The position numbers and the translations under genes were made by a program. Of a stretch of 62,410 nt of DNA, positions 1-62,410 are shown piece by piece. Each line of letters begins with the position of its first letter. Position 1 is the first letter of the stretch. Origin of the DNA: a virus (Duplodnaviria; Caudoviricetes); the IMG/VR virus record IMGVR_UViG_3300013132_000053, positions 1 to 62,410 of that record, one strand, 5' to 3'. Under the pieces are notes generated by a model. That model saw only the letters and a list, made by a program, of their open reading frames with translations, made no database searches and was not told where the DNA came from.

Positions 1-348
1 AAATTCAGTTCCAAAAACCTTTGCGTATTTTGATTGTGAACGGCGAATGTCAGCATCCAATCCACGAATTGTCGGGCTTCCCGGGCTTCTTGGACCTTGG
101 CGCTTTATGTCTCCCACAACCCTTTTGAAAGACTTTACTTGCGCAGGAGTGACGTTGTGTGACTTTGGATAATCTATTGCTCTTTCAAGTGCGATCAAGT
201 CATTTAATCGCATTGTTCCGGCTTTTTGGCCACGCATTTTTCTTCTTTGCTCCGGATCATATATCTCTGCTTCCTGCAGTGATCTGTGGATGTGTGCATT
301 GTCCCAGATGTTATTTGAGAGATTTAGATGGTCTTTGAAGAAATTCAT
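1..348 (-). CDS. Hypothetical late protein, 3'-truncated by the window edge (MNFFKDHLNLSNNIWDNAHIHRSLQEAE...)
   Basis: Manually translated open frame from ATG 348 to the edge; TATAAATA 6 nt upstream; not in the ORF track. Confidence 0.65.
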   Translation of the reverse strand, partial: MNFFKDHLNLSNNIWDNAHIHRSLQEAEIYDPEQRRKMRGQKAGTMRLNDLIALERAIDYPKSHNVTPAQVKSFKRVVGDIKRQGPRSPGSPTIRGLDADIRRSQSKYAKVFGTEF

Positions 349-354
349 TTAAAA

Positions 355-362
355 TATTTATA
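355..362 (-). promoter_or_regulatory. T4-type late promoter TATAAATA
   Basis: Exact gp55 consensus, 6 nt before ATG 348. Confidence 0.7.
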
Positions 363-370
363 TTATTGAA

Positions 371-856
371 TTAAAGACTCAAAGAAGAAGAAGATGAACC
401 AAAGGTAGTATTCTTCAATGAAGGTGCCTTTGTTGGCAATGAAACCGATGGCTTCGTTGTCTGGGTATTGGGAAGAGCAGCGCTGAGGCTTATTGTCGGG
501 GTTGTTTTTGTTGTATCACCGGGAATGTTGGATCCAGACAATTTTTCCAATGCACTCTTTCTCAAGGCTTGGTCCGGTTCAGGAAGATAATCCATGTCGG
601 ACTTTGGTGCAGACGGAGAATATTGAGAAGCAATCGATGTATTTACCTGAGAAAGCTCAGTTTGCTTCATGTTTATTTCATTCTTCAATCTCTCAATTTC
701 TCCTCGATTTCCAACAGAAACTTTCATGGAATCGCCAAGATCCTTTATTTGCCTTGCAAGATCGTCTCTGTACATTTGAAGAGAATCTTTTTCTCTTTTC
801 TTTGAAGGATTTGCAACATTATCTTCTATAAGTAAAAATTGTGAAAACTTTAGCAT
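371..856 (-). CDS. Hypothetical protein, possible internal head protein
   Basis: N-terminus MLKFSQFLLIE resembles the T4 capsid-targeting sequence; TAAATA 5 nt upstream; coiled-coil-like segment then S/T/P-rich tail. Confidence 0.6.
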   Translation of the reverse strand: MLKFSQFLLIEDNVANPSKKREKDSLQMYRDDLARQIKDLGDSMKVSVGNRGEIERLKNEINMKQTELSQVNTSIASQYSPSAPKSDMDYLPEPDQALRKSALEKLSGSNIPGDTTKTTPTISLSAALPNTQTTKPSVSLPTKAPSLKNTTFGSSSSSLSL

Positions 857-864
857 AAAATTAT

Positions 865-1512
865 TTATTTCTTGAAAAGATTGACAACTGATGTTATGAA
901 ACCTGTTGCAGAATCCTTGGCATCATTTACATTGAATCCCCTTCCCTCTTCCTTTCCAAATTTTCCTTTTGGACACGAAAGCGTTGGCATGTAAAGTTTT
1001 TGTGATAATGCTGCTCTTGGATTTCCTACTGTGCATCCACAACCACCTTTGCACCAACCTATAGAATCTGTTGCGTTTTTTGCGGTCTTTACTAAAAATT
1101 CGCATGACAGGCATTTTGCTTTTCTTCTTTGAAATGCTTCCTCGGATATTTTTCCTTCCAGCAGTTGAGAGGATTCTGCCTTTATGTAATTTTTTGTTTT
1201 TTCGGACAAAGATGGTTCATCGATTTTGATTACTGGAATGGAATTTTCTTTTGGACCAAAATCAACAATCTCGACTTGATTTGAATCTTCATCGAATACG
1301 ACTTTCTTAATTCCTTCAAAAGTATATCTCTTGGTGCAAGCAGCACAATCCGCTACCGATGGATTTTCCTTCACTCCCAACCTGCAGACTGACTTGCACT
1401 CGCTCACGTCTGCGCTCCAGTACTGGCAGTTTACTATTGGAAGGTCTTTTCCAAAAACCGTGCAAAGAACTGTCTTTGGAAATGTTATCTCGTTTTTTAC
1501 TATTTTTTCCAT
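865..1512 (-). CDS. Cys-rich putative metal-binding protein (DUF6171-like C-terminal motif)
   Basis: RxxxCxxC...CKGGCGC...KL...CP motif; directly downstream of the 1350-aa gene. Confidence 0.6.
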   Translation of the reverse strand: MEKIVKNEITFPKTVLCTVFGKDLPIVNCQYWSADVSECKSVCRLGVKENPSVADCAACTKRYTFEGIKKVVFDEDSNQVEIVDFGPKENSIPVIKIDEPSLSEKTKNYIKAESSQLLEGKISEEAFQRRKAKCLSCEFLVKTAKNATDSIGWCKGGCGCTVGNPRAALSQKLYMPTLSCPKGKFGKEEGRGFNVNDAKDSATGFITSVVNLFKK

Positions 1513-1523
1513 TTATATAAATC

Positions 1524-4500
1524 TCAATTAGAATTTATAGTTATAAGACTTGAATCTATCTTGCATCTCTGACAACAATCACAAACCGCTCTCTCAGGAT
1601 TGCAAGGATTTCCATCATCGTCATAGCTATGAAGATCATTTAGGTAATAATAATAACAGCTTAGATTTGACAGGTCTCCGGGATTTTCTTCAAAGTTTCC
1701 AGAACCTGGAATATTCGGCATTCCTAATGCATTAAAATATGGCAATTTTATTCCGACTACTGGATCACATGCAACTTTGAAAAAAATTGTTCCCCTTGAT
1801 GCGCAGGGAAATGAGAGCGACCTGCATATCGCGGCATCTGCACCACACTCTTCAGATGCTTCTGGGCTTCTTGCTCTTTCTTCATAATCAAAATTGAATC
1901 TTATACCCTGAGCCCATTCAGCAAGAGAAACCGAATTTGTAGATGCCTGTCTTGTTACGTTAGGATATGAATTTACTATTTTGCTGTCTGGATAATCAGG
2001 TAAAAGACTTTCGATTAAGTCTACCTGTATTCTTGAACCACAGAGAAATCTCAGTGATTTTCCTTTCAGGTATACGGTTACACTGCCTCCGCTATTTGCG
2101 GTTGTCTGAGATCTATCAAGCCACAATCTGTCTCCAGGAAGAGCCAGCAATTTATTTGAGCAATTATTCCCGGAAGTGCTTGGGCATACTCTGGTTGTAT
2201 ATCTATTGCCAAACCAGAACCAGGGATTGATTGAATTTGCTACAATTCCTGTTCCAGCCGCACAAGTATTTATTTTTGAGGCAATCATTGCTGCATTTGC
2301 GGATGCTATTTGAATTTTAAAATTTTCACACAGCAATATCTCTGCAGACCTGAGTCCAGCTGTGGACGAATTTGTGCTTTCTCCCGTATAGCAATATACA
2401 AGATATTTTTGCCATAGATAATCACCATCATCATCATCATAGCAATCATCATCTACATCTGATAAATCCGGTATCACAAACAAATCCTCTGCTGGACTTT
2501 GAACATCACCGGGAGCACCTACATTTATGTCTCCACATTTGTTGTCATCAACTACTATCAAACTATGTGCTTTTGCAATAGCATCGGAAGTACTCAAACC
2601 TATAAACATACAGGCAGGAAAAGTTATGCTTAGTGCATTTGATTGATATTCCGGTCCATTGGCTGATCCACATTCAGGCAATGTGCACGATTCAAATGGT
2701 AAATTTTGCAAAGAATCACAGTTTCCAGGAGTTTTTGCAAAATAAAATGCATTCTTGTAATATACAGTTGTGTCTATATCATAAGAATCTTCATAATCTG
2801 GAAATGGACAATAGCATTGTTTTACTGCTATGCAACAATCTTTTGCATCTTGATTTACAGTGCTGCTTCCAGGAGCACATGGTGGTTCAGGTACTACGCA
2901 ACCAGGGGGATTGCAATTACATTCCTCGTATGCATCGAAAGGAAGGGATGCTGTTGTTCTTAATCTTGATCTGGTTCCTTTGAGCCAAGGGCCATCAAAA
3001 TCCCATCCTGAGCAATTATATGTTTCTATAAAAGAACTTGTTGATGATGAATTTGTAGTTTCAGAATCATTTTCAATATTTACAGATTCTCTCACTCCAA
3101 ATGCTGCTTTATATTTTCCAAAATAACCTATCCATTCCGCAGGCAAATTCAATAATCTATTCAACAATTGTTGAGTAAAAGGTGTGCCAACAGTTAAACA
3201 AGTATCAGGCACTCCATCAAAATCAGTATCAAGACAAGTTCCTATTACGCAATCTGCATCAGTTGTGCAAGGAGAGCCTATGCCACCGGGTCCGCCTCCA
3301 CCACCGCCTCCACCACCGCCTCCACCACCGCCTCCTCCTCCACCACCACCGCCTCCTCCTCCACCACCGCCTCCTCCTCCACCACCCCCAGAAGAAGTGC
3401 ATGGAGGATTGCTTAAAACTCTAACAAGGCAATCACTGATTGTTTCGGGACATGTTACAATTTCACCTATATCAAGATTTATGTTGTCAAGACATTTATC
3501 CAATATAATTGTTGTGTCTACAGACACTTTTTCTAATAAAGATTCACCAGTTTCAACATTATCATAAAAATACTCTCCTGCTGGCAACAAACAAACATCA
3601 GCATTTGATGATACTGTAAGTGTATTTGCTATCGCAAAAAAATCTTTTGTAGGAACAGGTGTATACAGAAGTTCGCTGCATGATTGGCTGCAAGAAGTCT
3701 GGTAAATTGTATCATCGCAATAATTTTCAATTATGAATTCATTTGTATATGATGATAGGTCTGTTATTGCTGAAGCGGCTGGAATATTAGGAAGAAGAGT
3801 ACCTACTTCTATTAATGTTGCTCCAGGTGCAAACTGATAACGATTTATTATGTCAGGTGTTCCAAAATAAGTCCAAGCAGAGCTTGGCACGCATAAGTAA
3901 ACAAATCCGTTTAGGGGATTTGTGCTTAGATAAGGATATACTTGAGATGGAATATTTGAAGTACATACTGTGATTATATTTTCTGGAGTTGGGTTTGAAC
4001 ATAGACATCCACTTGCATTCCCAAGTGGATCAATTTGACCAAAGCAAGATGATCTTGGTTGTTGACAAATTGGCATGCAAAGAAATGCATCACAACAAGT
4101 GGTTATGTTATTGTAATTGTACGTATTTGAATTTGCTTTGAACCATTCAAAAACTTGTTTATGATCAAAGAAGTTTTTTGATACTGAAATATACCATTTT
4201 ATGTTTTCTGGGGTTCCATCTTCCAAATATACATTTTCACAACCAATCGTAGATCTGTAATGACCCGTCAAAGGATTATCATCTGTGTTTGTTTTGATTA
4301 ATATATATCTTTTTCCATTTAATTCAAAACTTATTCTGACTCCATTTAAATTTGGAGCAGCAACGCTTGGAATTCCGGATATTATCGTATTATATTGATC
4401 CTGCGTAAGGCATATGTGCAATGGAAGATCTATTGTTCCGCGTGTATCGCTGTCAACATCGAGTTGGTTTTCCGTGCATCTACACCATCTATTTCTAAAA

Positions 4501-5576
4501 TAACTTGCAACCTGTGAATTTGCACCACTTGCCCCCGTTTCAAATTGTATACCATTTATCAATCTTCCCTGTTGATATCCTCCAAGTCCTGCATCATAAT
4601 TAAAAGTAAAATATGGATTTGCTCTGCAACCAGGACCAAGGTCAGTTCCTTCAAAAAGATAATCCGAATCTACTTCTTGGAGAGCATATGGGCCGGGTGT
4701 TCCTATGACTCTAGAAGATCCTCCTCCTCCTCCACTGCCATCTCCGCCACCGCCACCACCATACCAACCAGCACCACCTCCACCACCATAATCAATGCTT
4801 GGCTGAGCCGAAGTAGAAGGCCATGGTCCATAACCAGTGCCACCGACATATTGGAGACCATTTGATGCATTTCCCCCACCCCCATTCCCACCATTTGATT
4901 GTTCTCCACCAAATCCCCCTTGTGACCCTTCTCCATTCAATCCTCTATATGTTCCACCGTGGCCACCGGAGGCACCTGCTATGCCACCAGCACCACCGCC
5001 ACCCCCAACAACAGTATTTGGTAATCTATCAGTTATATTTCCGTATGCTCCTTGAAACCATGCAGCTCCCCCACCCCAGCTAGCCATTGGATATCCTACT
5101 CCACCATAACCTTTATAAAGCACTGGTGCATCGGGAGAATCCACATCAATTGCTCCTCCACCACCATGTCCGGTTCCTCCAGGAAAAAGATTAATCGATG
5201 TATCAAAAAGATAAGCATCATCTGTTTGAGTTGAACTAAATTCTCCATACACCAATTGGATATATGCGCCATTTCCTCCATCTGAATTTGGATTTGAACC
5301 ACCACCCGCACCTCGCATCATTATGGCAACTTGACGAGTTGCATCTAATTGAGCATAAAATCCATTTGTTCCAATATCAACAACTTTATATGGTGTAGTC
5401 GGACCATATAAAAAATTTGTATTGTTTATATTTGAAGTTCCTACCGGAGCAAATATGGCCTGATATCCCAGTTCGTTGAAATTTGCAGATTCATATTCTG
5501 TGCAAGGAACTGCAACATAATAAATTGTTGTTGGCGGAGGAGGAGTAGTATCACAACAACAAATTCTTCTTGGCAT
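1524..5576 (-). CDS. Large Cys-rich/Gly-rich putative virion fibre or receptor-binding protein
   Basis: 1350 aa; ALK/LTK-type glycine-rich domain (GAGGG...GGNGAY, GGGG repeats); about 60 Cys by hand count; DTDFDGVPD Ca-binding-like loop; late promoter upstream. Confidence 0.6.
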   Translation of the reverse strand: MPRRICCCDTTPPPPTTIYYVAVPCTEYESANFNELGYQAIFAPVGTSNINNTNFLYGPTTPYKVVDIGTNGFYAQLDATRQVAIMMRGAGGGSNPNSDGGNGAYIQLVYGEFSSTQTDDAYLFDTSINLFPGGTGHGGGGAIDVDSPDAPVLYKGYGGVGYPMASWGGGAAWFQGAYGNITDRLPNTVVGGGGGAGGIAGASGGHGGTYRGLNGEGSQGGFGGEQSNGGNGGGGNASNGLQYVGGTGYGPWPSTSAQPSIDYGGGGGAGWYGGGGGGDGSGGGGGSSRVIGTPGPYALQEVDSDYLFEGTDLGPGCRANPYFTFNYDAGLGGYQQGRLINGIQFETGASGANSQVASYFRNRWCRCTENQLDVDSDTRGTIDLPLHICLTQDQYNTIISGIPSVAAPNLNGVRISFELNGKRYILIKTNTDDNPLTGHYRSTIGCENVYLEDGTPENIKWYISVSKNFFDHKQVFEWFKANSNTYNYNNITTCCDAFLCMPICQQPRSSCFGQIDPLGNASGCLCSNPTPENIITVCTSNIPSQVYPYLSTNPLNGFVYLCVPSSAWTYFGTPDIINRYQFAPGATLIEVGTLLPNIPAASAITDLSSYTNEFIIENYCDDTIYQTSCSQSCSELLYTPVPTKDFFAIANTLTVSSNADVCLLPAGEYFYDNVETGESLLEKVSVDTTIILDKCLDNINLDIGEIVTCPETISDCLVRVLSNPPCTSSGGGGGGGGGGGGGGGGGGGGGGGGGGGGGGGGGPGGIGSPCTTDADCVIGTCLDTDFDGVPDTCLTVGTPFTQQLLNRLLNLPAEWIGYFGKYKAAFGVRESVNIENDSETTNSSSTSSFIETYNCSGWDFDGPWLKGTRSRLRTTASLPFDAYEECNCNPPGCVVPEPPCAPGSSTVNQDAKDCCIAVKQCYCPFPDYEDSYDIDTTVYYKNAFYFAKTPGNCDSLQNLPFESCTLPECGSANGPEYQSNALSITFPACMFIGLSTSDAIAKAHSLIVVDDNKCGDINVGAPGDVQSPAEDLFVIPDLSDVDDDCYDDDDGDYLWQKYLVYCYTGESTNSSTAGLRSAEILLCENFKIQIASANAAMIASKINTCAAGTGIVANSINPWFWFGNRYTTRVCPSTSGNNCSNKLLALPGDRLWLDRSQTTANSGGSVTVYLKGKSLRFLCGSRIQVDLIESLLPDYPDSKIVNSYPNVTRQASTNSVSLAEWAQGIRFNFDYEERARSPEASEECGADAAICRSLSFPCASRGTIFFKVACDPVVGIKLPYFNALGMPNIPGSGNFEENPGDLSNLSCYYYYLNDLHSYDDDGNPCNPERAVCDCCQRCKIDSSLITINSN
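3291..3389 (-). repeat. (GGN)33 tract encoding 33 consecutive glycines
   Basis: 33 NCC triplets counted on the + strand, built from imperfect 12-21 bp units. Confidence 0.95.
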
Positions 5577-5597
5577 AAATTATTCCAATTATGAATA

Positions 5598-5605
5598 TAT
5601 TTATA
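5598..5605 (-). promoter_or_regulatory. Late promoter TATAAATA for the 1350-aa gene
   Basis: Exact consensus 21 nt upstream of ATG 5576. Confidence 0.7.
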
Positions 5606-5975
5606 GCACCTTTAGACCTTCATCGGTGGTATAGTAAATTTTATGAAAAACTTCTTCACACCATTTAGAACATACTGGACATGGCTTTGAATTTCTTGCC
5701 TGACCAAAACGATTGAATCTAAAATTTATGAGTATTAGTTTTTCACCAAGCAAATTTTTTGGTATTTTCCTAAATGCATCAAATTCAGAGTGCATGTCAG
5801 CGGTTCTATAACCAAGTTTAAGAGTATAAGGGTGGGTCTTAAAAACATTTTGACCCACCGATATAATCTTTTTTTTGTATATCACCAGCGAAATGTGTTT
5901 TTTCTGGCGTTCCATGGCCATTGAAAGAGGCTTGGCTATGGGCAAGTAATTTTGTATTACCGTTTCAATGTTCAT
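5601..5975 (-). CDS. Cytidine/dCMP deaminase-fold zinc protein
   Basis: HSE ... PCPVC Zn/catalytic motif. Confidence 0.75.
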   Translation of the reverse strand: MNIETVIQNYLPIAKPLSMAMERQKKHISLVIYKKKIISVGQNVFKTHPYTLKLGYRTADMHSEFDAFRKIPKNLLGEKLILINFRFNRFGQARNSKPCPVCSKWCEEVFHKIYYTTDEGLKVL

Positions 5976-6292
5976 TACATCGTCAACTTCAACTTAGGAC
6001 CATCCTTCGGAGGATCCAACTTGTTTGTAGGAGTTACAATTCCATTATTGAGGCTGCTGTCATATTGCTCTTTTAGTTCCTCAAGTGGATCTACCGTAAA
6101 TGCAATAAAAGTTTTTGGAATTGTCACGCCCTTTGCTGCCTTTGTGTAAACCATCCAAGGCATAAGACCAATCTGGCCTTGACGCATGGGAACCAAAATA
6201 GCAGGATCCTTTAGCGTGTATGCTGTATCTGTCTCTTCAAATCTTGATAAAATTTCTTCGCCCGAGTTTAGTCTAAATACTTTTACGTTCAT
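5975..6292 (-). CDS. Conserved T4-like phage protein, Sm-like fold
   Basis: MNVKVFRLNSGEEI...GLMPW pattern recalled from T4-like cyanophages; start moved to ATG 6292 behind an AAGGA SD. Confidence 0.65.
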   Translation of the reverse strand: MNVKVFRLNSGEEILSRFEETDTAYTLKDPAILVPMRQGQIGLMPWMVYTKAAKGVTIPKTFIAFTVDPLEELKEQYDSSLNNGIVTPTNKLDPPKDGPKLKLTM

Positions 6293-6312
6293 ATAGTTCC
6301 TTTGTTGGGCAG

Positions 6313-6340
6313 ATATTATCTTATAATAAACAAAAAGCAA
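6313..6340 (-). promoter_or_regulatory. sigma70-type promoter TTGCTT-N16-TAATAT
   Basis: Intergenic position; same 16-bp spacing as other promoters in the window. Confidence 0.4.
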
Positions 6341-6349
6341 GAATTAATA

Positions 6350-7033
6350 ATGAAATCATTTAAGCAATTTTTACTAGAACAATCGCAAAGTCAACAAATA
6401 AAATGCGATATAAACGGCATCTGCAAAATTATAAGAAAATATGAATCTGCAGGAAACGAGAAAAAAATTCTTTCAAAATATCTTGACAGCAAGGGATTGG
6501 AGACAATTGGACACGGACATCTAATTACACCAGAATCTAAACAAATTTTTTCTGATGTATTTCCTGCAGAACACAAAGTTGATCCCGATTTTGGAAAAAA
6601 GGCCCTTGATGGGTTAATATCACTAACACCAGCACAAGTTGAAACTTTGTTTGCAAGAGATGTTCAATCTAAATTGCCTGGTGTTGTAAAAATGATTCCC
6701 GAATTTGAATCAATGACATCAGAATTGCAAGGAGAACTTGTATCTGAACATTTTAGAGGAATGTTGGGCAAATCTCCAAAAGCAATATCGCTGCTAAATC
6801 AAGGAAAATATAATGAAGCAGCAAACGAATATTTAAATTCTACTGAATATAGAGAAGCAAAAGGAACAAAGGACACAAAACCTAAAAATCCTGGACTGGC
6901 CCCTAGAATGGAAAATTTGGCAAACGCAATCAGAACGGAAGTTCAACGTCGGAAGGAACGTCAGCAGTCTTCGCAATCCACCAATCAGGTTCCTCCGAAT
7001 AGTTCCACTTCGCAAACCTCACCTTCTCGTTAA
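6350..7033 (+). CDS. GH24 (T4-type) lysozyme with capsid-targeting-like N-terminus
   Basis: E-x8-D-x5-T (EKKILSKYLDSKGLET) followed by IGHGHLI; likely start MKSFKQFLLE at 6350. Confidence 0.8.
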   Translation: MKSFKQFLLEQSQSQQIKCDINGICKIIRKYESAGNEKKILSKYLDSKGLETIGHGHLITPESKQIFSDVFPAEHKVDPDFGKKALDGLISLTPAQVETLFARDVQSKLPGVVKMIPEFESMTSELQGELVSEHFRGMLGKSPKAISLLNQGKYNEAANEYLNSTEYREAKGTKDTKPKNPGLAPRMENLANAIRTEVQRRKERQQSSQSTNQVPPNSSTSQTSPSR

Positions 7034-7493
7034 GATAATACTTTCGATAGGCAACAACGGCATTATTGTCCTTATATTGTTCTGGCATTGCTTGTGCAAA
7101 TCCAGTCAACTTGCCTTTTGTAATATTTACAGGAGGATCAAACAATTCATTTTGCAGCATAGATTCCATTGCATGGACTTTGTTATACCTACGGGTATAT
7201 TCCTTGCAAAGGGCATAAGCATGCCTCCAAAGCCAAATATAGTTTGATCGATTTTCTCTGGCCCAAATTGTGCAAGGATGATTAATCATTGTTGCCTTGC
7301 AGATATTTTTTTTGGTGCAAACATGAGTTTTGTATTTGCGCTTTCCCGTATTGATTTCCAAAGGATCTCCATCCAAAACATGATGTGCCGTGGAAAGAAG
7401 CTGGCACGATTCAAGAATCATTTTGACTACATGCTTGTCGCACATCATGCGAGCGGAAGTTGCGGCGTCTGCGTCAAGGACAAAAATGTTCAT
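6930..7493 (-). CDS. Pyrimidine-dimer DNA glycosylase/endonuclease V-like family protein
   Basis: MNIFVLD...DKHVVKMILESCQLLSTAH...NHPCTIW...AYRKYY signature. Confidence 0.7.
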   Translation of the reverse strand: MNIFVLDADAATSARMMCDKHVVKMILESCQLLSTAHHVLDGDPLEINTGKRKYKTHVCTKKNICKATMINHPCTIWARENRSNYIWLWRHAYALCKEYTRRYNKVHAMESMLQNELFDPPVNITKGKLTGFAQAMPEQYKDNNAVVAYRKYYLNEKVRFAKWNYSEEPDWWIAKTADVPSDVELPF

Positions 7494-8524
7494 ATTTCGT
7501 TATTCTCAAAAATGTTGTTAATAGTGCGATTGACCTTGATTAGTCTACCATTGGAATATAGTTGAGGCAAGTTAAAAGCGCCAACATATGAACAAGCGGA
7601 GCGAATTCCTCCCAATATTTCATTTACGGTGTTTTTTACAGATCCTTTATATGGAACCTCCACTGTTCTGCCTTCTGATGCTCTGTAGTCCGAAAGACCT
7701 CCATTATATTTTTCATTTGCCGTCTTGCTGCTCATTCCATAATGGAGCATTTTTAATTCTCCGTGCTCGCCATGTCTAATTTCTCCCCCGCATTCGTCAT
7801 GGCCGGCAAATATTCCACCAGCCATGACAAATGCAGAACCAGCAACAAAAGCCTTGGCAAAATCACCTGGATATATTATTCCACCATCAGCAACGATCCC
7901 AATACCTAATGCTTCTGCCATTTGCACACACTCTAACACCGCTGAGAGCTGTGGGTATCCTATTCCTGCCACACGCCGGGTCAAGCACATTGATCCCGAT
8001 CCTATTCCCACTTTTACTAGATCTGCTCCAGCCTTTGACAATTCCTCTACCCCCTCTGGGGTCACTATATTTCCTGCAATCAAAATTGATTTCGGCCATT
8101 TTTCTCTAACCTTTCTTACAAAAAAATGAAAATCAGTCATGTAACCATTTGCAACATCCAAACAAATAAACGTAGGATCTTTTATGTTTTCATTATCAAC
8201 AAAAAGCCTGCTTTCTGCATCCAAGCCAAGTGTTAAGGATACGTATTTTTCTTTTTCCGGAAAAGACTGAGCAAACGCAGAATAATAATCTCCGCCCTTT
8301 TTCAAACATGTAATGATTCCGTACTCAGAAAGAACTTTTGCCATTTCATGTGTACCAACAGTTGACATGTTTGCGGCCATGATTGGTACCCCCGACCAGA
8401 ATGAACCACAATTAAATGTTGTTCCCGTTGTCAAAGATACTTCTTTTCTTGACTTCACGGTGCTTGTATTAGGGACTATCAAAACATCTGAATAGTCCAT
8501 TTTTGCTTCATAATTTATGATCAT
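7490..8524 (-). CDS. guaC: GMP reductase
   Basis: DYSDVLIVP, PIMAANM, CLDVANGY, KVGIGSGSMCLTR, GYPQLSAV, YRASEGRTV, RSACSYVGA. Confidence 0.93.
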   Translation of the reverse strand: MIINYEAKMDYSDVLIVPNTSTVKSRKEVSLTTGTTFNCGSFWSGVPIMAANMSTVGTHEMAKVLSEYGIITCLKKGGDYYSAFAQSFPEKEKYVSLTLGLDAESRLFVDNENIKDPTFICLDVANGYMTDFHFFVRKVREKWPKSILIAGNIVTPEGVEELSKAGADLVKVGIGSGSMCLTRRVAGIGYPQLSAVLECVQMAEALGIGIVADGGIIYPGDFAKAFVAGSAFVMAGGIFAGHDECGGEIRHGEHGELKMLHYGMSSKTANEKYNGGLSDYRASEGRTVEVPYKGSVKNTVNEILGGIRSACSYVGAFNLPQLYSNGRLIKVNRTINNIFENNEI

Positions 8525-8531
8525 TGAATTA

Positions 8532-8559
8532 ATTATACATTTAACATTCTATGTGTCAA
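8532..8559 (-). promoter_or_regulatory. sigma70-type promoter TTGACA-N16-TATAAT; guaC ATG lies 7 nt after the -10
   Basis: Both hexamers are perfect consensus. Confidence 0.8.
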
Positions 8560-8562
8560 TAA

Positions 8563-8739
8563 TTATTTTAATTCTTCTATTCTCTTTATGGCATCTTTAA
8601 GACTTAACATTTTTTCTGCCAAATCTTTTGATGATATCTTGTCTCTAAGATAGTCTTCATATTTTGCCAATATGATTTTTGATTCTCTGAAAAGAATTGC
8701 ATACAAATGATCAATTCGTTTTGAATCATTATGTTCCAT
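8563..8739 (-). CDS. Small hypothetical protein (58 aa, MEHNDSKRIDHLYAILFRE...)
   Basis: Manually translated; fills the gap; TAAATA 6 nt upstream. Confidence 0.6.
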   Translation of the reverse strand: MEHNDSKRIDHLYAILFRESKIILAKYEDYLRDKISSKDLAEKMLSLKDAIKRIEELK

Positions 8740-8748
8740 CAAACATAT

Positions 8749-9426
8749 TTATTCAATTCCGCTGGTTTCGTCTCTAACGAACCTTTGCAAATTTACCATG
8801 TAGAATGAAGACCACTTTTTGTTTATTATATCCCATGTTAAAAGTCTTCCACCACGAAGTCCATAAAATCCATACAATCTTGTTTCTTTTTCTACATCTG
8901 GTATAAATTTTTCTGAAAGAGTTCCAAGTATTCTGGATATACGACCGTCTATTTTGTAAAAATCTATTGTGCAGGATCCAGAAAGCATCTCAAAAATTGT
9001 TTCTGTCTGAGAAATAAAATTAGATTCATAAACCTTTTCTTTTGTTATTATTGAAACTTCAACCTGATAGTCTGAAGATGGATTATAGCTTCTTAATCCT
9101 TGGAGATCATTGTTAAATTCAAAAAATGTTTCCGCAGAACCATAAGATTTTCTAAGATATTGATTAAATTCCTCGTCCTTTTCACTTATTTCTCTATACT
9201 TTATTTTCCTATATTCGGATCTAATGTAATCTTCTTTTTCCTTTGAATCTTTTTTTGAAATATCAGAAAGGTTTCCTGACAAAAATTGTTCTTCAATTAC
9301 TGCCTCAAATTCATAATCTATATTTGGATTTGTCTTTACGGGAGGAATATCTCCAAGATTTTTTGAAAACGAAGAGTCGTTTTTTACAATTTGAATTTCC
9401 GGTGTTGGTTCATTTTTTTCTGCCAT
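8749..9426 (-). CDS. Hypothetical protein with C-terminal WYL_2/DUF2693-like SH3 barrel
   Basis: FYKIDGRISRILGTL...WDIINKKWSSF pattern. Confidence 0.55.
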   Translation of the reverse strand: MAEKNEPTPEIQIVKNDSSFSKNLGDIPPVKTNPNIDYEFEAVIEEQFLSGNLSDISKKDSKEKEDYIRSEYRKIKYREISEKDEEFNQYLRKSYGSAETFFEFNNDLQGLRSYNPSSDYQVEVSIITKEKVYESNFISQTETIFEMLSGSCTIDFYKIDGRISRILGTLSEKFIPDVEKETRLYGFYGLRGGRLLTWDIINKKWSSFYMVNLQRFVRDETSGIE

Positions 9427-9668
9427 CAGAGTTCAAATGCTATAATTATTTTATTTTTTGATGTGTTTTTTGGTTTTAATTCATTTATTAACTTTACAAT
9501 TATTCCAATTTCGGTATTTGCTGGAATTGCCAATTTTATATTTTGATATGGAAACTTGTCCAATCCTGATTTTATATTTTTTATTTCAACTATATCAAAT
9601 GCATATGATGTGGGATTTCCATCATAGGCTATTTCTGTTTCATTTCCAAATGATACGGATTTTACCAT
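9426..9668 (-). CDS. Hypothetical protein
   Basis: ORF abutting neighbours in a minus-strand operon. Confidence 0.55.
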   Translation of the reverse strand: MVKSVSFGNETEIAYDGNPTSYAFDIVEIKNIKSGLDKFPYQNIKLAIPANTEIGIIVKLINELKPKNTSKNKIIIAFEL

Positions 9669-9859
9669 TGTTTTCTTGGTGGCGTAAAGTCACCCAGCAA
9701 ATTATTCCTCAATGGTTGTGTGTGTGGCGTAGTTTGTTGAGGAACCATATTTGGTCTGTTTCTTTGGTAGTTTTCAGACAATGGGGAGGGAACATTTTTG
9801 TAACGCTGTCTCAATTCACGTATGGTTTGTTCTAGAGTTTTTCCAAAATTGTTTTTCAT
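9662..9859 (-). CDS. Hypothetical protein
   Basis: Overlapping start/stop packing with both neighbours. Confidence 0.5.
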   Translation of the reverse strand: MKNNFGKTLEQTIRELRQRYKNVPSPLSENYQRNRPNMVPQQTTPHTQPLRNNLLGDFTPPRKQW

Positions 9860-10242
9860 AAAATGTTGCTATATCCTTTAAAAAGATTATCTCTGACTTT
9901 TCCATCTAATTTTCTTGACAATAAGCCAATAAGTTCTCCTTGAAGATGCGGCGGAACTTGTTTTTTCACAATTCTTCCAAGTTCAATTGCAAATTTAGCA
10001 TCTCCTTCTTTGTGGCTTATATTTGAAACGGAATCTATTATTTTTTCCAATGCTTGGACCATTTCTGTTTTCATTGGAATAGATTGATCCATAAGTACCT
10101 TTCCTATAAAAGTTCCGTCATTTGCCATTTGGCTAATAGGCTTTATTTCAGAATTTTCAAATCCAAATCCAAAATTATTAATTTTTTCCACAAGGTATAT
10201 TGAATTAAATAATTGTTTATAATCTTTATTTGTTAGTCCCAT
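9856..10242 (-). CDS. Hypothetical late protein
   Basis: Start reassigned to ATG 10242, 5 nt after TAAATA. Confidence 0.55.
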   Translation of the reverse strand: MGLTNKDYKQLFNSIYLVEKINNFGFGFENSEIKPISQMANDGTFIGKVLMDQSIPMKTEMVQALEKIIDSVSNISHKEGDAKFAIELGRIVKKQVPPHLQGELIGLLSRKLDGKVRDNLFKGYSNIL

Positions 10243-10246
10243 AGAA

Positions 10247-10263
10247 ATATTTATCATAAATAT
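10247..10263. promoter_or_regulatory. Back-to-back divergent late promoters (ATATTTAT-C-ATAAATAT)
   Basis: Palindrome giving TAAATA on both strands, each 5-7 nt from an ATG. Confidence 0.7.
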
Positions 10264-10269
10264 CTTTGT

Positions 10270-10632
10270 ATGTCATGCATTAAAGTAATATTAAATTTTC
10301 AAAACGAAATTCGCCTTCATCATTGGGGAACCCAATCATATTCTGCCCATAAAGCATTGGGCAAAGCATATGAAGGATTAGATGCTCTTTTGGACACCTT
10401 TACAGAGACTTACATAGGAGTATATGGAAGAGAAGAAATCTACTCCATAAAAGAACTTAAATTTAATGGACCAAGTGAAATAGATTGCATAAAAGTTCTG
10501 GACGCTTTTGAAGATTATCTTATTAACAACATTACAAAAGAAATTTCAAAAGATCAGACTGCTCTCTTAAATATAAGGGACGAAATACTTGGACTTGTAC
10601 AAAAAACAAAATACCTTTTGACATTGACTTAA
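10270..10632 (+). CDS. Ferritin/Dps-like four-helix protein (DUF5856-like)
   Basis: LHHWGTQSYSAHKALGKAYE...FTETYIGVYGR...NIRDEI...YLLTL. Confidence 0.7.
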   Translation: MSCIKVILNFQNEIRLHHWGTQSYSAHKALGKAYEGLDALLDTFTETYIGVYGREEIYSIKELKFNGPSEIDCIKVLDAFEDYLINNITKEISKDQTALLNIRDEILGLVQKTKYLLTLT

Positions 10633-10835
10633 TGGCAAAAAAAAGAATAAAAAACAAAAACAGAAAACCAAATGAAGATCATAGCTATTATTTTGTAGCA
10701 CACCTTGATTCTTTGGGAGAAGTAACTCCATTGCTTTTGACGGATAAAGAATTTTTACAAGCAAAAAGAAGAGCAAACAAGAACAAAGAAGATATTCCAA
10801 TAGATTTTATTGTGTTTACCCAGGCCCACAAATAA
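10632..10835 (+). CDS. Hypothetical protein
   Basis: TAATG coupling with the upstream gene. Confidence 0.6.
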   Translation: MAKKRIKNKNRKPNEDHSYYFVAHLDSLGEVTPLLLTDKEFLQAKRRANKNKEDIPIDFIVFTQAHK

Positions 10836-10845
10836 GGAGTTAGAT

Positions 10846-11214
10846 ATGAAAATTCATGAGCTGGTATACGAGATTCGCCAATTAGCTCGCAAAGAAGAAG
10901 ATCCTGTCAAAAAGGATCTTTTTTATCAAAGTGCAAAAACTATGGAAATACTTGGAAATCTTGCCAAAGTATCAGATTTGGCTGTTGCTGAGTACAAACA
11001 TTCCAAAGACCACAATACAATAGAATTAAATGATAACGTAAAACATTATATTGATTCTGTAACTTTAGATATGTTGGATGAGCATATAGATGCACTTCTT
11101 CACTATAAATTTATTTCCAAAGATGATCGATGGCCTTATGGAAATAATGGAATTGTAAAGTTTACTCCAAAATACCTAAAATCTCAAATCGTAAAAGATT
11201 CAAGCATTGAATAA
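10846..11214 (+). CDS. Hypothetical protein
   Basis: AAGGAG SD before ATG 10846. Confidence 0.6.
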   Translation: MKIHELVYEIRQLARKEEDPVKKDLFYQSAKTMEILGNLAKVSDLAVAEYKHSKDHNTIELNDNVKHYIDSVTLDMLDEHIDALLHYKFISKDDRWPYGNNGIVKFTPKYLKSQIVKDSSIE

Positions 11215-11783
11215 ACCTTTGGTGGTATTGATCTGTGGCTAAGAACTGCCATGTTTGATGGCATTATCTTGAGCACATTTTTGCTAAAGTATGGACTTTT
11301 TCTATAAGTACCATATTTGCGAGTTTTTTCCATCATAAAATGGCTGTAAATATAGCAATGTGCTCTTTTTACATACAATTTTTTATCAATATTAAGATTA
11401 AATTTGTCTATTAACTTTACTGCTCGTTTTTCACAATCTCTCTCCATTGCCCGAACAAGCAAAAATGCTCGTTTTAGCGTCTTTGGATCATAATTTTTTC
11501 CAGAAAACCAATTTTCTACAATAAGTGCAGCTTTATCAGATTTTTTATAAATTTTAACTTGATTGATATACTGTAAAAAGTGTGCGTATTCATGCACCAA
11601 AGTTTGGAAAAAATATTGATTATTCCCGGCTATCCGAATAATTTTTTCAAATTCACTAAAATATCCCTCACAACGAGAATTTCCGGAATTTACAAATTTT
11701 CCACGTCCTATGACAAGTTTCATTCCGTATTCTGCAAGATGTTTTTTTACAAATCTTACAAACTGATGGTCGGTTTTTGCCAT
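11184..11783 (-). CDS. Zincin-like HExxH protein (putative metallopeptidase)
   Basis: HEYAH with a downstream E (MERDC); GAGGAGG SD before ATG 11783; TAAATA at 11805-11810. Confidence 0.6.
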   Translation of the reverse strand: MAKTDHQFVRFVKKHLAEYGMKLVIGRGKFVNSGNSRCEGYFSEFEKIIRIAGNNQYFFQTLVHEYAHFLQYINQVKIYKKSDKAALIVENWFSGKNYDPKTLKRAFLLVRAMERDCEKRAVKLIDKFNLNIDKKLYVKRAHCYIYSHFMMEKTRKYGTYRKSPYFSKNVLKIMPSNMAVLSHRSIPPKVYSMLESFTI

Positions 11784-11819
11784 AGCAGCCTCCTCAGTCA
11801 ACATTATTTAGGTAATTGC

Positions 11820-11847
11820 TTGACAGTCAAGTATTAAGTGCTAGTAT
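11820..11847 (+). promoter_or_regulatory. sigma70-type promoter TTGACA-N16-TAGTAT with TGn extension
   Basis: Directly upstream of ORF 11879. Confidence 0.7.
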
Positions 11848-11878
11848 ATAGCAACTTCTTATAAGAAAGGAAAGTTAT

Positions 11879-12115
11879 ATGGAAATTACTACAGTTGACC
11901 GTCCGACAATGATTCAGAGAGTGTTTGATTACATGAAGGGTGGTAACACTCTTACTGCTGGCCAAGCTCGTAAGCTGTTCCGAGTCAGCAACATGCGTGC
12001 TACCATGCACGATCTTCGTGAGGCATTTGATCGCCTTGATGTTAACTACACCGTAGTTCGTGAGATTCGAAACGGTCGGTCATACTACCGCATTGCTCGT
12101 AATCGCAGTCGGTAA
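11879..12115 (+). CDS. Small winged-helix/HTH DNA-binding protein
   Basis: TLTAGQARKLFRVSNMRATMHDLR HTH-like pattern with basic wing; GAAAGGA SD; own promoter and terminator. Confidence 0.6.
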   Translation: MEITTVDRPTMIQRVFDYMKGGNTLTAGQARKLFRVSNMRATMHDLREAFDRLDVNYTVVREIRNGRSYYRIARNRSR

Positions 12116-12138
12116 TTACAATTTGGTTTGAGGAATAG

Positions 12139-12168
12139 TGAAAACTCCCACGAAAGTGGGAGTTTTCA
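12139..12168. terminator. Bidirectional intrinsic terminator
   Basis: 13-bp perfect stem tgaaaactcccac-GAAA-gtgggagttttca between convergent genes. Confidence 0.85.
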
Positions 12169-12169
12169 T

Positions 12170-13474
12170 TTATGCTATTGTTACTTTGAGGCTTATTGTA
12201 TTTGGGCCAACCAATTCAATATAAAGTATTCTTGGACTTGTCTGCGTCTTTGTATATATTAAACTTGATTGGTCGAATCCGGGAACGCCTATTAAATACA
12301 AATCTTTTATTACGGGTATTGTTTTGGCCGAATCACTATAAATATCTACATCAAATCCCTTTAAGGTTGGATGGCTAAGATCAATTTTTATTCCATTGTC
12401 TATTGTAAAATTCATCTCAGTTATTGGTGTTATGTTGTCATTCCCATAATAATTTGACTTTAATATGTAACTGTAAGTCAAAACTATGTTTCCATTTCCG
12501 TCTAAATTACCAAAAGTCTGTTCTTCCACCAATAAAAATACGGCAGCATCATATACTATTGATTTATCGGCCAAAGAACCATTGAAACCATTATCTGTCA
12601 ATCTTGAACAAAACAAACATGGAACCCATTGGGTGGTATATGTTGATGATTCATATTGACTTCTAAGGAATGCCTGCAACTGGTTTTGATTCTCAAAACA
12701 TTGTATTTGATTTCCATTTGCATCGTATACAACATAGCATCCAAGGTTTTTTCTGCTTTTAGACAAAATTTCAGGATTTGCATCTCCACGAAGGTAATGA
12801 GTTAAGGTTATATTATTGGTAGATAAATTTTCATCTGATAATGCTACCGTGGTATATGCTATTTCTCTGTTGTCTTTTAATTTTAATACTGAATTTATTT
12901 TAAGTTTTCCTGTATTCAGTGTGCTTCCACTTATTTCAGTATATTCTTCTTTTCCAAATTCAGATCCAACCAATCCTAAATTTAACAATGATTTGCCTGG
13001 ATTGGTGGTAAGATTATTTTCTATGTAATTTGATGAAGTAGTTCCGCCAGTATAAGATGTAGAATATTGTGGGGAATCTATAAAATTTGATTTATTATAA
13101 AATTTATAGTTTGTAGAATAGGTAAATCCAGAAACAATTTGACCTATTACCAATTTATTGCTAGCAGTTAAATTTTCAAAAGAAAATACTCCAGAAGTAT
13201 CAACTGTATAATTGTACAGTGGATCATAATAATTTCCTTGGGAAAAGGAAAATGTTGTTCCTACTGGAGTGGATTTAAATAGTTTTATGAGATAAGTTAA
13301 ATCTGAAATGTTATTTGTGTCCGTATAATCAATAAAACAACTTGATCCAATTACGGATAAATTTGGTTTTGATGACATATATCCCTGCGTCAAACATGGA
13401 TCATATGTTGAACCATAGATTTTTATGCCATAATTTGATAGAGCTTTACTGGCATTTAGGACATACGAAGGCAT
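12170..13474 (-). CDS. Putative virion structural protein
   Basis: 434 aa, S/T/N/Y-rich beta-type composition; co-transcribed with 13476-14423. Confidence 0.55.
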   Translation of the reverse strand: MPSYVLNASKALSNYGIKIYGSTYDPCLTQGYMSSKPNLSVIGSSCFIDYTDTNNISDLTYLIKLFKSTPVGTTFSFSQGNYYDPLYNYTVDTSGVFSFENLTASNKLVIGQIVSGFTYSTNYKFYNKSNFIDSPQYSTSYTGGTTSSNYIENNLTTNPGKSLLNLGLVGSEFGKEEYTEISGSTLNTGKLKINSVLKLKDNREIAYTTVALSDENLSTNNITLTHYLRGDANPEILSKSRKNLGCYVVYDANGNQIQCFENQNQLQAFLRSQYESSTYTTQWVPCLFCSRLTDNGFNGSLADKSIVYDAAVFLLVEEQTFGNLDGNGNIVLTYSYILKSNYYGNDNITPITEMNFTIDNGIKIDLSHPTLKGFDVDIYSDSAKTIPVIKDLYLIGVPGFDQSSLIYTKTQTSPRILYIELVGPNTISLKVTIA

Positions 13475-13475
13475 G

Positions 13476-14423
13476 TTATGAGGCCATATATGTTATGGTT
13501 TGGGTTCCTGTATTTGAAATTGCAAAAACTGTGTTAGTATTTTGAATATCAAGGAAAACATTTTCTCCAGGATCCAGGGCATATCCAAATGAAGATCCTA
13601 CCAAGGCAGAAGTATTACCTAAGTATATAAAATCTGTATTGGTTGAAAGTGCTCTAATATTGATTCCGGCTAGGCAAGTAAATCCAGAAGAATCCATTTG
13701 TAATACCGCAGCGGAAGTTGGAGCAACTTTTCCTGTCTTAAATGAAGTTGGACGGCCAACGCCAAGTGCTGAAAAATCACTTCTTAAACCTACTATTTGA
13801 GAATAGATGTCCGTGATTCCGGTGGTTATTGTGGTATTGTTTATCCAAACAGTGTTTCCAACGGTTACGTTGACCGCTGTGGCACCCGAAAGCCCAACGA
13901 CAGTGACAGTAGATGGGATCGTAGCTTCGAATGTAGCGCCTGTAATGGCAACCTTGAGGGCATCTCCTTGGGTTCCTATGCTCCATCCAGTTGATCCTAC
14001 CAATTTTACGAAGAATGAAGTAGCTCCTGAAGGTCCATAAGCGGATACTGAATCTGATGTGGTGTAAAGTCTTCCTCCGGTTATTTCAACTTGAGATCCG
14101 GTAAAAGTTTTTACGTATACCGGTGAACCAGTGGATCCGGTCGCAATTACGGTTCCGCTTACTGGAAGTGGGTATCCCCCGCCAGTTCCCTGTACGGAAA
14201 TTACTCCACTGAAACCGCTAATGTTGGCTGTTAGCCCACCAGAAACAGTTACTGGATATGGATTTGATGAAGATACCAAACTTGCTGTTCCGGTCACACC
14301 ATAAGCCAGCTTGAAGATTTGATAGTGTGCTGTTATTCCGCTAAACTGAGCAACGTCTGTTGCTACTGCTGCAGTTAAACCGGAAGTTTCAATAATAATG
14401 TTTGGGTCGTTGTCTGCTGCCAT
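13476..14423 (-). CDS. Putative virion structural protein, G/S/T-rich
   Basis: 315 aa with 13 G-x-T motifs; TAAATA at 14450-14455. Confidence 0.6.
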   Translation of the reverse strand: MAADNDPNIIIETSGLTAAVATDVAQFSGITAHYQIFKLAYGVTGTASLVSSSNPYPVTVSGGLTANISGFSGVISVQGTGGGYPLPVSGTVIATGSTGSPVYVKTFTGSQVEITGGRLYTTSDSVSAYGPSGATSFFVKLVGSTGWSIGTQGDALKVAITGATFEATIPSTVTVVGLSGATAVNVTVGNTVWINNTTITTGITDIYSQIVGLRSDFSALGVGRPTSFKTGKVAPTSAAVLQMDSSGFTCLAGINIRALSTNTDFIYLGNTSALVGSSFGYALDPGENVFLDIQNTNTVFAISNTGTQTITYMAS

Positions 14424-14469
14424 GATTATTCCTATAAATAGTTCTAGAATATTTAGCTAGGTTAAATTA

Positions 14470-14497
14470 TTGATTTATCTATTAGTTATGTTAATAT
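14470..14497 (+). promoter_or_regulatory. sigma70-type promoter TTGATT-N16-TAATAT with TGn extension
   Basis: Upstream of gene 33. Confidence 0.5.
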
Positions 14498-14512
14498 ATT
14501 AAAGAGATTAAA

Positions 14513-14746
14513 ATGTATATAGACGAAACAGCAAAAGAAAAATTTTCCGCAAAAATATTAGAAAGAGTGGAAAAAACAAAATTATCCTTCATGGATTGCG
14601 TTTTGGAATTAAGTGAAGAGATGACTTTAGATCCAATTGCTGCAGGAAAATTACTCACAAAACCAATAATAGAAAAAATAGAACAAGAAGCAAAAAATTT
14701 GAAGATGCTTAAATCAAAAAAAACAAGCAGACTTCCAATTGACTAA
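14513..14746 (+). CDS. 33: Late-transcription coactivator gp33
   Basis: FSAKI...SFMDCVL...KLLTKPIIEKIEQEA...LP; directly before gene 32. Confidence 0.85.
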   Translation: MYIDETAKEKFSAKILERVEKTKLSFMDCVLELSEEMTLDPIAAGKLLTKPIIEKIEQEAKNLKMLKSKKTSRLPID

Positions 14747-14766
14747 TAGCGTTTGAACTATATAAT
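14739..14766 (+). promoter_or_regulatory. sigma70-type promoter TTGACT-N16-TATAAT for gene 32
   Basis: Near-consensus hexamers. Confidence 0.75.
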
Positions 14767-14805
14767 ACAAACAGAAAGGCCGAGGTAGATCCTCGGGAAA
14801 TTATT

Positions 14806-15660
14806 ATGCCAAATTTTTCAGATTTTAAGAAGAAGAGTAAAAATTCAGTATCAATCCTAACAGAACGCCTTGAAAAGATGTCTTCAAAGGACAATTACAA
14901 GGATGAGAGGATCTGGAAGCCAGGAATTGATAAAGCAGGAAACGGATATGCAGTTATTCGTTTTCTTCCTGAGATTGATGGTGAAGATACACCATTTGTT
15001 TCCGTGTACAGCCATACTTTCAAGGGCAAGGGTGGATGGCTTTATGAGAACTGTCCAACCACGATTGGAGAAAAATGCCCTGTCTGCGCTGCAAACAGCG
15101 AACTTTGGAATAGTGGAATTGAGGATGACAAAAACATTGCCAGAAATAGAAAGCGAAAGCTTACCTATATCTCAAATGTTCTTGTAATTGAAGATCCAGC
15201 CAATCCTGAGAACAAGGGAAAAGTTTTCCTTTATCAGTATGGTACAAAGATCTTTCAGAAGATTCAGAGTCTCGCTCATCCAGAATTCCAGGATGAGGTT
15301 GCAGTGGATCCTTTCAATTTCTGGACTGGTGCAGACTTTAAGATCAAAATCAGAAATGTTGGTGGATATACCAACTATGATCGTTCTGAGTTTGCCACTC
15401 CAGCCCCATTGTTTGGTGGGGATGATAAAAAGCTTGAGGAGCTTTGGAAGAAGCAACATCCCCTTAAGCCATTTATCGATAAGAGTGAGTTCAAGAGTTT
15501 TGACGAATTGAGCGCAAGATTCAAGAAGGCAATCGGTGATGATATTCGTGCACAGTTTGCCGAGTCCAAGAGCATCGAAGATGATGTTCAGGAAACTTTG
15601 CCTACTGAAGCAGAGGAAAAAGATCCTTTGCAATATTTCAGTGAAATGGAGAATGAATAA
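14806..15660 (+). CDS. 32: Single-stranded DNA-binding protein gp32
   Basis: DERIWKP..DKAGNGYAVIRFLP, ENCPTT..KCPVC, acidic C-terminus. Confidence 0.95.
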   Translation: MPNFSDFKKKSKNSVSILTERLEKMSSKDNYKDERIWKPGIDKAGNGYAVIRFLPEIDGEDTPFVSVYSHTFKGKGGWLYENCPTTIGEKCPVCAANSELWNSGIEDDKNIARNRKRKLTYISNVLVIEDPANPENKGKVFLYQYGTKIFQKIQSLAHPEFQDEVAVDPFNFWTGADFKIKIRNVGGYTNYDRSEFATPAPLFGGDDKKLEELWKKQHPLKPFIDKSEFKSFDELSARFKKAIGDDIRAQFAESKSIEDDVQETLPTEAEEKDPLQYFSEMENE

Positions 15661-15687
15661 AAAAAGCCCCGAAAGGGGCTTTTTTTT
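15659..15687. terminator. Bidirectional intrinsic terminator
   Basis: A-tract-gcccc-GAAA-ggggc-T-tract between convergent genes. Confidence 0.9.
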
Positions 15688-16135
15688 ATGACCATTTAAA
15701 TTTGTGAGTAAGTTTATTTAATTCTGCATCAAAAAACAAATCAGCAACGTTTGTCTGTCGGTTTTCCGTGTACATCCTGGGATCTTTATCAGAGTTAAGC
15801 AATCCGTTTACAGAACCAGCCAAATTTGTTATGGTTGGCATAACAGTGCCGGTTATTGCACTTTCCATCATTTTTATTTTTTGTTCTAAAATTTCTTTAC
15901 TCTTGTCTGGTGCCTTTTTTAACAAATCCTGATCTTTTTTTTCTTTTTGAGTTTGTATCAATTCTTGCATCGTAGTTTCTTGTGACAGCAAAGAAACAAA
16001 CTCTTCTTTTGTTATTTGCACTTTTGATATGCTATTGTTTGCCTTTTGCGTTGATGGCAAAAAGTCTTCATTATTCAACAAATAATTGAAGTTTATCTTT
16101 TCAGTTTCTATTTTGTCTTTTTTTTCGTTTTCCAT
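15686..16135 (-). CDS. Hypothetical helical protein at the usual tape-measure position
   Basis: 149 aa; start overlaps the gp51 stop (TGATG). Confidence 0.55.
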   Translation of the reverse strand: MENEKKDKIETEKINFNYLLNNEDFLPSTQKANNSISKVQITKEEFVSLLSQETTMQELIQTQKEKKDQDLLKKAPDKSKEILEQKIKMMESAITGTVMPTITNLAGSVNGLLNSDKDPRMYTENRQTNVADLFFDAELNKLTHKFKWS

Positions 16136-16326
16136 CAGAATATGTTTCCATTAGTCATATTTTTTTCATTCTGTATTCTTTTTTCTTCTATAAGCAAATT
16201 TATGTATATTTCTCTTTCCCAATAAAGCATATTTTCTATGTCAACCAATGACCAATTATTAGAATTAATTAATGAAAAATTTGTTTTATAATAGTCAACC
16301 AAATCTAAAAAGTTTGACGTAATGTA
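16135..16326 (-). CDS. 51: Baseplate hub assembly chaperone gp51-like segment, probably reached by a -1 frameshift from gene 26
   Basis: Manual translation YITSNFLDLVDYYKTNFSLINSNNWSLVDIENMLYWEREIYINLLIEE matches the recalled gp51 pattern YYKTNF...ENM..WERxIY; missing from the ORF track. Confidence 0.75.
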   Translation of the reverse strand, partial: YITSNFLDLVDYYKTNFSLINSNNWSLVDIENMLYWEREIYINLLIEEKRIQNEKNMTNGNIF

Positions 16327-16976
16327 AAAAAATTTAGGGTACCAGATACCTCCTTTTCACCTTCAGATGTCTGAAGTGTTACGTATAATTCTGGTTGCTT
16401 TGTGAATACGTCCTCCATTTTTTTAAGGAATGAATATGGAAGGTTTTCAATTAGATCTTTTATTTTTTCAGGAACAAACTTGTTTATATCGTAAATTTCG
16501 TTTCCAACTTTTATTTCTTTTATGTATTTTTTGATTACAGAAAATTTATCATCAAAATCCAATCCAATCAAATCTTTTATTTTTGGAGTCTTTATTCTAA
16601 CAATAACCTTGTCCGTTATTCTGTGTTCTTCATCATAAAAATTATTTCTAAATTGTATTTCATTTACATTAAATTTTACTGATTCATTGTTGTATTTCAA
16701 ACCCACAGATTCCCCTACGCTTTTTCCCCGCATCTGCAGAAAAAGATATTCGGCATCAGCCAAACAAAGGTTGTTTATGTCTGCATCCTTTGCATTTGCC
16801 TTTAGCAATTCAACCATGGCCTGAAAGGATATTTTTTTATTTTCTTCCTGAAGAATTATAGTCAAATTTTTTACATCTTTTACTTTAAATGGACTATATG
16901 CAACAGTCTTTTTTGCAAATGGTAGAATGCATTCATACACAGGAACCAATAAATTTTTAATTTCTTCAATTTCCAT
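16305..16976 (-). CDS. 26: Baseplate hub assembly protein gp26
   Basis: PVYECILP...PFKVKD...DAEYLFLQMRGKSVGE...GTLNFF. Confidence 0.85.
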   Translation of the reverse strand: MEIEEIKNLLVPVYECILPFAKKTVAYSPFKVKDVKNLTIILQEENKKISFQAMVELLKANAKDADINNLCLADAEYLFLQMRGKSVGESVGLKYNNESVKFNVNEIQFRNNFYDEEHRITDKVIVRIKTPKIKDLIGLDFDDKFSVIKKYIKEIKVGNEIYDINKFVPEKIKDLIENLPYSFLKKMEDVFTKQPELYVTLQTSEGEKEVSGTLNFFTLRQTF

Positions 16977-16986
16977 AATATATCAC

Positions 16987-17568
16987 TCAATTAAAAGTGT
17001 GGTTGTATTCTCTAAATCCAAATGTTACTGGATATTTTAAATATTTATCCACCAATCCCATATTAAACTCCATTGGTTGTGTTTCAACCGGAAATACTTC
17101 ATAGAACATCATGGTGCTGTTTGCATTACCATTTGGATCCAATATATCTAGCTGGAGAGTCACAGGTCTAACGGCAATATCATAATATTGCAAAACTGTT
17201 GGAGGTCTGTTTTCAAAGGGAGGTGATGCTGGTCCTCTATAGAAATAATTAAACCAGCTATTGAATAACTGCAATATGTAATTGTCATTTGTTACTGGAA
17301 AAACTATTTGAAGGCCAAATCCTGCGGCCAACACATCTTGACTTCTTGGGACAAATCTACCACCACCAAGACCAATCATTCCATCTCTTATTGTAGATAT
17401 TGATCTTGGCCCAACTATTACTTGTTCTGCCTGAAGATCTGGATTTGTGGACCATATAGCAACTGGAAGGCCAGTAATGTATACCTTAAACCTATTCTGC
17501 AACTGAACACCATTATGTGTTGCAAAATATGTTTTTATATTATCAATTGAATTGAGATTAGTTGGCAT
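16987..17568 (-). CDS. Baseplate tail-tube initiator (gp54-like, tube fold)
   Basis: NRFKV...FNSW...YYD...EVFP...VTFGFR tube-like pattern; located between genes 4 and 26. Confidence 0.55.
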   Translation of the reverse strand: MPTNLNSIDNIKTYFATHNGVQLQNRFKVYITGLPVAIWSTNPDLQAEQVIVGPRSISTIRDGMIGLGGGRFVPRSQDVLAAGFGLQIVFPVTNDNYILQLFNSWFNYFYRGPASPPFENRPPTVLQYYDIAVRPVTLQLDILDPNGNANSTMMFYEVFPVETQPMEFNMGLVDKYLKYPVTFGFREYNHTFN

Positions 17569-17980
17569 TTGTGAATAATTCTTTTTCTGTTAATATTTTA
17601 AACTCTATGTTGTTTTTGCTGCAATAAATTTTTGCAGCTGCCCATTTTGCGCTATTTGTTATCCAAACCATTTTTTCTTTTTTAGAGGCATTTTCTCTTA
17701 ACATTGTCTGTTTTTTTGGTTTTACCTCTATCATCCACGACTTTATTTCCTTGCCATCATTAAATTTTACTAAAAAATCTGGATAGTAGTTATGGATTTT
17801 TTTATCAAGTGGGTTTGTATATGGTATGGCCACTTCCTCAAATGCCCATTTAAGTATGCTTTTATTTTCATCCAAAAATTTGCATAATCTACGTTCCCAC
17901 AAAGAACGACAAAGTATTTTTGTGTGGTCTCCTACGTATTTTTGAATATTTTGGGGTTTGAATAAAGTTTTGTAGGCCAT
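17558..17980 (-). CDS. 4: Head completion nuclease gp4 (TnsA-like)
   Basis: KYVGD...RSLWERR...EE..IPY...YYPDF...IEVKPKKQT...NSAKW.AA...LTEKEL. Confidence 0.9.
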   Translation of the reverse strand: MAYKTLFKPQNIQKYVGDHTKILCRSLWERRLCKFLDENKSILKWAFEEVAIPYTNPLDKKIHNYYPDFLVKFNDGKEIKSWMIEVKPKKQTMLRENASKKEKMVWITNSAKWAAAKIYCSKNNIEFKILTEKELFTNAN

Positions 17981-17986
17981 TAAAAT

Positions 17987-18006
17987 TATTTATGAAAGTA
18001 TAAATA
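17987..18006. promoter_or_regulatory. Divergent late promoters (TAAATA on minus 17987-17992; TATAAATA on plus 17999-18006)
   Basis: Each lies 6 nt before an ATG (17980 and 18013). Confidence 0.75.
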
Positions 18007-18012
18007 TTTTTA

Positions 18013-18831
18013 ATGCCATATGTATTTCAATATCCAGCTATCTCATCTGTGGAGGCTAAAGAACAGCCAAGGTGGATGCGGTTTTATTCTGCTCCATATT
18101 CTTTAAAAAATAAAGAAAGAACAAGGACTTGGATAAAAGCAAATCCATTTGCATCTATAACTTTGCCAATGCCAAAAGAACCTGGATATCAAGTTAGACA
18201 TGAATATGGTGAAGGGACAAACCCAGTTGGTCCTGTTCTTTCTTTAGCTGCTCTTCAGAACAGCGGTGGAGTTGGAAATTTTGACACTTTATTTAATAGA
18301 ATTTTGGATCCTGCAAAATTTCAAAATGAATATATGTATGCTACAACTACATATAGAAGATTTTCTAACGTAACAGAGGCCACTTTGGTTTCTGAAGCAA
18401 GAAAAGAATATTATTTTGAATATCTTTTTGTTCCAAAAAATGAGGCAGATTCAATTCAAGTCGAAGAAATTATTGGAACATTTAGAAAATCATCTTATCC
18501 TACAGTGGCAGGAAATTTGCCGGAAAGAACATATCCTCAAAATATATGGGCTTTGGATGTTGTTCCGGGAGACACGTGGGGTGGTGGTGCAGGGGGTGCT
18601 GCAAATCTTGCAGCAAATTGGCTTGGTGAACCTTTACCATGTGTTTTAACAACAGTATTGGTAAAAAGAAATGATTCAGCAGATCCAATAATAAGATATT
18701 TACCAAATGGACTTTCAAATATAACATTACTTGCATTAAATTTCAGAGAATTTGAAACAGGATCATATGATCCAGCATTGAATCAAGTTTTAAGTAAATC
18801 TGAAATATCAGCAAGAGCATTTCCAAATTAA
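18013..18831 (+). CDS. 48: Baseplate tail-tube cap gp48-like
   Basis: ITLPMP...YYFEYLFVPKNEADS..VEEII..FR...YP...CVLT...LNFRE; synteny. Confidence 0.7.
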   Translation: MPYVFQYPAISSVEAKEQPRWMRFYSAPYSLKNKERTRTWIKANPFASITLPMPKEPGYQVRHEYGEGTNPVGPVLSLAALQNSGGVGNFDTLFNRILDPAKFQNEYMYATTTYRRFSNVTEATLVSEARKEYYFEYLFVPKNEADSIQVEEIIGTFRKSSYPTVAGNLPERTYPQNIWALDVVPGDTWGGGAGGAANLAANWLGEPLPCVLTTVLVKRNDSADPIIRYLPNGLSNITLLALNFREFETGSYDPALNQVLSKSEISARAFPN

Positions 18832-18837
18832 CAACAG

Positions 18838-19677
18838 ATGAAATATTCAGAAAAAATATCAAAAATAAACTATACCACGACTCTAGGTGATTTCAAGGTT
18901 TCCGACCTTTCTTCTTATTTGGTCTTGGAATCAGATTATGTTCAAAGAGCCGATAAAGAAGTTGATAACTATACAACACTTCCTGAACTTGCCGGAAGCA
19001 TATATTCTGATATAGACAGTTTTTGGTTGTTTTTATATGCAAATAACACAATAAACCCATTTGAATTATTAAGGCAATCAAACATACTTACTCAGCAAGA
19101 ATATACTTCAACAGTTTCTACAACTATAATTGATGCTATTGATGGAAAAGAACAATATTTTACTCCAGGTTCTTTAATTTTTAATAGAAGCGACGACAAT
19201 GGAAATTGCTATAGTTTTGGTGGAACTGGTTCTTTTAGCCTTACTGGAGGTTTTGCTTTGGTGGTTGGTTACGATACATTTACAAAAAAATCAATATTAA
19301 AACCATATGGAATGACTTTTAGCTATGGAAACGAAGATGGATATAAAAGAGGTATAGTCAATGGTGATACTTATTATATGCAGGGGCTGGGATTGACTGC
19401 TAATGCTTATGGAGCCACTTTATTATCAAATGATATTTCCAAGATATTATATGCGGCTCCTTTTGGAGAAGACAGCGTTTTTTATGCTGAAAGTATCGGT
19501 GGCCAACCATTTGTGAAAAAAGGATCAGGTCTGTCTCCATATGAATTTGCGGGAACTGGAAACTGCTATACATATTCATACAATTCTAATATAGATACTA
19601 GAAAGATAAGTTATTATCTTACAAATAAGATAAATTATAGTAATTTTAGTCAAGTTGTCCAAGATTATACAGTTTAA
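18838..19677 (+). CDS. 53: Baseplate wedge gp53-like with extension
   Basis: LPELAGSIYSD..FWLFLYANNTINPF; follows gp48. Confidence 0.6.
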   Translation: MKYSEKISKINYTTTLGDFKVSDLSSYLVLESDYVQRADKEVDNYTTLPELAGSIYSDIDSFWLFLYANNTINPFELLRQSNILTQQEYTSTVSTTIIDAIDGKEQYFTPGSLIFNRSDDNGNCYSFGGTGSFSLTGGFALVVGYDTFTKKSILKPYGMTFSYGNEDGYKRGIVNGDTYYMQGLGLTANAYGATLLSNDISKILYAAPFGEDSVFYAESIGGQPFVKKGSGLSPYEFAGTGNCYTYSYNSNIDTRKISYYLTNKINYSNFSQVVQDYTV

Positions 19678-19682
19678 TAAAT

Positions 19683-21674
19683 ATGTCAACTCTCAATCCA
19701 TTTTCATCAAATATAAAACAAATATCACTGGGATCTGAAACTACACCATATTTTCCTATAATTGGAACAAAAATAAGATGCCAGTATGAAAAAATTGAAT
19801 TTATAGAAAGTGTATTTGAATTATTTCCAAGCGGTTCTTTGGTTGTAAGAGACACAAGTGATATAGCTACAGCAATAAGATCTGGAAATCTTGATACAAT
19901 AAAAATTGAATATGGAGATGGAAAAATAGAACATTTTTTCATTTCATCGGTCTCTGGATTAAACAATTTAGCATCAAGCAATGAAGAAAATTTTATTGCA
20001 ATAAATTTTAGCAATCAATTGTTTAAAATAAATCAAAACAGAGGTTTGGCTGATATGGGTATTCAGCAACCTTTGGTTTCTAATTTTGAAGATTTTGTTC
20101 AATCTAGAGTTGCTCCATTTTTAAGTTCTGCAGTTCCATCTGGAATAATACCTCCAACATACAAAAATTTAACAAATACCAGAAGCGGAAATTTTGTTGT
20201 CATAAGACCTATAAATCCAATCGAAGAAAAATTAGATGTTCCCACTGAAAATTTAGTGCAATATCTTTATTATCTATCCAGCATGCTAGTGGATGATCAA
20301 AATTATAAACCAAGATTTTTATTTTGGACAGGATTTAATAATGATTTGAATTTGCGTTATGTAAATACAGATTTAAATGCAGATACGTCTTTTGATGAAA
20401 AAGAAAGATCTTATTCTGTCTATGAAGGTGACAGCCCAACTATAATAAAAAATGGAAAAACATATAAAAAGATATATTTACTTTTTAGCACTCCTAGTTC
20501 GCAGTATTACAATAGAAATTATTTTTATATAAGAAAAACACCAACAATATTAGATGATGTTCCTGTTTCATCCTATCAAGAAACTTTGTTTAAGCATCAA
20601 TTTCTAGATGATGGAAGTAAGTATAGTGTCATATTGGTATCAGATCAAATGACTAGTACGACAACTACAGGCCCAAGAATAATTCCATCCTTGCAAGGTT
20701 ATTCAGAACTAGAGTATGATGGACATTTTGGGTATTACAATTATAATGACAAAAATGACAATTTTTCAAATTCAACAACATTGATGATGGATTATGGAAA
20801 TAATGATTTTTATGACGGTTACAAGTTCATGACAACAACATCACCATATCCATTTATTGATAATCCAGAAATGTGGAAAAATTCATTTGATTTGACATCT
20901 TTACATCCAAATATAGGTGGTCCTTTTAATGCTAATACGCCATCAAGTAATGGTGGTAGCAGTATTAGTAATTTGCAAAAAGTATTTAATATAAGACAAA
21001 ATACAAAAAATAATACAACCAAAAAAGATCTTATTTATGATATAGAGAAACAAAATTTTATATATTATGTTTTGTGTTGCATGTCAAATCAAGAAGAAGA
21101 AGAAGAAACTTTTTTTGCAGCGTTAACTGGTTTTGCAGCAGATAATATGGCTGAAACAAATACCGTTCCACCCGGTACTACAGGAAAATGGAGATATAGT
21201 TGGAGACGTTTAGATTTTAATATAACATCCATTGGCGCTGGTTTTTGGAATGCAGGAATACCCGAAAACAATCTTATTTCTTATCCACAAAATAAATGGA
21301 TATTGGGTACAGAAGGGTCTAGTACTACAACAGACACATGGGCAATAAATTTAAATGAAAGAAAAAATTATCCGGGAGACAATTCTTATGGTGCTCCCGG
21401 TTGGTGGTTAAGCAATCTAACATCTCCTGTATTTCAAAATGTTAAATATAGGCCAATAGGTTTCAGACCAAACGGCTTACCTTCGGGTGAGGAGATACGC
21501 CATATAGTAAAAATGCATAAATTACCTTATTCAAAAATTATAAAAGAATCTCCTGATTGGGGAACCTATAGTTATGTTGATCAAGAAGTAATTTTAAATA
21601 ATACATCAGTCAAAGGAAGATATGTTTATTACTTTGAATTGTCAAATGTGACAGATGGTCCTTGTATAAATTAA
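19683..21674 (+). CDS. Baseplate hub (gp27-like) N-terminal part with large extension
   Basis: IEFIESVF...SGSLVVRDT...FLFW pattern; synteny. Confidence 0.5.
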   Translation: MSTLNPFSSNIKQISLGSETTPYFPIIGTKIRCQYEKIEFIESVFELFPSGSLVVRDTSDIATAIRSGNLDTIKIEYGDGKIEHFFISSVSGLNNLASSNEENFIAINFSNQLFKINQNRGLADMGIQQPLVSNFEDFVQSRVAPFLSSAVPSGIIPPTYKNLTNTRSGNFVVIRPINPIEEKLDVPTENLVQYLYYLSSMLVDDQNYKPRFLFWTGFNNDLNLRYVNTDLNADTSFDEKERSYSVYEGDSPTIIKNGKTYKKIYLLFSTPSSQYYNRNYFYIRKTPTILDDVPVSSYQETLFKHQFLDDGSKYSVILVSDQMTSTTTTGPRIIPSLQGYSELEYDGHFGYYNYNDKNDNFSNSTTLMMDYGNNDFYDGYKFMTTTSPYPFIDNPEMWKNSFDLTSLHPNIGGPFNANTPSSNGGSSISNLQKVFNIRQNTKNNTTKKDLIYDIEKQNFIYYVLCCMSNQEEEEETFFAALTGFAADNMAETNTVPPGTTGKWRYSWRRLDFNITSIGAGFWNAGIPENNLISYPQNKWILGTEGSSTTTDTWAINLNERKNYPGDNSYGAPGWWLSNLTSPVFQNVKYRPIGFRPNGLPSGEEIRHIVKMHKLPYSKIIKESPDWGTYSYVDQEVILNNTSVKGRYVYYFELSNVTDGPCIN

Positions 21675-21694
21675 TAATAATTGGAATAATTAAT

Positions 21695-22405
21695 ATGCCA
21701 GAATCAACAAAACAGATACACACAATAAGTGCCACAAAGGTCCAAACTATACCATATCCTGGAAGTTCAAGGAATTCATATGATTGTGCTAATCCTTGGA
21801 TAACAAGAGGAGTAACCTCACAACCCTCTACCTATTCTGCTTGCATAAACAATTCGGCCTACGGATCAAAAGTTGCAGCAGTAGTAAATGGCCTTGGCGG
21901 TCTTCCTAATCCTGTATGGAATGGTCCATCTGCAATTTCTGGTGTTCCAAGTAGTATAGATAGTGTTTTTTTAGCAGAAAAATCACCTGAATGTGATTCT
22001 GTTGGATCTCAATTAGGAAATGACTTTAAAGGTTGTTTTTGGTCTGCACCAGATTCATTTTTAAGTTGTTCTTGTCCGGATATTGGAAATAATTATGAAA
22101 ATTACTTAAAATTAAGATTGAACGTAGCTACCTTTTGGTTTACACCAATTGATACTCCAATTCAAAGAAAAAAATTTTTAGATGCAATTTCCTATGGTCC
22201 TAAAATTACTTTTACTGTTGCTGGAGATTTTACCTTAAGGCCCGGAACAATAGTAAAAGTTACTGCAGACAACATAAGCGGATATGATACTTCTTCCGGT
22301 ACATCGGTTCTGACAAAAAAATATTTTGTCCTGTCAGTCAAAAATACCTGTACAAATTCAGGGACCCAGGAAACTACGGTAACTGGCGTAGAAGTTCTAT
22401 ACTAA
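21695..22405 (+). CDS. Protein ending in a gp27/GpD hub-like C-terminal motif
   Basis: ITFTVAGDFTLRPGTIVKV...YFVLSVKN...ETTV; start moved to ATG 21695. Confidence 0.5.
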   Translation: MPESTKQIHTISATKVQTIPYPGSSRNSYDCANPWITRGVTSQPSTYSACINNSAYGSKVAAVVNGLGGLPNPVWNGPSAISGVPSSIDSVFLAEKSPECDSVGSQLGNDFKGCFWSAPDSFLSCSCPDIGNNYENYLKLRLNVATFWFTPIDTPIQRKKFLDAISYGPKITFTVAGDFTLRPGTIVKVTADNISGYDTSSGTSVLTKKYFVLSVKNTCTNSGTQETTVTGVEVLY

Positions 22406-22414
22406 ATATTGGTG

Positions 22415-22798
22415 ATGGTTATAAAGAAGGATTTTAACATCCTTGGCAAGAAAGTTAGCACAACGAACGCCAAAAAAGACATTGGCACCGTTAGTGATGT
22501 AAATTCGTACATTCAAAAAATAGAACATATATTAAAAACTCAAAAAGGTGAACTTCCGGCGGATCTTGCTATAGGTGCCGATTTTTTCAGTTATAGATAC
22601 AATCTTCCATATGGATCTGGATTTTTGGAGTCAGATATAAGAAATGCTGTTTCATACGGTATATTTGATCTAATCTCCGTAACCCCAAAAATAACATATT
22701 TTGATACAGAAAAAATAGTATTCCAAGTAAACTTTGAAGTCTTGGATTCTGTCATAAAACAAAACAATTCATGCACTATTGAGGTTTCACTACAATGA
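22415..22798 (+). CDS. 25: Baseplate wedge gp25-like
   Basis: NSYIQKIEHILKTQKGELPADLAIGAD; ATG 22415 lies 6 nt after TAAATA (22403-22408). Confidence 0.75.
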   Translation: MVIKKDFNILGKKVSTTNAKKDIGTVSDVNSYIQKIEHILKTQKGELPADLAIGADFFSYRYNLPYGSGFLESDIRNAVSYGIFDLISVTPKITYFDTEKIVFQVNFEVLDSVIKQNNSCTIEVSLQ

Positions 22799-23871
22799 GC
22801 TTAAATTTTAAAAATCTAAACGTGGCTTCACTTGACTATACTGAAATAGTAAACTCAATGACAAATTTTTTAAAGCAAGAACCAAGTCTTGCTGACCTTG
22901 ATTATGATAATAAATCAAGTGCCGTAAATATGTTGGTAAATATTCTTGCAACGGCAACAGCATACAATGGAATATATGCCCAGCTAGGATATAAAGAATC
23001 TTTTTTAAGCACGGCAACTTTACTTTCTTCAATTGTTGGATTATCTTCAAATTCATCAGTTTTACTTGAGGTCAAGAAATCAGCTCAAACAACCAGAAAT
23101 TTGGTTGTTTATGGAGCAACTTTATCTGCATATAGTGCATTTCCGGCAATTACAACTACCGGACAATCTGTAAATTTTTACAACATTGAATCAGTATCTC
23201 CATATACTACTGCAGCTACGGTTACTTTGTTTAGTGGATTAAAGGTAGAACAATATACTACATGGAATTTTAATACTAATTCCATGACTATTCCACTTAC
23301 AGTTGACCCAGAAACAATAAATCTTTATAGCACAGATTTTAATGGAGTTGAAACTTTGTGGACACGTGTGTCAAAATCTGATCAGAGCTTAAACTCTACT
23401 GGATATTATTATACAGTTGTGAACACAGTTAATGGGTATCTTGTAACCGCAAACCTACCGACATCAATTGAATTAGATACTTCAAATACATTCTTTGTGA
23501 GAGCAGTCGTTTCAGATGGTACCTTATCAAATGATGCAACGCTGTATGGAAATTCATATGCAGACTTTTTGACTACCAGCACCCCTTCAGGCGGCTTCAA
23601 TGAACTTTCGGTTGACTTGGCAAAGGCAAAAGTTCAGTTTGATTCTTCTTCGTTGCATAGATGCGTAACATTATCTGATTTTGAATCTGCAATAATTGCG
23701 TCTGAAATAGATGGTACGGATGATATTGATAACATAACCGTGGCAAATGCAGATCAACCATCTACCTTAAAAATTTACGTTGATGGGCTTAATACTACAA
23801 ATCAATCCGCTTTGATGACATATCTTGCTGCAAGAGCCGTTGCAGGAACAAATATAATATATTCTCTTTAA
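22795..23871 (+). CDS. 6: Baseplate wedge gp6-like (short, 358 aa)
   Basis: LDYTEI...DLDY..S..NMLVNILA..TAYN...ESFLSTA...RCVTLSDFE. Confidence 0.8.
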   Translation: MSLNFKNLNVASLDYTEIVNSMTNFLKQEPSLADLDYDNKSSAVNMLVNILATATAYNGIYAQLGYKESFLSTATLLSSIVGLSSNSSVLLEVKKSAQTTRNLVVYGATLSAYSAFPAITTTGQSVNFYNIESVSPYTTAATVTLFSGLKVEQYTTWNFNTNSMTIPLTVDPETINLYSTDFNGVETLWTRVSKSDQSLNSTGYYYTVVNTVNGYLVTANLPTSIELDTSNTFFVRAVVSDGTLSNDATLYGNSYADFLTTSTPSGGFNELSVDLAKAKVQFDSSSLHRCVTLSDFESAIIASEIDGTDDIDNITVANADQPSTLKIYVDGLNTTNQSALMTYLAARAVAGTNIIYSL

Positions 23872-23872
23872 A

Positions 23873-24493
23873 ATGATTCTTTTATTCAATAAAATTCCAG
23901 TATCTTTGGAAAGAAAGATGGCAGAAGCGGTAAATGTTGCAAAAACAACATTGGGATCTGATTATTATGGTGTTCAGGGTGATGAGTGGTTTGGAGACAA
24001 ACTTACAATACAGTCTTTATTTCCGGTATGGATTCAAAAAGAGGCTGAATCCGATTCAACAGTAACAATAACAAATATAGTAAAATCATATTTTAGATGG
24101 TTGTTCAGTGAAAAATATGGTTATGGTGGTAAGGTGGATTGGGAGAACATACATTGCCCATTTACAATTAATGACAAATTTTTGGAGGCTTTAGCCAGCA
24201 ATTATTTTCCAAATGAAGATTTTTCAGAAAATTCCGTTTTAAGACCTCTTTTGTCAAACATAAAAAAATTTGCAATACAGTACGATTCAAATTTTGGATT
24301 GATAAAGGGAACAGACCAATCGATAAGATATGCATTGACAACTCTTTTGGATTTGCCTATAAACGAATGTTTTGTTCAAACCGGAAGTCCAGGTTTTATA
24401 ATCATAAAAGCAAATGTTACAGAAACATATAAGACATTTCTCATCAGATGTGTTTATCCGGCTGGGACTACAATAATATATCAGACACCATGA
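23873..24493 (+). CDS. Baseplate wedge gp7-like (short)
   Basis: SLFPVWI...YFRWL...IKGTDQSIRYAL...VYPAG; follows gp6. Confidence 0.55.
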   Translation: MILLFNKIPVSLERKMAEAVNVAKTTLGSDYYGVQGDEWFGDKLTIQSLFPVWIQKEAESDSTVTITNIVKSYFRWLFSEKYGYGGKVDWENIHCPFTINDKFLEALASNYFPNEDFSENSVLRPLLSNIKKFAIQYDSNFGLIKGTDQSIRYALTTLLDLPINECFVQTGSPGFIIIKANVTETYKTFLIRCVYPAGTTIIYQTP

Positions 24494-24936
24494 TAACAAA
24501 AATAATGGGATTTGCTATGGCAATAGCATCCCGTGGTTTTAAAAATTCAAAGATAAACGTAGAAGTAAAAAAACTCAGATATGTCTCATGCTATGGTCAT
24601 GAAAATATAAAACCATGCATTAATCTCAAAAAAAGCGATAAATCTGATTTTTATTATTGTGGTGGGTGTGGTTGCGGTGACTATTCCCATACTTGGCTAA
24701 TAGGAGAAAAAGAAGAATATTCTAAATTGGACTATCCATATCTCGACTGTCCATTGAAAATGCCCGGATTTTCAAATTATGATCCTAATTCCCCGGAAGA
24801 AGATTTTCAAAGGAAAAAAGAAGTAGAAAACATGGATCCAGAAAAATTTAAGTTTATAGAGCTTACTTTATCGGTAAATGAGGAAAAAGAAAAAATATTT
24901 GAGTCACTTATGAAAATGGTAGAAGATCATAAATAA
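24490..24936 (+). CDS. Cys-rich putative metal-binding protein
   Basis: RYVSC...PC...CGGCGC...KLDYPYLDCP; ATGA overlap with the upstream stop. Confidence 0.6.
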   Translation: MITKIMGFAMAIASRGFKNSKINVEVKKLRYVSCYGHENIKPCINLKKSDKSDFYYCGGCGCGDYSHTWLIGEKEEYSKLDYPYLDCPLKMPGFSNYDPNSPEEDFQRKKEVENMDPEKFKFIELTLSVNEEKEKIFESLMKMVEDHK

Positions 24937-24940
24937 TTTT

Positions 24941-25768
24941 ATGATACCTACCACTCGTCAGGAATTCATCGATTATTGCTATAGATCCTTGGGGGCACCA
25001 GTTGTCCAGATAAACGTAGATCCACAACAGGCAGAGGACCGTCTTGATGAAGCCCTGGAATATATGTATGAAAGACACTTTGATTTTAATCAAAGGGCAT
25101 TGTTTCTTTATCAAATAAAATCAGAAGACGTAAATAACAAATATTTTGATACAACTCAATTTGGCGATGCCTTGGGTGCAAAGGGTTTTACATTTGCCGA
25201 TGGTAGTACAGGATCTTGGCCAACGGCTAATGATATACGAACTGTAACCAAGGTTTACCGGGCCCAGGATGTCTCTGGTGACTATATGTTTGATTTAAGA
25301 TACCAATTGACCTTATTTGACTTCTTTGGTTTATACTTCAATCAGGGCGGTTTAAACACGGGTCCAATGGCAACCTACATAGAAGCCATGAGTTACCTTA
25401 AGCTTGTAAATGACGTATTTAATTATCCTGCGTCATATACTTATGCAAAAACAACAAATAGATTGTTCTTGGACATTGATTATCCATCCATGGTTCCAGG
25501 ATCATATCTTTTAGTTGAAACTTATGTTCAAATTGACCCGGAACAATATCAAAAAGTATGGGCTGACAGAATATTTAAAAAATATTACACTGCCTTATTG
25601 AAGAAACAATGGGCGCAGAATTTGATGAAATTTGCGGGCGTTCCTTTGCCGGGAGGTGCTCAATTGAATGCTGGTGCCCTTATGGCTGAAGCAACTAATG
25701 AATTAAATCAAATAGAAATGACACTAGTAAAAACACAGGAATTGCCGCCAGATCCATTGATAGGATAA
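24941..25768 (+). CDS. 13: Neck protein gp13
   Basis: YCYRSLGAPVVQINVD..Q.EDRLDEAL...KKQWAQNLMKFAGVPLPGG. Confidence 0.93.
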   Translation: MIPTTRQEFIDYCYRSLGAPVVQINVDPQQAEDRLDEALEYMYERHFDFNQRALFLYQIKSEDVNNKYFDTTQFGDALGAKGFTFADGSTGSWPTANDIRTVTKVYRAQDVSGDYMFDLRYQLTLFDFFGLYFNQGGLNTGPMATYIEAMSYLKLVNDVFNYPASYTYAKTTNRLFLDIDYPSMVPGSYLLVETYVQIDPEQYQKVWADRIFKKYYTALLKKQWAQNLMKFAGVPLPGGAQLNAGALMAEATNELNQIEMTLVKTQELPPDPLIG

Positions 25769-25771
25769 AAA

Positions 25772-26422
25772 TTGAAAAATCCATATTTTCAAAATTATCA
25801 AGGAGAACAGAATTTAGTAGAAGGAATAACAATAGAAGTTATTCAAGCTACTGGAACAGACTGTGTTTATATTCCTAGAGATTACTTATCAATTGATAAA
25901 ATTTTTGGTGAAGATCCTGGATCTTATTTCCAGAATGCTTATAGCCTTGAAATGTATTTGCAAAGTTACAAAGGTTTTGAGGGAAACGATGTAATAACTC
26001 AATTTGGCCTTGAAATCAAGGATAGAGTCTACCTTGTATTTTCAAGAAAAAGATTTCAGCAAGAAGTTACTAATAAAAATTCATCAATAACAAGACCTAG
26101 AGAGGGTGATTTAATATATTTTCCACCTTCAAAGTCATTATTTGAAATAAACTTTGTAGAACATGAAAATCCATTTTATCCTCTTGGAAGATTATATTCT
26201 TACTTTATAACCGGAGAATTGTTCACATACAGCTACGAAAAACTGAATACAAAGGTTGCTGCTGTGGATGAAGTAATGACTGACACCAGAGGATTCTCTG
26301 GTGGAACAATAATACCGATAAACAACGGACTTGGTACTACGGCAGGATCTAACGACATACTTAAGACTGAATCTGCTGGGTATACATTTGATCCAAATAA
26401 CCCATTTGTTGATTGCAATTAA
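25772..26422 (+). CDS. 14: Neck protein gp14
   Basis: EQNLVE...YIPR...QFGLEIKD...RPREGDLIYFP...EHENPFY. Confidence 0.92.
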   Translation: MKNPYFQNYQGEQNLVEGITIEVIQATGTDCVYIPRDYLSIDKIFGEDPGSYFQNAYSLEMYLQSYKGFEGNDVITQFGLEIKDRVYLVFSRKRFQQEVTNKNSSITRPREGDLIYFPPSKSLFEINFVEHENPFYPLGRLYSYFITGELFTYSYEKLNTKVAAVDEVMTDTRGFSGGTIIPINNGLGTTAGSNDILKTESAGYTFDPNNPFVDCN

Positions 26423-26430
26423 GGTAAAAC

Positions 26431-27102
26431 ATGTTTGAATACTATAACAACAAAAGCCTAAGAAAACTGGTTGTTGGATTTGGAACATTGTTTAACAATA
26501 TAGATGTCCAGCATGAAAATCCAGACAACCCAAATTCTCCTCTTGAGATAAGAGTTCCCATCACCTATGCACCACAGGAAAAGTTTATAAGGCGTTTGTT
26601 GGAGCCATCTTCAATAAATGATGCAACCAGAATAGAAACCCAACTTCCTAGGTTGAGTTACATAATGACAAACATCTCTCCCGATACCAGCAGAAGAGTA
26701 AGCAAGTCAAATCCAATTTTAGGAAAACAAATAGTTGATGAAACCTGCCAAAACACAGGATTTGTTATTAATGAATTTGTACCAGTAAACGTGGGATTTA
26801 ATTTATTTATATACACTAGGCATATAGATGATACTTTGCAAATCATTGAACAAATAATGCCTTATTTCAATCCAGACCATATAATAAAGTTGTCATTGAA
26901 TAGCCAGCAGACAGATGTAAAAATTCCAATAATTATGACATCTAATAATATAACTGAAAGATATGATGGCGACTTTGGAAATAGAAGGATAAATATATCA
27001 TCCATATCATTTGTTGCAAAAAGTTATATTTACGGAAAGGTCAGATCGACTACAACAATTACAAATACGGTGCTCGGCCTTACATTAGACGATGAACAAT
27101 AA
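26431..27102 (+). CDS. 15: Tail sheath stabiliser/terminator gp15
   Basis: LRKLVVGFGTLFNNI...VPITYAPQEKF...LPRLS...QIIEQIMPYFNP. Confidence 0.92.
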   Translation: MFEYYNNKSLRKLVVGFGTLFNNIDVQHENPDNPNSPLEIRVPITYAPQEKFIRRLLEPSSINDATRIETQLPRLSYIMTNISPDTSRRVSKSNPILGKQIVDETCQNTGFVINEFVPVNVGFNLFIYTRHIDDTLQIIEQIMPYFNPDHIIKLSLNSQQTDVKIPIIMTSNNITERYDGDFGNRRINISSISFVAKSYIYGKVRSTTTITNTVLGLTLDDEQ

Positions 27103-27538
27103 TCTAAAAACATTCTTCAATTTGCCAAAAGAAAATAATGAAGATAATATAAAAAGTTCCCTGGTTGGGGGAACCTTTGATCTTAATAATTTTCAAAAAG
27201 ACTATGAATTGGCTCAGTCAAACATAAAAGATTTGATTGGAAGCGGAAACATTGCATTAGAAAATGCGCTTAAAGTTGCCACCGAATCAGATGCACCAAG
27301 GGCATTTGAAGTTGTTGCCATATTACTAAAAACAATGGCAGATCTCAATAATAACATGCTTGATGTGCATAAAAAAGCAAAAATGACCACTTCAGATGGA
27401 AAACAAACAATAAAACAAACCAATAATGCTGTATTTATAGGATCTACAAAAGATTTGCAGAATCTTTTGAACAAAGAAAGAAGCACGGACAAAGAAGTAA
27501 TTGATGTGGAGATTTTAAATCATGGTTCAACCGGATAA
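27092..27538 (+). CDS. 16: Terminase small subunit gp16
   Basis: DYELA...SDAPRAFEV...TNNAVFIGSTKDLQ. Confidence 0.9.
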   Translation: MNNNLKTFFNLPKENNEDNIKSSLVGGTFDLNNFQKDYELAQSNIKDLIGSGNIALENALKVATESDAPRAFEVVAILLKTMADLNNNMLDVHKKAKMTTSDGKQTIKQTNNAVFIGSTKDLQNLLNKERSTDKEVIDVEILNHGSTG

Positions 27539-29165
27539 TCTAGGTTACAGAAATAATCCAAAGTTAAAGCCACCCGGAGTACAATTAAGTTATACCGAAG
27601 AAGAACTCAAGGAATACTTGAAGTGTGCAAATGACCCTGTTTATTTTTGCAAAAAATACGTAAAGGTAAAAACTTTGGACAAAGGCGTGATGCCATTTGA
27701 ATTGTATGATTATCAACAAGATTTTGTAAATACGATACATAAAAACAGATTTACTATATCTAAGTGGCCAAGACAATCTGGAAAATCAACTTCGGTAATA
27801 AGTTACATATGCCACTACGTGACATTTAATCAAAGCGTAAGTGTGGCAATATTGGCAAATAAACTAAAGACAGCAAAAGATGAATTATTTGCAAAACTGC
27901 AGTTAGCATATGAAAATTTGCCAAAGTTTTTGCAGCAAGGTGTTGTAGAATGGAACAAAACCTCTTTTAAGCTTGAAAACGGTTCAAGAGTCATATGCGA
28001 TGCGACATCATCGTCTGCAATCCGTGGCGGATCTTTCAATCTGCTTTTGCTTGACGAATATGCCTTTTTGCCATCACACGTTGCCGAAGAATTTTATTCA
28101 TCTACGTATCCTACCATTTCTGCAGGCACTACTACAAAACTCATAATAGTTTCTACACCAAATGGTATGAATCATTTTTATAAATTATGGGTAGATTCCA
28201 ATCGCCCCGAAGGACACAAACTAAAAAACAAGTTTGTTCCAGTGGAAGTAAACTGGAGACAGGTTCCAATAACTGCTGGAGGTAAAAGAAGAGACGATGA
28301 GTGGGCGGCAGAACAGATAGCCAATACAAGCGAAGAACAGTTTCAACAGGAATATGGCTGCAGTTTTCTGGGATCGTCAAATACTCTTATTTCTTCTACT
28401 AAATTGAACATACTTGCGTCAGAGGAATTTTTAAGAGAAGAAAAAGATGGATTTAGAATATTCAAGGAACCAAACAAAGATGGAATATATTTCATATTGG
28501 CAGATGTATCGAGAGGGCAGGGGTCTGATTATTCTGCCTTTACCGTAATAAATGGATCAGCAAACCCCTACGAGGTCGTTGCAACCTATAGAAACAATAC
28601 AATAAGTCCATTTCAGTTTCCAACCACCATAAAATCGGTTGCCGAAAAATACAATAATGCGTATGTTTTGGTTGAAACAAATGACATAGGTGGGCAGGTT
28701 GCATCGATTTTGTACAATGATCTTGAATACGAAAACATGCTAATGACGGTTATAAAGGGCAGAAAAGGACAAATGCTTTCTCAGGGATTTGCAGGAAATA
28801 AAAGTGAATTTGGTCTGAGAACAACAGCACAGACAAAAAAACTTGGTTGCTCTATATTAAAAAGATTGGTAGAGGAAGACAAGTTAATATTAAATGACGA
28901 AAGAATTATTCAGGAATTGATGACGTTTGTTTCAAGATCAAATACCTTCAAAGCAGATGAAGGTCACAATGATGATATGGTTATGACCTTGGTATTTTTT
29001 GCGTGGCTATGCCGCCAGGAATATTATAGCGATTTGATTGAATCTGCAAAATTAAATTTTGAAAAACCCACCAATCCAGAGGAAGACAATACTCTGTTTA
29101 TGCTTAGCACGGATGATGATGATGGAAAATTTTCAGATGGAAAGGTTGTTTGGTATCCTGCATAA
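27522..29165 (+). CDS. 17: Terminase large subunit gp17
   Basis: PRQSGKST, LLLDEYAF, STPNGMNHFY, ADVSRG, HNDDMVM. Confidence 0.96.
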   Translation: MVQPDNLGYRNNPKLKPPGVQLSYTEEELKEYLKCANDPVYFCKKYVKVKTLDKGVMPFELYDYQQDFVNTIHKNRFTISKWPRQSGKSTSVISYICHYVTFNQSVSVAILANKLKTAKDELFAKLQLAYENLPKFLQQGVVEWNKTSFKLENGSRVICDATSSSAIRGGSFNLLLLDEYAFLPSHVAEEFYSSTYPTISAGTTTKLIIVSTPNGMNHFYKLWVDSNRPEGHKLKNKFVPVEVNWRQVPITAGGKRRDDEWAAEQIANTSEEQFQQEYGCSFLGSSNTLISSTKLNILASEEFLREEKDGFRIFKEPNKDGIYFILADVSRGQGSDYSAFTVINGSANPYEVVATYRNNTISPFQFPTTIKSVAEKYNNAYVLVETNDIGGQVASILYNDLEYENMLMTVIKGRKGQMLSQGFAGNKSEFGLRTTAQTKKLGCSILKRLVEEDKLILNDERIIQELMTFVSRSNTFKADEGHNDDMVMTLVFFAWLCRQEYYSDLIESAKLNFEKPTNPEEDNTLFMLSTDDDDGKFSDGKVVWYPA

Positions 29166-29167
29166 AT

Positions 29168-29175
29168 TATAAATA
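29168..29175 (+). promoter_or_regulatory. Late promoter TATAAATA for the tail genes
   Basis: Exact consensus upstream of 29196. Confidence 0.7.
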
Positions 29176-29195
29176 TTTCTAATAAAGGGTACAGA

Positions 29196-30545
29196 ATGCC
29201 AAATTTTAATTTATTTAATAATCTTACTTATGATCCAAATATTACTAACTCAATTTCAACCGCTTTTGTAGCAGAGGGTTTTACTCAATACACTGTACCA
29301 ACTTTAAGTGAAAGAAATCTTCCAACAAATGATCCTGGTGGACTATTTGGTTGGTTGCTTTGGTCTAGATCGACACTTCAAAGACCACCAGTTGGATTCA
29401 CATACGATACATATATTTTTTATCAAACAAAAAATGATTTTTTGAGGGACTTGAATGCTATAGGAAATGATTCGGAATATGGTCTTGTTCCTTATTCTGA
29501 AAATCCCGGTGCTACTAATTGTTTTTTTTATTCAAATCCAGGTGAACAAATAATATTTCCAAATTATCCAGTTGGTTTTGATTTTTTGCATGTTTTAAAT
29601 TTATTGAGTTATGGTGGAAATGTACTTATAACTGGAACAACTTCTGGTATTATAGATTACAATAATCAAGCCTCTATTTCTACTTCTGTTAAAATGTTAG
29701 TTGGACAAACAGCAGATGCTGCAAGAGCAAAATTTTTAGAAACAAACAATTACATATTTGGTGTTTTTCCAACAATAAACAATGGGATTGGGCTTACTAT
29801 GGCTCCATTTGATACTTTATTTGGAGCAACGACTTCAGTGCAAAATCCACAAAATGGTGGTGCCACAGTTGCAAACAGAATTGTAAACGTTCATGGAAAT
29901 GGAAATTTTAATATTGATACCAGATCATGGTTAGCCGATAGTAAGATAGAAGCAGGTGTAAATTTAACAAGTGATATGGCTGGTTCTATGAAAACTGCTA
30001 GTTATGGTGGTGGTGGGGTATATCAGGGACCCGCTGGTCCAGATTATGCACCAAATGGCAATATTTCAATCACAAGTTTAGTATCTAATACCAATACAGA
30101 AAGTATTTTAAGAAAAAATAGAGTAAATTATTTTATTTCAGTAAATGGAAATAAGTTTTTAGCAACTGATTTGGTTGGGGCAACCGCTGGTCTTGGATCT
30201 ACTTATGCAAATAAAGATAGAATTGCTCCAAATTATTGCCTTGAAATCATTGAAAGGGCATATACAGCTGAAATTATTAGAATTGCTATGGGAAAACAAA
30301 ACACCCCTGAGTTAAGAGCACAGATTACTACTGCTTTAGAATATTTTTATGTAAGTCTTGGTTCTATAAGCACTGGTATAGTAACTCCATTAACGATAAT
30401 ATGTGATGGGTCTAATAATACTGATAACTCAACAACACTTAGAGTTGATATAACTATAGTTCCAATCACCACAACTGGAGGCGGAGGAGGTCCAGTTAAT
30501 ATTAATGGAACAAATCTCGTAATACAAATTGACGGAATGGCTTAA
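29196..30545 (+). CDS. 18: Tail sheath gp18-like, divergent and short
   Basis: Position between genes 17 and 19; LLSYGG, GPAG, LRKNRVNYF, ICDGSNNT sheath-like motifs. Confidence 0.65.
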   Translation: MPNFNLFNNLTYDPNITNSISTAFVAEGFTQYTVPTLSERNLPTNDPGGLFGWLLWSRSTLQRPPVGFTYDTYIFYQTKNDFLRDLNAIGNDSEYGLVPYSENPGATNCFFYSNPGEQIIFPNYPVGFDFLHVLNLLSYGGNVLITGTTSGIIDYNNQASISTSVKMLVGQTADAARAKFLETNNYIFGVFPTINNGIGLTMAPFDTLFGATTSVQNPQNGGATVANRIVNVHGNGNFNIDTRSWLADSKIEAGVNLTSDMAGSMKTASYGGGGVYQGPAGPDYAPNGNISITSLVSNTNTESILRKNRVNYFISVNGNKFLATDLVGATAGLGSTYANKDRIAPNYCLEIIERAYTAEIIRIAMGKQNTPELRAQITTALEYFYVSLGSISTGIVTPLTIICDGSNNTDNSTTLRVDITIVPITTTGGGGGPVNINGTNLVIQIDGMA

Positions 30546-30557
30546 AAAGAGTAAACC

Positions 30558-31103
30558 ATGCCAACACCACAAAATTCAATAGATACATTTAAAGCAAATT
30601 TTTCTGGCGGAACAAGAGCCAATAGATTTGAAGTAATTTGTGATAATTTGTGGCCACAAAATGTTTCAAATAAACCATCAAATTCAAAATTTAAAATATA
30701 TGCCACAAAGATGCCTGCAGCGGATGTTGGTACAATAGCAGTTCCTTACAGAGGCAGGCTTCTTTATTTTGCGGGTGATAGGTCTTATGGATCATGGACA
30801 GTTGAAGTTTATGACGATAGTGAGAATAATTCTCTCTGGAAGGCATTCAATCAATGGAAACACTTGATTGACGGATATGATGATCACTTGGTTGATGATG
30901 ATGATTTTACGTATCAATCGCTCCAAAAAACATGGATATTGAATCAATTAGATTTGAACGGCGGTAACTTAAGAACTATCAATCTAGTTGATTGTTGGCC
31001 AAGTCAAATTGGTTCATTAAATTTTGACATGGCTTCATCTGATCAAAGCGTATTTAGTGTTGTTTTGACTTATAATTTCTATAAAATAGAACAAGGAATA
31101 TAA
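30558..31103 (+). CDS. 19: Tail tube protein gp19
   Basis: GGTRANRFEV...VPYRGR...AGDRSYGSWTV...QLD...CWPS. Confidence 0.9.
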   Translation: MPTPQNSIDTFKANFSGGTRANRFEVICDNLWPQNVSNKPSNSKFKIYATKMPAADVGTIAVPYRGRLLYFAGDRSYGSWTVEVYDDSENNSLWKAFNQWKHLIDGYDDHLVDDDDFTYQSLQKTWILNQLDLNGGNLRTINLVDCWPSQIGSLNFDMASSDQSVFSVVLTYNFYKIEQGI

Positions 31104-31639
31104 TGGGCATAAGCATACAAGATTTTAAAAGTGCTTTTAATGGTGGTATGCGTGCAAACAGATTTTCTGTTACGGGTTCAATACCATTTTCAGGTGGCGA
31201 ACTCAGTAAATTTCACATAAGGGCAACTCAAATACCAAACTTGGCAAGCACAACAATCACATATGATTATTTTGGAAGAAAAATAAATTATCCGGGTGAA
31301 TTGCAATTTACGGGATGGAGCGTAATTGTTCTGGACGATGTGTCTGAAAATGGAAATCTTTGGAAAAAATTTAATAAATGGCAAAACGCAATAAACGATC
31401 ACGTAAGTAATATATCTACAATTGAAACTTTTGCCAATAGTTACAAAGCAAATGGATGGCAATTGATGCATCTTGGATTAAATGGTGAAGAAACAGATCC
31501 TGTTAAAACATTTACAATGAATGGTTGTTGGCCAAAAAGCATAAAAGAAATATCTTTGAATATGACGAACGTAAATGTGTTGAATGCATTTTCCGCAGTC
31601 TTCATATATGACAACATTCAGGTTAGAGACGTAACTTAA
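31103..31639 (+). CDS. 19: Second tail tube protein gp19 paralog
   Basis: GGMRANRF...YFGRKINYPGE...W...GCWP. Confidence 0.8.
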   Translation: MGISIQDFKSAFNGGMRANRFSVTGSIPFSGGELSKFHIRATQIPNLASTTITYDYFGRKINYPGELQFTGWSVIVLDDVSENGNLWKKFNKWQNAINDHVSNISTIETFANSYKANGWQLMHLGLNGEETDPVKTFTMNGCWPKSIKEISLNMTNVNVLNAFSAVFIYDNIQVRDVT

Positions 31640-31667
31640 AGTGTGCTAAGTATAATAGGTATAAAAC

Positions 31668-33239
31668 ATGGAACTACAAGCTTTTGGATTTGAATTTGGA
31701 AAGAAAAAAACATCAGAAAAGGCACGGGAAGAAGTACTTCAAAAGTTTTCGGTGCCAGAGACTTACGATGGAACTGTAACTGTCGAGGCTGGTGGTTATT
31801 TCAGCAGCGCAATAGATTTTACCGGAACGCTGAAAGACGAAAGCAGTTCGGTAATTCAATACAGAAACATGTCTGTATATCCCGAAGTTGACAATGCCAT
31901 AGAGGAAATTGTAAATTCCTCAATAGTAAAGGGAAGCGAAGCAATACCTGTAAAAATTGATCTTCGCGAAGTTCCAATTTCTGAATCAATAAAGACAAAA
32001 ATTTATAGAGAGTTTGATAGAATCGTATTTCTTTTGGATTTCAATCATAAGGCATACGAGATATATCGAAGATGGTATATTGATTCAAAATTGTTTTATA
32101 ACCTTGTTATAGACAAGGACAATCCGCAAGAAGGAATCAAAGAAATTATTCCAATTGATCCATTGAAGATCAAAAAAGTTAGAAAAGTAAAAAAAGAACC
32201 CCAAAAAAACAATCAGCAGGTTTTATCGATAATCAAGGAAATAGAAGAATATTATCTTTATACGGATTCTGACAAAGACTCTTATTTGGGTACAGGACCA
32301 GGTGGGCTTCATCTATCAAAAGATAGCATTGTTTATGTTCCATCCGGCTTAATTGACATGAATACGAAGCGGGTTCTTGGATATCTTCACAAAGCGATAA
32401 GACCGCTAAACATGCTTCGTCAGCTTGAAGATGCTCTTTTGGTGTACCGCGTGGCAAGAGCCCCGGAAAGACGTGTCTTTTACATTGACGTTGGGCAATT
32501 GCCAAAGCAAAAAGCCGAACAGTACATGCGCGACATGATGAGTCGTTTCCGCAACAGAATTATATACAACCAAAGTACCGGAGAAATAAGAGACGAAAGA
32601 AACCATCTTTCAATTCTTGAAGATTACTGGTTGCCACGTAGAGAAGGTTCACAAGGGACCCAGATTACTACTCTTCCGGGTGGCAATGCAATGTCACAAA
32701 TAGAAGACGTGGATTACTTCAAGAAAAAACTTTATAACTCATTAAATGTTCCATTAAACAGGCTAGCTGCTGAACAATCTGGATTTAATATGGGTCGTTC
32801 CGTGGAAATTACCAGAGAAGAAGTTAAATTCTATAAATTTATTGAGAGGCTAAGAAGCCATTTCTCAAAACTTTTTTATGATGCATTGCGTGTTCAATTG
32901 TTGCTCAGAGGTATTGTCACAGATGATGATTGGCATCAATTAAAGCAAAAAATCAAGTTTGTTTACAACACCGACAATTATTTTTGGGATCTAAAGGAAT
33001 CCGAAATACTTGCAGAAAGAATAAAAATGCTTTCAATAATTGAACCTTACGTAGGAAAGTATTTCTCCTCCGAGTTCATCCGTAGAAAGATTTTGAAACA
33101 AACCGAAGAGGACATTCAGACAATAGATCAACAAATGAAGGTAGACATAGAAAAAATGCGTCAAGAGCAAATGCAGCAGCTCATGATGCAACAACAAGCT
33201 CAGATGGCACAGGGCGGAGGAGAACCACCACAGCAATGA
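31668..33239 (+). CDS. 20: Portal protein gp20
   Basis: YLHKAIRPLNMLRQLEDA...RAPERRVFYIDVG...EDYWLPRREG. Confidence 0.97.
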   Translation: MELQAFGFEFGKKKTSEKAREEVLQKFSVPETYDGTVTVEAGGYFSSAIDFTGTLKDESSSVIQYRNMSVYPEVDNAIEEIVNSSIVKGSEAIPVKIDLREVPISESIKTKIYREFDRIVFLLDFNHKAYEIYRRWYIDSKLFYNLVIDKDNPQEGIKEIIPIDPLKIKKVRKVKKEPQKNNQQVLSIIKEIEEYYLYTDSDKDSYLGTGPGGLHLSKDSIVYVPSGLIDMNTKRVLGYLHKAIRPLNMLRQLEDALLVYRVARAPERRVFYIDVGQLPKQKAEQYMRDMMSRFRNRIIYNQSTGEIRDERNHLSILEDYWLPRREGSQGTQITTLPGGNAMSQIEDVDYFKKKLYNSLNVPLNRLAAEQSGFNMGRSVEITREEVKFYKFIERLRSHFSKLFYDALRVQLLLRGIVTDDDWHQLKQKIKFVYNTDNYFWDLKESEILAERIKMLSIIEPYVGKYFSSEFIRRKILKQTEEDIQTIDQQMKVDIEKMRQEQMQQLMMQQQAQMAQGGGEPPQQ

Positions 33240-33655
33240 AAAATTTAGAAAACAAAATATTAAGAAATGGAATCAAAACATTGATGGAGGAGGATGATTC
33301 CTCTTTCAAAAAAAGTCTTGTAAGATGTCTTTCATTAAAACTCAATACTGCAATAAATGAAACTCAGAAAGATTTTACAAAAAGACTGTTTGAGCACAAT
33401 GAATCTACAAAAATTACCGAAGACATCAAATATTTTGTAAATTTTGTTGAAAATTACGATCCAATTACCAACAATCGTTTAAAATTAAAAAATCATTCTT
33501 ACATAAATATCAATGAATCTGAATTAAAAATGCTAACGGATCTTTTTGATTCACTTTCAGGGAAAAACAAGCAATTGATGGCTTTTGAAATACTTCAATC
33601 GCCAAATAACATAAAAAAGAACATAGAATTCTACAAAAAGGCACAAATAAAATGA
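33236..33655 (+). CDS. Hypothetical head-region protein
   Basis: Coupled to portal; occupies the gp67/gp68 interval. Confidence 0.6.
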   Translation: MKNLENKILRNGIKTLMEEDDSSFKKSLVRCLSLKLNTAINETQKDFTKRLFEHNESTKITEDIKYFVNFVENYDPITNNRLKLKNHSYININESELKMLTDLFDSLSGKNKQLMAFEILQSPNNIKKNIEFYKKAQIK

Positions 33656-34197
33656 ATAACAATATTGAAAATTTGGTAAAAAATGTGATAGAAGAAAATA
33701 TTGTAAAATTTAAGGAAGATACCTCAAAAGTCCTTTATAATAAAGTTGGAGATAGGTTAAAGGATGAATACGTTCATGTATCAAGAAAACTTTTTAAAAA
33801 CATAAACGAAGCTGCAATTAGTGGTGTTGCTGCACTTGATGCACCCGAAGCATTTGAAAAGAATTGGGCATCTGCTGCACCTCCAGGTGGATCTCCTGGA
33901 GGTCAACAAAGACCAGAAAACCCAGATGAATGGCCTGATCCAGGACCACCACCAAAAAATCCATATCCAGATGGTGCACCTTCAAGACCAATGAGATCTG
34001 ATTATCCAGAAGGACCAAAGGGGGATGAGCAGTTTAAACAAGCTATGTATGCGTATGAAAGAGCAATAAGAGACATACTAGAATATCAAAAAAAATATAA
34101 AGAGTGGCGAAGAGCCTACGATAGATGGCGCAACAGAACCCCAACACGTGGCCCTGGAGCACCAAGACCACCAAAACCAAAGAAAGACTCTAACTGA
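33652..34197 (+). CDS. Prohead core-like protein with Pro-rich C-terminal half
   Basis: Helical N-terminus, NINE possible gp21 site, Pro/Gly-rich tail; immediately before gene 21. Confidence 0.55.
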   Translation: MNNNIENLVKNVIEENIVKFKEDTSKVLYNKVGDRLKDEYVHVSRKLFKNINEAAISGVAALDAPEAFEKNWASAAPPGGSPGGQQRPENPDEWPDPGPPPKNPYPDGAPSRPMRSDYPEGPKGDEQFKQAMYAYERAIRDILEYQKKYKEWRRAYDRWRNRTPTRGPGAPRPPKPKKDSN

Positions 34198-34841
34198 TGA
34201 AACTCATCACTGAATTAACAGAAGACATCAAGTACATCAAAGAAAATGTTGGCAATGGAGATAAAAATTATTTCATTGAAGGCGTCTTCATGCAATCCGA
34301 TGTCAAGAATCGTAATGGAAGAATTTATCCAAAAAATACACTTCTAAAGGAATGCAAAAGATATATTACGGAATATGTTGACAAGGGAAGAGCATTGGGT
34401 GAATTAAACCATCCAAGTGGTCCAACCGTTAATCTTGACAGAGTTTCCCATATTGTAAAGGAATTGTACGAAGACGGAAGAAACGTGTACGGCAAGGCCA
34501 AGGTAATGGATACACCGATGGGAAAAATCGTAAAGAATTTAATAGATGAGGGTGCCCAACTTGGTGTTTCTACCCGTGGAATGGGATCTCTAAAACCAAA
34601 AGGTGGATATCAAGAAGTTCAGGAAGACTTTATGTTGGCTGCAATAGACATTGTTGCGGATCCATCTGCTCCAAATGCATTCGTGAATGGAATCATGGAA
34701 GGCAAGGAATGGGTCTTTGACAATGGTCTTTGGTCTGAAAGAAATCTTATGTCTGCCAGAAATATAATAAAAAAATCATCTTCTAAAAACCTCAACAAGA
34801 ACATAGTAAAGATTTTTGAGCAATATTTCAGGAATATCTGA
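34197..34841 (+). CDS. 21: Prohead protease gp21
   Basis: MKLITE, NRNGRIYP, ALGELNHP, LGVSTRGMGSL, DIVADPSAP. Confidence 0.96.
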   Translation: MKLITELTEDIKYIKENVGNGDKNYFIEGVFMQSDVKNRNGRIYPKNTLLKECKRYITEYVDKGRALGELNHPSGPTVNLDRVSHIVKELYEDGRNVYGKAKVMDTPMGKIVKNLIDEGAQLGVSTRGMGSLKPKGGYQEVQEDFMLAAIDIVADPSAPNAFVNGIMEGKEWVFDNGLWSERNLMSARNIIKKSSSKNLNKNIVKIFEQYFRNI

Positions 34842-35617
34842 TGCCTTTGTTTGATTACAAAACAACATCAATACTGAACACCATATTGGTGGAAGGAACT
34901 ACACCAAAGGTAAAATACAAACTTACCAAAAAAAAGTCTTCTTCTGCTAGTGGTGGATATGGCGTAGGTGGTCCAAAGATAGATTCCATAAAAAAACCAG
35001 TTTACAATAAGCCTTGGACAGGAACCGAGCCTGCTCCAAAAACTGTATCAGTTCCAGGTGGGGACATACCAAGACAAGCAACCTGGGGTAAATTAAAATA
35101 TATGGTCGATCCAACTATTGACTATTATTTTGATGCCACAATAGATGCAGCAAAAGAATTACCAATTGCAGGTGGGATTGCGGCTGCGTCTGCAAAGTTT
35201 GCACTTTCACCAGCTGTTCGTTATGCAACAAAACAAGTAGTAAAAACTGATCTTGCAAAAAGATATCTTGGTCTTGGTGGTCTTGCATCTAAAACTGCTT
35301 CTCTTCCGGCAAAAATGCTTTTGGGAATAAATGCAGAGAATGAAATTAACAAAGCAGCAGAATTTGCCATGAAGCACTTGCCAGGATCTGCTCAGCTGAC
35401 AGGGAATAAACCACAGTTTGGAATTCTTGGACAAAAAATAGGTGATAAACTTGGTGATATAGCACAAATGGGAATAGACCCCCTTGATTGGGTGACAAAA
35501 GCCTTTGGTGCAGATCAAGCAGCTGCAAGTGTTGAAAACATAGGTGGTAGTCAGTCTTTGGGAATGACTACGGCTGCTGGATATTTGGGCAGAGGCAAAA
35601 GATCAGGAATTTATTGA
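34841..35617 (+). CDS. Hypothetical protein inserted between genes 21 and 22
   Basis: 258 aa; ILVE possible gp21 site; Ala/Gly-rich helical C-terminal part. Confidence 0.6.
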   Translation: MPLFDYKTTSILNTILVEGTTPKVKYKLTKKKSSSASGGYGVGGPKIDSIKKPVYNKPWTGTEPAPKTVSVPGGDIPRQATWGKLKYMVDPTIDYYFDATIDAAKELPIAGGIAAASAKFALSPAVRYATKQVVKTDLAKRYLGLGGLASKTASLPAKMLLGINAENEINKAAEFAMKHLPGSAQLTGNKPQFGILGQKIGDKLGDIAQMGIDPLDWVTKAFGADQAAASVENIGGSQSLGMTTAAGYLGRGKRSGIY

Positions 35618-35620
35618 TAT

Positions 35621-35628
35621 TATAAATA
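35621..35628 (+). promoter_or_regulatory. Late promoter TATAAATA (gene 22)
   Basis: Exact consensus plus AAGGA SD. Confidence 0.75.
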
Positions 35629-35650
35629 ATTTAAGTTTAAGGACAAAAAC

Positions 35651-36655
35651 ATGGATAATTTAAACGAACAAAACGAACAAATGGGTTTTATGCCAGTAAA
35701 TGGCCAATCTTTCATTCCAGACGGAAAAATGTCTGGAATTCCAGGACCTGTAGTCACAGCAAATAACATGCTTAAGGCTCAGGTTCCAGTTTCAGCTGCT
35801 GCCATGGCTGGAATGATGCCTCAAATGCCATCAGCTGGTCCTGTTTCTCAAGAGGAAGAGGAAGAAGAAGGTGAAGAGGAGTCAATGGAAGAAATGGAAG
35901 AATCGGCAAATGAACAATTCCGAATGGCATTGACTTCATTGCTTGGTGAAAATATTTCTTCGGGAGCAATTGCTCAGCTTGAGGGAATTTTTGAAGCAGC
36001 GGTTAATGATAAGGTCAATAACACAGTAAATGTTGTTGTAAACAAGTTGGATGAAAATGTCCAAACTTATCTTGAAAACGTCACAAATACTCTTGTAGAA
36101 AAAGTTGATGATTACCTTGATTACGTAGTCGAGGAATGGATGCAAGAGAATAATGTTGCCGTTGAGCAAGGAATTAAGACTCAAATTGCAGAAAATTTCA
36201 TCACTGGACTCAAAAATCTTTTTGAAAACCACTATATTGACGTTCCAAATGACAAGTACAATGCTCTTGATGAGCTTTATTCGCAAAATCGAGAACTGGA
36301 ACACAACCTTAATTTTGCAATCAATGAGAATATGAATATTCGCAAGGATCTCATGCTCAATGAGTGCGCAACAATTTTTGTTGCAGAAACCAGAGATCTT
36401 GCTGACACACAGATTGCAAAATTGCAATCTTTGATGGAAAACGTTTCTTTTGGAAACGTTGATGAATATCAGCACAAACTTAATGCAATAAAGAATAACT
36501 ACCTAAATTCGCAGACAATCATGTCTGCACCCGTACAAAGACCACTTCCTCAGCAAATTAATGAGGAAATGACTTTTTCTCCCGTCAAAAATATTGAGAA
36601 TTCCTCAATAGACGGGTATGCAACTGCTATTTCAAGACTTAATAAAAAGATCTAA
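35651..36655 (+). CDS. 22: Prohead scaffold gp22
   Basis: IFEAAV...VDDYLDYVVEEWM.EN..AVE.GIK...GLKNLFENHYIDVP. Confidence 0.93.
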   Translation: MDNLNEQNEQMGFMPVNGQSFIPDGKMSGIPGPVVTANNMLKAQVPVSAAAMAGMMPQMPSAGPVSQEEEEEEGEEESMEEMEESANEQFRMALTSLLGENISSGAIAQLEGIFEAAVNDKVNNTVNVVVNKLDENVQTYLENVTNTLVEKVDDYLDYVVEEWMQENNVAVEQGIKTQIAENFITGLKNLFENHYIDVPNDKYNALDELYSQNRELEHNLNFAINENMNIRKDLMLNECATIFVAETRDLADTQIAKLQSLMENVSFGNVDEYQHKLNAIKNNYLNSQTIMSAPVQRPLPQQINEEMTFSPVKNIENSSIDGYATAISRLNKKI

Positions 36656-36666
36656 AACACACAAAT

Positions 36667-36674
36667 TATAAATA
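36667..36674 (+). promoter_or_regulatory. Late promoter TATAAATA (gene 23)
   Basis: Exact consensus plus AGGAG SD. Confidence 0.8.
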
Positions 36675-36699
36675 ATTTTACTTAGGAGAATTTACTCAA

Positions 36700-38151
36700 A
36701 TGAACTTTCAAGATAACACACCTTATGATATTTTAACCGAGAAATGGAATCCCGTGCTTGATCACGGTGCTCTTCCATCAATCGCTGATGATTACCGTAA
36801 AAAGGTAACTGCCGTCCTCTTGGAAAACCAAGAGCAAGCCATTCGCGCCCAACACCTCACCGAGGATATGACTTCCAATAACTTGGGAATGCCTACAAGC
36901 TTCTCAAACACTGGTAACGTCGCTGGTTATGATCCAGTGCTCATTTCCTTGGTTCGTCGTGCAATGCCAAACTTGATGGCCTATGACATCTGCGGCGTTC
37001 AGCCAATGACCGCCCCAACCGGCCTCATCTTTGCAATGCGCGCAAACTACGGTGGTTGCGCATATGGTTCCACACTCAACTATGCAGAAGCAATGTTCCA
37101 GGAAGCTCAACCACAATACGGTGGTTCTGCATGGGCACAGCCTGAGTACAAAGGTAGTACTGCTGGTTACGGTCTTTGCGCTGGTTCATGCGGTCCATTT
37201 GGTTACTCTGGCTCAAGCCCACTTCTACTTCGTAATTTGAGCGCAGCTAACTTTAGCCGATTCAAAGGCATATTGACAAACTACGGTGAGGGAATTGGTT
37301 CAGCTGCCGGTGCAGGTGGTGCAGCACTTGGAGTTTGGAATCAAATGGCATTCTCGATTGACCGTGTTGCAGTACAAGCTCGTACACGTGCTTTGTCCAG
37401 CAACTACACAATCGAATTGGCGCAGGATCTCAAGGCTGTTCACGGTCTTGATGCCGAAGCCGAACTTGCAAACTTGCTCAGCACAGAAATTCTTGCTGAA
37501 ATCAACCGCGAGATTGTTCGTACAATTTACTATGTTGCCAAAGCTGGTTCACAACAAATCGATCTTCAAAGCAAAGGCAGCTACAATGTTGCAGCTGATT
37601 CTGATGGTCGTTGGTCTGCTGAACGATTCCGTGGCCTTACTTTCCAGATTGAACGTGAGTGCAATGCAATTGCCAAGGAAACCCGCCGTGGCAGAGGCAA
37701 CTTCATCGTCTGCGATAGCGATACCGCAGCAGCTCTTGCCATGTCTGGCTTCATGAGCCTCAGCCCAGCAATTGCACCTCAACTCAACGTTGATGATACA
37801 CAAAGCACATTTGCTGGTCTGCTCAATGGAAAGATTCGCGTATATATCGATCCTTATACCCCACTCGGAGTAAACTTCTTCTGTGCCGGTTATAAGGGTG
37901 AATCTCCATATGATGCTGGATTGTTCTACTGCCCATACGTTCCTCTGCAAATGGTTCGTGCAGTTGATCCAGATACCTTCCAGCCTCGTATTGCATTCAA
38001 GACCCGTTATGGTGTCGTTGCTAACCCATATGTTCTCAACGCAGCCACTAACGCTCCTGATGCTGACAGCTTGACTCAAGGTTTGAATCAATATTACCGC
38101 TTGACACAGGTAACCGAACTCCACGGTATCTGCTCTGGTGGTAACATTTAA
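36700..38151 (+). CDS. 23: Major capsid protein gp23
   Basis: DPVLISLVRRAMPNLMAYDICGVQPM, ELAQDLKAVHGLDAEAEL, YCPYVPL, FKTRYG. Confidence 0.98.
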   Translation: MNFQDNTPYDILTEKWNPVLDHGALPSIADDYRKKVTAVLLENQEQAIRAQHLTEDMTSNNLGMPTSFSNTGNVAGYDPVLISLVRRAMPNLMAYDICGVQPMTAPTGLIFAMRANYGGCAYGSTLNYAEAMFQEAQPQYGGSAWAQPEYKGSTAGYGLCAGSCGPFGYSGSSPLLLRNLSAANFSRFKGILTNYGEGIGSAAGAGGAALGVWNQMAFSIDRVAVQARTRALSSNYTIELAQDLKAVHGLDAEAELANLLSTEILAEINREIVRTIYYVAKAGSQQIDLQSKGSYNVAADSDGRWSAERFRGLTFQIERECNAIAKETRRGRGNFIVCDSDTAAALAMSGFMSLSPAIAPQLNVDDTQSTFAGLLNGKIRVYIDPYTPLGVNFFCAGYKGESPYDAGLFYCPYVPLQMVRAVDPDTFQPRIAFKTRYGVVANPYVLNAATNAPDADSLTQGLNQYYRLTQVTELHGICSGGNI

Positions 38152-38172
38152 TCTAGTATAGTTAAAGATTAG

Positions 38173-38207
38173 AAACCCCCCTGAGAAATCAGGGGGGTTT
38201 TCTTTTT
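38173..38207 (+). terminator. Intrinsic terminator after gene 23
   Basis: aaacccccctga-GAAA-tcaggggggttt followed by a T-rich tail. Confidence 0.9.
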
Positions 38208-38222
38208 GGGATAAATAATTTT

Positions 38223-38774
38223 ATGAGCACATGCCAAACATCATTTAGCAATCTTTATGGTAATTACTTTATTTTCAGCGTAAATCGTCCAACAGAAGGT
38301 CAATCCAATACGCCTTCCACTGAAATATTGGAGCTCATGGTACAAAAAGTAAATTTACCTGGATTGACTGTTCCCGATGTTCCTCAGCCAACAACCCTTG
38401 GAATAACCATTCCAGTTCCAACATTGGCAGTTCAATACGAGTCATTAAACGTTGAATTTTTGGTTGATGGACAACTTGAAAACTGGAAAAGTTTGTATTC
38501 GTGGATGAGAAATTTAGCAAACATAGAAAATGACACTGGATATAATTTAGATACATACCAGCAATGGCATGGCAGTGCTTCTCTAATTTTGCCTCAACCA
38601 ATAGATTGCGATACACCATCACCAAATTTAACTGTTTCTTTTGTAAATCTAGTTCCAACTAGACTAACTGGACTGATTTTTCAGGCTGATGTCACCGATG
38701 CTCCAATTTTAAAGGCCAGTTGCAGTTTTAGATTTTCTCACTATACTATAAGTCCAGATTTGGTTACCGGTTAA
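38223..38774 (+). CDS. 3: Tail completion/tube terminator gp3-like
   Basis: VQKVNLPG...YESLNVEFLVD..LENWK.LYSWM; follows gene 23; TAAATA 5 nt upstream. Confidence 0.8.
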   Translation: MSTCQTSFSNLYGNYFIFSVNRPTEGQSNTPSTEILELMVQKVNLPGLTVPDVPQPTTLGITIPVPTLAVQYESLNVEFLVDGQLENWKSLYSWMRNLANIENDTGYNLDTYQQWHGSASLILPQPIDCDTPSPNLTVSFVNLVPTRLTGLIFQADVTDAPILKASCSFRFSHYTISPDLVTG

Positions 38775-39422
38775 TCAAAGATAATCAGAAGGATTGTCTG
38801 ACCAGCTCTCTGGGCTGTTTGGGTTGCCATCTGGTTCATATGGGAGCTTAGAAGCCTCTGGTTTGGCTTTATTGCGCTTCTTTGGCTTTGGTTGGGGTTC
38901 TGGAGCTTCTTCCTCAGTCTTCTCTATAATCGATTCTACGTCAAGTTCTTCGTCTTCATCATCAATAATTTCTACTTGTTCGTAACTTTCTATCAATTCA
39001 TTTACAAATCCAACAAAATCTTCGTTATTAAATAATTCATTGAGTAATTTTAATCCATTTTCTGGATTTATAAAATCTGCATTTCCTGTACTTACTACTG
39101 CTTTTGGGTCTGTCTGCATCGTTACAAAATAAATTTCATACATTTTTTCAAGAGTTGTGTTTGGTCTCCCGAGGTACATAACCATATTTTTGTTTATCTC
39201 TATTTCAAAACTTTCCACATTTGTGACATAGTTTGTTAATTTTACGTATTCAATTGTATTATTATCCTTATCTTTTCCATAATAAGATGAAAGGAGTGCA
39301 GGCAATTTTAAAATTATTTTTTTTGGCGTCTCTATTATCAGGGAAATTATTTCCTCTCCGGAAATAAGTTTTAAAACCCGCAAGACGCCCGAGACAGAAT
39401 TCTCAGGAAGTGAATCGGACAT
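38775..39422 (-). CDS. Conserved phage protein with Sm-like N-terminus and acidic tail
   Basis: LKLISGEEII motif; follows uvsW; GGAGG SD; TAAATA at 39445-39450. Confidence 0.6.
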   Translation of the reverse strand: MSDSLPENSVSGVLRVLKLISGEEIISLIIETPKKIILKLPALLSSYYGKDKDNNTIEYVKLTNYVTNVESFEIEINKNMVMYLGRPNTTLEKMYEIYFVTMQTDPKAVVSTGNADFINPENGLKLLNELFNNEDFVGFVNELIESYEQVEIIDDEDEELDVESIIEKTEEEAPEPQPKPKKRNKAKPEASKLPYEPDGNPNSPESWSDNPSDYL

Positions 39423-39443
39423 TTTACTGTCCTCCCTTCCTTA

Positions 39444-40943
39444 TTATTTATCTTTCAATAGATCCATTGAGAATATCTTGTGATCAAATTTTTCTCTTTT
39501 GTATATCTTCAAACGTTCCTCAAAATGTTTTAAAACATGGTTTTTGTAAGATTTAATCGAAAGATCATCAACTATGTCAAAAACCTTTAGAGTTTTCTTT
39601 TTTGCGGATATCCTAAGTCCTCTTCCTATGCTTTGAAGCAATCTGATCACGGATTTAGTAGGTGACGCAAATATAATATTGTCAATGTTAACGATGTTAA
39701 TACCAGCGCTGGTAGTACCAAAACTTGCCACCAGTATTGCATTCGATTCCTTATCGACAACTTTGCGAATGTGCTCTCTTGTTTCTGCTTCTGTTTTTCC
39801 AGAGATAAAATATATTTTTCTATCACCTGCTTCTGCTTCGATGAGAGCCGTGAGGGGTCGTCCATGGAGTTCGACGTAATTGAAGAGTATGAGGGTGTTT
39901 CCTTTTGTTTTGAGTGCAAGATCTTTGATGAATTGGTTTCTTTTTTCATTTGTTACAATCCATTTTATTTCATCTGGATATTTCTGTTTTTTTAACAGAT
40001 GTTTTTCTTCCTCAGTATATTTAAGCATTATGCAATCTATTCCAAGGGTTGCAAGCAATCCTTTGGACATTAGATTTTTTGTATGTATGAATTGAACTGC
40101 AGGTCCTAGAATTCCCTCTATGCTAAGCCTGTGTGCTTGTGCCTGATGTAGGGTTCCTGTAGTACCTATACGAAACCAAGCCTTATGAAGCTTTTGTCCT
40201 ATAAAATTTATTGACTCCGCCTTGGCTTGATGGCACTCATCAAAAAATATAGCATCAAAGTCGGAAAACCATTCCTTTGGCAACTTGTAAATTGACTGCC
40301 ACGTTGAAATCACTATCTGCTTGTTGGTGTCTTTGTCTTGGCCAGCAGATATTTTGTGAATATATTTTTTGCATGACCAGGATTTATCTTGACTAGAATA
40401 ATCAAAAAAATCCGATTCCATCTGGTTAACCAAGCCAACCGTAGGAACCAGAATAAGAATCTTGCGGTCTGTAGGAAGTACCGTTTGAAGAAATCGAACC
40501 AATACGTATATAATGAGACTTTTTCCAGATCCTGTGGGAGAAATCACCACCGAACGATGATTGTTCAATGCATGCAAAATAGCCTGTTCCTGATGGTCGT
40601 GCATCTGGACGTCTTTTTTTCGAACTGTAACCTTCAAAGATTTGTAAAACTCCGAAAGTTTTTCCTTTGTAATGCATAAAGGGTTTTTACTTTCTTTTAT
40701 ATTTAAGGAGTATTTTCTGTCTTCAGAAAATTTTTGAAGATACGATTTCAATCCCCTCGGCAAAGTAGATGATAAAATGTCGTAAAGACGAATTTTGCCG
40801 TCCCAAAGCCTGCGCTTGAACATAGGCATGTATTGTGCACCGGGAACCATGAAGGAAAAATAATCCCTCAGTTCTTTCTTAAGTGCTTGTTCTGTTTTGA
40901 TGTAGTAACGAACTTCATCAATAGATTCAACTTCAATATCCAC
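39444..40943 (-). CDS. uvsW: DNA helicase UvsW
   Basis: WDGKIRL, SPTGSGKS, DECH, GTTGT, QSIGRGLR. Confidence 0.95.
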   Translation of the reverse strand: MDIEVESIDEVRYYIKTEQALKKELRDYFSFMVPGAQYMPMFKRRLWDGKIRLYDILSSTLPRGLKSYLQKFSEDRKYSLNIKESKNPLCITKEKLSEFYKSLKVTVRKKDVQMHDHQEQAILHALNNHRSVVISPTGSGKSLIIYVLVRFLQTVLPTDRKILILVPTVGLVNQMESDFFDYSSQDKSWSCKKYIHKISAGQDKDTNKQIVISTWQSIYKLPKEWFSDFDAIFFDECHQAKAESINFIGQKLHKAWFRIGTTGTLHQAQAHRLSIEGILGPAVQFIHTKNLMSKGLLATLGIDCIMLKYTEEEKHLLKKQKYPDEIKWIVTNEKRNQFIKDLALKTKGNTLILFNYVELHGRPLTALIEAEAGDRKIYFISGKTEAETREHIRKVVDKESNAILVASFGTTSAGINIVNIDNIIFASPTKSVIRLLQSIGRGLRISAKKKTLKVFDIVDDLSIKSYKNHVLKHFEERLKIYKREKFDHKIFSMDLLKDK

Positions 40944-40950
40944 TTAATAT

Positions 40951-41388
40951 TTATACCACTCCATTCATCATTTTTTGCCAATCTATTGCAGACTTTATCA
41001 TAAAATTTCTGTTGTTTAGGGCTTTTAAAAATTCTTCTACCAACTTAAGTTTTACTTCAGTTATTGCAAGTTTAGATTTCAATTCAATGACTTTTGGATC
41101 GGCTTCAATAAATTGTTCAACATCGCTTTTCAACAATGTAAGCTGTGATGGTTCTTCCTTCCATTCTTCCAATTCTTCCTTTGATGCCTTGCCAGTATAA
41201 ATTTTCCATTTTCTTAATTTTAATACCGCAAGGTCATTTTGGTGTTTTGCCAAAAGTAATTTGACATCTGCAAGTATTGTTAGATACTTGGAGTGTATTT
41301 GAGGTATCTTAAGAGACTCTATACCTAATTCTGTAGAGTCTATTTGAGAGTCTTTAGTAATAAGTTCTTTAAGGTTATCTAGATTCAT
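40951..41388 (-). CDS. uvsY: Recombination mediator UvsY
   Basis: DSQID...ESLKIPQIHSKYL...YTGK...RNFMIKSAIDW. Confidence 0.9.
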   Translation of the reverse strand: MNLDNLKELITKDSQIDSTELGIESLKIPQIHSKYLTILADVKLLLAKHQNDLAVLKLRKWKIYTGKASKEELEEWKEEPSQLTLLKSDVEQFIEADPKVIELKSKLAITEVKLKLVEEFLKALNNRNFMIKSAIDWQKMMNGVV

Positions 41389-41411
41389 CTTTAATACTCT
41401 TTTTTAGAGTT

Positions 41412-41439
41412 ATTCTAAAGTATCTTTAGATAATGTCAA
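41412..41439 (-). promoter_or_regulatory. sigma70-type promoter TTGACA-N16-TAGAAT (uvsY)
   Basis: Near-perfect hexamers. Confidence 0.75.
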
Positions 41440-41449
41440 ATAAATATTC

Positions 41450-41477
41450 TTGACATTTATTTTAAATAATCTATAAT
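41450..41477 (+). promoter_or_regulatory. sigma70-type promoter TTGACA-N16-TATAAT for the glycan island; TAAATA boxes at 41441 and 41463
   Basis: Perfect hexamers; overlapping late-type boxes. Confidence 0.8.
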
Positions 41478-41493
41478 AACTGTGAGGTCTTCA

Positions 41494-42129
41494 ATGATTA
41501 TTGATCTGCGTGAAATCCCAATTGTTTGGATTAATCTTGATTCGGCAAAAAAGAATGCCGAGATGATGGAAGAACGTTTTAAAAAATACGAATTTAAAAA
41601 TACTCATCGTAAACCCGGTATTATTATACCACCTCCAAAAGATACAGACAAGTCCATTGCCCATTTTCGTGGATGTGGTCAGGCACACATTGAAATTTTA
41701 GAAAACAAAAATTATCCAACACCACTTCTTATTTTGGAAGATGATGTGGAGTTTGTTGAAAATTTTAATCCAAAAATTGAAATTCCTGATGATTGTGACG
41801 GAGTGTATTTGGGAATTTCGCATGGAAATATTTTTTACCATACTTGTCAATACAACGAAAATTATTTGCGTATTGCAGGTATTTTGGCAGCACATGCTAT
41901 TTTGTATATAACACCCCAATACAGAAAAGCAATGGCAGATATAGGAAAGTATTGCCTTTATGAATTAAACAAACCTTGGGATGTGGGTACGGCTGGAATA
42001 CAAACTCAGTTTAAAGTCGTAACACCAAATTTTCCTTTAATATACCAATCAAATGACAGAGAGAGTGCAAATAAATGGCAAAATTTAACTGACAAACCGC
42101 TTCAAAACAGAAATAGAATATTTCCATGA
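41494..42129 (+). CDS. Glycosyltransferase, GT25-like
   Basis: WINLD...GC..AH..IL...LILEDD. Confidence 0.65.
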   Translation: MIIDLREIPIVWINLDSAKKNAEMMEERFKKYEFKNTHRKPGIIIPPPKDTDKSIAHFRGCGQAHIEILENKNYPTPLLILEDDVEFVENFNPKIEIPDDCDGVYLGISHGNIFYHTCQYNENYLRIAGILAAHAILYITPQYRKAMADIGKYCLYELNKPWDVGTAGIQTQFKVVTPNFPLIYQSNDRESANKWQNLTDKPLQNRNRIFP

Positions 42130-42911
42130 TAACATTTAATTTGATGGGAAACTATGGAAGATTGGGGAACCAAATGTTTCAGTACGCTACTCTTTATTCA
42201 ATTGCAAAAACAAGAGGATATGAGTTTGGCGTACCTATGCAAAGAAAATCCAAAAACCCATATCACAACTTTTGTTTAAATGAATGTTTTCCAAATCTTT
42301 CTGCAAAAGACAGCACAAATTCAGTTTCAAGTCATAGAGCACAGGAAAGAGAATTTACATACAATGCTGGAATATTTGGTGTACCGGATAATACGGATAT
42401 AACTGGTTATTTTCAAAGTGAAAAATATTTTGTAGATTACAGGCCTCAGATATTGAAAGAATTTAGTTTTAAAGATGAAATTTTTGAAAAATGCGTAGAT
42501 ATAAGAAACATCACAAAGGAACCAGTTATATCTGTACATTTAAGAATTGGAGATTATAAAAATTTAGTAGGTAAACATCCAATATGTTCTATTGAGTATT
42601 ATCAAAAAGCATTGGAATTATTACCAAACGATTTATTAATTATAGCATTTAGCGATGAACCAAATGAAGCTAAAAAACTATTTGATTCACTTGGTAGAAA
42701 GTATTTCATACCAGAGAACGATCAATACTATGATATGTGCTTAATGACACTTTGTAATTATCATGTAATTGCAAACAGCAGTTTTAGTTGGTGGGGGTCT
42801 TGGTTAAGCAAAAGCAAGAAAACAATTGCACCGTCTGAATGGTTTGGTAATTCTCCAGAAATGCCAAAGAACTGGTCAGATATATATTGTGATGGTTGGT
42901 GTATTATATGA
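42126..42911 (+). CDS. GT11 alpha-1,2-fucosyltransferase family
   Basis: GRLGNQMFQYA, GYFQSEKYF, VHLRIGDY, NSSFSWW. Confidence 0.9.
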   Translation: MITFNLMGNYGRLGNQMFQYATLYSIAKTRGYEFGVPMQRKSKNPYHNFCLNECFPNLSAKDSTNSVSSHRAQEREFTYNAGIFGVPDNTDITGYFQSEKYFVDYRPQILKEFSFKDEIFEKCVDIRNITKEPVISVHLRIGDYKNLVGKHPICSIEYYQKALELLPNDLLIIAFSDEPNEAKKLFDSLGRKYFIPENDQYYDMCLMTLCNYHVIANSSFSWWGSWLSKSKKTIAPSEWFGNSPEMPKNWSDIYCDGWCII

Positions 42912-43729
42912 ATAAGTTAAATATTTTTACTACAGCATTTAATACTCATTCTTGTTTAAACAGTCCCCCAAAAAATTTTGAGTGGATCTTTAATGTATAT
43001 CCTAAAAAAAAAGAGCCTGTTGTTTATTTTGATGATGCCATTTTTAGATACATGAATGACGGCTACAACGGTCTAAAATATGGATGGCTGGGGGAATCTT
43101 CTGAAATAATAGCACCACTTATAATGGGCGTAACTTTAAATAAAGATATACTAAAATTAAGATACAAAAAAATATTTACTAATGACAGAAGAATTATAAA
43201 CATAGATCCCCAATTTTTTTCTTATAATCCTCCAGCTTCTAACATGCCATGGATTAAAGAACCCAATGTATATGAAAAAAATAAATTGTGTTCTTATACA
43301 ACAAGTTTTAAACAATTTACTTCTGGTCATATAAAAAGAATGGAGTTGTTTGAAAAATTAAAAAACAATCCTAACTTTAAAGATCATATTTTTGGAAGAG
43401 ATTATAAATTTATACCTGACAAATTAGACGGTTTAAAAGATTACATGTTTTCTATAGTTGTAGAAAATAGCATTTATCCAAAATATTATACTGAAAAAAT
43501 AACAGATTGTTTTGCTACAGGAACGGTGCCTATATACTATGGTGATAAAAGCATAGGTGAAGATTTTAATACTAAAGGTATAATTTTTATAGACGATATG
43601 GAAACCTTTGATGTTCTTACTCCAGAACTATATCAAGAGTGTTTGCCATATGTAAAAGAAAATTACGACAGAGTAAATAATCTTACCACAGCTGATGATT
43701 TTATTTACAAGAGTGTAATGAATGATTAA
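42908..43729 (+). CDS. GT10-like fucosyltransferase family
   Basis: YMFSIVVEN...YYTEKITDCFATGTVPIYYG. Confidence 0.75.
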   Translation: MNKLNIFTTAFNTHSCLNSPPKNFEWIFNVYPKKKEPVVYFDDAIFRYMNDGYNGLKYGWLGESSEIIAPLIMGVTLNKDILKLRYKKIFTNDRRIINIDPQFFSYNPPASNMPWIKEPNVYEKNKLCSYTTSFKQFTSGHIKRMELFEKLKNNPNFKDHIFGRDYKFIPDKLDGLKDYMFSIVVENSIYPKYYTEKITDCFATGTVPIYYGDKSIGEDFNTKGIIFIDDMETFDVLTPELYQECLPYVKENYDRVNNLTTADDFIYKSVMND

Positions 43730-44588
43730 ATTAAGTATACATAATTTTTGGCCTGATTTTAATTACAATGAAAGTTTTTTTATATCTTTATTAAAAGATT
43801 TATATGGAGATGATTTAATTGTTACAAACAATGTAAATGATTGCAATTTATGTCTTGTTGCAGAAAACTATGTTCCCAAAGAAATAGACAGATCAAAAAC
43901 AAAAATATTGACATTTATGGCTGAACCAAAACCAGTTCAGTATCAAGATGGTGACTATCATCTTTCTTTTGATCCAGACCGAGAAGATTTAAAAAACATA
44001 AGATTACCATCATGGTATGTTTACATTAATTTTTACAATCTTCAAAATCAAAAAAATCCAATTCCAGTAATAAATCAATACGAGCTGGACAACAATAAAT
44101 GGATTAATACAACAAAAAACAAATTTTGTGTTGCTCCGTTTTCTGCAATACATAAAAATAGAGTTGATTTTTTAAATATTTTGAATACTTATAAACCAAC
44201 ACATGGATTTGGTCTTCCATTTGGCAATGGAGACAATGATAGAAACCAATTAAGAAAATATGATGCTATTTGTTCATTCAAATTTGCTATGGCATTTGAG
44301 AACACTCATAAACTTGGATATGTAACTGAAAAGTTTTTTCAAGCCAAAACAGCAGGGTGTATACCAATTTATTGGGGTGATTCCTACGTTTTAAGTGATT
44401 TTAATCCAGATTGTTTTATATACGTAAACAATTTTAAAACATATGAAGAATGTTTAGATTACGTAAAATACGTTGATTCAAATGAAGACGTGTATCAAAA
44501 AATGAAAAATGCTCCAATTTTTAAATATGACATAAACAAGTCACTTAATACAATAAAACAAAAAATTAAACAAACAATTCAATTATGA
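43722..44588 (+). CDS. GT10 alpha-1,3-fucosyltransferase family
   Basis: NFWPDF...RLPSW...KFAMAFEN...GYVTEK...AGCIPIYWG. Confidence 0.85.
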   Translation: MIKLSIHNFWPDFNYNESFFISLLKDLYGDDLIVTNNVNDCNLCLVAENYVPKEIDRSKTKILTFMAEPKPVQYQDGDYHLSFDPDREDLKNIRLPSWYVYINFYNLQNQKNPIPVINQYELDNNKWINTTKNKFCVAPFSAIHKNRVDFLNILNTYKPTHGFGLPFGNGDNDRNQLRKYDAICSFKFAMAFENTHKLGYVTEKFFQAKTAGCIPIYWGDSYVLSDFNPDCFIYVNNFKTYEECLDYVKYVDSNEDVYQKMKNAPIFKYDINKSLNTIKQKIKQTIQL

Positions 44589-45349
44589 AAACTAAAGTAA
44601 TAACTTTACCAAAAGCCAAAGAAAGACAAAAAAGAATAAAAACATCATTTGATGCAAATTCAATTTTATTTGATTTTGTAGATGGGGTTGAATTTAAAGA
44701 TTGTCAATTTCATGAAATAAATGGCAAACATTATGTAGAAAATAAAAAAAATTTGTTTGAGATAAATGAAGATCTATTTGTATTTAATACAAATAGATCT
44801 TGGATGAGATTTGGAGAAATTGGAGCATACATAGCACACTACAATCTATGGAAAGAATTTAATTACAGTAACAATGAAACAATATTAATCTGTGAAGATG
44901 ATGCATATCCACAGTCAGATATGACATTTTTAAATAAAATTGATTTATCAAATGTAGGTTTTATTAATTTACAAACTGTTACCGCTCATAATCAGGACAA
45001 ACAACCTCTTTATAAAGAACCATTTGTTTCATTTGAAAATAATGGACTTGTAAAATACAAAATGGGTATTTCATTATTGTGCGAAGGATTAACGGCATAT
45101 ATGTTAACTAAAACTGGATCTAAAATTTTGTGTGAATACATAGAGAAAAATGGTTTTGTTGGGCCAAATGATTGTTTAATAACAAAATTGGCAGAACAAA
45201 ATATTTTACCAGTTTATTCCCCCGTGCAGCTTGAAAAGTGTTTTGGGCTTGATGCAGAAACAAATCAAATATCATATACACATAGCGGAACATTTAGGGA
45301 TTACAAAAAATTTAACAAAACTACATTACAAATAAAGGATGAAAAATGA
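44585..45349 (+). CDS. GT25 glycosyltransferase
   Basis: FVDGV...GEIGAYIAHYNLW...LICEDD...TAYML. Confidence 0.8.
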   Translation: MKTKVITLPKAKERQKRIKTSFDANSILFDFVDGVEFKDCQFHEINGKHYVENKKNLFEINEDLFVFNTNRSWMRFGEIGAYIAHYNLWKEFNYSNNETILICEDDAYPQSDMTFLNKIDLSNVGFINLQTVTAHNQDKQPLYKEPFVSFENNGLVKYKMGISLLCEGLTAYMLTKTGSKILCEYIEKNGFVGPNDCLITKLAEQNILPVYSPVQLEKCFGLDAETNQISYTHSGTFRDYKKFNKTTLQIKDEK

Positions 45350-45975
45350 ATACAAGAATAAGTGAATTAAAAAATTCTGTTTTTTATGCATTGAATGATG
45401 AAAATAATCACAATGTTACAGATGACATATTTACAATAAAAGGATTTTCTGGTAAAGAATATAAAAAATTTGCAAATAGACTTTTATCTAGAACAAGTAT
45501 AAACAATTATCTAGAAATAGGTGTCTGGTATGGTTCAACCGTAATAGCTGCGCTCAAAGGAAATGAGAACAGATTAAACCACAAAGTAATTGATAACTTT
45601 TCACAATTTGGTTCGCCAAAAAATGAGTTTATAGATAATTGGAATAAAAATTTAAATTGTCAAATAAGTTTGGTGGATCAAGATTGCTTTAAAATTGATT
45701 TTGAGAAAGATAATATACAAAATATAGACGCATATTTTTATGATGGTGATCACAAAGAAGAAGATCATTACCTTGCTTTAAAGTATTATTATCCAGCATT
45801 GGCTCATACATTTATCTACATGGTGGATGATTGGACCTGGCCAGCGGTTCAACAGGGAACATCCAGAGCAATTCAGGATTTGAATTTGAAGATGCATACA
45901 TATGTTTCTTTTGAAGGCTACGAAGATTCAAATGGATGGTGGAATGGTTGTGGAATTTTTGTTTTTGAAAAATAA
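45346..45975 (+). CDS. Class I SAM-dependent methyltransferase (sugar O-methyltransferase-like)
   Basis: YLEIGVWYGST, FYDGDH, YMVDDW. Confidence 0.8.
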   Translation: MNTRISELKNSVFYALNDENNHNVTDDIFTIKGFSGKEYKKFANRLLSRTSINNYLEIGVWYGSTVIAALKGNENRLNHKVIDNFSQFGSPKNEFIDNWNKNLNCQISLVDQDCFKIDFEKDNIQNIDAYFYDGDHKEEDHYLALKYYYPALAHTFIYMVDDWTWPAVQQGTSRAIQDLNLKMHTYVSFEGYEDSNGWWNGCGIFVFEK

Positions 45976-46003
45976 TTATAACTAAAATAAAAATTAATTT
46001 TAA

Positions 46004-46032
46004 TTGACAAAGGTTAAAATTAACAATATAAT
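46004..46032 (+). promoter_or_regulatory. sigma70-type promoter TTGACA-N17-TATAAT (rfbH)
   Basis: Perfect consensus; the only 17-bp spacer I found. Confidence 0.8.
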
Positions 46033-46045
46033 ATTTACGAATATT

Positions 46046-47347
46046 ATGGAACAAATATTACAGTTAATACAAGAGTTTATAACAAACAAACCAAAAAAAA
46101 CCTGGATTCCGGGACACGATACGGTCCAGTATGCTGGTCCATTCTTTGATGCAGAAGAATATGTTGCAGCCACAGAATCCCTTTTAAATGGGTGGCTGGC
46201 GCTCGGTCAATGTGGCATTAAGTTTGAAAATACCTTTCCAAAACTCTTTAACAAGGGTTTTGGAATTCTTACAAATAGCGGTAGCAGTTCTAACTTAATA
46301 ATGATGTCAGCATTGACATCCAAGCGTATGTACAACTTCCCCAAGGGAACAAAGGTTATTACGCCAATTGCTGGTTTTCCAACAACAGTAAATCCAATAT
46401 TTCAAGTTGGATTTGAACCAGCCTTTGTCGATATTGATCTGGATACTCTAAATCTAAATCTAGATCAGGTCGAAGAAAAAGCAAAACAGGGGTGCAAAGT
46501 AATTACGTTTGCACACGTTTTAGGAAATCCACCAAACATGGATCGCCTTATGGAAATAGTAAAGCAGTATGGATTGATTTTGCTTGAAGACTGCTGTGAT
46601 GCTTTGGGATCCACTTACAAAGATGTTCCACTTGGTTCTTTTGGTGAGTTTGCAAGTTGTTCGTTCTATCCAGCGCACCACATGACAATGGGTGAAGGTG
46701 GATTTGTTGCGTGCAATACTTACGAGCAGGAAATTATTATAAGAAGTTTTAGAGAATGGGGAAGAGGTTGCTTCTGTGTTGGACAAAAAGCAAATTTATT
46801 GAAGAATGGTTGCTGTGGAAAACGTTTTTCAAATTGGTTGCCATCACTTCCAGATGAAGTTTTTGATCATAAATACGTCTACGACGAGATTGGATACAAT
46901 TTAAAACCAATTGAGCTGCAGGCTGCAATTGGTTTGGCACAAATGAAAAAACTGCCAACCATACACCAAAAGAGAAAAGAAAACCACAAACGTCTATGCA
47001 AGGTGTTTGAAAAATATGAAGATGTTTTTGTGTTGCCAACTGCAACCAAACATTCAAATCCAAGTTGGTTTGCATTTGCTGTTACAATTAAAGATGGTGC
47101 AGGATTTAAAAGAAAGGACATAGTAAACTTTCTTGAGGATCATAAAATTCAAACACGTCCATATTTTGCTGGTAATATTATGTTGCAACCAGCATATGGT
47201 GAATTTATAAATGAATCTGAGGTTATAAATAATTATCCCAATGCAAGAAAAGTTACTACGGATACGTTTTTTCTTGGAACAAGTCCAGTGATATCATTAG
47301 AACAAATTGATTATATTGAAAAAATTGTGAATAAATTTTTTAAATAA
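46046..47347 (+). CDS. rfbH: NDP-4-keto-6-deoxyglucose 3-dehydratase (E1, RfbH/DdhC)
   Basis: NSGSSSNL, FAHVLGNP, EDCCDALG, SFYPAHHMTMGEGG (His in place of the PLP Lys), GRGCFC...CCGKRF Fe-S motif, DHKYVY..IGYNLK. Confidence 0.92.
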   Translation: MEQILQLIQEFITNKPKKTWIPGHDTVQYAGPFFDAEEYVAATESLLNGWLALGQCGIKFENTFPKLFNKGFGILTNSGSSSNLIMMSALTSKRMYNFPKGTKVITPIAGFPTTVNPIFQVGFEPAFVDIDLDTLNLNLDQVEEKAKQGCKVITFAHVLGNPPNMDRLMEIVKQYGLILLEDCCDALGSTYKDVPLGSFGEFASCSFYPAHHMTMGEGGFVACNTYEQEIIIRSFREWGRGCFCVGQKANLLKNGCCGKRFSNWLPSLPDEVFDHKYVYDEIGYNLKPIELQAAIGLAQMKKLPTIHQKRKENHKRLCKVFEKYEDVFVLPTATKHSNPSWFAFAVTIKDGAGFKRKDIVNFLEDHKIQTRPYFAGNIMLQPAYGEFINESEVINNYPNARKVTTDTFFLGTSPVISLEQIDYIEKIVNKFFK

Positions 47348-47352
47348 AGAAA

Positions 47353-48048
47353 ATGAAAAAAGTATTAATAATAAGTGGGACAACGGATATCTTAACAAAT
47401 TATCTCCCAAATGAAGAGTTGTTTAAAACTGTTGCAGACACTACAATCAAATCCAAACTAGACTATGCAAATCAAAATGGTTATGATTTTTTATATTTGA
47501 ATAACTTTGGTGTGGACATAAAAAATAGATATGGCCCAACAGAAATTGGTTATTTGCGTATGCTTAAAGTTTTTGATGCTATAGAAAATTATGATTATGT
47601 AGCTTGGATAGATGCTGATGCACTGATAACAAATAAAAATTTACGTATAGAAAATTTTCCAATAGATGATTCTGTTTTTTATTGTTCCTATGATTGGACT
47701 GGTTATTATAGTTTAAACACTGGAAATTTTATCTTAAAAAATACTGAAAGAACCAAAATTTTTATTGATCAGTTTTACAATGTATCCAAAAACTACAACA
47801 TGCCAGAAGAACAAGATACAATCAACGCACTTTTTTCAATACCAGAAACAAAAAATAACATAAAGGTATTGGAACACGGTTTTTTGAATGCTGTTCCATC
47901 TGTAGATATAGTGGATAAAAAAATATGGGGAAACAAACCAGTTCCACCCAGTCCTTGGAAATCTGGTAATTTTTTAGTTCATGCCACCGGACTACCAAAT
48001 AGTGAAAGGGTTCGAATATTTAAAGAACACTTTAAAGATTATCTATGA
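47353..48048 (+). CDS. GT34-like glycosyltransferase
   Basis: WIDADALITN, LNTGNFIL, EQD, FLVH. Confidence 0.7.
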   Translation: MKKVLIISGTTDILTNYLPNEELFKTVADTTIKSKLDYANQNGYDFLYLNNFGVDIKNRYGPTEIGYLRMLKVFDAIENYDYVAWIDADALITNKNLRIENFPIDDSVFYCSYDWTGYYSLNTGNFILKNTERTKIFIDQFYNVSKNYNMPEEQDTINALFSIPETKNNIKVLEHGFLNAVPSVDIVDKKIWGNKPVPPSPWKSGNFLVHATGLPNSERVRIFKEHFKDYL

Positions 48049-48722
48049 GCAATTTGCAATTAAAAAACATAACTCTTCTTTCTTACAATTGCGTAAATCC
48101 AATTGAAAGTGTAAAGGCACTTCTATACAGTTCAAAAAAAATTGACTTTGCTAGAATAGTTTTGGTTTCAAGTAAAAAACCAGATAATCTACCAAGTCAC
48201 ATAGAGTTTGTTGAAACAAATTTAAAAACACATTTAGATAGTTCTAAATTTACTTACACTGAACTTCCATCTATAATAAAAACGGATTACTATATTGGAA
48301 TTCACGATGATGGGTTTATAATAAATCCACATCTCTGGACAGATGAATTTTTAGAGTATGATTACATTGGGGCCCCATGGAAATGGGAAGGAAGAAGAAA
48401 TCGTGTTGGAAACGGCGGATTTGTATTAAAAAGTAACAAGTTTATACAACTAACAAAAAATTTAAAGTTTTTGAATATATGTGATGATGGTGAATTGACT
48501 AACATGTATTATGATTACTTTGTTGAAAACGGTTGCAAGTATGCTCCAGTAGAAGTGGCTATGAAATTTTCATTAGAATCAAAAATTCCAGAATGTAATT
48601 TGGATCTCAGCACTTGTTTTGGTTTTCATGGAAAAGGTAGACCAGAAGATACTCAGGTACATGATGGATATTACCATCAATTTCAAGAAAAAATAAAACT
48701 ATTGGAAGAAATAGAATTATGA
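48045..48722 (+). CDS. DUF5672 family putative glycosyltransferase
   Basis: HDDGFIINP.LWTDEFLEYDYIGAPW...VGNGGF...A.KFS.E...FGFHG. Confidence 0.8.
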   Translation: MSNLQLKNITLLSYNCVNPIESVKALLYSSKKIDFARIVLVSSKKPDNLPSHIEFVETNLKTHLDSSKFTYTELPSIIKTDYYIGIHDDGFIINPHLWTDEFLEYDYIGAPWKWEGRRNRVGNGGFVLKSNKFIQLTKNLKFLNICDDGELTNMYYDYFVENGCKYAPVEVAMKFSLESKIPECNLDLSTCFGFHGKGRPEDTQVHDGYYHQFQEKIKLLEEIEL

Positions 48723-49528
48723 AAAAATATGTTATAATTAAACCGGATGAATATTGTGGAATGTTTGGATGTTTGTGGCAAGTAATACGCGGAATTTATC
48801 ATAATCCAGATAATCTTTATTACATAAATTTTTATGACAGTATTTACAATACAAAAAATGAAAATGTGTTTGATTACTTTTTTTATCAACCACATACAGA
48901 AATTTTTCCAGATTCTTCAAAAATTGAAAAAATTGTTGGCCACAATTCTTTGCCAGATAATAAAGAGGATAGTCAATTTATTTGGTCATTAATTCAACCA
49001 AACACAAAAGAAGAAATACAAAGAAGAAGAATTATTTTTAATTCAATTATAAACAAATATTTAAAATTAAAACCAACAGTACAAGAAAAAATAGATCTTT
49101 TTACTTTAAAAAATTTTCTTGGTAAAAAAATTTTGGGTGTTCATTTAAGAGGAACTGATCATCCATACAAACAACCAATAAATGTATATATTGATGAAAT
49201 TAAAAAAATAGAATCATTGTATGATAAAATTTTTGTAACGTCTGATGAACAACCAAGGTTTGATGCTGTAAAAAATGTATTTGGAGAAAAGGTTATAAGT
49301 TATGATGCATTAAGAAGTTCAATAGAACATACTCCATTGCATATGAATTTATATGAAACTAGATGGCATAGAAATCCATCACATGAATATCAATATAAAA
49401 TTGCAGAAGATGTTATAATAGAAGCATATTTAATGGCTAAAACAGATTTTCTTTGTTGTTTTTCTGGATCAAATGTAAATACATATGCTAGAGCACTAAA
49501 CCCAAATCTAGAATCTATGGAATTATAA
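48719..49528 (+). CDS. NodZ/GT23-like fucosyltransferase
   Basis: CGMFG, LGVHLRGTD, FVTSDE, SNV. Confidence 0.7.
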   Translation: MKKYVIIKPDEYCGMFGCLWQVIRGIYHNPDNLYYINFYDSIYNTKNENVFDYFFYQPHTEIFPDSSKIEKIVGHNSLPDNKEDSQFIWSLIQPNTKEEIQRRRIIFNSIINKYLKLKPTVQEKIDLFTLKNFLGKKILGVHLRGTDHPYKQPINVYIDEIKKIESLYDKIFVTSDEQPRFDAVKNVFGEKVISYDALRSSIEHTPLHMNLYETRWHRNPSHEYQYKIAEDVIIEAYLMAKTDFLCCFSGSNVNTYARALNPNLESMEL

Positions 49529-49529
49529 T

Positions 49530-50480
49530 ATGAAAGTTGTATACGTAACAGGATGTCTTGGATTTATTGGTTCATATATCACCAAAATGTGTCTTGAGAA
49601 GGGATGGCATGTCAAGGGTGTTGACAGCATGACTTATGCAGCAAACGATGAACTGCTTGACGAGTTTAAGCAATATAAGAATTTCTCGTTTGTTCATTGC
49701 GACATCAATGATCTTCAATTTTTATACGACTGCGACTACATTATTAATACAGCAGCAGAAACTCATGTAGGAAACTCAATCGCCAACAGCAATGAGTTTG
49801 TTCGTACCAACATCAATGGCGCACATAACTTGTTGGAGTTGATCAAGAACTACCGACAAGAGAACACAAAGGTTCCTACACTACTTCACTTCAGCACAGA
49901 CGAGGTGTATGGTGATATCGTTGAAGGATTCCATACCGAAAAGGATCTCCTCAAACCATCCAACCCATATGCTGCAACAAAAGCTGCTGCCGATATGTTG
50001 ATATTGGCTTGGCACAGAACCTACGGCATACCCTACATCATCGTTCGCCCAACCAACAACTATGGCATAGGTCAGTATGTAGAGAAGTTGATTCCAAAGG
50101 TCTGCAAGTATCTGCACTTGGGTAGAAAGATCCCGTTGCACAACAAGGGAACACCGATCAGAAATTGGCTACACGCAGAAGACACAGCGAACGCAATCAT
50201 CAAAATCATCGACAGCGGTGTGCAGAACGAGGTCTACAACATCTGTGGTGGGTTTGAGCAGAACAACATCGACACCGTAAAGAAGATTCTCTCCGCTAAA
50301 AATTTGGATGAGAATAGTTTGGAAAAGTATGTTGATTTCTCTTGCAACAGACCAGGACAGGATGTAAGATACGCTCTCAATGACGACAAACTGCGGTCTC
50401 TCGGTTGGTCTCCCGTTAAGCAGTTTGATGGAGAACTCACAAAGATTGTAGATTACTACAAAGACAGGTTCATATGGTAA
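49530..50480 (+). CDS. rmlB: dTDP-glucose 4,6-dehydratase-like
   Basis: TGCLGFIGS, AAETHV, STDEVYG, PSNPYAATK, NNYG..Q..EKLIP, RPGQDVRY. Confidence 0.85.
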   Translation: MKVVYVTGCLGFIGSYITKMCLEKGWHVKGVDSMTYAANDELLDEFKQYKNFSFVHCDINDLQFLYDCDYIINTAAETHVGNSIANSNEFVRTNINGAHNLLELIKNYRQENTKVPTLLHFSTDEVYGDIVEGFHTEKDLLKPSNPYAATKAAADMLILAWHRTYGIPYIIVRPTNNYGIGQYVEKLIPKVCKYLHLGRKIPLHNKGTPIRNWLHAEDTANAIIKIIDSGVQNEVYNICGGFEQNNIDTVKKILSAKNLDENSLEKYVDFSCNRPGQDVRYALNDDKLRSLGWSPVKQFDGELTKIVDYYKDRFIW

Positions 50481-52243
50481 AGGTTGCTGACTACATCGCG
50501 CAGTTCCTTGAGACAAAAGGCATTCGCCATGTCTTTATGGTTGCTGGCGGTGGAGCAATGTTTTTAAATGATGGAATGGCAAAGAGCAAGTCCATAAAAG
50601 GTGTGTTCAATCACCACGAACAGGCTTGTGCTATGGCTGCTGTTGGGTATTCTAAGTTCAATAACGAGATAGCGGTTGTCATGCCGACAACTGGCTGCGG
50701 TGGCACCAATACCATAACAGGATTGTTGGATGCATGGCAAGACAGCAACAAGGTTGTTTTCATTTCTGGAAATGTAAACAGGAGGGAGACAACTCACGGA
50801 TTTCGCGTACCCTTGAGAAAGTTTGGAGTTCAAGAGGCTAACATTGTAGATATTGTTAAGCCAATTACCAAGTATGCCGTGATGGTTACAGACCCAAACA
50901 CAATTGCCTATCACCTTGAAAAAGCATTTCATATTTGCGAATCGGGTAGACCTGGACCGGTTTGGATAGATATTCCTATGGATGTACAGGGAAGTTTTAT
51001 CAATGAGGAAGACCTTGTTCACTTTTTGGAAGAGGAAATCCAAGAGGCTGTTGACTTTTCCATGTTTGAACAGTATCTAAAGGAATCAAAGCGTCCTATT
51101 GTTATTGCAGGGTATGGTATCCATCTATCGGGAGCAAAAAAGGAGTTTGTTCGTTTCATTGAGAAGCACAGCTTGCCTGTTGCTTTCACCTATCTTGCAA
51201 TAGATTTTCTGCCATCTGATCATCCTTTGTATGTCGGAAGACTTGGAACCAAAGGAGATCGTGCAGGAAACTTTGCTGTCCAAAACAGCGATCTAGTCAT
51301 TTCTATAGGAAGCAGTTTGAGTGTATCTGTTACAGGATTCCGCTACGATACCTTTGCAAGAGAGGCAAAGGTCCTTGTTGTGGATATTGACAAGCACGAA
51401 CACAAGAAGAATACAGTTAAGGTCGATGCAGAAATCAATACCGATGTGAAGGAGTTCCTGCGTCAGGTCGATAGTGTAAACTACAGAGCAGATCAATGGT
51501 GGGTAGATAAGTGTATATCTTGGAGAGAGAAGTGGCCTGTATTTCTTGAAGAATACAAAGACACTACCAATGGCATCAATATCTACTACTTCATGCAGAA
51601 ACTCTCAGAAAAAAACAAAGCAGATGCAGCTGTTGTCAGCGATGCAGGATCTGCATACTACGCAACCTCGCAAGCGTTGAAGATAACCAATCAACAGCGA
51701 TACATAACTTCGGGCGCACAGGCAGACATGGGGTTCTCTATACCTGCTGCAATCGGTACAGCATTAGCGTCAGGCAGAAAGAACATTGTTGCGATAACGG
51801 GAGATGGCTCGTTTCAAATGAACATTCAGGAACTGCAAACTGTGGTTGGTTCGAAACTACCAATCAAAATCTTTGTGCTGAACAATGGTGGATATCTCTC
51901 TATTCGCAACACGATGGACAAGTTTTTTGAAAGTCGCTACTATGGAACAGATACAGCATCGGGGCTTTCGTTTCCAGAAATTCAAAAAATTGCATACGCA
52001 TATGGCATCCCCTATTATAAGTTAAGGTCAACGGAAGATCTTGATCACAAACTGACAGAAGTACTGAATACTGATGGATGCGCTCTCGTTGAAGTAATGT
52101 GTCCGTTCAAGCAAGACATGGCACCGTCATCCTCTGCAAAAATAGGAACCGATGGTAAACTGGTATCTCAACCGCTAGAAAATATGTTCCCCTTCCTTGA
52201 TGACAAGGAATTTAAGAAAGAAATGATAGTAAACCCCCTATAA
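50474..52243 (+). CDS. ThDP-dependent carboligase, acetolactate-synthase-like (YerE-type)
   Basis: GGGAMFLND, HHEQACAMAA, GRPGPVWIDIPMDVQ, GDGSFQMNIQEL...NNGGY; sugar-cluster context. Confidence 0.85.
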   Translation: MVKVADYIAQFLETKGIRHVFMVAGGGAMFLNDGMAKSKSIKGVFNHHEQACAMAAVGYSKFNNEIAVVMPTTGCGGTNTITGLLDAWQDSNKVVFISGNVNRRETTHGFRVPLRKFGVQEANIVDIVKPITKYAVMVTDPNTIAYHLEKAFHICESGRPGPVWIDIPMDVQGSFINEEDLVHFLEEEIQEAVDFSMFEQYLKESKRPIVIAGYGIHLSGAKKEFVRFIEKHSLPVAFTYLAIDFLPSDHPLYVGRLGTKGDRAGNFAVQNSDLVISIGSSLSVSVTGFRYDTFAREAKVLVVDIDKHEHKKNTVKVDAEINTDVKEFLRQVDSVNYRADQWWVDKCISWREKWPVFLEEYKDTTNGINIYYFMQKLSEKNKADAAVVSDAGSAYYATSQALKITNQQRYITSGAQADMGFSIPAAIGTALASGRKNIVAITGDGSFQMNIQELQTVVGSKLPIKIFVLNNGGYLSIRNTMDKFFESRYYGTDTASGLSFPEIQKIAYAYGIPYYKLRSTEDLDHKLTEVLNTDGCALVEVMCPFKQDMAPSSSAKIGTDGKLVSQPLENMFPFLDDKEFKKEMIVNPL

Positions 52244-52254
52244 GGAGATTAGTT

Positions 52255-53193
52255 ATGGCAGCAGACAGCAAGACAAAGAAGACAATTCTGACTTTAACCA
52301 CCAACAAGGCAAAGGGAGTAAAGACAGTACTAGTTACTGCCTATGATTATCCACAAGCAATTCTCGCAGATCGCGCAGGAGTAGATTGCATCCTGATCGG
52401 AGACTCCCTAGGAATGACTACGCTTGGTTACAAGACAACCATTCCTGTGACTATGGATGACATGATTCGCAGTTGCGAGGCAGTAAGTAAGGGCAACCAG
52501 AATGCATTCCTCATTGGAGATATGCCCTATATGTCCTATCAGCCCTCAAACCAAGTAGCCGTAGAAAACGCAGGACGATTTATCGTTGCTGGTTGTGACA
52601 TGGTTAAGGTAGAGGGAGCGATGATTGATCGCGTCAAGGCAATTGTTGATTCGGGCATCATGGTAATGAGCCATTTGGGTCTGACCCCGCACACGCGGGC
52701 GAAGTTGGGAGGTTACAAGGTTCAAGGCAAGACTGCCGATCAAGCAGAAGTCATTCTCAAGCAGGCACTCAAACTGCAAGAGGCTGGATGCTCTGCGCTA
52801 CTTCTAGAGGCAATGCCAAAGGAACCGGCGGGACTCATTGCCCGAGAACTGAAGATTCCTGTGTACGGCATTGGTGGCGGAAACGAAGTCGATGGTCAGT
52901 TGGTCATCTTCCACGATCTGACGGGGTTGTTCTGGGAATTCAAGTCCAAGTTTGTCAAGCGATACTGCGAGGCAGGAAAGATCATTCAAGATGCTCTGAC
53001 ACAGTACACAGAAGAAGTCAGATCTGGCGCGTTTCCTGGTCCCGAGAACTTTTATGAAATCAAGGAAGAGGAACTTGAGAAGTTGCTTGGAGATGACAAG
53101 TGGAAGTATGAACAGGATAGGGTGGAGAACAACGCAACTCCCAATCATTGCGTAACACCAATCACCGCCAATCCAACAGAGATCAAACGATAA
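52255..53193 (+). CDS. panB: Ketopantoate hydroxymethyltransferase (PanB)-like enzyme
   Basis: TAYD, GDSLGM, GDMPYMSY, VKVEG, HLGLTP, GGYKVQG, GIGGG..DGQ. Confidence 0.88.
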   Translation: MAADSKTKKTILTLTTNKAKGVKTVLVTAYDYPQAILADRAGVDCILIGDSLGMTTLGYKTTIPVTMDDMIRSCEAVSKGNQNAFLIGDMPYMSYQPSNQVAVENAGRFIVAGCDMVKVEGAMIDRVKAIVDSGIMVMSHLGLTPHTRAKLGGYKVQGKTADQAEVILKQALKLQEAGCSALLLEAMPKEPAGLIARELKIPVYGIGGGNEVDGQLVIFHDLTGLFWEFKSKFVKRYCEAGKIIQDALTQYTEEVRSGAFPGPENFYEIKEEELEKLLGDDKWKYEQDRVENNATPNHCVTPITANPTEIKR

Positions 53194-53211
53194 TAGGATA
53201 GAGGTGGCTAA

Positions 53212-53979
53212 ATGAGAGTACTCATTACAGGAGGTAATGGCTATATTGCAAGAAGTCTCTACTCTGCATTAGCAGATAAGCACTGCACCACAAAGGTGAC
53301 AAGAGCGGATTTTAATTTGTCCGATTCAAAGCAAACCAATGCATGGTTTCAAGACAAATCATTTGATGCTGTCATCCATACTGCGATTGTTGGTGGTAGC
53401 CGATTAAATCAGGACGATTCTTCCATAGTTGATTCAAACTTAAGGATGTACTACAATCTCGTAGCAAATAAAGACAGGTTTCATCGTCTCATATCTTTTG
53501 GATCGGGAGCTGAGAAGTTTGCTGCTGAAACTCCATATGGTATGAGTAAAAAAATTATAGCAGATTCAATTAGAACCACGGATAACTTCTACAATCTTCG
53601 CATATTTGCAGTTTTTAGTGAAAACGAATTGGATACAAGGTTTATAAAATCAAATATTATTCGCTATAAAAGAAAAAAAGCCATTGAGGTCCATTGCAAT
53701 AAAATAATGGATTTTTTTTACATGGAAGATTTGATTACTCTTGTTGATTATTACTTATCAGAAAAAAATCCCCCAAAAGAAATAAATTGTAACTACGAAG
53801 AAAAAAAAAGTTTGGTTGAAATTTCAAATATTATTAATAACAGTGAAAAACACAAAGTAAACATAAATTTGAAAGATCCCAATATTTTAGAATTTTATTG
53901 TGGACCTAACACTAAATTGCCATTAAAATACATTGGTCTTGAAAAGGGAATTGAAAAAACATTTAACTTGATTAATTGA
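53212..53979 (+). CDS. NAD(P)-dependent sugar epimerase/reductase (extended SDR)
   Basis: ITGGNGYIA, FGSGAE, YGMSK. Confidence 0.8.
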   Translation: MRVLITGGNGYIARSLYSALADKHCTTKVTRADFNLSDSKQTNAWFQDKSFDAVIHTAIVGGSRLNQDDSSIVDSNLRMYYNLVANKDRFHRLISFGSGAEKFAAETPYGMSKKIIADSIRTTDNFYNLRIFAVFSENELDTRFIKSNIIRYKRKKAIEVHCNKIMDFFYMEDLITLVDYYLSEKNPPKEINCNYEEKKSLVEISNIINNSEKHKVNINLKDPNILEFYCGPNTKLPLKYIGLEKGIEKTFNLIN

Positions 53980-53993
53980 TAAGGATATTTATC

Positions 53994-54998
53994 ATGAAAA
54001 AAACAGCTTTAATTATTGGCGCAAATGGTCAAGACGCTTCATATCTTGCAGAGTTTTTGTTAGATAAAAATTACGAGGTTCACGGTACAATTCGTAGAAA
54101 CTCCGTACCAGAATCACAAACAACTAGAATTCAACACCTTCACGATAAAAATTTAATTAATTTACACTATGCAGATTTAACAGATCCAATTAGCATTGAA
54201 TCTGTAATTCAAAGATTGCAACCAAATGAAATTTATCATTTGGCAGCACAATCTCACGTGCAGATTTCGTTTGAACTTCCGCAATACACTCTAAATGTAA
54301 ATGGTGGGGGTACTCTCGCTGTATTGGAAGCCGTCAGACGTTTTTCACCACATTCCAAGGTCTATCACGCAGCCACATCCGAAATGTTTGGAAACTCATC
54401 TGACGAGGATGGATTCCAGCGCGAAACAACGACAATGATTCCTGTCAGCCCATATGGCTGCGCTAAGCTTTATGCGCACACACTGTGCAGAAATTATGCA
54501 GAATCATATGGCATGTTTGTTTGTTCAGGAATATTGTTTAACCATGAATCGCCTCGCCGGGGCATTAACTTTGTAACAAACAAGGTTGCGTTGCAGGCAG
54601 CAAAGATTAAATTGGGCTTTGCCGACAAGCTAGTTTTGGGAAACCTTCATGCAAAGCGTGACTGGGGCCATGCTAAGGACTATATTGAAGGCATGTGGCT
54701 AATGCTACAGCAACCCAAGCCAGACAGTTTTGTTTTGGCCACCGGGGAAACCAGATCCGTAAAGGAAATGGTGGACCACGTATTTAATAGATTGGATTTA
54801 AACGTTGATACCTATCTGCAGACGGCTGAAAAGTATTACAGACCGGAAGAACTCCACTATCTTCGTGGAGATGCTACCAAAGCAAAGACTGTTCTCGGAT
54901 GGAAGCCAAAAATTACATTTAGTGAGATGATGGATGAGATGGTTGACTATTGGGTTGAAAAACTTAAAAAAACAAATGTTGATTTAGTTGACGTTTAA
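53994..54998 (+). CDS. gmd: GDP-mannose 4,6-dehydratase
   Basis: GQDASYLAE, LAAQSHV..SF, TSEMFG, SPYGCAK, GILFNHESPRRG, RDWGHAKDY. Confidence 0.95.
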   Translation: MKKTALIIGANGQDASYLAEFLLDKNYEVHGTIRRNSVPESQTTRIQHLHDKNLINLHYADLTDPISIESVIQRLQPNEIYHLAAQSHVQISFELPQYTLNVNGGGTLAVLEAVRRFSPHSKVYHAATSEMFGNSSDEDGFQRETTTMIPVSPYGCAKLYAHTLCRNYAESYGMFVCSGILFNHESPRRGINFVTNKVALQAAKIKLGFADKLVLGNLHAKRDWGHAKDYIEGMWLMLQQPKPDSFVLATGETRSVKEMVDHVFNRLDLNVDTYLQTAEKYYRPEELHYLRGDATKAKTVLGWKPKITFSEMMDEMVDYWVEKLKKTNVDLVDV

Positions 54999-55006
54999 TG
55001 TATAAT
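54979..55006 (+). promoter_or_regulatory. sigma70-type promoter TTGATT-N16-TATAAT (gene 55); in-frame GTG 6 nt after the -10
   Basis: Located inside the 3' end of gmd. Confidence 0.65.
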
Positions 55007-55582
55007 AATAATGTGAAAAAGCCAAAAAAAAAGAAATCAAAAACATCGGACGCAGATTATGTAGATAATCAAGCACTGTACGATGCTTTGGTGGAATACA
55101 GAAAAAAGTGCAAGGATGCAGAAAACTCAGGCAAAAAAAAGCCAAAACTTACTGATTACTTGGGCGAATGCATTTTAAAGATAGCAACAAGATTATCTTA
55201 TAGACCAAATTTTGCAAACTACCCATATAGAGAAGAAATGGTTTCAGATGCAGTATTAAATTGCATAACCTATATCGACAACTTTGACCCAAAGAAGTCC
55301 ACCAGCCCGTTTGGTTACCTAACCCAAATATGCTGGTTTTCTTTTGTTCGTATAATAAACAAGGAAAAGAAAGAAAAGTACACGCAATTTAAATTTGCAG
55401 AGCAGCAGAACAACAAGGACTTTCACAATTGGTTCAATGAAACCTATGCCGGTGTTGACATCGGAAGAAAGGATTTCTTTGGTCTCACTGATTCCGACAT
55501 GGAACGCTTTGACGAAATGTGCAGTCCCAAGAAAAAGAAAAGAAAGAAGAGAAAGACAAAGAAAAACATTTTTGACATATGA
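54998..55582 (+). CDS. 55: Late sigma factor gp55 (alternative start GTG 55013)
   Basis: YVDN...YLGECILKIA..LSYRPNFANY.YREEMVSDA...NFDP.KS.SPFGYLTQI. Confidence 0.95.
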   Translation: MYNNNVKKPKKKKSKTSDADYVDNQALYDALVEYRKKCKDAENSGKKKPKLTDYLGECILKIATRLSYRPNFANYPYREEMVSDAVLNCITYIDNFDPKKSTSPFGYLTQICWFSFVRIINKEKKEKYTQFKFAEQQNNKDFHNWFNETYAGVDIGRKDFFGLTDSDMERFDEMCSPKKKKRKKRKTKKNIFDI

Positions 55583-56625
55583 AAGCAATAATCCTAAACG
55601 ACAGCCATTTTGGTTACAAAGCTGATTCCCCAATAGTCCTTGATTATTTTCTGTCTTTTTTTGAAGAACAGCTTTTTCCTTACATGCAAGAAAATAAGAT
55701 AAAAACATTATTTCATCTTGGCGATCTTTTTGACAGAAGAAAATACATAAACTTTAAAACACTTAATCAAGTTAGAAAAAGATTTCTTGACCCGCTTTAT
55801 GAAATGGGAATCCGTTGCCACATAATATGTGGAAACCATGATACTTATTACAGAAATACAAATAACGTAAATTCATTGTCTGAACTTGTTGAACATTATT
55901 TTAATTGGAATATTCATTCTGAGCCAAGGGAACTAAAACTTGAACACGCCAACCTAGCACTTGTTCCTTGGATAAACAATGAAAATGAATCCGAAGTTGT
56001 AAAATTTTTGGAAGAAACAAAAGCACAGATATTGTTTGGACATCTTGAACTTTTTGGCTTTCAGAGTTTAAGGGGAGTATTTGTGGAGCAAGGACATGAT
56101 GCAAAACATTTTAATAAATTTGAATATGTTCTTACTGGCCATTATCATCTTAAGTCTAGCCGTGACAATATCCATTATCTTGGAACGCAATACCAAATGG
56201 CTTTTTCTGATGTTGATGAGACAAAAGGATTCCACGTATTTGACTTCAAGAATCGTTCTTTATCGTTTGTTGAAAATACAAAAAAGCTTTTCCACACGTT
56301 TGATTATAATGAAGATAAACCGCAAAAAATCGATTATAAAACGCTCAAAGATTGTTATGTCAAGATTCGTATTAAAAACCGTACTAAGAGCGCAGCTTTT
56401 GAAAAGTACATTGACAAATTCTATGAAGCAGGCGTGGCAGAATTGGCAATAGAAGAGGAAGTCATCACCAATCCAGAGCTGGTCGCAGTAGATATTCACA
56501 AAGATACTTTGCAGCTTCTTCACGAGGAAATAGAGACAATAAACGACAAATCAATAAATAAAGTAAATCTTGCAAAGATAATAAACGAAGCATACAATGC
56601 GGCATTGTCAAAGGATGAAGAGTGA
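55579..56625 (+). CDS. 47: Recombination endonuclease gp47 (Mre11-like)
   Basis: DSHFG, LGDLFDRRK, GNHD, GHLE, GHYH. Confidence 0.95.
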   Translation: MKAIILNDSHFGYKADSPIVLDYFLSFFEEQLFPYMQENKIKTLFHLGDLFDRRKYINFKTLNQVRKRFLDPLYEMGIRCHIICGNHDTYYRNTNNVNSLSELVEHYFNWNIHSEPRELKLEHANLALVPWINNENESEVVKFLEETKAQILFGHLELFGFQSLRGVFVEQGHDAKHFNKFEYVLTGHYHLKSSRDNIHYLGTQYQMAFSDVDETKGFHVFDFKNRSLSFVENTKKLFHTFDYNEDKPQKIDYKTLKDCYVKIRIKNRTKSAAFEKYIDKFYEAGVAELAIEEEVITNPELVAVDIHKDTLQLLHEEIETINDKSINKVNLAKIINEAYNAALSKDEE

Positions 56626-58343
56626 TTGAATTTTTAAAAGTTAGATTTAAAAATTTTGGATCGTTTGGAAACAATTTTACAGAAATTGATTTAAATAGCC
56701 GTAAAACAACTTTGGTGACGGGGACGAATGGAAACGGGAAATCCTTCGCTCTTCTTGACTCGATCTGTTTTGGACTATTTGGCAAGCCTTTCCGGCCAAT
56801 CAATATCCCCCAGCTTGTCAATAGCGTAAATGCAAAAGGATGTGTGGTTGAAATTGAATTTAATAAATCAAATTCTCATTACATGATTCGAAGGGGATTG
56901 GCTCCAAAACTTTTTGAAATTTATAAAGATGGCGAGTTATTGGATCAAAATTCCAAGTCAAAGGATTATCAAGGATATCTTGAGGAACATGTTCTTGGAT
57001 TTGATTTTTCTGCTTTTAAGCAAGTTGTCATTCTTGGCAAGTCGAACTTTATTCCCTTCATGCAATTGACCCCTGCAGAACGCCGTAAAATCATTGAGGG
57101 GCTGCTTGAGTTGGATATATTGGCTGACATGAATGTTTATGTCAAAGGTCAACTTGGATCGTTTAAAGTAAGTATTTTGGAGCAAGATTCACTTTTAAAG
57201 ATAGTCCACGAAAAGATAAAATCCCAGAAAGAATTTATAGAACAAATAAAAAATCACAATGAAGATGACATTAAAGCAATTAATGACAAGATAAAATCAT
57301 ATGAGGATGGTATGGCACTGGCATCTTCTGAAAAGATAAACATTTTAAAAAATTTCAATAAACTCAAGACTGAAATAAAGAAAAACAAAGATCATATACA
57401 TTCTCTCAGGGATGTTCCTGCAATGTTAGTCAAGACAGAGACTCTTGAGTCTACTCTGAAGGATGAAATACAGTCACTTCGTTCCACTGCCACATGCAAA
57501 TGCTGTGGGCAAGATCTTCCAAAGGATCAAAAGGAAAAACACATAAAGGAAAAAGAAGCCAAGTTACTGGAATGCAGAAAGGCTCTGGTAACAGCAAATA
57601 GCAAAAACGAAGAGCTAAAGGGTGCACAGGAACTTCTTGAAAAGCAAAAAAACGAAGAGAGCGTTCTTTATAGCAATATTTCAGGCTTGAGCTATAGAAT
57701 TGGAAATGCGGATTCAAACATAAAAGTTTTGGAAAAAGAAAAAAAAGAAAAAGAGACCAGCAGCAACATTGCATCCTTCCAAATCAGTCTTGAAGAATCT
57801 GAATCCAAAAAACTAGAAATATCTAACAAACTGCAAGATCTAATAAATGAACAAATTCACCACGATGTTGTCTACGATATCCTCAAGGATGGTGGCCTTA
57901 AGAGCCGAATTATCAAGCATTATGTTCCCATCATCAATGGACTCGTTAACAAGTTCCTCGGAAAACTTAATCTCTACGTTGACTTTACCATCGATGAGGA
58001 GTTCAAGGAAACAATCAAGTCAAGATATCGAGATGCATTTTCATATTCCAGTTTCTCTGAGGGAGAAAAACAGCGTATCGATCTGGCCATATTGCTGACT
58101 TGGCGCGAAATAGCCAAGATGAAGAATAGTCTTAATTGTAACCTTTTGATCTTTGATGAAATACTTGATTCTTCTTTGGATGCAACAGGAACAGAATCTT
58201 TCTTAAAATTACTTAACAAGATGAAAAATAAATGCTCAATATTTATTATAAGTCATAAAGCAGATTCGCTGACTGATAAATTTGATCAACATATGGCGTT
58301 TGAAAAGAAGAACAATTTTTCCAAGATAAAAGTTCAAGTATAA
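56622..58343 (+). CDS. 46: Recombination ATPase gp46 (Rad50-like)
   Basis: GTNGNGKS, CKCCGQ hook, FSEGEK, LIFDE, ISHK. Confidence 0.95.
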   Translation: MIEFLKVRFKNFGSFGNNFTEIDLNSRKTTLVTGTNGNGKSFALLDSICFGLFGKPFRPINIPQLVNSVNAKGCVVEIEFNKSNSHYMIRRGLAPKLFEIYKDGELLDQNSKSKDYQGYLEEHVLGFDFSAFKQVVILGKSNFIPFMQLTPAERRKIIEGLLELDILADMNVYVKGQLGSFKVSILEQDSLLKIVHEKIKSQKEFIEQIKNHNEDDIKAINDKIKSYEDGMALASSEKINILKNFNKLKTEIKKNKDHIHSLRDVPAMLVKTETLESTLKDEIQSLRSTATCKCCGQDLPKDQKEKHIKEKEAKLLECRKALVTANSKNEELKGAQELLEKQKNEESVLYSNISGLSYRIGNADSNIKVLEKEKKEKETSSNIASFQISLEESESKKLEISNKLQDLINEQIHHDVVYDILKDGGLKSRIIKHYVPIINGLVNKFLGKLNLYVDFTIDEEFKETIKSRYRDAFSYSSFSEGEKQRIDLAILLTWREIAKMKNSLNCNLLIFDEILDSSLDATGTESFLKLLNKMKNKCSIFIISHKADSLTDKFDQHMAFEKKNNFSKIKVQV

Positions 58344-58346
58344 ATA
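58339..58346 (+). promoter_or_regulatory. Late promoter TATAAATA
   Basis: 7 nt before ATG 58354. Confidence 0.7.
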
Positions 58347-58353
58347 TTTGTAA

Positions 58354-58638
58354 ATGTTCAGAGGAAATTACAAGCCTATTGACTCACTCGGGGCTCCATT
58401 GGTATATTCTAAAGGTGACGATGTACTCTATCAAGGAAAAATTTATTCTTGTATCAATACAACAACAATGAGTCCAACGCAATCACCGGAAAGCTGGAAC
58501 GTGACAGGAGTGTCAAATATTTTTACTAGTGACCAGCCACCAATAAAACCAATAGAAAACCAAACATGGGTATCCACCTCTGGCAGACAGTATGTATACT
58601 ACAAAGATACCGATGGATATCAGTGGATTGAATTTTGA
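58354..58638 (+). CDS. Small protein with a CBM5/12-like (carbohydrate-binding) motif
   Basis: YSKGDDVLYQGKIYSC...SP...W, followed by a fibre-like W...YVYY...QW segment. Confidence 0.55.
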   Translation: MFRGNYKPIDSLGAPLVYSKGDDVLYQGKIYSCINTTTMSPTQSPESWNVTGVSNIFTSDQPPIKPIENQTWVSTSGRQYVYYKDTDGYQWIEF

Positions 58639-58662
58639 TTTTACCAAAACTGAGGATATAAT
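58635..58662 (+). promoter_or_regulatory. sigma70-type promoter TTGATT-N16-TATAAT; ATG 6 nt after the -10
   Basis: Heads the gp45-gp44-gp62-regA block. Confidence 0.7.
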
Positions 58663-58668
58663 ACAGAC

Positions 58669-58821
58669 ATGAATGAAGACAGCTTTGAAAAGTTTACCAA
58701 TCGCCGCAAGAACAAGCCTTCGGGCCTCAGCAAAAAGCAACAGAAAAGAAGCAAAAGAGGCAATAGGCACGGTCAAAAGCAGCAACTGAATGATGCAATG
58801 TACAAAAAAGACTTTGAATAA
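58669..58821 (+). CDS. Small basic protein (50 aa, MNEDSFEKFTNRRKNKPSGLSKKQQKRSKRG...)
   Basis: Manually translated; fills the gap before gene 45. Confidence 0.6.
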   Translation: MNEDSFEKFTNRRKNKPSGLSKKQQKRSKRGNRHGQKQQLNDAMYKKDFE

Positions 58822-58838
58822 TCTACATAAGGATCTAC

Positions 58839-59510
58839 ATGACTACTGTGACAAAAATGAGACTTTCAAGAGAAACGCTATCAATTCTCAAAAACTTTGC
58901 TTCTATTAATTCAAACATATTGATCAATCCAGGAAATATTCTCCGAACAATGTCGAGCGGAGGAAACATACTGGCAGAAGCAAAGATAGAAGAAGAATTT
59001 GATACTGTTGTTCCTATTTGGGATCTAAACCAATTTTTGGGAGTAGTCAGCATGTTTGCCAATCCAGACTTGGAATTTGGTGAAAAACATGTTGACATAT
59101 CTAATGGAAAATCTTCAGTTAGATATTTTTATTCATCCCAATCTTTGCTTACATATCCAAAGAAGGAAATCTCCATGCCTCCAATCTTTGCATCATTCAA
59201 CCTAAATGAGGATGACATTGATGAAATGATCAAGGCAGCAAGCATTCTCCATGTATCCAATCTAAAGATTATCGGCAATAATGGTATGCTTAAAGTAATT
59301 GTTGATGATCCAAAGAATGATACATCAAACAGTTTTTCCATAACGATTGATGAAAACTATGATGGTCCAGATTACAGTGGATATCTCAATATTTCAGACA
59401 TAAAGTTTTGCCCAGGATCTTATAAAGTCGAATTGAGCAAAACTGTTATTTCTAAATTTACACACGATTCTGGAAATCTAGTATATTATATCGCCATCAA
59501 CAAGGCTTAA
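58839..59510 (+). CDS. 45: Sliding clamp gp45
   Basis: LSRETLSILKNFASINSNI...IWDLNQFL...YYIA. Confidence 0.92.
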   Translation: MTTVTKMRLSRETLSILKNFASINSNILINPGNILRTMSSGGNILAEAKIEEEFDTVVPIWDLNQFLGVVSMFANPDLEFGEKHVDISNGKSSVRYFYSSQSLLTYPKKEISMPPIFASFNLNEDDIDEMIKAASILHVSNLKIIGNNGMLKVIVDDPKNDTSNSFSITIDENYDGPDYSGYLNISDIKFCPGSYKVELSKTVISKFTHDSGNLVYYIAINKA

Positions 59511-59511
59511 A

Positions 59512-60453
59512 GTGTCAAATATTAATAATTTGATTTGGGTGGAAAAATACCGCCCAAAGACGATATCCGATTGCATTCTTCCAATTGACCTATCAACCAT
59601 CTTTAATGGAATGGTGAAGGAAGGTAAGATACCAAACATGATGTTTTACGGCAAGGCGGGAAGTGGAAAGACTTCTGTTGCAAAAGCCATTGCAGGTGAC
59701 ATCGGATTAGATTGCATGCTTGTAAATTGTTCCGAAGAAAACGGAATGGATACTCTAAGAGTAAAGATAAGGCAATACGCATCGACAACATCGCTTAGTG
59801 GAAAGGGAAAGGTAATCATTCTAGATGAGTTTGATTATGCCACAAAGAATGTGCAGAGCGGTCTACGCGGTGCAATAGAAGAATTTGCAGACAACTGCAG
59901 GTTTATCATTACATGCAACTACAAGAACAGGGTCATAGATCCTTTGCATTCAAGATGTACTGGAATTGATTTTAGCATTCCAAATCAGGAAAAACCACAG
60001 ATTGCAACTTCAATTCTTGCAAGAATTGAGCAAATTCTGACATTGGAAAAAGTACCATATGAAAAACAAGTTCTTGCAAATTTGGTTAAAAAGCATTTTC
60101 CTGATATCAGAAGAATTGTCAATGAACTTCAAAAGTATTCTTCTACTGGAAAAATTGATGTCGGAATACTGGTACAGAACAGCACAGAATCGTTTAAAGA
60201 ACTTTTGGGATTTATGAAAGCGAAAGATTTTGGAGGCTGCAGAAAATGGATTATTCAAAACATTGATCTAAATACTGCTGAATTCTTTAAAAAGCTTTAT
60301 AATGAACTATATGTTTCATTGAAGCAAAATTCCATCCCACAGGCAATATTGATCATTGCAGAATATCAATACAAAGCAGCATTTGCAGCAGACCAGGAAA
60401 TTAATACCATGGCAATGGTGGTACAACTTATGATGGACTGTGAGTTTGAATAA
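59512..60453 (+). CDS. 44: Clamp loader large subunit gp44
   Basis: WVEKYRP, GKAGSGKT, ILDEFD, PLHSRC, HFPDIRR. Confidence 0.95.
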   Translation: MSNINNLIWVEKYRPKTISDCILPIDLSTIFNGMVKEGKIPNMMFYGKAGSGKTSVAKAIAGDIGLDCMLVNCSEENGMDTLRVKIRQYASTTSLSGKGKVIILDEFDYATKNVQSGLRGAIEEFADNCRFIITCNYKNRVIDPLHSRCTGIDFSIPNQEKPQIATSILARIEQILTLEKVPYEKQVLANLVKKHFPDIRRIVNELQKYSSTGKIDVGILVQNSTESFKELLGFMKAKDFGGCRKWIIQNIDLNTAEFFKKLYNELYVSLKQNSIPQAILIIAEYQYKAAFAADQEINTMAMVVQLMMDCEFE

Positions 60454-60842
60454 TGGAATTATTTGATTTCATAAACAGTATAAATTACAATAAAAAACCT
60501 CTTTTGGATGGTGATGAAAAGGAAGAAAAACACTATTTGCCTTACATGGTGAATAGGAGCCTTTCTTTTTTTCCTGACACAATATTTCATTCAAATGAAA
60601 TGAACTGCAATTGGGAACTCGATAAAAAAATGCAGTTTGATTTTCATCGCCTTTCTATCAGAAAAAAGAAGAGATTCAGCAGCTGGATAAAGAAAAACGA
60701 AGAACATGACATAGAAGCCATTAAAAAAGCTTTTAATTATACAGATGCCAAGGCAAAAGAAGTGCTAAATATACTCGGACCCAGTGACATTGAGGAGATA
60801 AAACTCTTCCTTTATGAAGGTGGAAATAATAGTAAAGTTTGA
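60453..60842 (+). CDS. 62: Clamp loader small subunit gp62
   Basis: FINSINY.K...YLPYMVNRSLS...NEMN...KKKRFS.W. Confidence 0.9.
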   Translation: MELFDFINSINYNKKPLLDGDEKEEKHYLPYMVNRSLSFFPDTIFHSNEMNCNWELDKKMQFDFHRLSIRKKKRFSSWIKKNEEHDIEAIKKAFNYTDAKAKEVLNILGPSDIEEIKLFLYEGGNNSKV

Positions 60843-60848
60843 GGCAGT

Positions 60849-61274
60849 ATGTCAGTTACATCGGATAAAATTTTTAACAATATTGGCGTTCATATAAAAT
60901 TGATGGATCCTGAAGACTTTATGGTCGTAAGGGAAACCCTATCAAGAATAGGTGTATCACCAAAAAATAAAAAAACACTGTACCAATCTTGCCACTTGAT
61001 ACATAAAAACGATGTATATATCATAGCACATTTCAAGGAATTGTTTGCTTTAGATGGTCTACCTTCAAACGTATCGGAAGAAGATCTTAAAAGAAGAAAT
61101 ACAATAATAAATTTATTGGAAGAGTGGGAATTATTAGAAGTAGTGGATGAGAACAAAACAGAAAATGAAATGCCAATAAACGGCATAAAAATAATAAAAT
61201 TTACAGAAAAAGATGAATGGGAGTTAATTCCAAAATTTAATCCAGGAACGCTCCGCAAATTTTTTAATTCGTGA
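60849..61274 (+). CDS. regA: Translational repressor RegA
   Basis: EDFMVVRETLSRIG...LYQSCHLIHK...HFKELFALDG...RRNTI..LL.EW. Confidence 0.93.
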   Translation: MSVTSDKIFNNIGVHIKLMDPEDFMVVRETLSRIGVSPKNKKTLYQSCHLIHKNDVYIIAHFKELFALDGLPSNVSEEDLKRRNTIINLLEEWELLEVVDENKTENEMPINGIKIIKFTEKDEWELIPKFNPGTLRKFFNS

Positions 61275-61282
61275 GATAAACC

Positions 61283-62410
61283 ATGTACAATTTAACACTA
61301 AGCATGATCGTAAAAAACGAGGCACCAAACATTCAAAGATGCCTTGAATCAGTCGCAAAATACATTGATTATTATGTTATCTGTGATACTGGATCCACAG
61401 ACAACACAAAGGAAATTATAAAAAATTTCTTTGACTCAAAAGGAATTCCAGGAGAGATCCTTGATCATGAATGGAAGCATTTTGGTCATAATAGATCTTT
61501 GGCACTGAAGGCTTGCCATGGAAAAACAAAATGGGCGTTGATGATCGACGCAGATGATTTTATTTCAGGAAACTTTCCATATGACAAATTGAATGACAAT
61601 CATGATGGTTATGTGGTAAAAATTGTAAGAGGACCATTTGAATGGTATCGAGCACAGGTATTTAATCTTGCAAAAAAACTTTGGTGGTACGAAGAGCCAT
61701 TGCATGAATATGCTATTTGCGAACAACCCATGGATGTACATAAACTTGAAGGAGATTATTCGTGGGAAGTAAGAACGGAGGGTTGTCGTTCAAGGGAATC
61801 AAATGGAGATGACAGGGAAAAGTACAAAAAAGATTATTATTTTCTCAAGAAATATGTTGAAGAAAATCCCTCAAATGTAAGAAATCAATTTTATCTTGCT
61901 CAATCAGCTTTTGATGCACATATGTTTGACATTGCAGAAACTGAATATCTAAAGAGAATAGAAATGGGTGGGTGGGCTGAAGAAGTATTTTATTCTTGGA
62001 TGAGAGTGGGAATAAGCAGGGAAATGATCGGAAAACCACTCGTTGAAGTAATTGATGCCTTTACCATGGCATATGAGACTCTTCCAACAAGAGCTGAGCC
62101 ATTTTGGCAAATGTCCTGTATTTACAGAAAGCACAATAGACCTAGAAGCGCATTCATAATGGCATCACATGCTCTTTCAATACCAATTCCAACAGACAAT
62201 ATTTTGTTCGTTGACAAAGGAAATTATCTTTGGGGAATACTTGATGAGATTGCGGCAACTGCTGCATATGTAGGAAAATTCCACATGGGATTGGCAGCAT
62301 GTGATAAACTTCTTTCAGAGCCACATCTTCCTCCCGAACAAAGAGAAAGAGTCGTGGCCAATAGAAATCTTTATTTTGATACGGTTTCCAAGATGAATGC
62401 ACAACTCATA
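61283..62410 (+). CDS. GT2 glycosyltransferase with TPR-like C-terminal domain, 3'-truncated
   Basis: Manual translation MYNLTLSMIVKNEAPNIQRCLES...CDTGSTD...FGHNR...MIDADD...LHEY...FYLAQS...RAEP; runs off the window, so absent from the ORF track. Confidence 0.85.
   Translation, partial: MYNLTLSMIVKNEAPNIQRCLESVAKYIDYYVICDTGSTDNTKEIIKNFFDSKGIPGEILDHEWKHFGHNRSLALKACHGKTKWALMIDADDFISGNFPYDKLNDNHDGYVVKIVRGPFEWYRAQVFNLAKKLWWYEEPLHEYAICEQPMDVHKLEGDYSWEVRTEGCRSRESNGDDREKYKKDYYFLKKYVEENPSNVRNQFYLAQSAFDAHMFDIAETEYLKRIEMGGWAEEVFYSWMRVGISREMIGKPLVEVIDAFTMAYETLPTRAEPFWQMSCIYRKHNRPRSAFIMASHALSIPIPTDNILFVDKGNYLWGILDEIAATAAYVGKFHMGLAACDKLLSEPHLPPEQRERVVANRNLYFDTVSKMNAQLI

Follow-up and report, generated by a model that had tools for sequence, protein, structure and literature searches.

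Gene arrangement of the glycan island

A virus fragment that carries genes for a PanB-like and a ThDP-dependent enzyme among glycosyltransferase genes raises the question of whether these enzymes serve vitamin and amino acid metabolism or the synthesis of a sugar. The window analyzed here is the whole stretch of 62,410 nucleotides of the IMG/VR record IMGVR_UViG_3300013132_000053, an environmental T4-like virus fragment; the viral record is estimated to be about 34% complete. With a probability of about 60%, positions 46004-53979 encode the synthesis of an NDP-activated 3,6-dideoxyhexose with an acyl-derived branch at C4, which would be used by the surrounding transferases.

The glycan island (41482-54998) is flanked by uvsW/uvsY and gp47/gp46 and comprises, according to Pfam, GT11, two GT10, GT25, GT34-like, DUF5672, methyltransferase and GMD-like genes. 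Its upstream part on the plus strand (41482-45975) encodes a 215-aa protein, the GT11, both GT10, the GT25 and the methyltransferase. The ORF listing places all reading frames of the following block (46004-54998) on one strand, again the plus strand, with neighbours abutting or overlapping. The first of them (46004-47347; NCBIfam, Pfam DegT) encodes an E1/RfbH-type NDP-4-keto-6-deoxyhexose 3-dehydratase of the PMP, [2Fe-2S] type. Three genes separate rfbH from the gene for an RmlB-type NDP-hexose 4,6-dehydratase (49530-50480): 47353-48048 for a GT34/GT8-like glycosyltransferase, 48045-48722 for a DUF5672 protein and 48719-49528 for a protein of 269 aa that matches no Pfam family; homologues of these three genes occupy the same position in the closest relatives (L003, L004, L007 and L024). 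The dehydratase gene overlaps by 7 nt with that of a predicted YerE-like (JanthE-like) ThDP-dependent carboligase (50474-52243) with three ThDP domains, followed by genes for a predicted PanB-clade 2-oxo acid hydroxymethyltransferase (52255-53193), a short extended-SDR reductase of 255 aa (53212-53979, Pfam Epimerase family) and a GDP-mannose 4,6-dehydratase-like protein (53976-54998). The ORF list, Pfam and NCBIfam bear out the arrangement given in the preliminary description, with contiguous rmlB-like, ThDP, panB and SDR genes and rfbH three genes upstream within a glycosyltransferase island.

Candidate genes for the deoxysugar

The RfbH-type protein, whose translation probably starts at the ATG at position 46046 inside the longer ORF, reaches 461 bits with the RfbH model NF011936 (cut-off 423). 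In an alignment to the solved Yersinia E1 (3BCX, E 2e-99) the position of the PLP lysine is occupied by His, and the four cluster cysteines are kept with a spacer that is 5 residues longer. The dehydratase-type His was present in 75 of 75 DegT-family neighbours examined across loci. The RmlB-type protein scores 309 bits with the dTDP-glucose 4,6-dehydratase model TIGR01181, below the cut-off of 365, and 77 and 51 bits with the NCBIfam models for CDP-glucose dehydratase and GMD.

As described before, CDP enzymes and an E3 reductase are not visible: the window of this roughly 34% complete record contains neither an NTP_transferase domain nor an E3-type NAD_binding_1 or Fer2 domain. The lack of E3 in the window stands, but it is less of a problem than was assumed earlier, because E1 homologues such as SpnQ function with general cellular reductases. 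The SDR has the glycine-rich motif of a Rossmann fold as well as YxxxK, and homologues occur in 58 of the best 80 of 119 confirmed PanB loci, mostly immediately 3' of PanB; it is proposed to be a YerF-like reductase of the branch carbonyl. Candidates for all members of a single yersiniose-type pathway, namely an E1-type 3-dehydratase, a 4,6-dehydratase, a YerE-like carboligase and a reductase, could be identified as anticipated. The GMD-like protein (TIGR01472, 390 bits, under the cut-off of 415) has close homologues with at least 55% identity only in L007, L008, L013 and L020 among the best 80 of 119 PanB loci, and it probably belongs to a second sugar line (fucose-type 6-deoxyhexose) for GT10/GT11 outside the core module.

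The ThDP enzyme resembles YerE-like carboligases

The best solved relative of the ThDP enzyme is JanthE (8RPH; 398 bits, E 7e-118), compared with 256 bits for the best acetolactate synthase structure, a plant enzyme. The YerE-like assignment rests on JanthE, because 5AHK, which we take to be PpYerE, scores no better (253.5 bits) than the plant acetolactate synthase. All acetolactate synthase equivalog models of NCBIfam remain far under their cut-offs, and the top model TIGR00118 reaches 359 of the required 538 bits. The ThDP motif reads GDG instead of CDG as in JanthE, and Ser552 aligns with K567 of JanthE, the residue whose exchange in the variant K567S increases the formation of tertiary alcohols fivefold. 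Judged from these comparisons, the enzyme is a predicted YerE-like protein, proposed to attach an acyl unit at C4 of the keto sugar.

In a selection analysis against L002, dN/dS was 0.046 for the ThDP gene and 0.005 for PanB. ThDP enzymes of two further PanB-linked classes also match the two solved YerE-like proteins best: that of L047 scores 330 and 283 bits with these and 242 with acetolactate synthase, and that of L010 301 and 293 compared with 232 bits. A survey by Krug et al. 2024 reportedly includes more than 200 YerE-like clusters.

Linkage of the ThDP and PanB genes

The preliminary description had suggested a search for panB beside YerE-like genes. Among the PanB-fetched viral loci, the best 80 of 119 confirmed, 79 contain a ThDP gene, and in the sole exception (L072) the sequence ends 331 nt upstream of PanB. 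Given such recurrence, the arrangement is not a matter of chance. In 77 of 78 gene-order maps from this set the ThDP gene and PanB are immediate neighbours, 18 of them in reversed order, and 70 of the 80 loci also have a DegT homologue of the 3-dehydratase type. In bacterial MAGs and SAGs the pair was found in 10 of 13 loci; two bacterial loci with a PanB outside the clade (L092, L093) have no ThDP neighbour. An Omnitrophota MAG locus (L091) carries, in this order, genes for glucose-1-phosphate cytidylyltransferase (330 bits, cut-off 300), RfbH (644 bits), 4,6-dehydratase, ThDP enzyme, PanB, SDR and GT2, and by its predicted gene content is a complete bacterial version of the pathway. Of 25 related virus records, only 4 contain a nucleotidyltransferase; this and the lack of nucleotidyltransferase and E3 genes in the window count against the proposed pathway.

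Viral loci fetched with the ThDP enzyme (the best 80 of 385 confirmed) contain PanB in 51 cases and lack it in 29. In 6 of these 29 the ThDP neighbour is an HpcH/HpaI aldolase. It is HMGL-like in L165, with which L166 and L167 group by the ThDP tree alone, DAHP-synthase-like in L169, together with an RraA-like aldolase, and NeuB-like in L170. By family, the HpcH/HpaI, HMGL-like, NeuB-like and DAHP-synthase-like enzymes in the PanB slot are predicted 2-oxo acid builders. A DJ-1/cupin cassette occupies 12 of the 29 loci; no link of its chemistry to 2-oxo acid supply was recognised. Three more loci (L107, L119 and L152) contain no recognisable donor enzyme, and both groups count against the proposed pathway. 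In the ThDP tree the clade of the window comprises 9 members, all with PanB, and its sister clade (support 99) 8, of which 4 have an aldolase, 2 the DJ-1 cassette and 2 neither.

The PanB-clade enzyme most likely builds the donor

The PanB-like protein scores 271 bits with TIGR00222 (NCBIfam cut-off 208). The tree against housekeeping PanB that the preliminary description had called for places it in a separate clade (SH-aLRT 99), and panC-adjacent PanB genes fall elsewhere. The catalytic residues, equivalent to D45, S46, D84, K112, E114, H136 and E181 of E. coli, are retained throughout 29 sequences of the clade and 88 from outside it; residue comparison of the active site revealed no clade-specific change signalling a new substrate. 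The only novelty is a clade-specific, poorly structured C-terminal extension of about 45 aa and no other new domain. Compared with housekeeping PanB (E. coli 1M3U, about 40-47% identity), fold family and catalytic residues are the same, whereas the clade, the conserved extension and the neighbours differ: the gene lies among sugar genes and next to that of a ThDP carboligase, not beside panC, panD or panE.

Since the adjacency to the ThDP gene is conserved and aldolases replace PanB in sister loci, PanB is most likely the builder of a hydroxymethylated 2-oxo acid donor for the carboligase, in line with the preliminary description. This pattern fits the scheme that PMC9306805 outlines for erwiniose and caryophyllose, in which an aldolase makes the donor. 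The specific product proposed earlier, 4-hydroxy-2-oxobutanoate from pyruvate, gained no support: because the active site is canonical, ketopantoate or its 3-methyl analogue is no less likely. According to PMC7610986 and PMC7611260, E. coli PanB shows class II aldolase activity on many 2-oxo acids. With an active site free of clade-specific changes, canonical ketopantoate synthesis for another purpose is possible for the phage enzyme, which counts against the proposed role.

PanB could also act after carboligation. The ThDP enzyme would then add acetyl from pyruvate, and PanB would hydroxymethylate the enolisable methyl group of the sugar-bound alpha-hydroxy ketone to give a longer branch. The adjacency data are silent on the order of steps, such a ketone could chelate the metal much like a 2-oxo acid, and the C-terminal extension could suit a larger, nucleotide-bearing substrate. 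Nevertheless, we regard this order, which the preliminary description had offered as an alternative, as unlikely: all conserved residues of housekeeping PanB are kept with only the extension added, and the pyruvate-type aldolases, NeuB-like and DAHP-synthase-like enzymes in the slot of sister loci all make free 2-oxo acids. The erwiniose system is moreover donor-first, and ErwE, as far as described in PMC9306805, rejects pyruvate and accepts 4-hydroxy-2-oxobutanoate.

That the genes are ordinary pantothenate/CoA or branched-chain amino acid AMGs, placed in the sugar island incidentally, is very improbable. The ThDP enzyme, PanB and SDR would match three steps of the pantoate route as acetolactate synthase, ketopantoate-making enzyme and ketopantoate reductase, PanB exceeds its equivalog cut-off with a canonical active site, and a marine virome study (PMC8940887) presents viral 'pantoate transferase', which probably belongs to the family considered here, as the vitamin gene of highest abundance, with a boost to pantothenate/CoA. 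Genes for ilvC, ilvD, panE or panC elsewhere in the genome had been named as evidence that would speak for this function, but none of the PanC, IlvC, IlvD and ApbA/PanE families had a match in five virus records, of which two are 90% complete or more, and this disfavours the published reading. The ThDP enzyme, with 359 of the 538 bits required for acetolactate synthase, is also much closer to JanthE, the PanB clade is distinct from housekeeping PanB, with panC-adjacent genes falling elsewhere, and the pair sits among 3-dehydratase, 4,6-dehydratase and transferase genes in viruses and MAGs, with the dehydratase-type His in all 75 DegT-family neighbours. This gene context points to glycan synthesis instead.

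About as improbable is that the two enzymes together yield a branched hydroxy acid in free form, such as by transfer of an acyl unit onto ketopantoate, that is later attached as a substituent with no C-C branch on the ring: acetolactate-synthase-family enzymes naturally take 2-oxo acids as acceptors, and the chemistry may differ in the reversed-order loci, which have B12-radical SAM and RmlC-like genes and no Fe-S type E1, but the 3-dehydratase-type DegT in 70 of the best 80 of 119 PanB loci makes exactly the keto sugar on which YerE-type enzymes act, and Pfam revealed no ligase or acyltransferase gene with the pair in the window.

Proposed pathway and comparison with known systems

In the donor-first pathway, NDP-glucose of the host, most likely dTDP-glucose, would serve as substrate for dehydration by the RmlB-like enzyme, and the E1/RfbH-type enzyme would strip the 3-OH from the resulting 4-keto-6-deoxy sugar, with ferredoxin- or flavodoxin-type reductases of the host replacing a dedicated E3. 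In parallel, the PanB-clade enzyme would use methylene-tetrahydrofolate to hydroxymethylate a host 2-oxo acid at C3, giving a 4-hydroxy-2-oxo acid, which could be ketopantoate (from 2-oxoisovalerate), its 3-methyl analogue (from 2-oxobutyrate) or 4-hydroxy-2-oxobutanoate (from pyruvate). The YerE-like enzyme would decarboxylate this acid and transfer the hydroxyacyl unit to the ketone at C4, which would thereby become a tertiary alcohol, and the short SDR may finally reduce the branch carbonyl as YerF does. With ketopantoate as donor, the resulting ketone would be very crowded, flanked by a quaternary carbon on one side and the tertiary alcohol on the other, which counts against this donor. 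We know of no sugar with such a branch.

The synthesis of yersiniose A in Yersinia pseudotuberculosis (DdhA-D, YerE, YerF) likewise employs a 4,6-dehydratase and an E1 3-dehydratase, along with a ThDP carboligase for the C4 ketone and a reductase for the branch. It is CDP-based with a dedicated E3, neither of which is found in the phage window, and since YerE takes pyruvate itself as donor, it does not depend on a donor builder, the role proposed for PanB in the phage. Closer are the clusters for erwiniose (ErwE/ErwF with aldolase ErwI), caryophyllose (MMAR_2332 with MMAR_2331) and gastriose (MyGE with MygI) presented by Steitz et al. 2022 (PMC9306805), in which the 4-hydroxy-2-oxo acid donor comes from an aldolase encoded next to the YerE-like gene. 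They share with the phage a YerE-like ThDP enzyme, an adjacent enzyme that builds the donor (predicted in the phage), a reductase of the NAD(P)H type and the genes for making an NDP-4-keto-3,6-dideoxyhexose. The differences are the carrier, here a phage, the dehydratase, of dTDP instead of CDP type, and the donor builder, a PanB-family hydroxymethyltransferase with methylene-THF as one-carbon electrophile instead of a pyruvate aldolase. JanthE from Janthinobacterium sp. HH01 is portrayed as a ketone-accepting carboligase with a wide range of 2-oxo acid donors (PMC12247030, PMC12188165), and its natural substrates and role are given as unknown in PMC12188165.

PanB relatives come from many aquatic metagenomes, including Tara. 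The predicted pathway is not peculiar to this phage, but is widespread in uncultured viruses and also found in bacterial MAGs. Taken together, the vitamin-B5 enzyme PanB has apparently been re-used to provide the side-chain building block of a branched deoxy-sugar.

Gene order of the glycan island

The window, 62,410 bases long and by estimate about 34% complete, carries predicted core genes that mark it as T4-like. Its glycan island (41482-54998, plus strand), in which all genes abut or overlap, is bordered on one flank by the minus-strand genes of the UvsW helicase (39444-40943) and of UvsY (40951-41388), and on the other flank by the genes of a small sigma-like protein, a Metallophos nuclease and an SMC-type ATPase (54998-58343). 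The latter is 40-42% identical to cyanophage gp46, and the closest cultured phage is Synechococcus phage S-CREM1. Upstream of the RfbH-type gene the island encodes a 215-aa protein, GT11, two GT10, GT25 and a methyltransferase. The RfbH-type gene is followed by a GT34-like gene, DUF5672 and a 269-aa protein, and finally by the RmlB-like dehydratase, the ThDP enzyme, PanB, a 255-aa SDR and a GMD-like dehydratase, all on the plus strand. ORF and family annotation bore out the gene content and coordinates of the preliminary description, with position 46046 as the first ATG of the rfbH frame.

Between positions 50001 and 54000 the ThDP and PanB genes have a G+C content of 0.41-0.43, compared with 0.28-0.34 in the transferase genes directly upstream, which could reflect a recent acquisition of the module or a strong coding constraint. 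The 269-aa protein (48719-49528) has no match in Pfam and contains an H-x-R-G-T-D stretch, which we take to resemble a motif of fucosyltransferase-superfamily enzymes. GT11 and the two GT10 (42126-44588), all of fucosyltransferase families, are found alongside the GMD-like gene (53976-54998). Family annotation recognized no GDP-fucose synthase in the window island, and either the host supplies this enzyme or another 6-deoxyhexose is made.

Linkage of the ThDP and PanB genes in viruses and bacteria

When IMG/VR was scanned with the PanB protein, 119 contigs with relatives were identified. The best 80 were kept, with identities to the window proteins of 68-99% for PanB and 31-88% for the linked ThDP enzymes, and the presence of genes was scored by tblastn with at least 50% of the query covered. 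The preliminary description had proposed a pathway to a C4-branched 3,6-dideoxy sugar and had named the gene neighborhood as a check: among these best 80 of 119 loci a ThDP homologue was present in 79 and a DegT/RfbH homologue in 70, and the RmlB-like gene and the short SDR in 58 each. The single locus lacking a ThDP homologue, the viral contig L072, ends 331 nt upstream of PanB. ORF maps recovered PanB in 78 of the same 80 loci (in L032 and L078 it was not recovered by clustering), and the ThDP gene directly abuts PanB in 77 of these 78, with the reversed order PanB to ThDP in 18 of the abutting loci.

Six viral loci (L012, L037, L039, L052, L064 and L068) and a Nitrospirales MAG (L089, 2922-5059) combine the YerE-like/PanB pair with a split ThDP enzyme of the E1-dehydrogenase/transketolase type, which represents the other known kind of sugar-branching enzyme. 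It is unusual for one cluster to contain two ThDP branching systems.

A megablast search of cultured phages gave no match for the 9.6-kb block, and a protein search of cultured phage records returned neither this PanB type nor this ThDP enzyme at an identity of at least 60%. The best matches in these records were 47% for PanB and 32% for the ThDP enzyme. The PanB match lies in L172, a region (255405-272139) of the record 'Microcystis phage MaAM05' (MW495066.1) with adjoining panC and sufBCDS genes; this region looks like a bacterial chromosome rather than a phage.

Beyond viruses, one genome per species was scanned with two peptide patterns peculiar to this type of PanB; this yielded 13 loci, and the ThDP gene adjoins PanB in 10 of them. 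The PanB of a Pelagibacter MAG (L082) is identical to that of the viral contig L025, and the PanB of a Prochlorococcus single-cell assembly (L085) groups with that of the viral contig L057; both are evidently viral contigs binned with cells. Together with L083, which is filed under a Marinimicrobia single-cell assembly, they encode PanB proteins identical or nearly identical to those of viral contigs, and all three are probably phage DNA that may hint at hosts. The loci of an Omnitrophota MAG (L091) and of the Nitrospirales MAG look like bacterial glycan clusters. L091 encodes, in this order, a glucose-1-phosphate cytidylyltransferase (330 bits, cut-off 300), RfbH (644 bits), a 4,6-dehydratase, the ThDP enzyme, PanB, an SDR and GT2, followed by PseB-, PseC- and NeuB-like genes. 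The Nitrospirales cluster includes in addition an HldE-like gene, the two-component E1-dehydrogenase-type ThDP enzyme, a sugar C-methyltransferase and a B12-radical SAM enzyme. A contig labeled as a giant-virus MAG (L155) has a ThDP locus with RmlB-like, SDR and DJ-1 cassette genes, and its content resembles that of the phage loci.

The ThDP enzyme as a predicted YerE-like carboligase

The ThDP enzyme of the window matches the N, M and C domains of the family in Pfam (PF02776, PF00205 and PF02775) and contains the ThDP-binding GDG motif, which all 10 aligned PanB-linked enzymes share. With no acetolactate-synthase model does it come near the cut-off; one of them gives 359 bits where 538 are required. 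Among solved structures 8RPH is by far the closest relative (398 bits), compared with 256 bits for the best acetolactate synthase. The structure 5AHK, which we take to be PpYerE, reached only 253.5 bits, below this acetolactate synthase, so that the YerE-like assignment leans on JanthE, the protein of 8RPH. For representatives of two other classes of PanB-linked ThDP enzymes, both solved YerE-like proteins outscore acetolactate synthase. JanthE is described in PMC12188165 and PMC12247030 as a carboligase of the YerE-like kind; it joins ketones with 2-oxo acids of various lengths, and its natural substrates are not known. Residue K567 of JanthE aligns with Ser552 of the window enzyme, and the exchange K567S is reported to increase the formation of tertiary alcohols fivefold (PMC12188165, section 2.2). 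The E1-type RfbH, the RmlB-like dehydratase and the SDR are located in the same gene block, and this set recurs in related loci. On the strength of the similarity to JanthE, the window enzyme is predicted to be a YerE-like carboligase that would transfer the acyl unit of a 2-oxo acid donor to a ketone acceptor.

Proposed supply of the keto sugar

The RfbH-like protein passes the NCBIfam equivalog model NF011936 (461 bits, cut-off 423) and aligns over its full length with the solved Yersinia E1 (3BCX, E 2e-99). In this alignment a histidine replaces the PLP lysine and the four cysteines of the [2Fe-2S] cluster are kept, with five additional residues in the spacer before the last one. The DegT-family ORFs from 70 loci (of the best 80 of 119 viral PanB loci) and the window have histidine at the lysine position in 75 of 75 cases and are thus dehydratase-type. 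All four cysteines are retained in 50 of these loci and the window, and the others look ColD-like. The 4,6-dehydratase gave 309 bits with the dTDP-glucose model TIGR01181 and only 77 bits with the CDP-glucose type. Because TIGR01181 is the best model by far and the score is nevertheless below its cut-off of 365, we name the enzyme RmlB-like only. As to the nucleotide, the window dehydratase is of the dTDP type, the Omnitrophota cluster is CDP-based, and the window contains the GMD-like gene as well. The window SDR has the glycine-rich nucleotide-binding motif and the YxxxK motif.

Domain searches of the window, a record only about 34% complete, detected no E3-type NAD_binding_1 or Fer2 domain and no nucleotidyltransferase, and agree with the preliminary description, which had noted neither an E3 reductase nor CDP enzymes. 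SpnQ, a homologue of E1, works with general cellular reductases. A nucleotidyltransferase is present in only 4 of 25 related virus records and in neither of the two that are at least 90% complete; the host must supply the NDP-hexose. In one related virus record an RmlA gene lies about 2 kb from the module.

In the viral locus L103 (8508-10049) and likewise in L101, L104, L118 and L119 an aldolase gene is followed by genes for an LdpA-like 385-aa protein and a 126-aa protein. The LdpA-like protein carries two 4Fe-4S ferredoxin motifs and might be an electron donor for the E1-type dehydratase.

Residues and phylogeny of PanB

The window PanB exceeds the equivalog cut-offs of TIGR00222 (271 bits, cut-off 207.55) and NF001452 (312 bits, cut-off 272). 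The metal and substrate ligands of the E. coli enzyme (D45, S46, D84, K112, E114, H136 and E181) are all conserved, as judged from the alignment with 1M3U and the columns across 117 sequences. The dN/dS ratio against the viral locus L002 is 0.005, and in comparisons with the viral loci L003, L005 and L007 the synonymous sites are saturated at a pN of about 0.04; PanB is under strongly purifying selection. In an AlphaFold model (15 sequences) the mean pLDDT is 74.5, and the C-terminal extension (residues 266-312) is mostly below 50.

The phylogenetic tree comprises 117 PanB sequences: 15 viral, 13 from the genome collection and 89 of 150 representatives, 61 being left out with a length outside 240-330 aa. 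A single clade of 29 sequences (SH-aLRT 99) holds all ThDP-linked PanBs of the tree, and the PanBs of two genome loci without a ThDP neighbor (L092 and L093) fall outside. The separation from other PanBs, which the preliminary description had suggested examining by trees, was thus recovered; a strict link between clade and ThDP gene was not, since L083 has a PanB inside the clade but shows none of the ThDP genes within 8 kb. The viral loci L100 (7773-8699), L106 (7779-8714), L109 (7779-8711) and L111 (7388-8323) encode a further type of PanB, with 44-46% identity to that of the window. It also adjoins YerE-like ThDP genes, belongs to the sister clade and has a similar C-terminal extension; the clade of 29 may not comprise all sugar-linked PanBs.

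A comparison of alignment columns between the 29 members and the 88 other sequences identified no clade-specific change at the catalytic positions. Near clade-specificity is confined to V217, C238 and A240. V217 corresponds to L213 of E. coli, on the strand bearing I212 and V214, two residues described as lining the pocket (PMC7610986). These three positions do not reveal a substrate and were discarded as clues to it.

Genes beside the ThDP gene and the probable origin of the donor acid

A second scan of IMG/VR, with an alignment of the ThDP enzymes, found 385 contigs. Among the best 80 of these, PanB is present in 51 ThDP loci and absent from 29, three of which (L130, L132 and L146) end just after the ThDP gene. 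Six PanB-less loci encode an aldolase of the HpcH/HpaI family beside the ThDP gene, assigned by Pfam in L103, L110 and L163 and by homology in L101, L104 and L118. In L165 Pfam assigned an HMGL-like protein, and BphI-type pyruvate aldolases are members of that family; L166 and L167 are placed here by their grouping with L165 in the ThDP tree only. Pfam also identified a DAHP/KDO8P-synthase-like protein, an RraA-like aldolase and a ribulose-phosphate epimerase in L169; L170 has NeuB-like, SDR and dehydroquinate-synthase-like genes. In twelve loci (L102, L105, L154, L155, L157-L162, L164 and L171; for example L160, 4394-6004) the ThDP gene is accompanied by a conserved trio of DJ-1/PfpI, a cupin-like protein and a small protein (about 129 aa) that matches no family, a cassette with no evident link to the supply of 2-oxo acids. 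The remaining three (L107, L119 and L152) have no recognizable candidate beside the ThDP gene.

A FastTree analysis of 118 ThDP enzymes placed the window enzyme in a clade of nine, all with PanB. The sister clade (support 99) consists of eight, of which four are linked to an aldolase, two to DJ-1 and two to other genes. The cassette labels require 15 changes on this tree compared with a mean of 26.4 after shuffling. This clustering can be explained by relatedness alone, and several long branches make the deep joins unsure.

An aldolase adjoining a YerE-like gene has a published precedent. In the clusters for erwiniose, caryophyllose and gastriose, as treated in the relevant parts of PMC9306805 (Steitz et al.), such an aldolase makes a 4-hydroxy-2-oxo acid, the ThDP enzyme adds this acid to CDP-4-keto-3,6-dideoxyglucose, and a reductase reduces the branch; the same source reports that ErwE rejects pyruvate and accepts 4-hydroxy-2-oxobutanoate. 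The chemistry of PanB corresponds to that of the erwiniose-type aldolase in the metal-assisted enolization of a 2-oxo acid and differs in the use of methylene-THF as one-carbon electrophile. Since PanB occupies the aldolase slot of otherwise equivalent loci, it is best read, by this analogy, as another way to make the donor acid, with the order of steps and the product inferred.

Its canonical active site favors, as a prediction, the conversion of 2-oxoisovalerate to ketopantoate. Ketopantoate as donor would give a very crowded product, so that 3-methyl or unsubstituted analogues are serious alternatives. E. coli PanB is not known to use pyruvate. The E. coli enzyme and its variants are reported to convert many 2-oxo acids with formaldehyde, with I202, I212 and V214 shaping the substrate scope (sections of PMC7610986 and PMC7611260).

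The rival explanation is that viral PanB is a vitamin gene of the pantothenate/CoA pathway. In the part of a study on oxygen-minimum-zone viromes that concerns such genes (PMC8940887), 'pantoate transferase' was the most abundant vitamin/cofactor gene and was read as a boost of pantothenate/CoA synthesis. However, the neighbors of viral PanB are sugar genes throughout the viral loci (best 80 of 119 found via PanB and best 80 of 385 via ThDP), and the window PanB falls in a separate clade. Moreover, PanC, KARI_C (IlvC), ILVD_EDD_N (IlvD) and ApbA (PanE) were found in none of five virus records, two of which are 90% (148 kb) and 100% (186 kb) complete; the preliminary description had named ilvC, ilvD, panE and panC elsewhere in the genome as evidence against a sugar pathway. 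Taken together, we put at roughly 0.5 the probability that a C-terminally extended PanB subfamily, frequent among uncultured viruses of aquatic habitats and found in bacterial MAGs as well, is a one-carbon 'donor builder' for ThDP-dependent branching of deoxy sugars and not a vitamin-B5 enzyme.

At the level of titles and abstracts, the papers returned by the literature searches showed no link between PanB and sugar branching; an earlier mention is possible in Krug et al. 2024, reportedly a survey of more than 200 YerE-like clusters, or in Lanza et al. 2024, said to be the JanthE paper. The terms 'PanB' and 'hydroxymethyltransferase' have no occurrence in the text of a 2025 review of these ThDP enzymes (PMC12247030). 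The scheme of acyl-branched sugars is known; new are the predicted role of PanB as a donor-building enzyme and its viral carrier.

If the donor-building role is correct, the 'pantoate transferase' signal of the oxygen-minimum-zone viromes would represent glycan synthesis and not cofactor supply, which would correct the label of an abundant ocean viral gene. A second physiological function would fall to PanB-family enzymes, and branched sugars of a new class would be predicted, a prediction open to direct testing in vitro; the sugar made by the window pathway would be one not seen before, its branch bearing a hydroxymethyl group and possibly resembling pantoate (gem-dimethyl). For chiral tertiary alcohols, YerE-like biocatalysts with a new range of donors are in demand, as stated in PMC12247030. 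Phage YerE-like carboligases would diversify glycans with interchangeable donor cassettes, namely PanB, HpcH/HpaI, HMGL-like, NeuB-like, DAHP-synthase-like with RraA-like and perhaps DJ-1/cupin. The analysis shows that phages carry modular kits for rare sugars, which bear on the remodeling of host surfaces or the decoration of their own particles.
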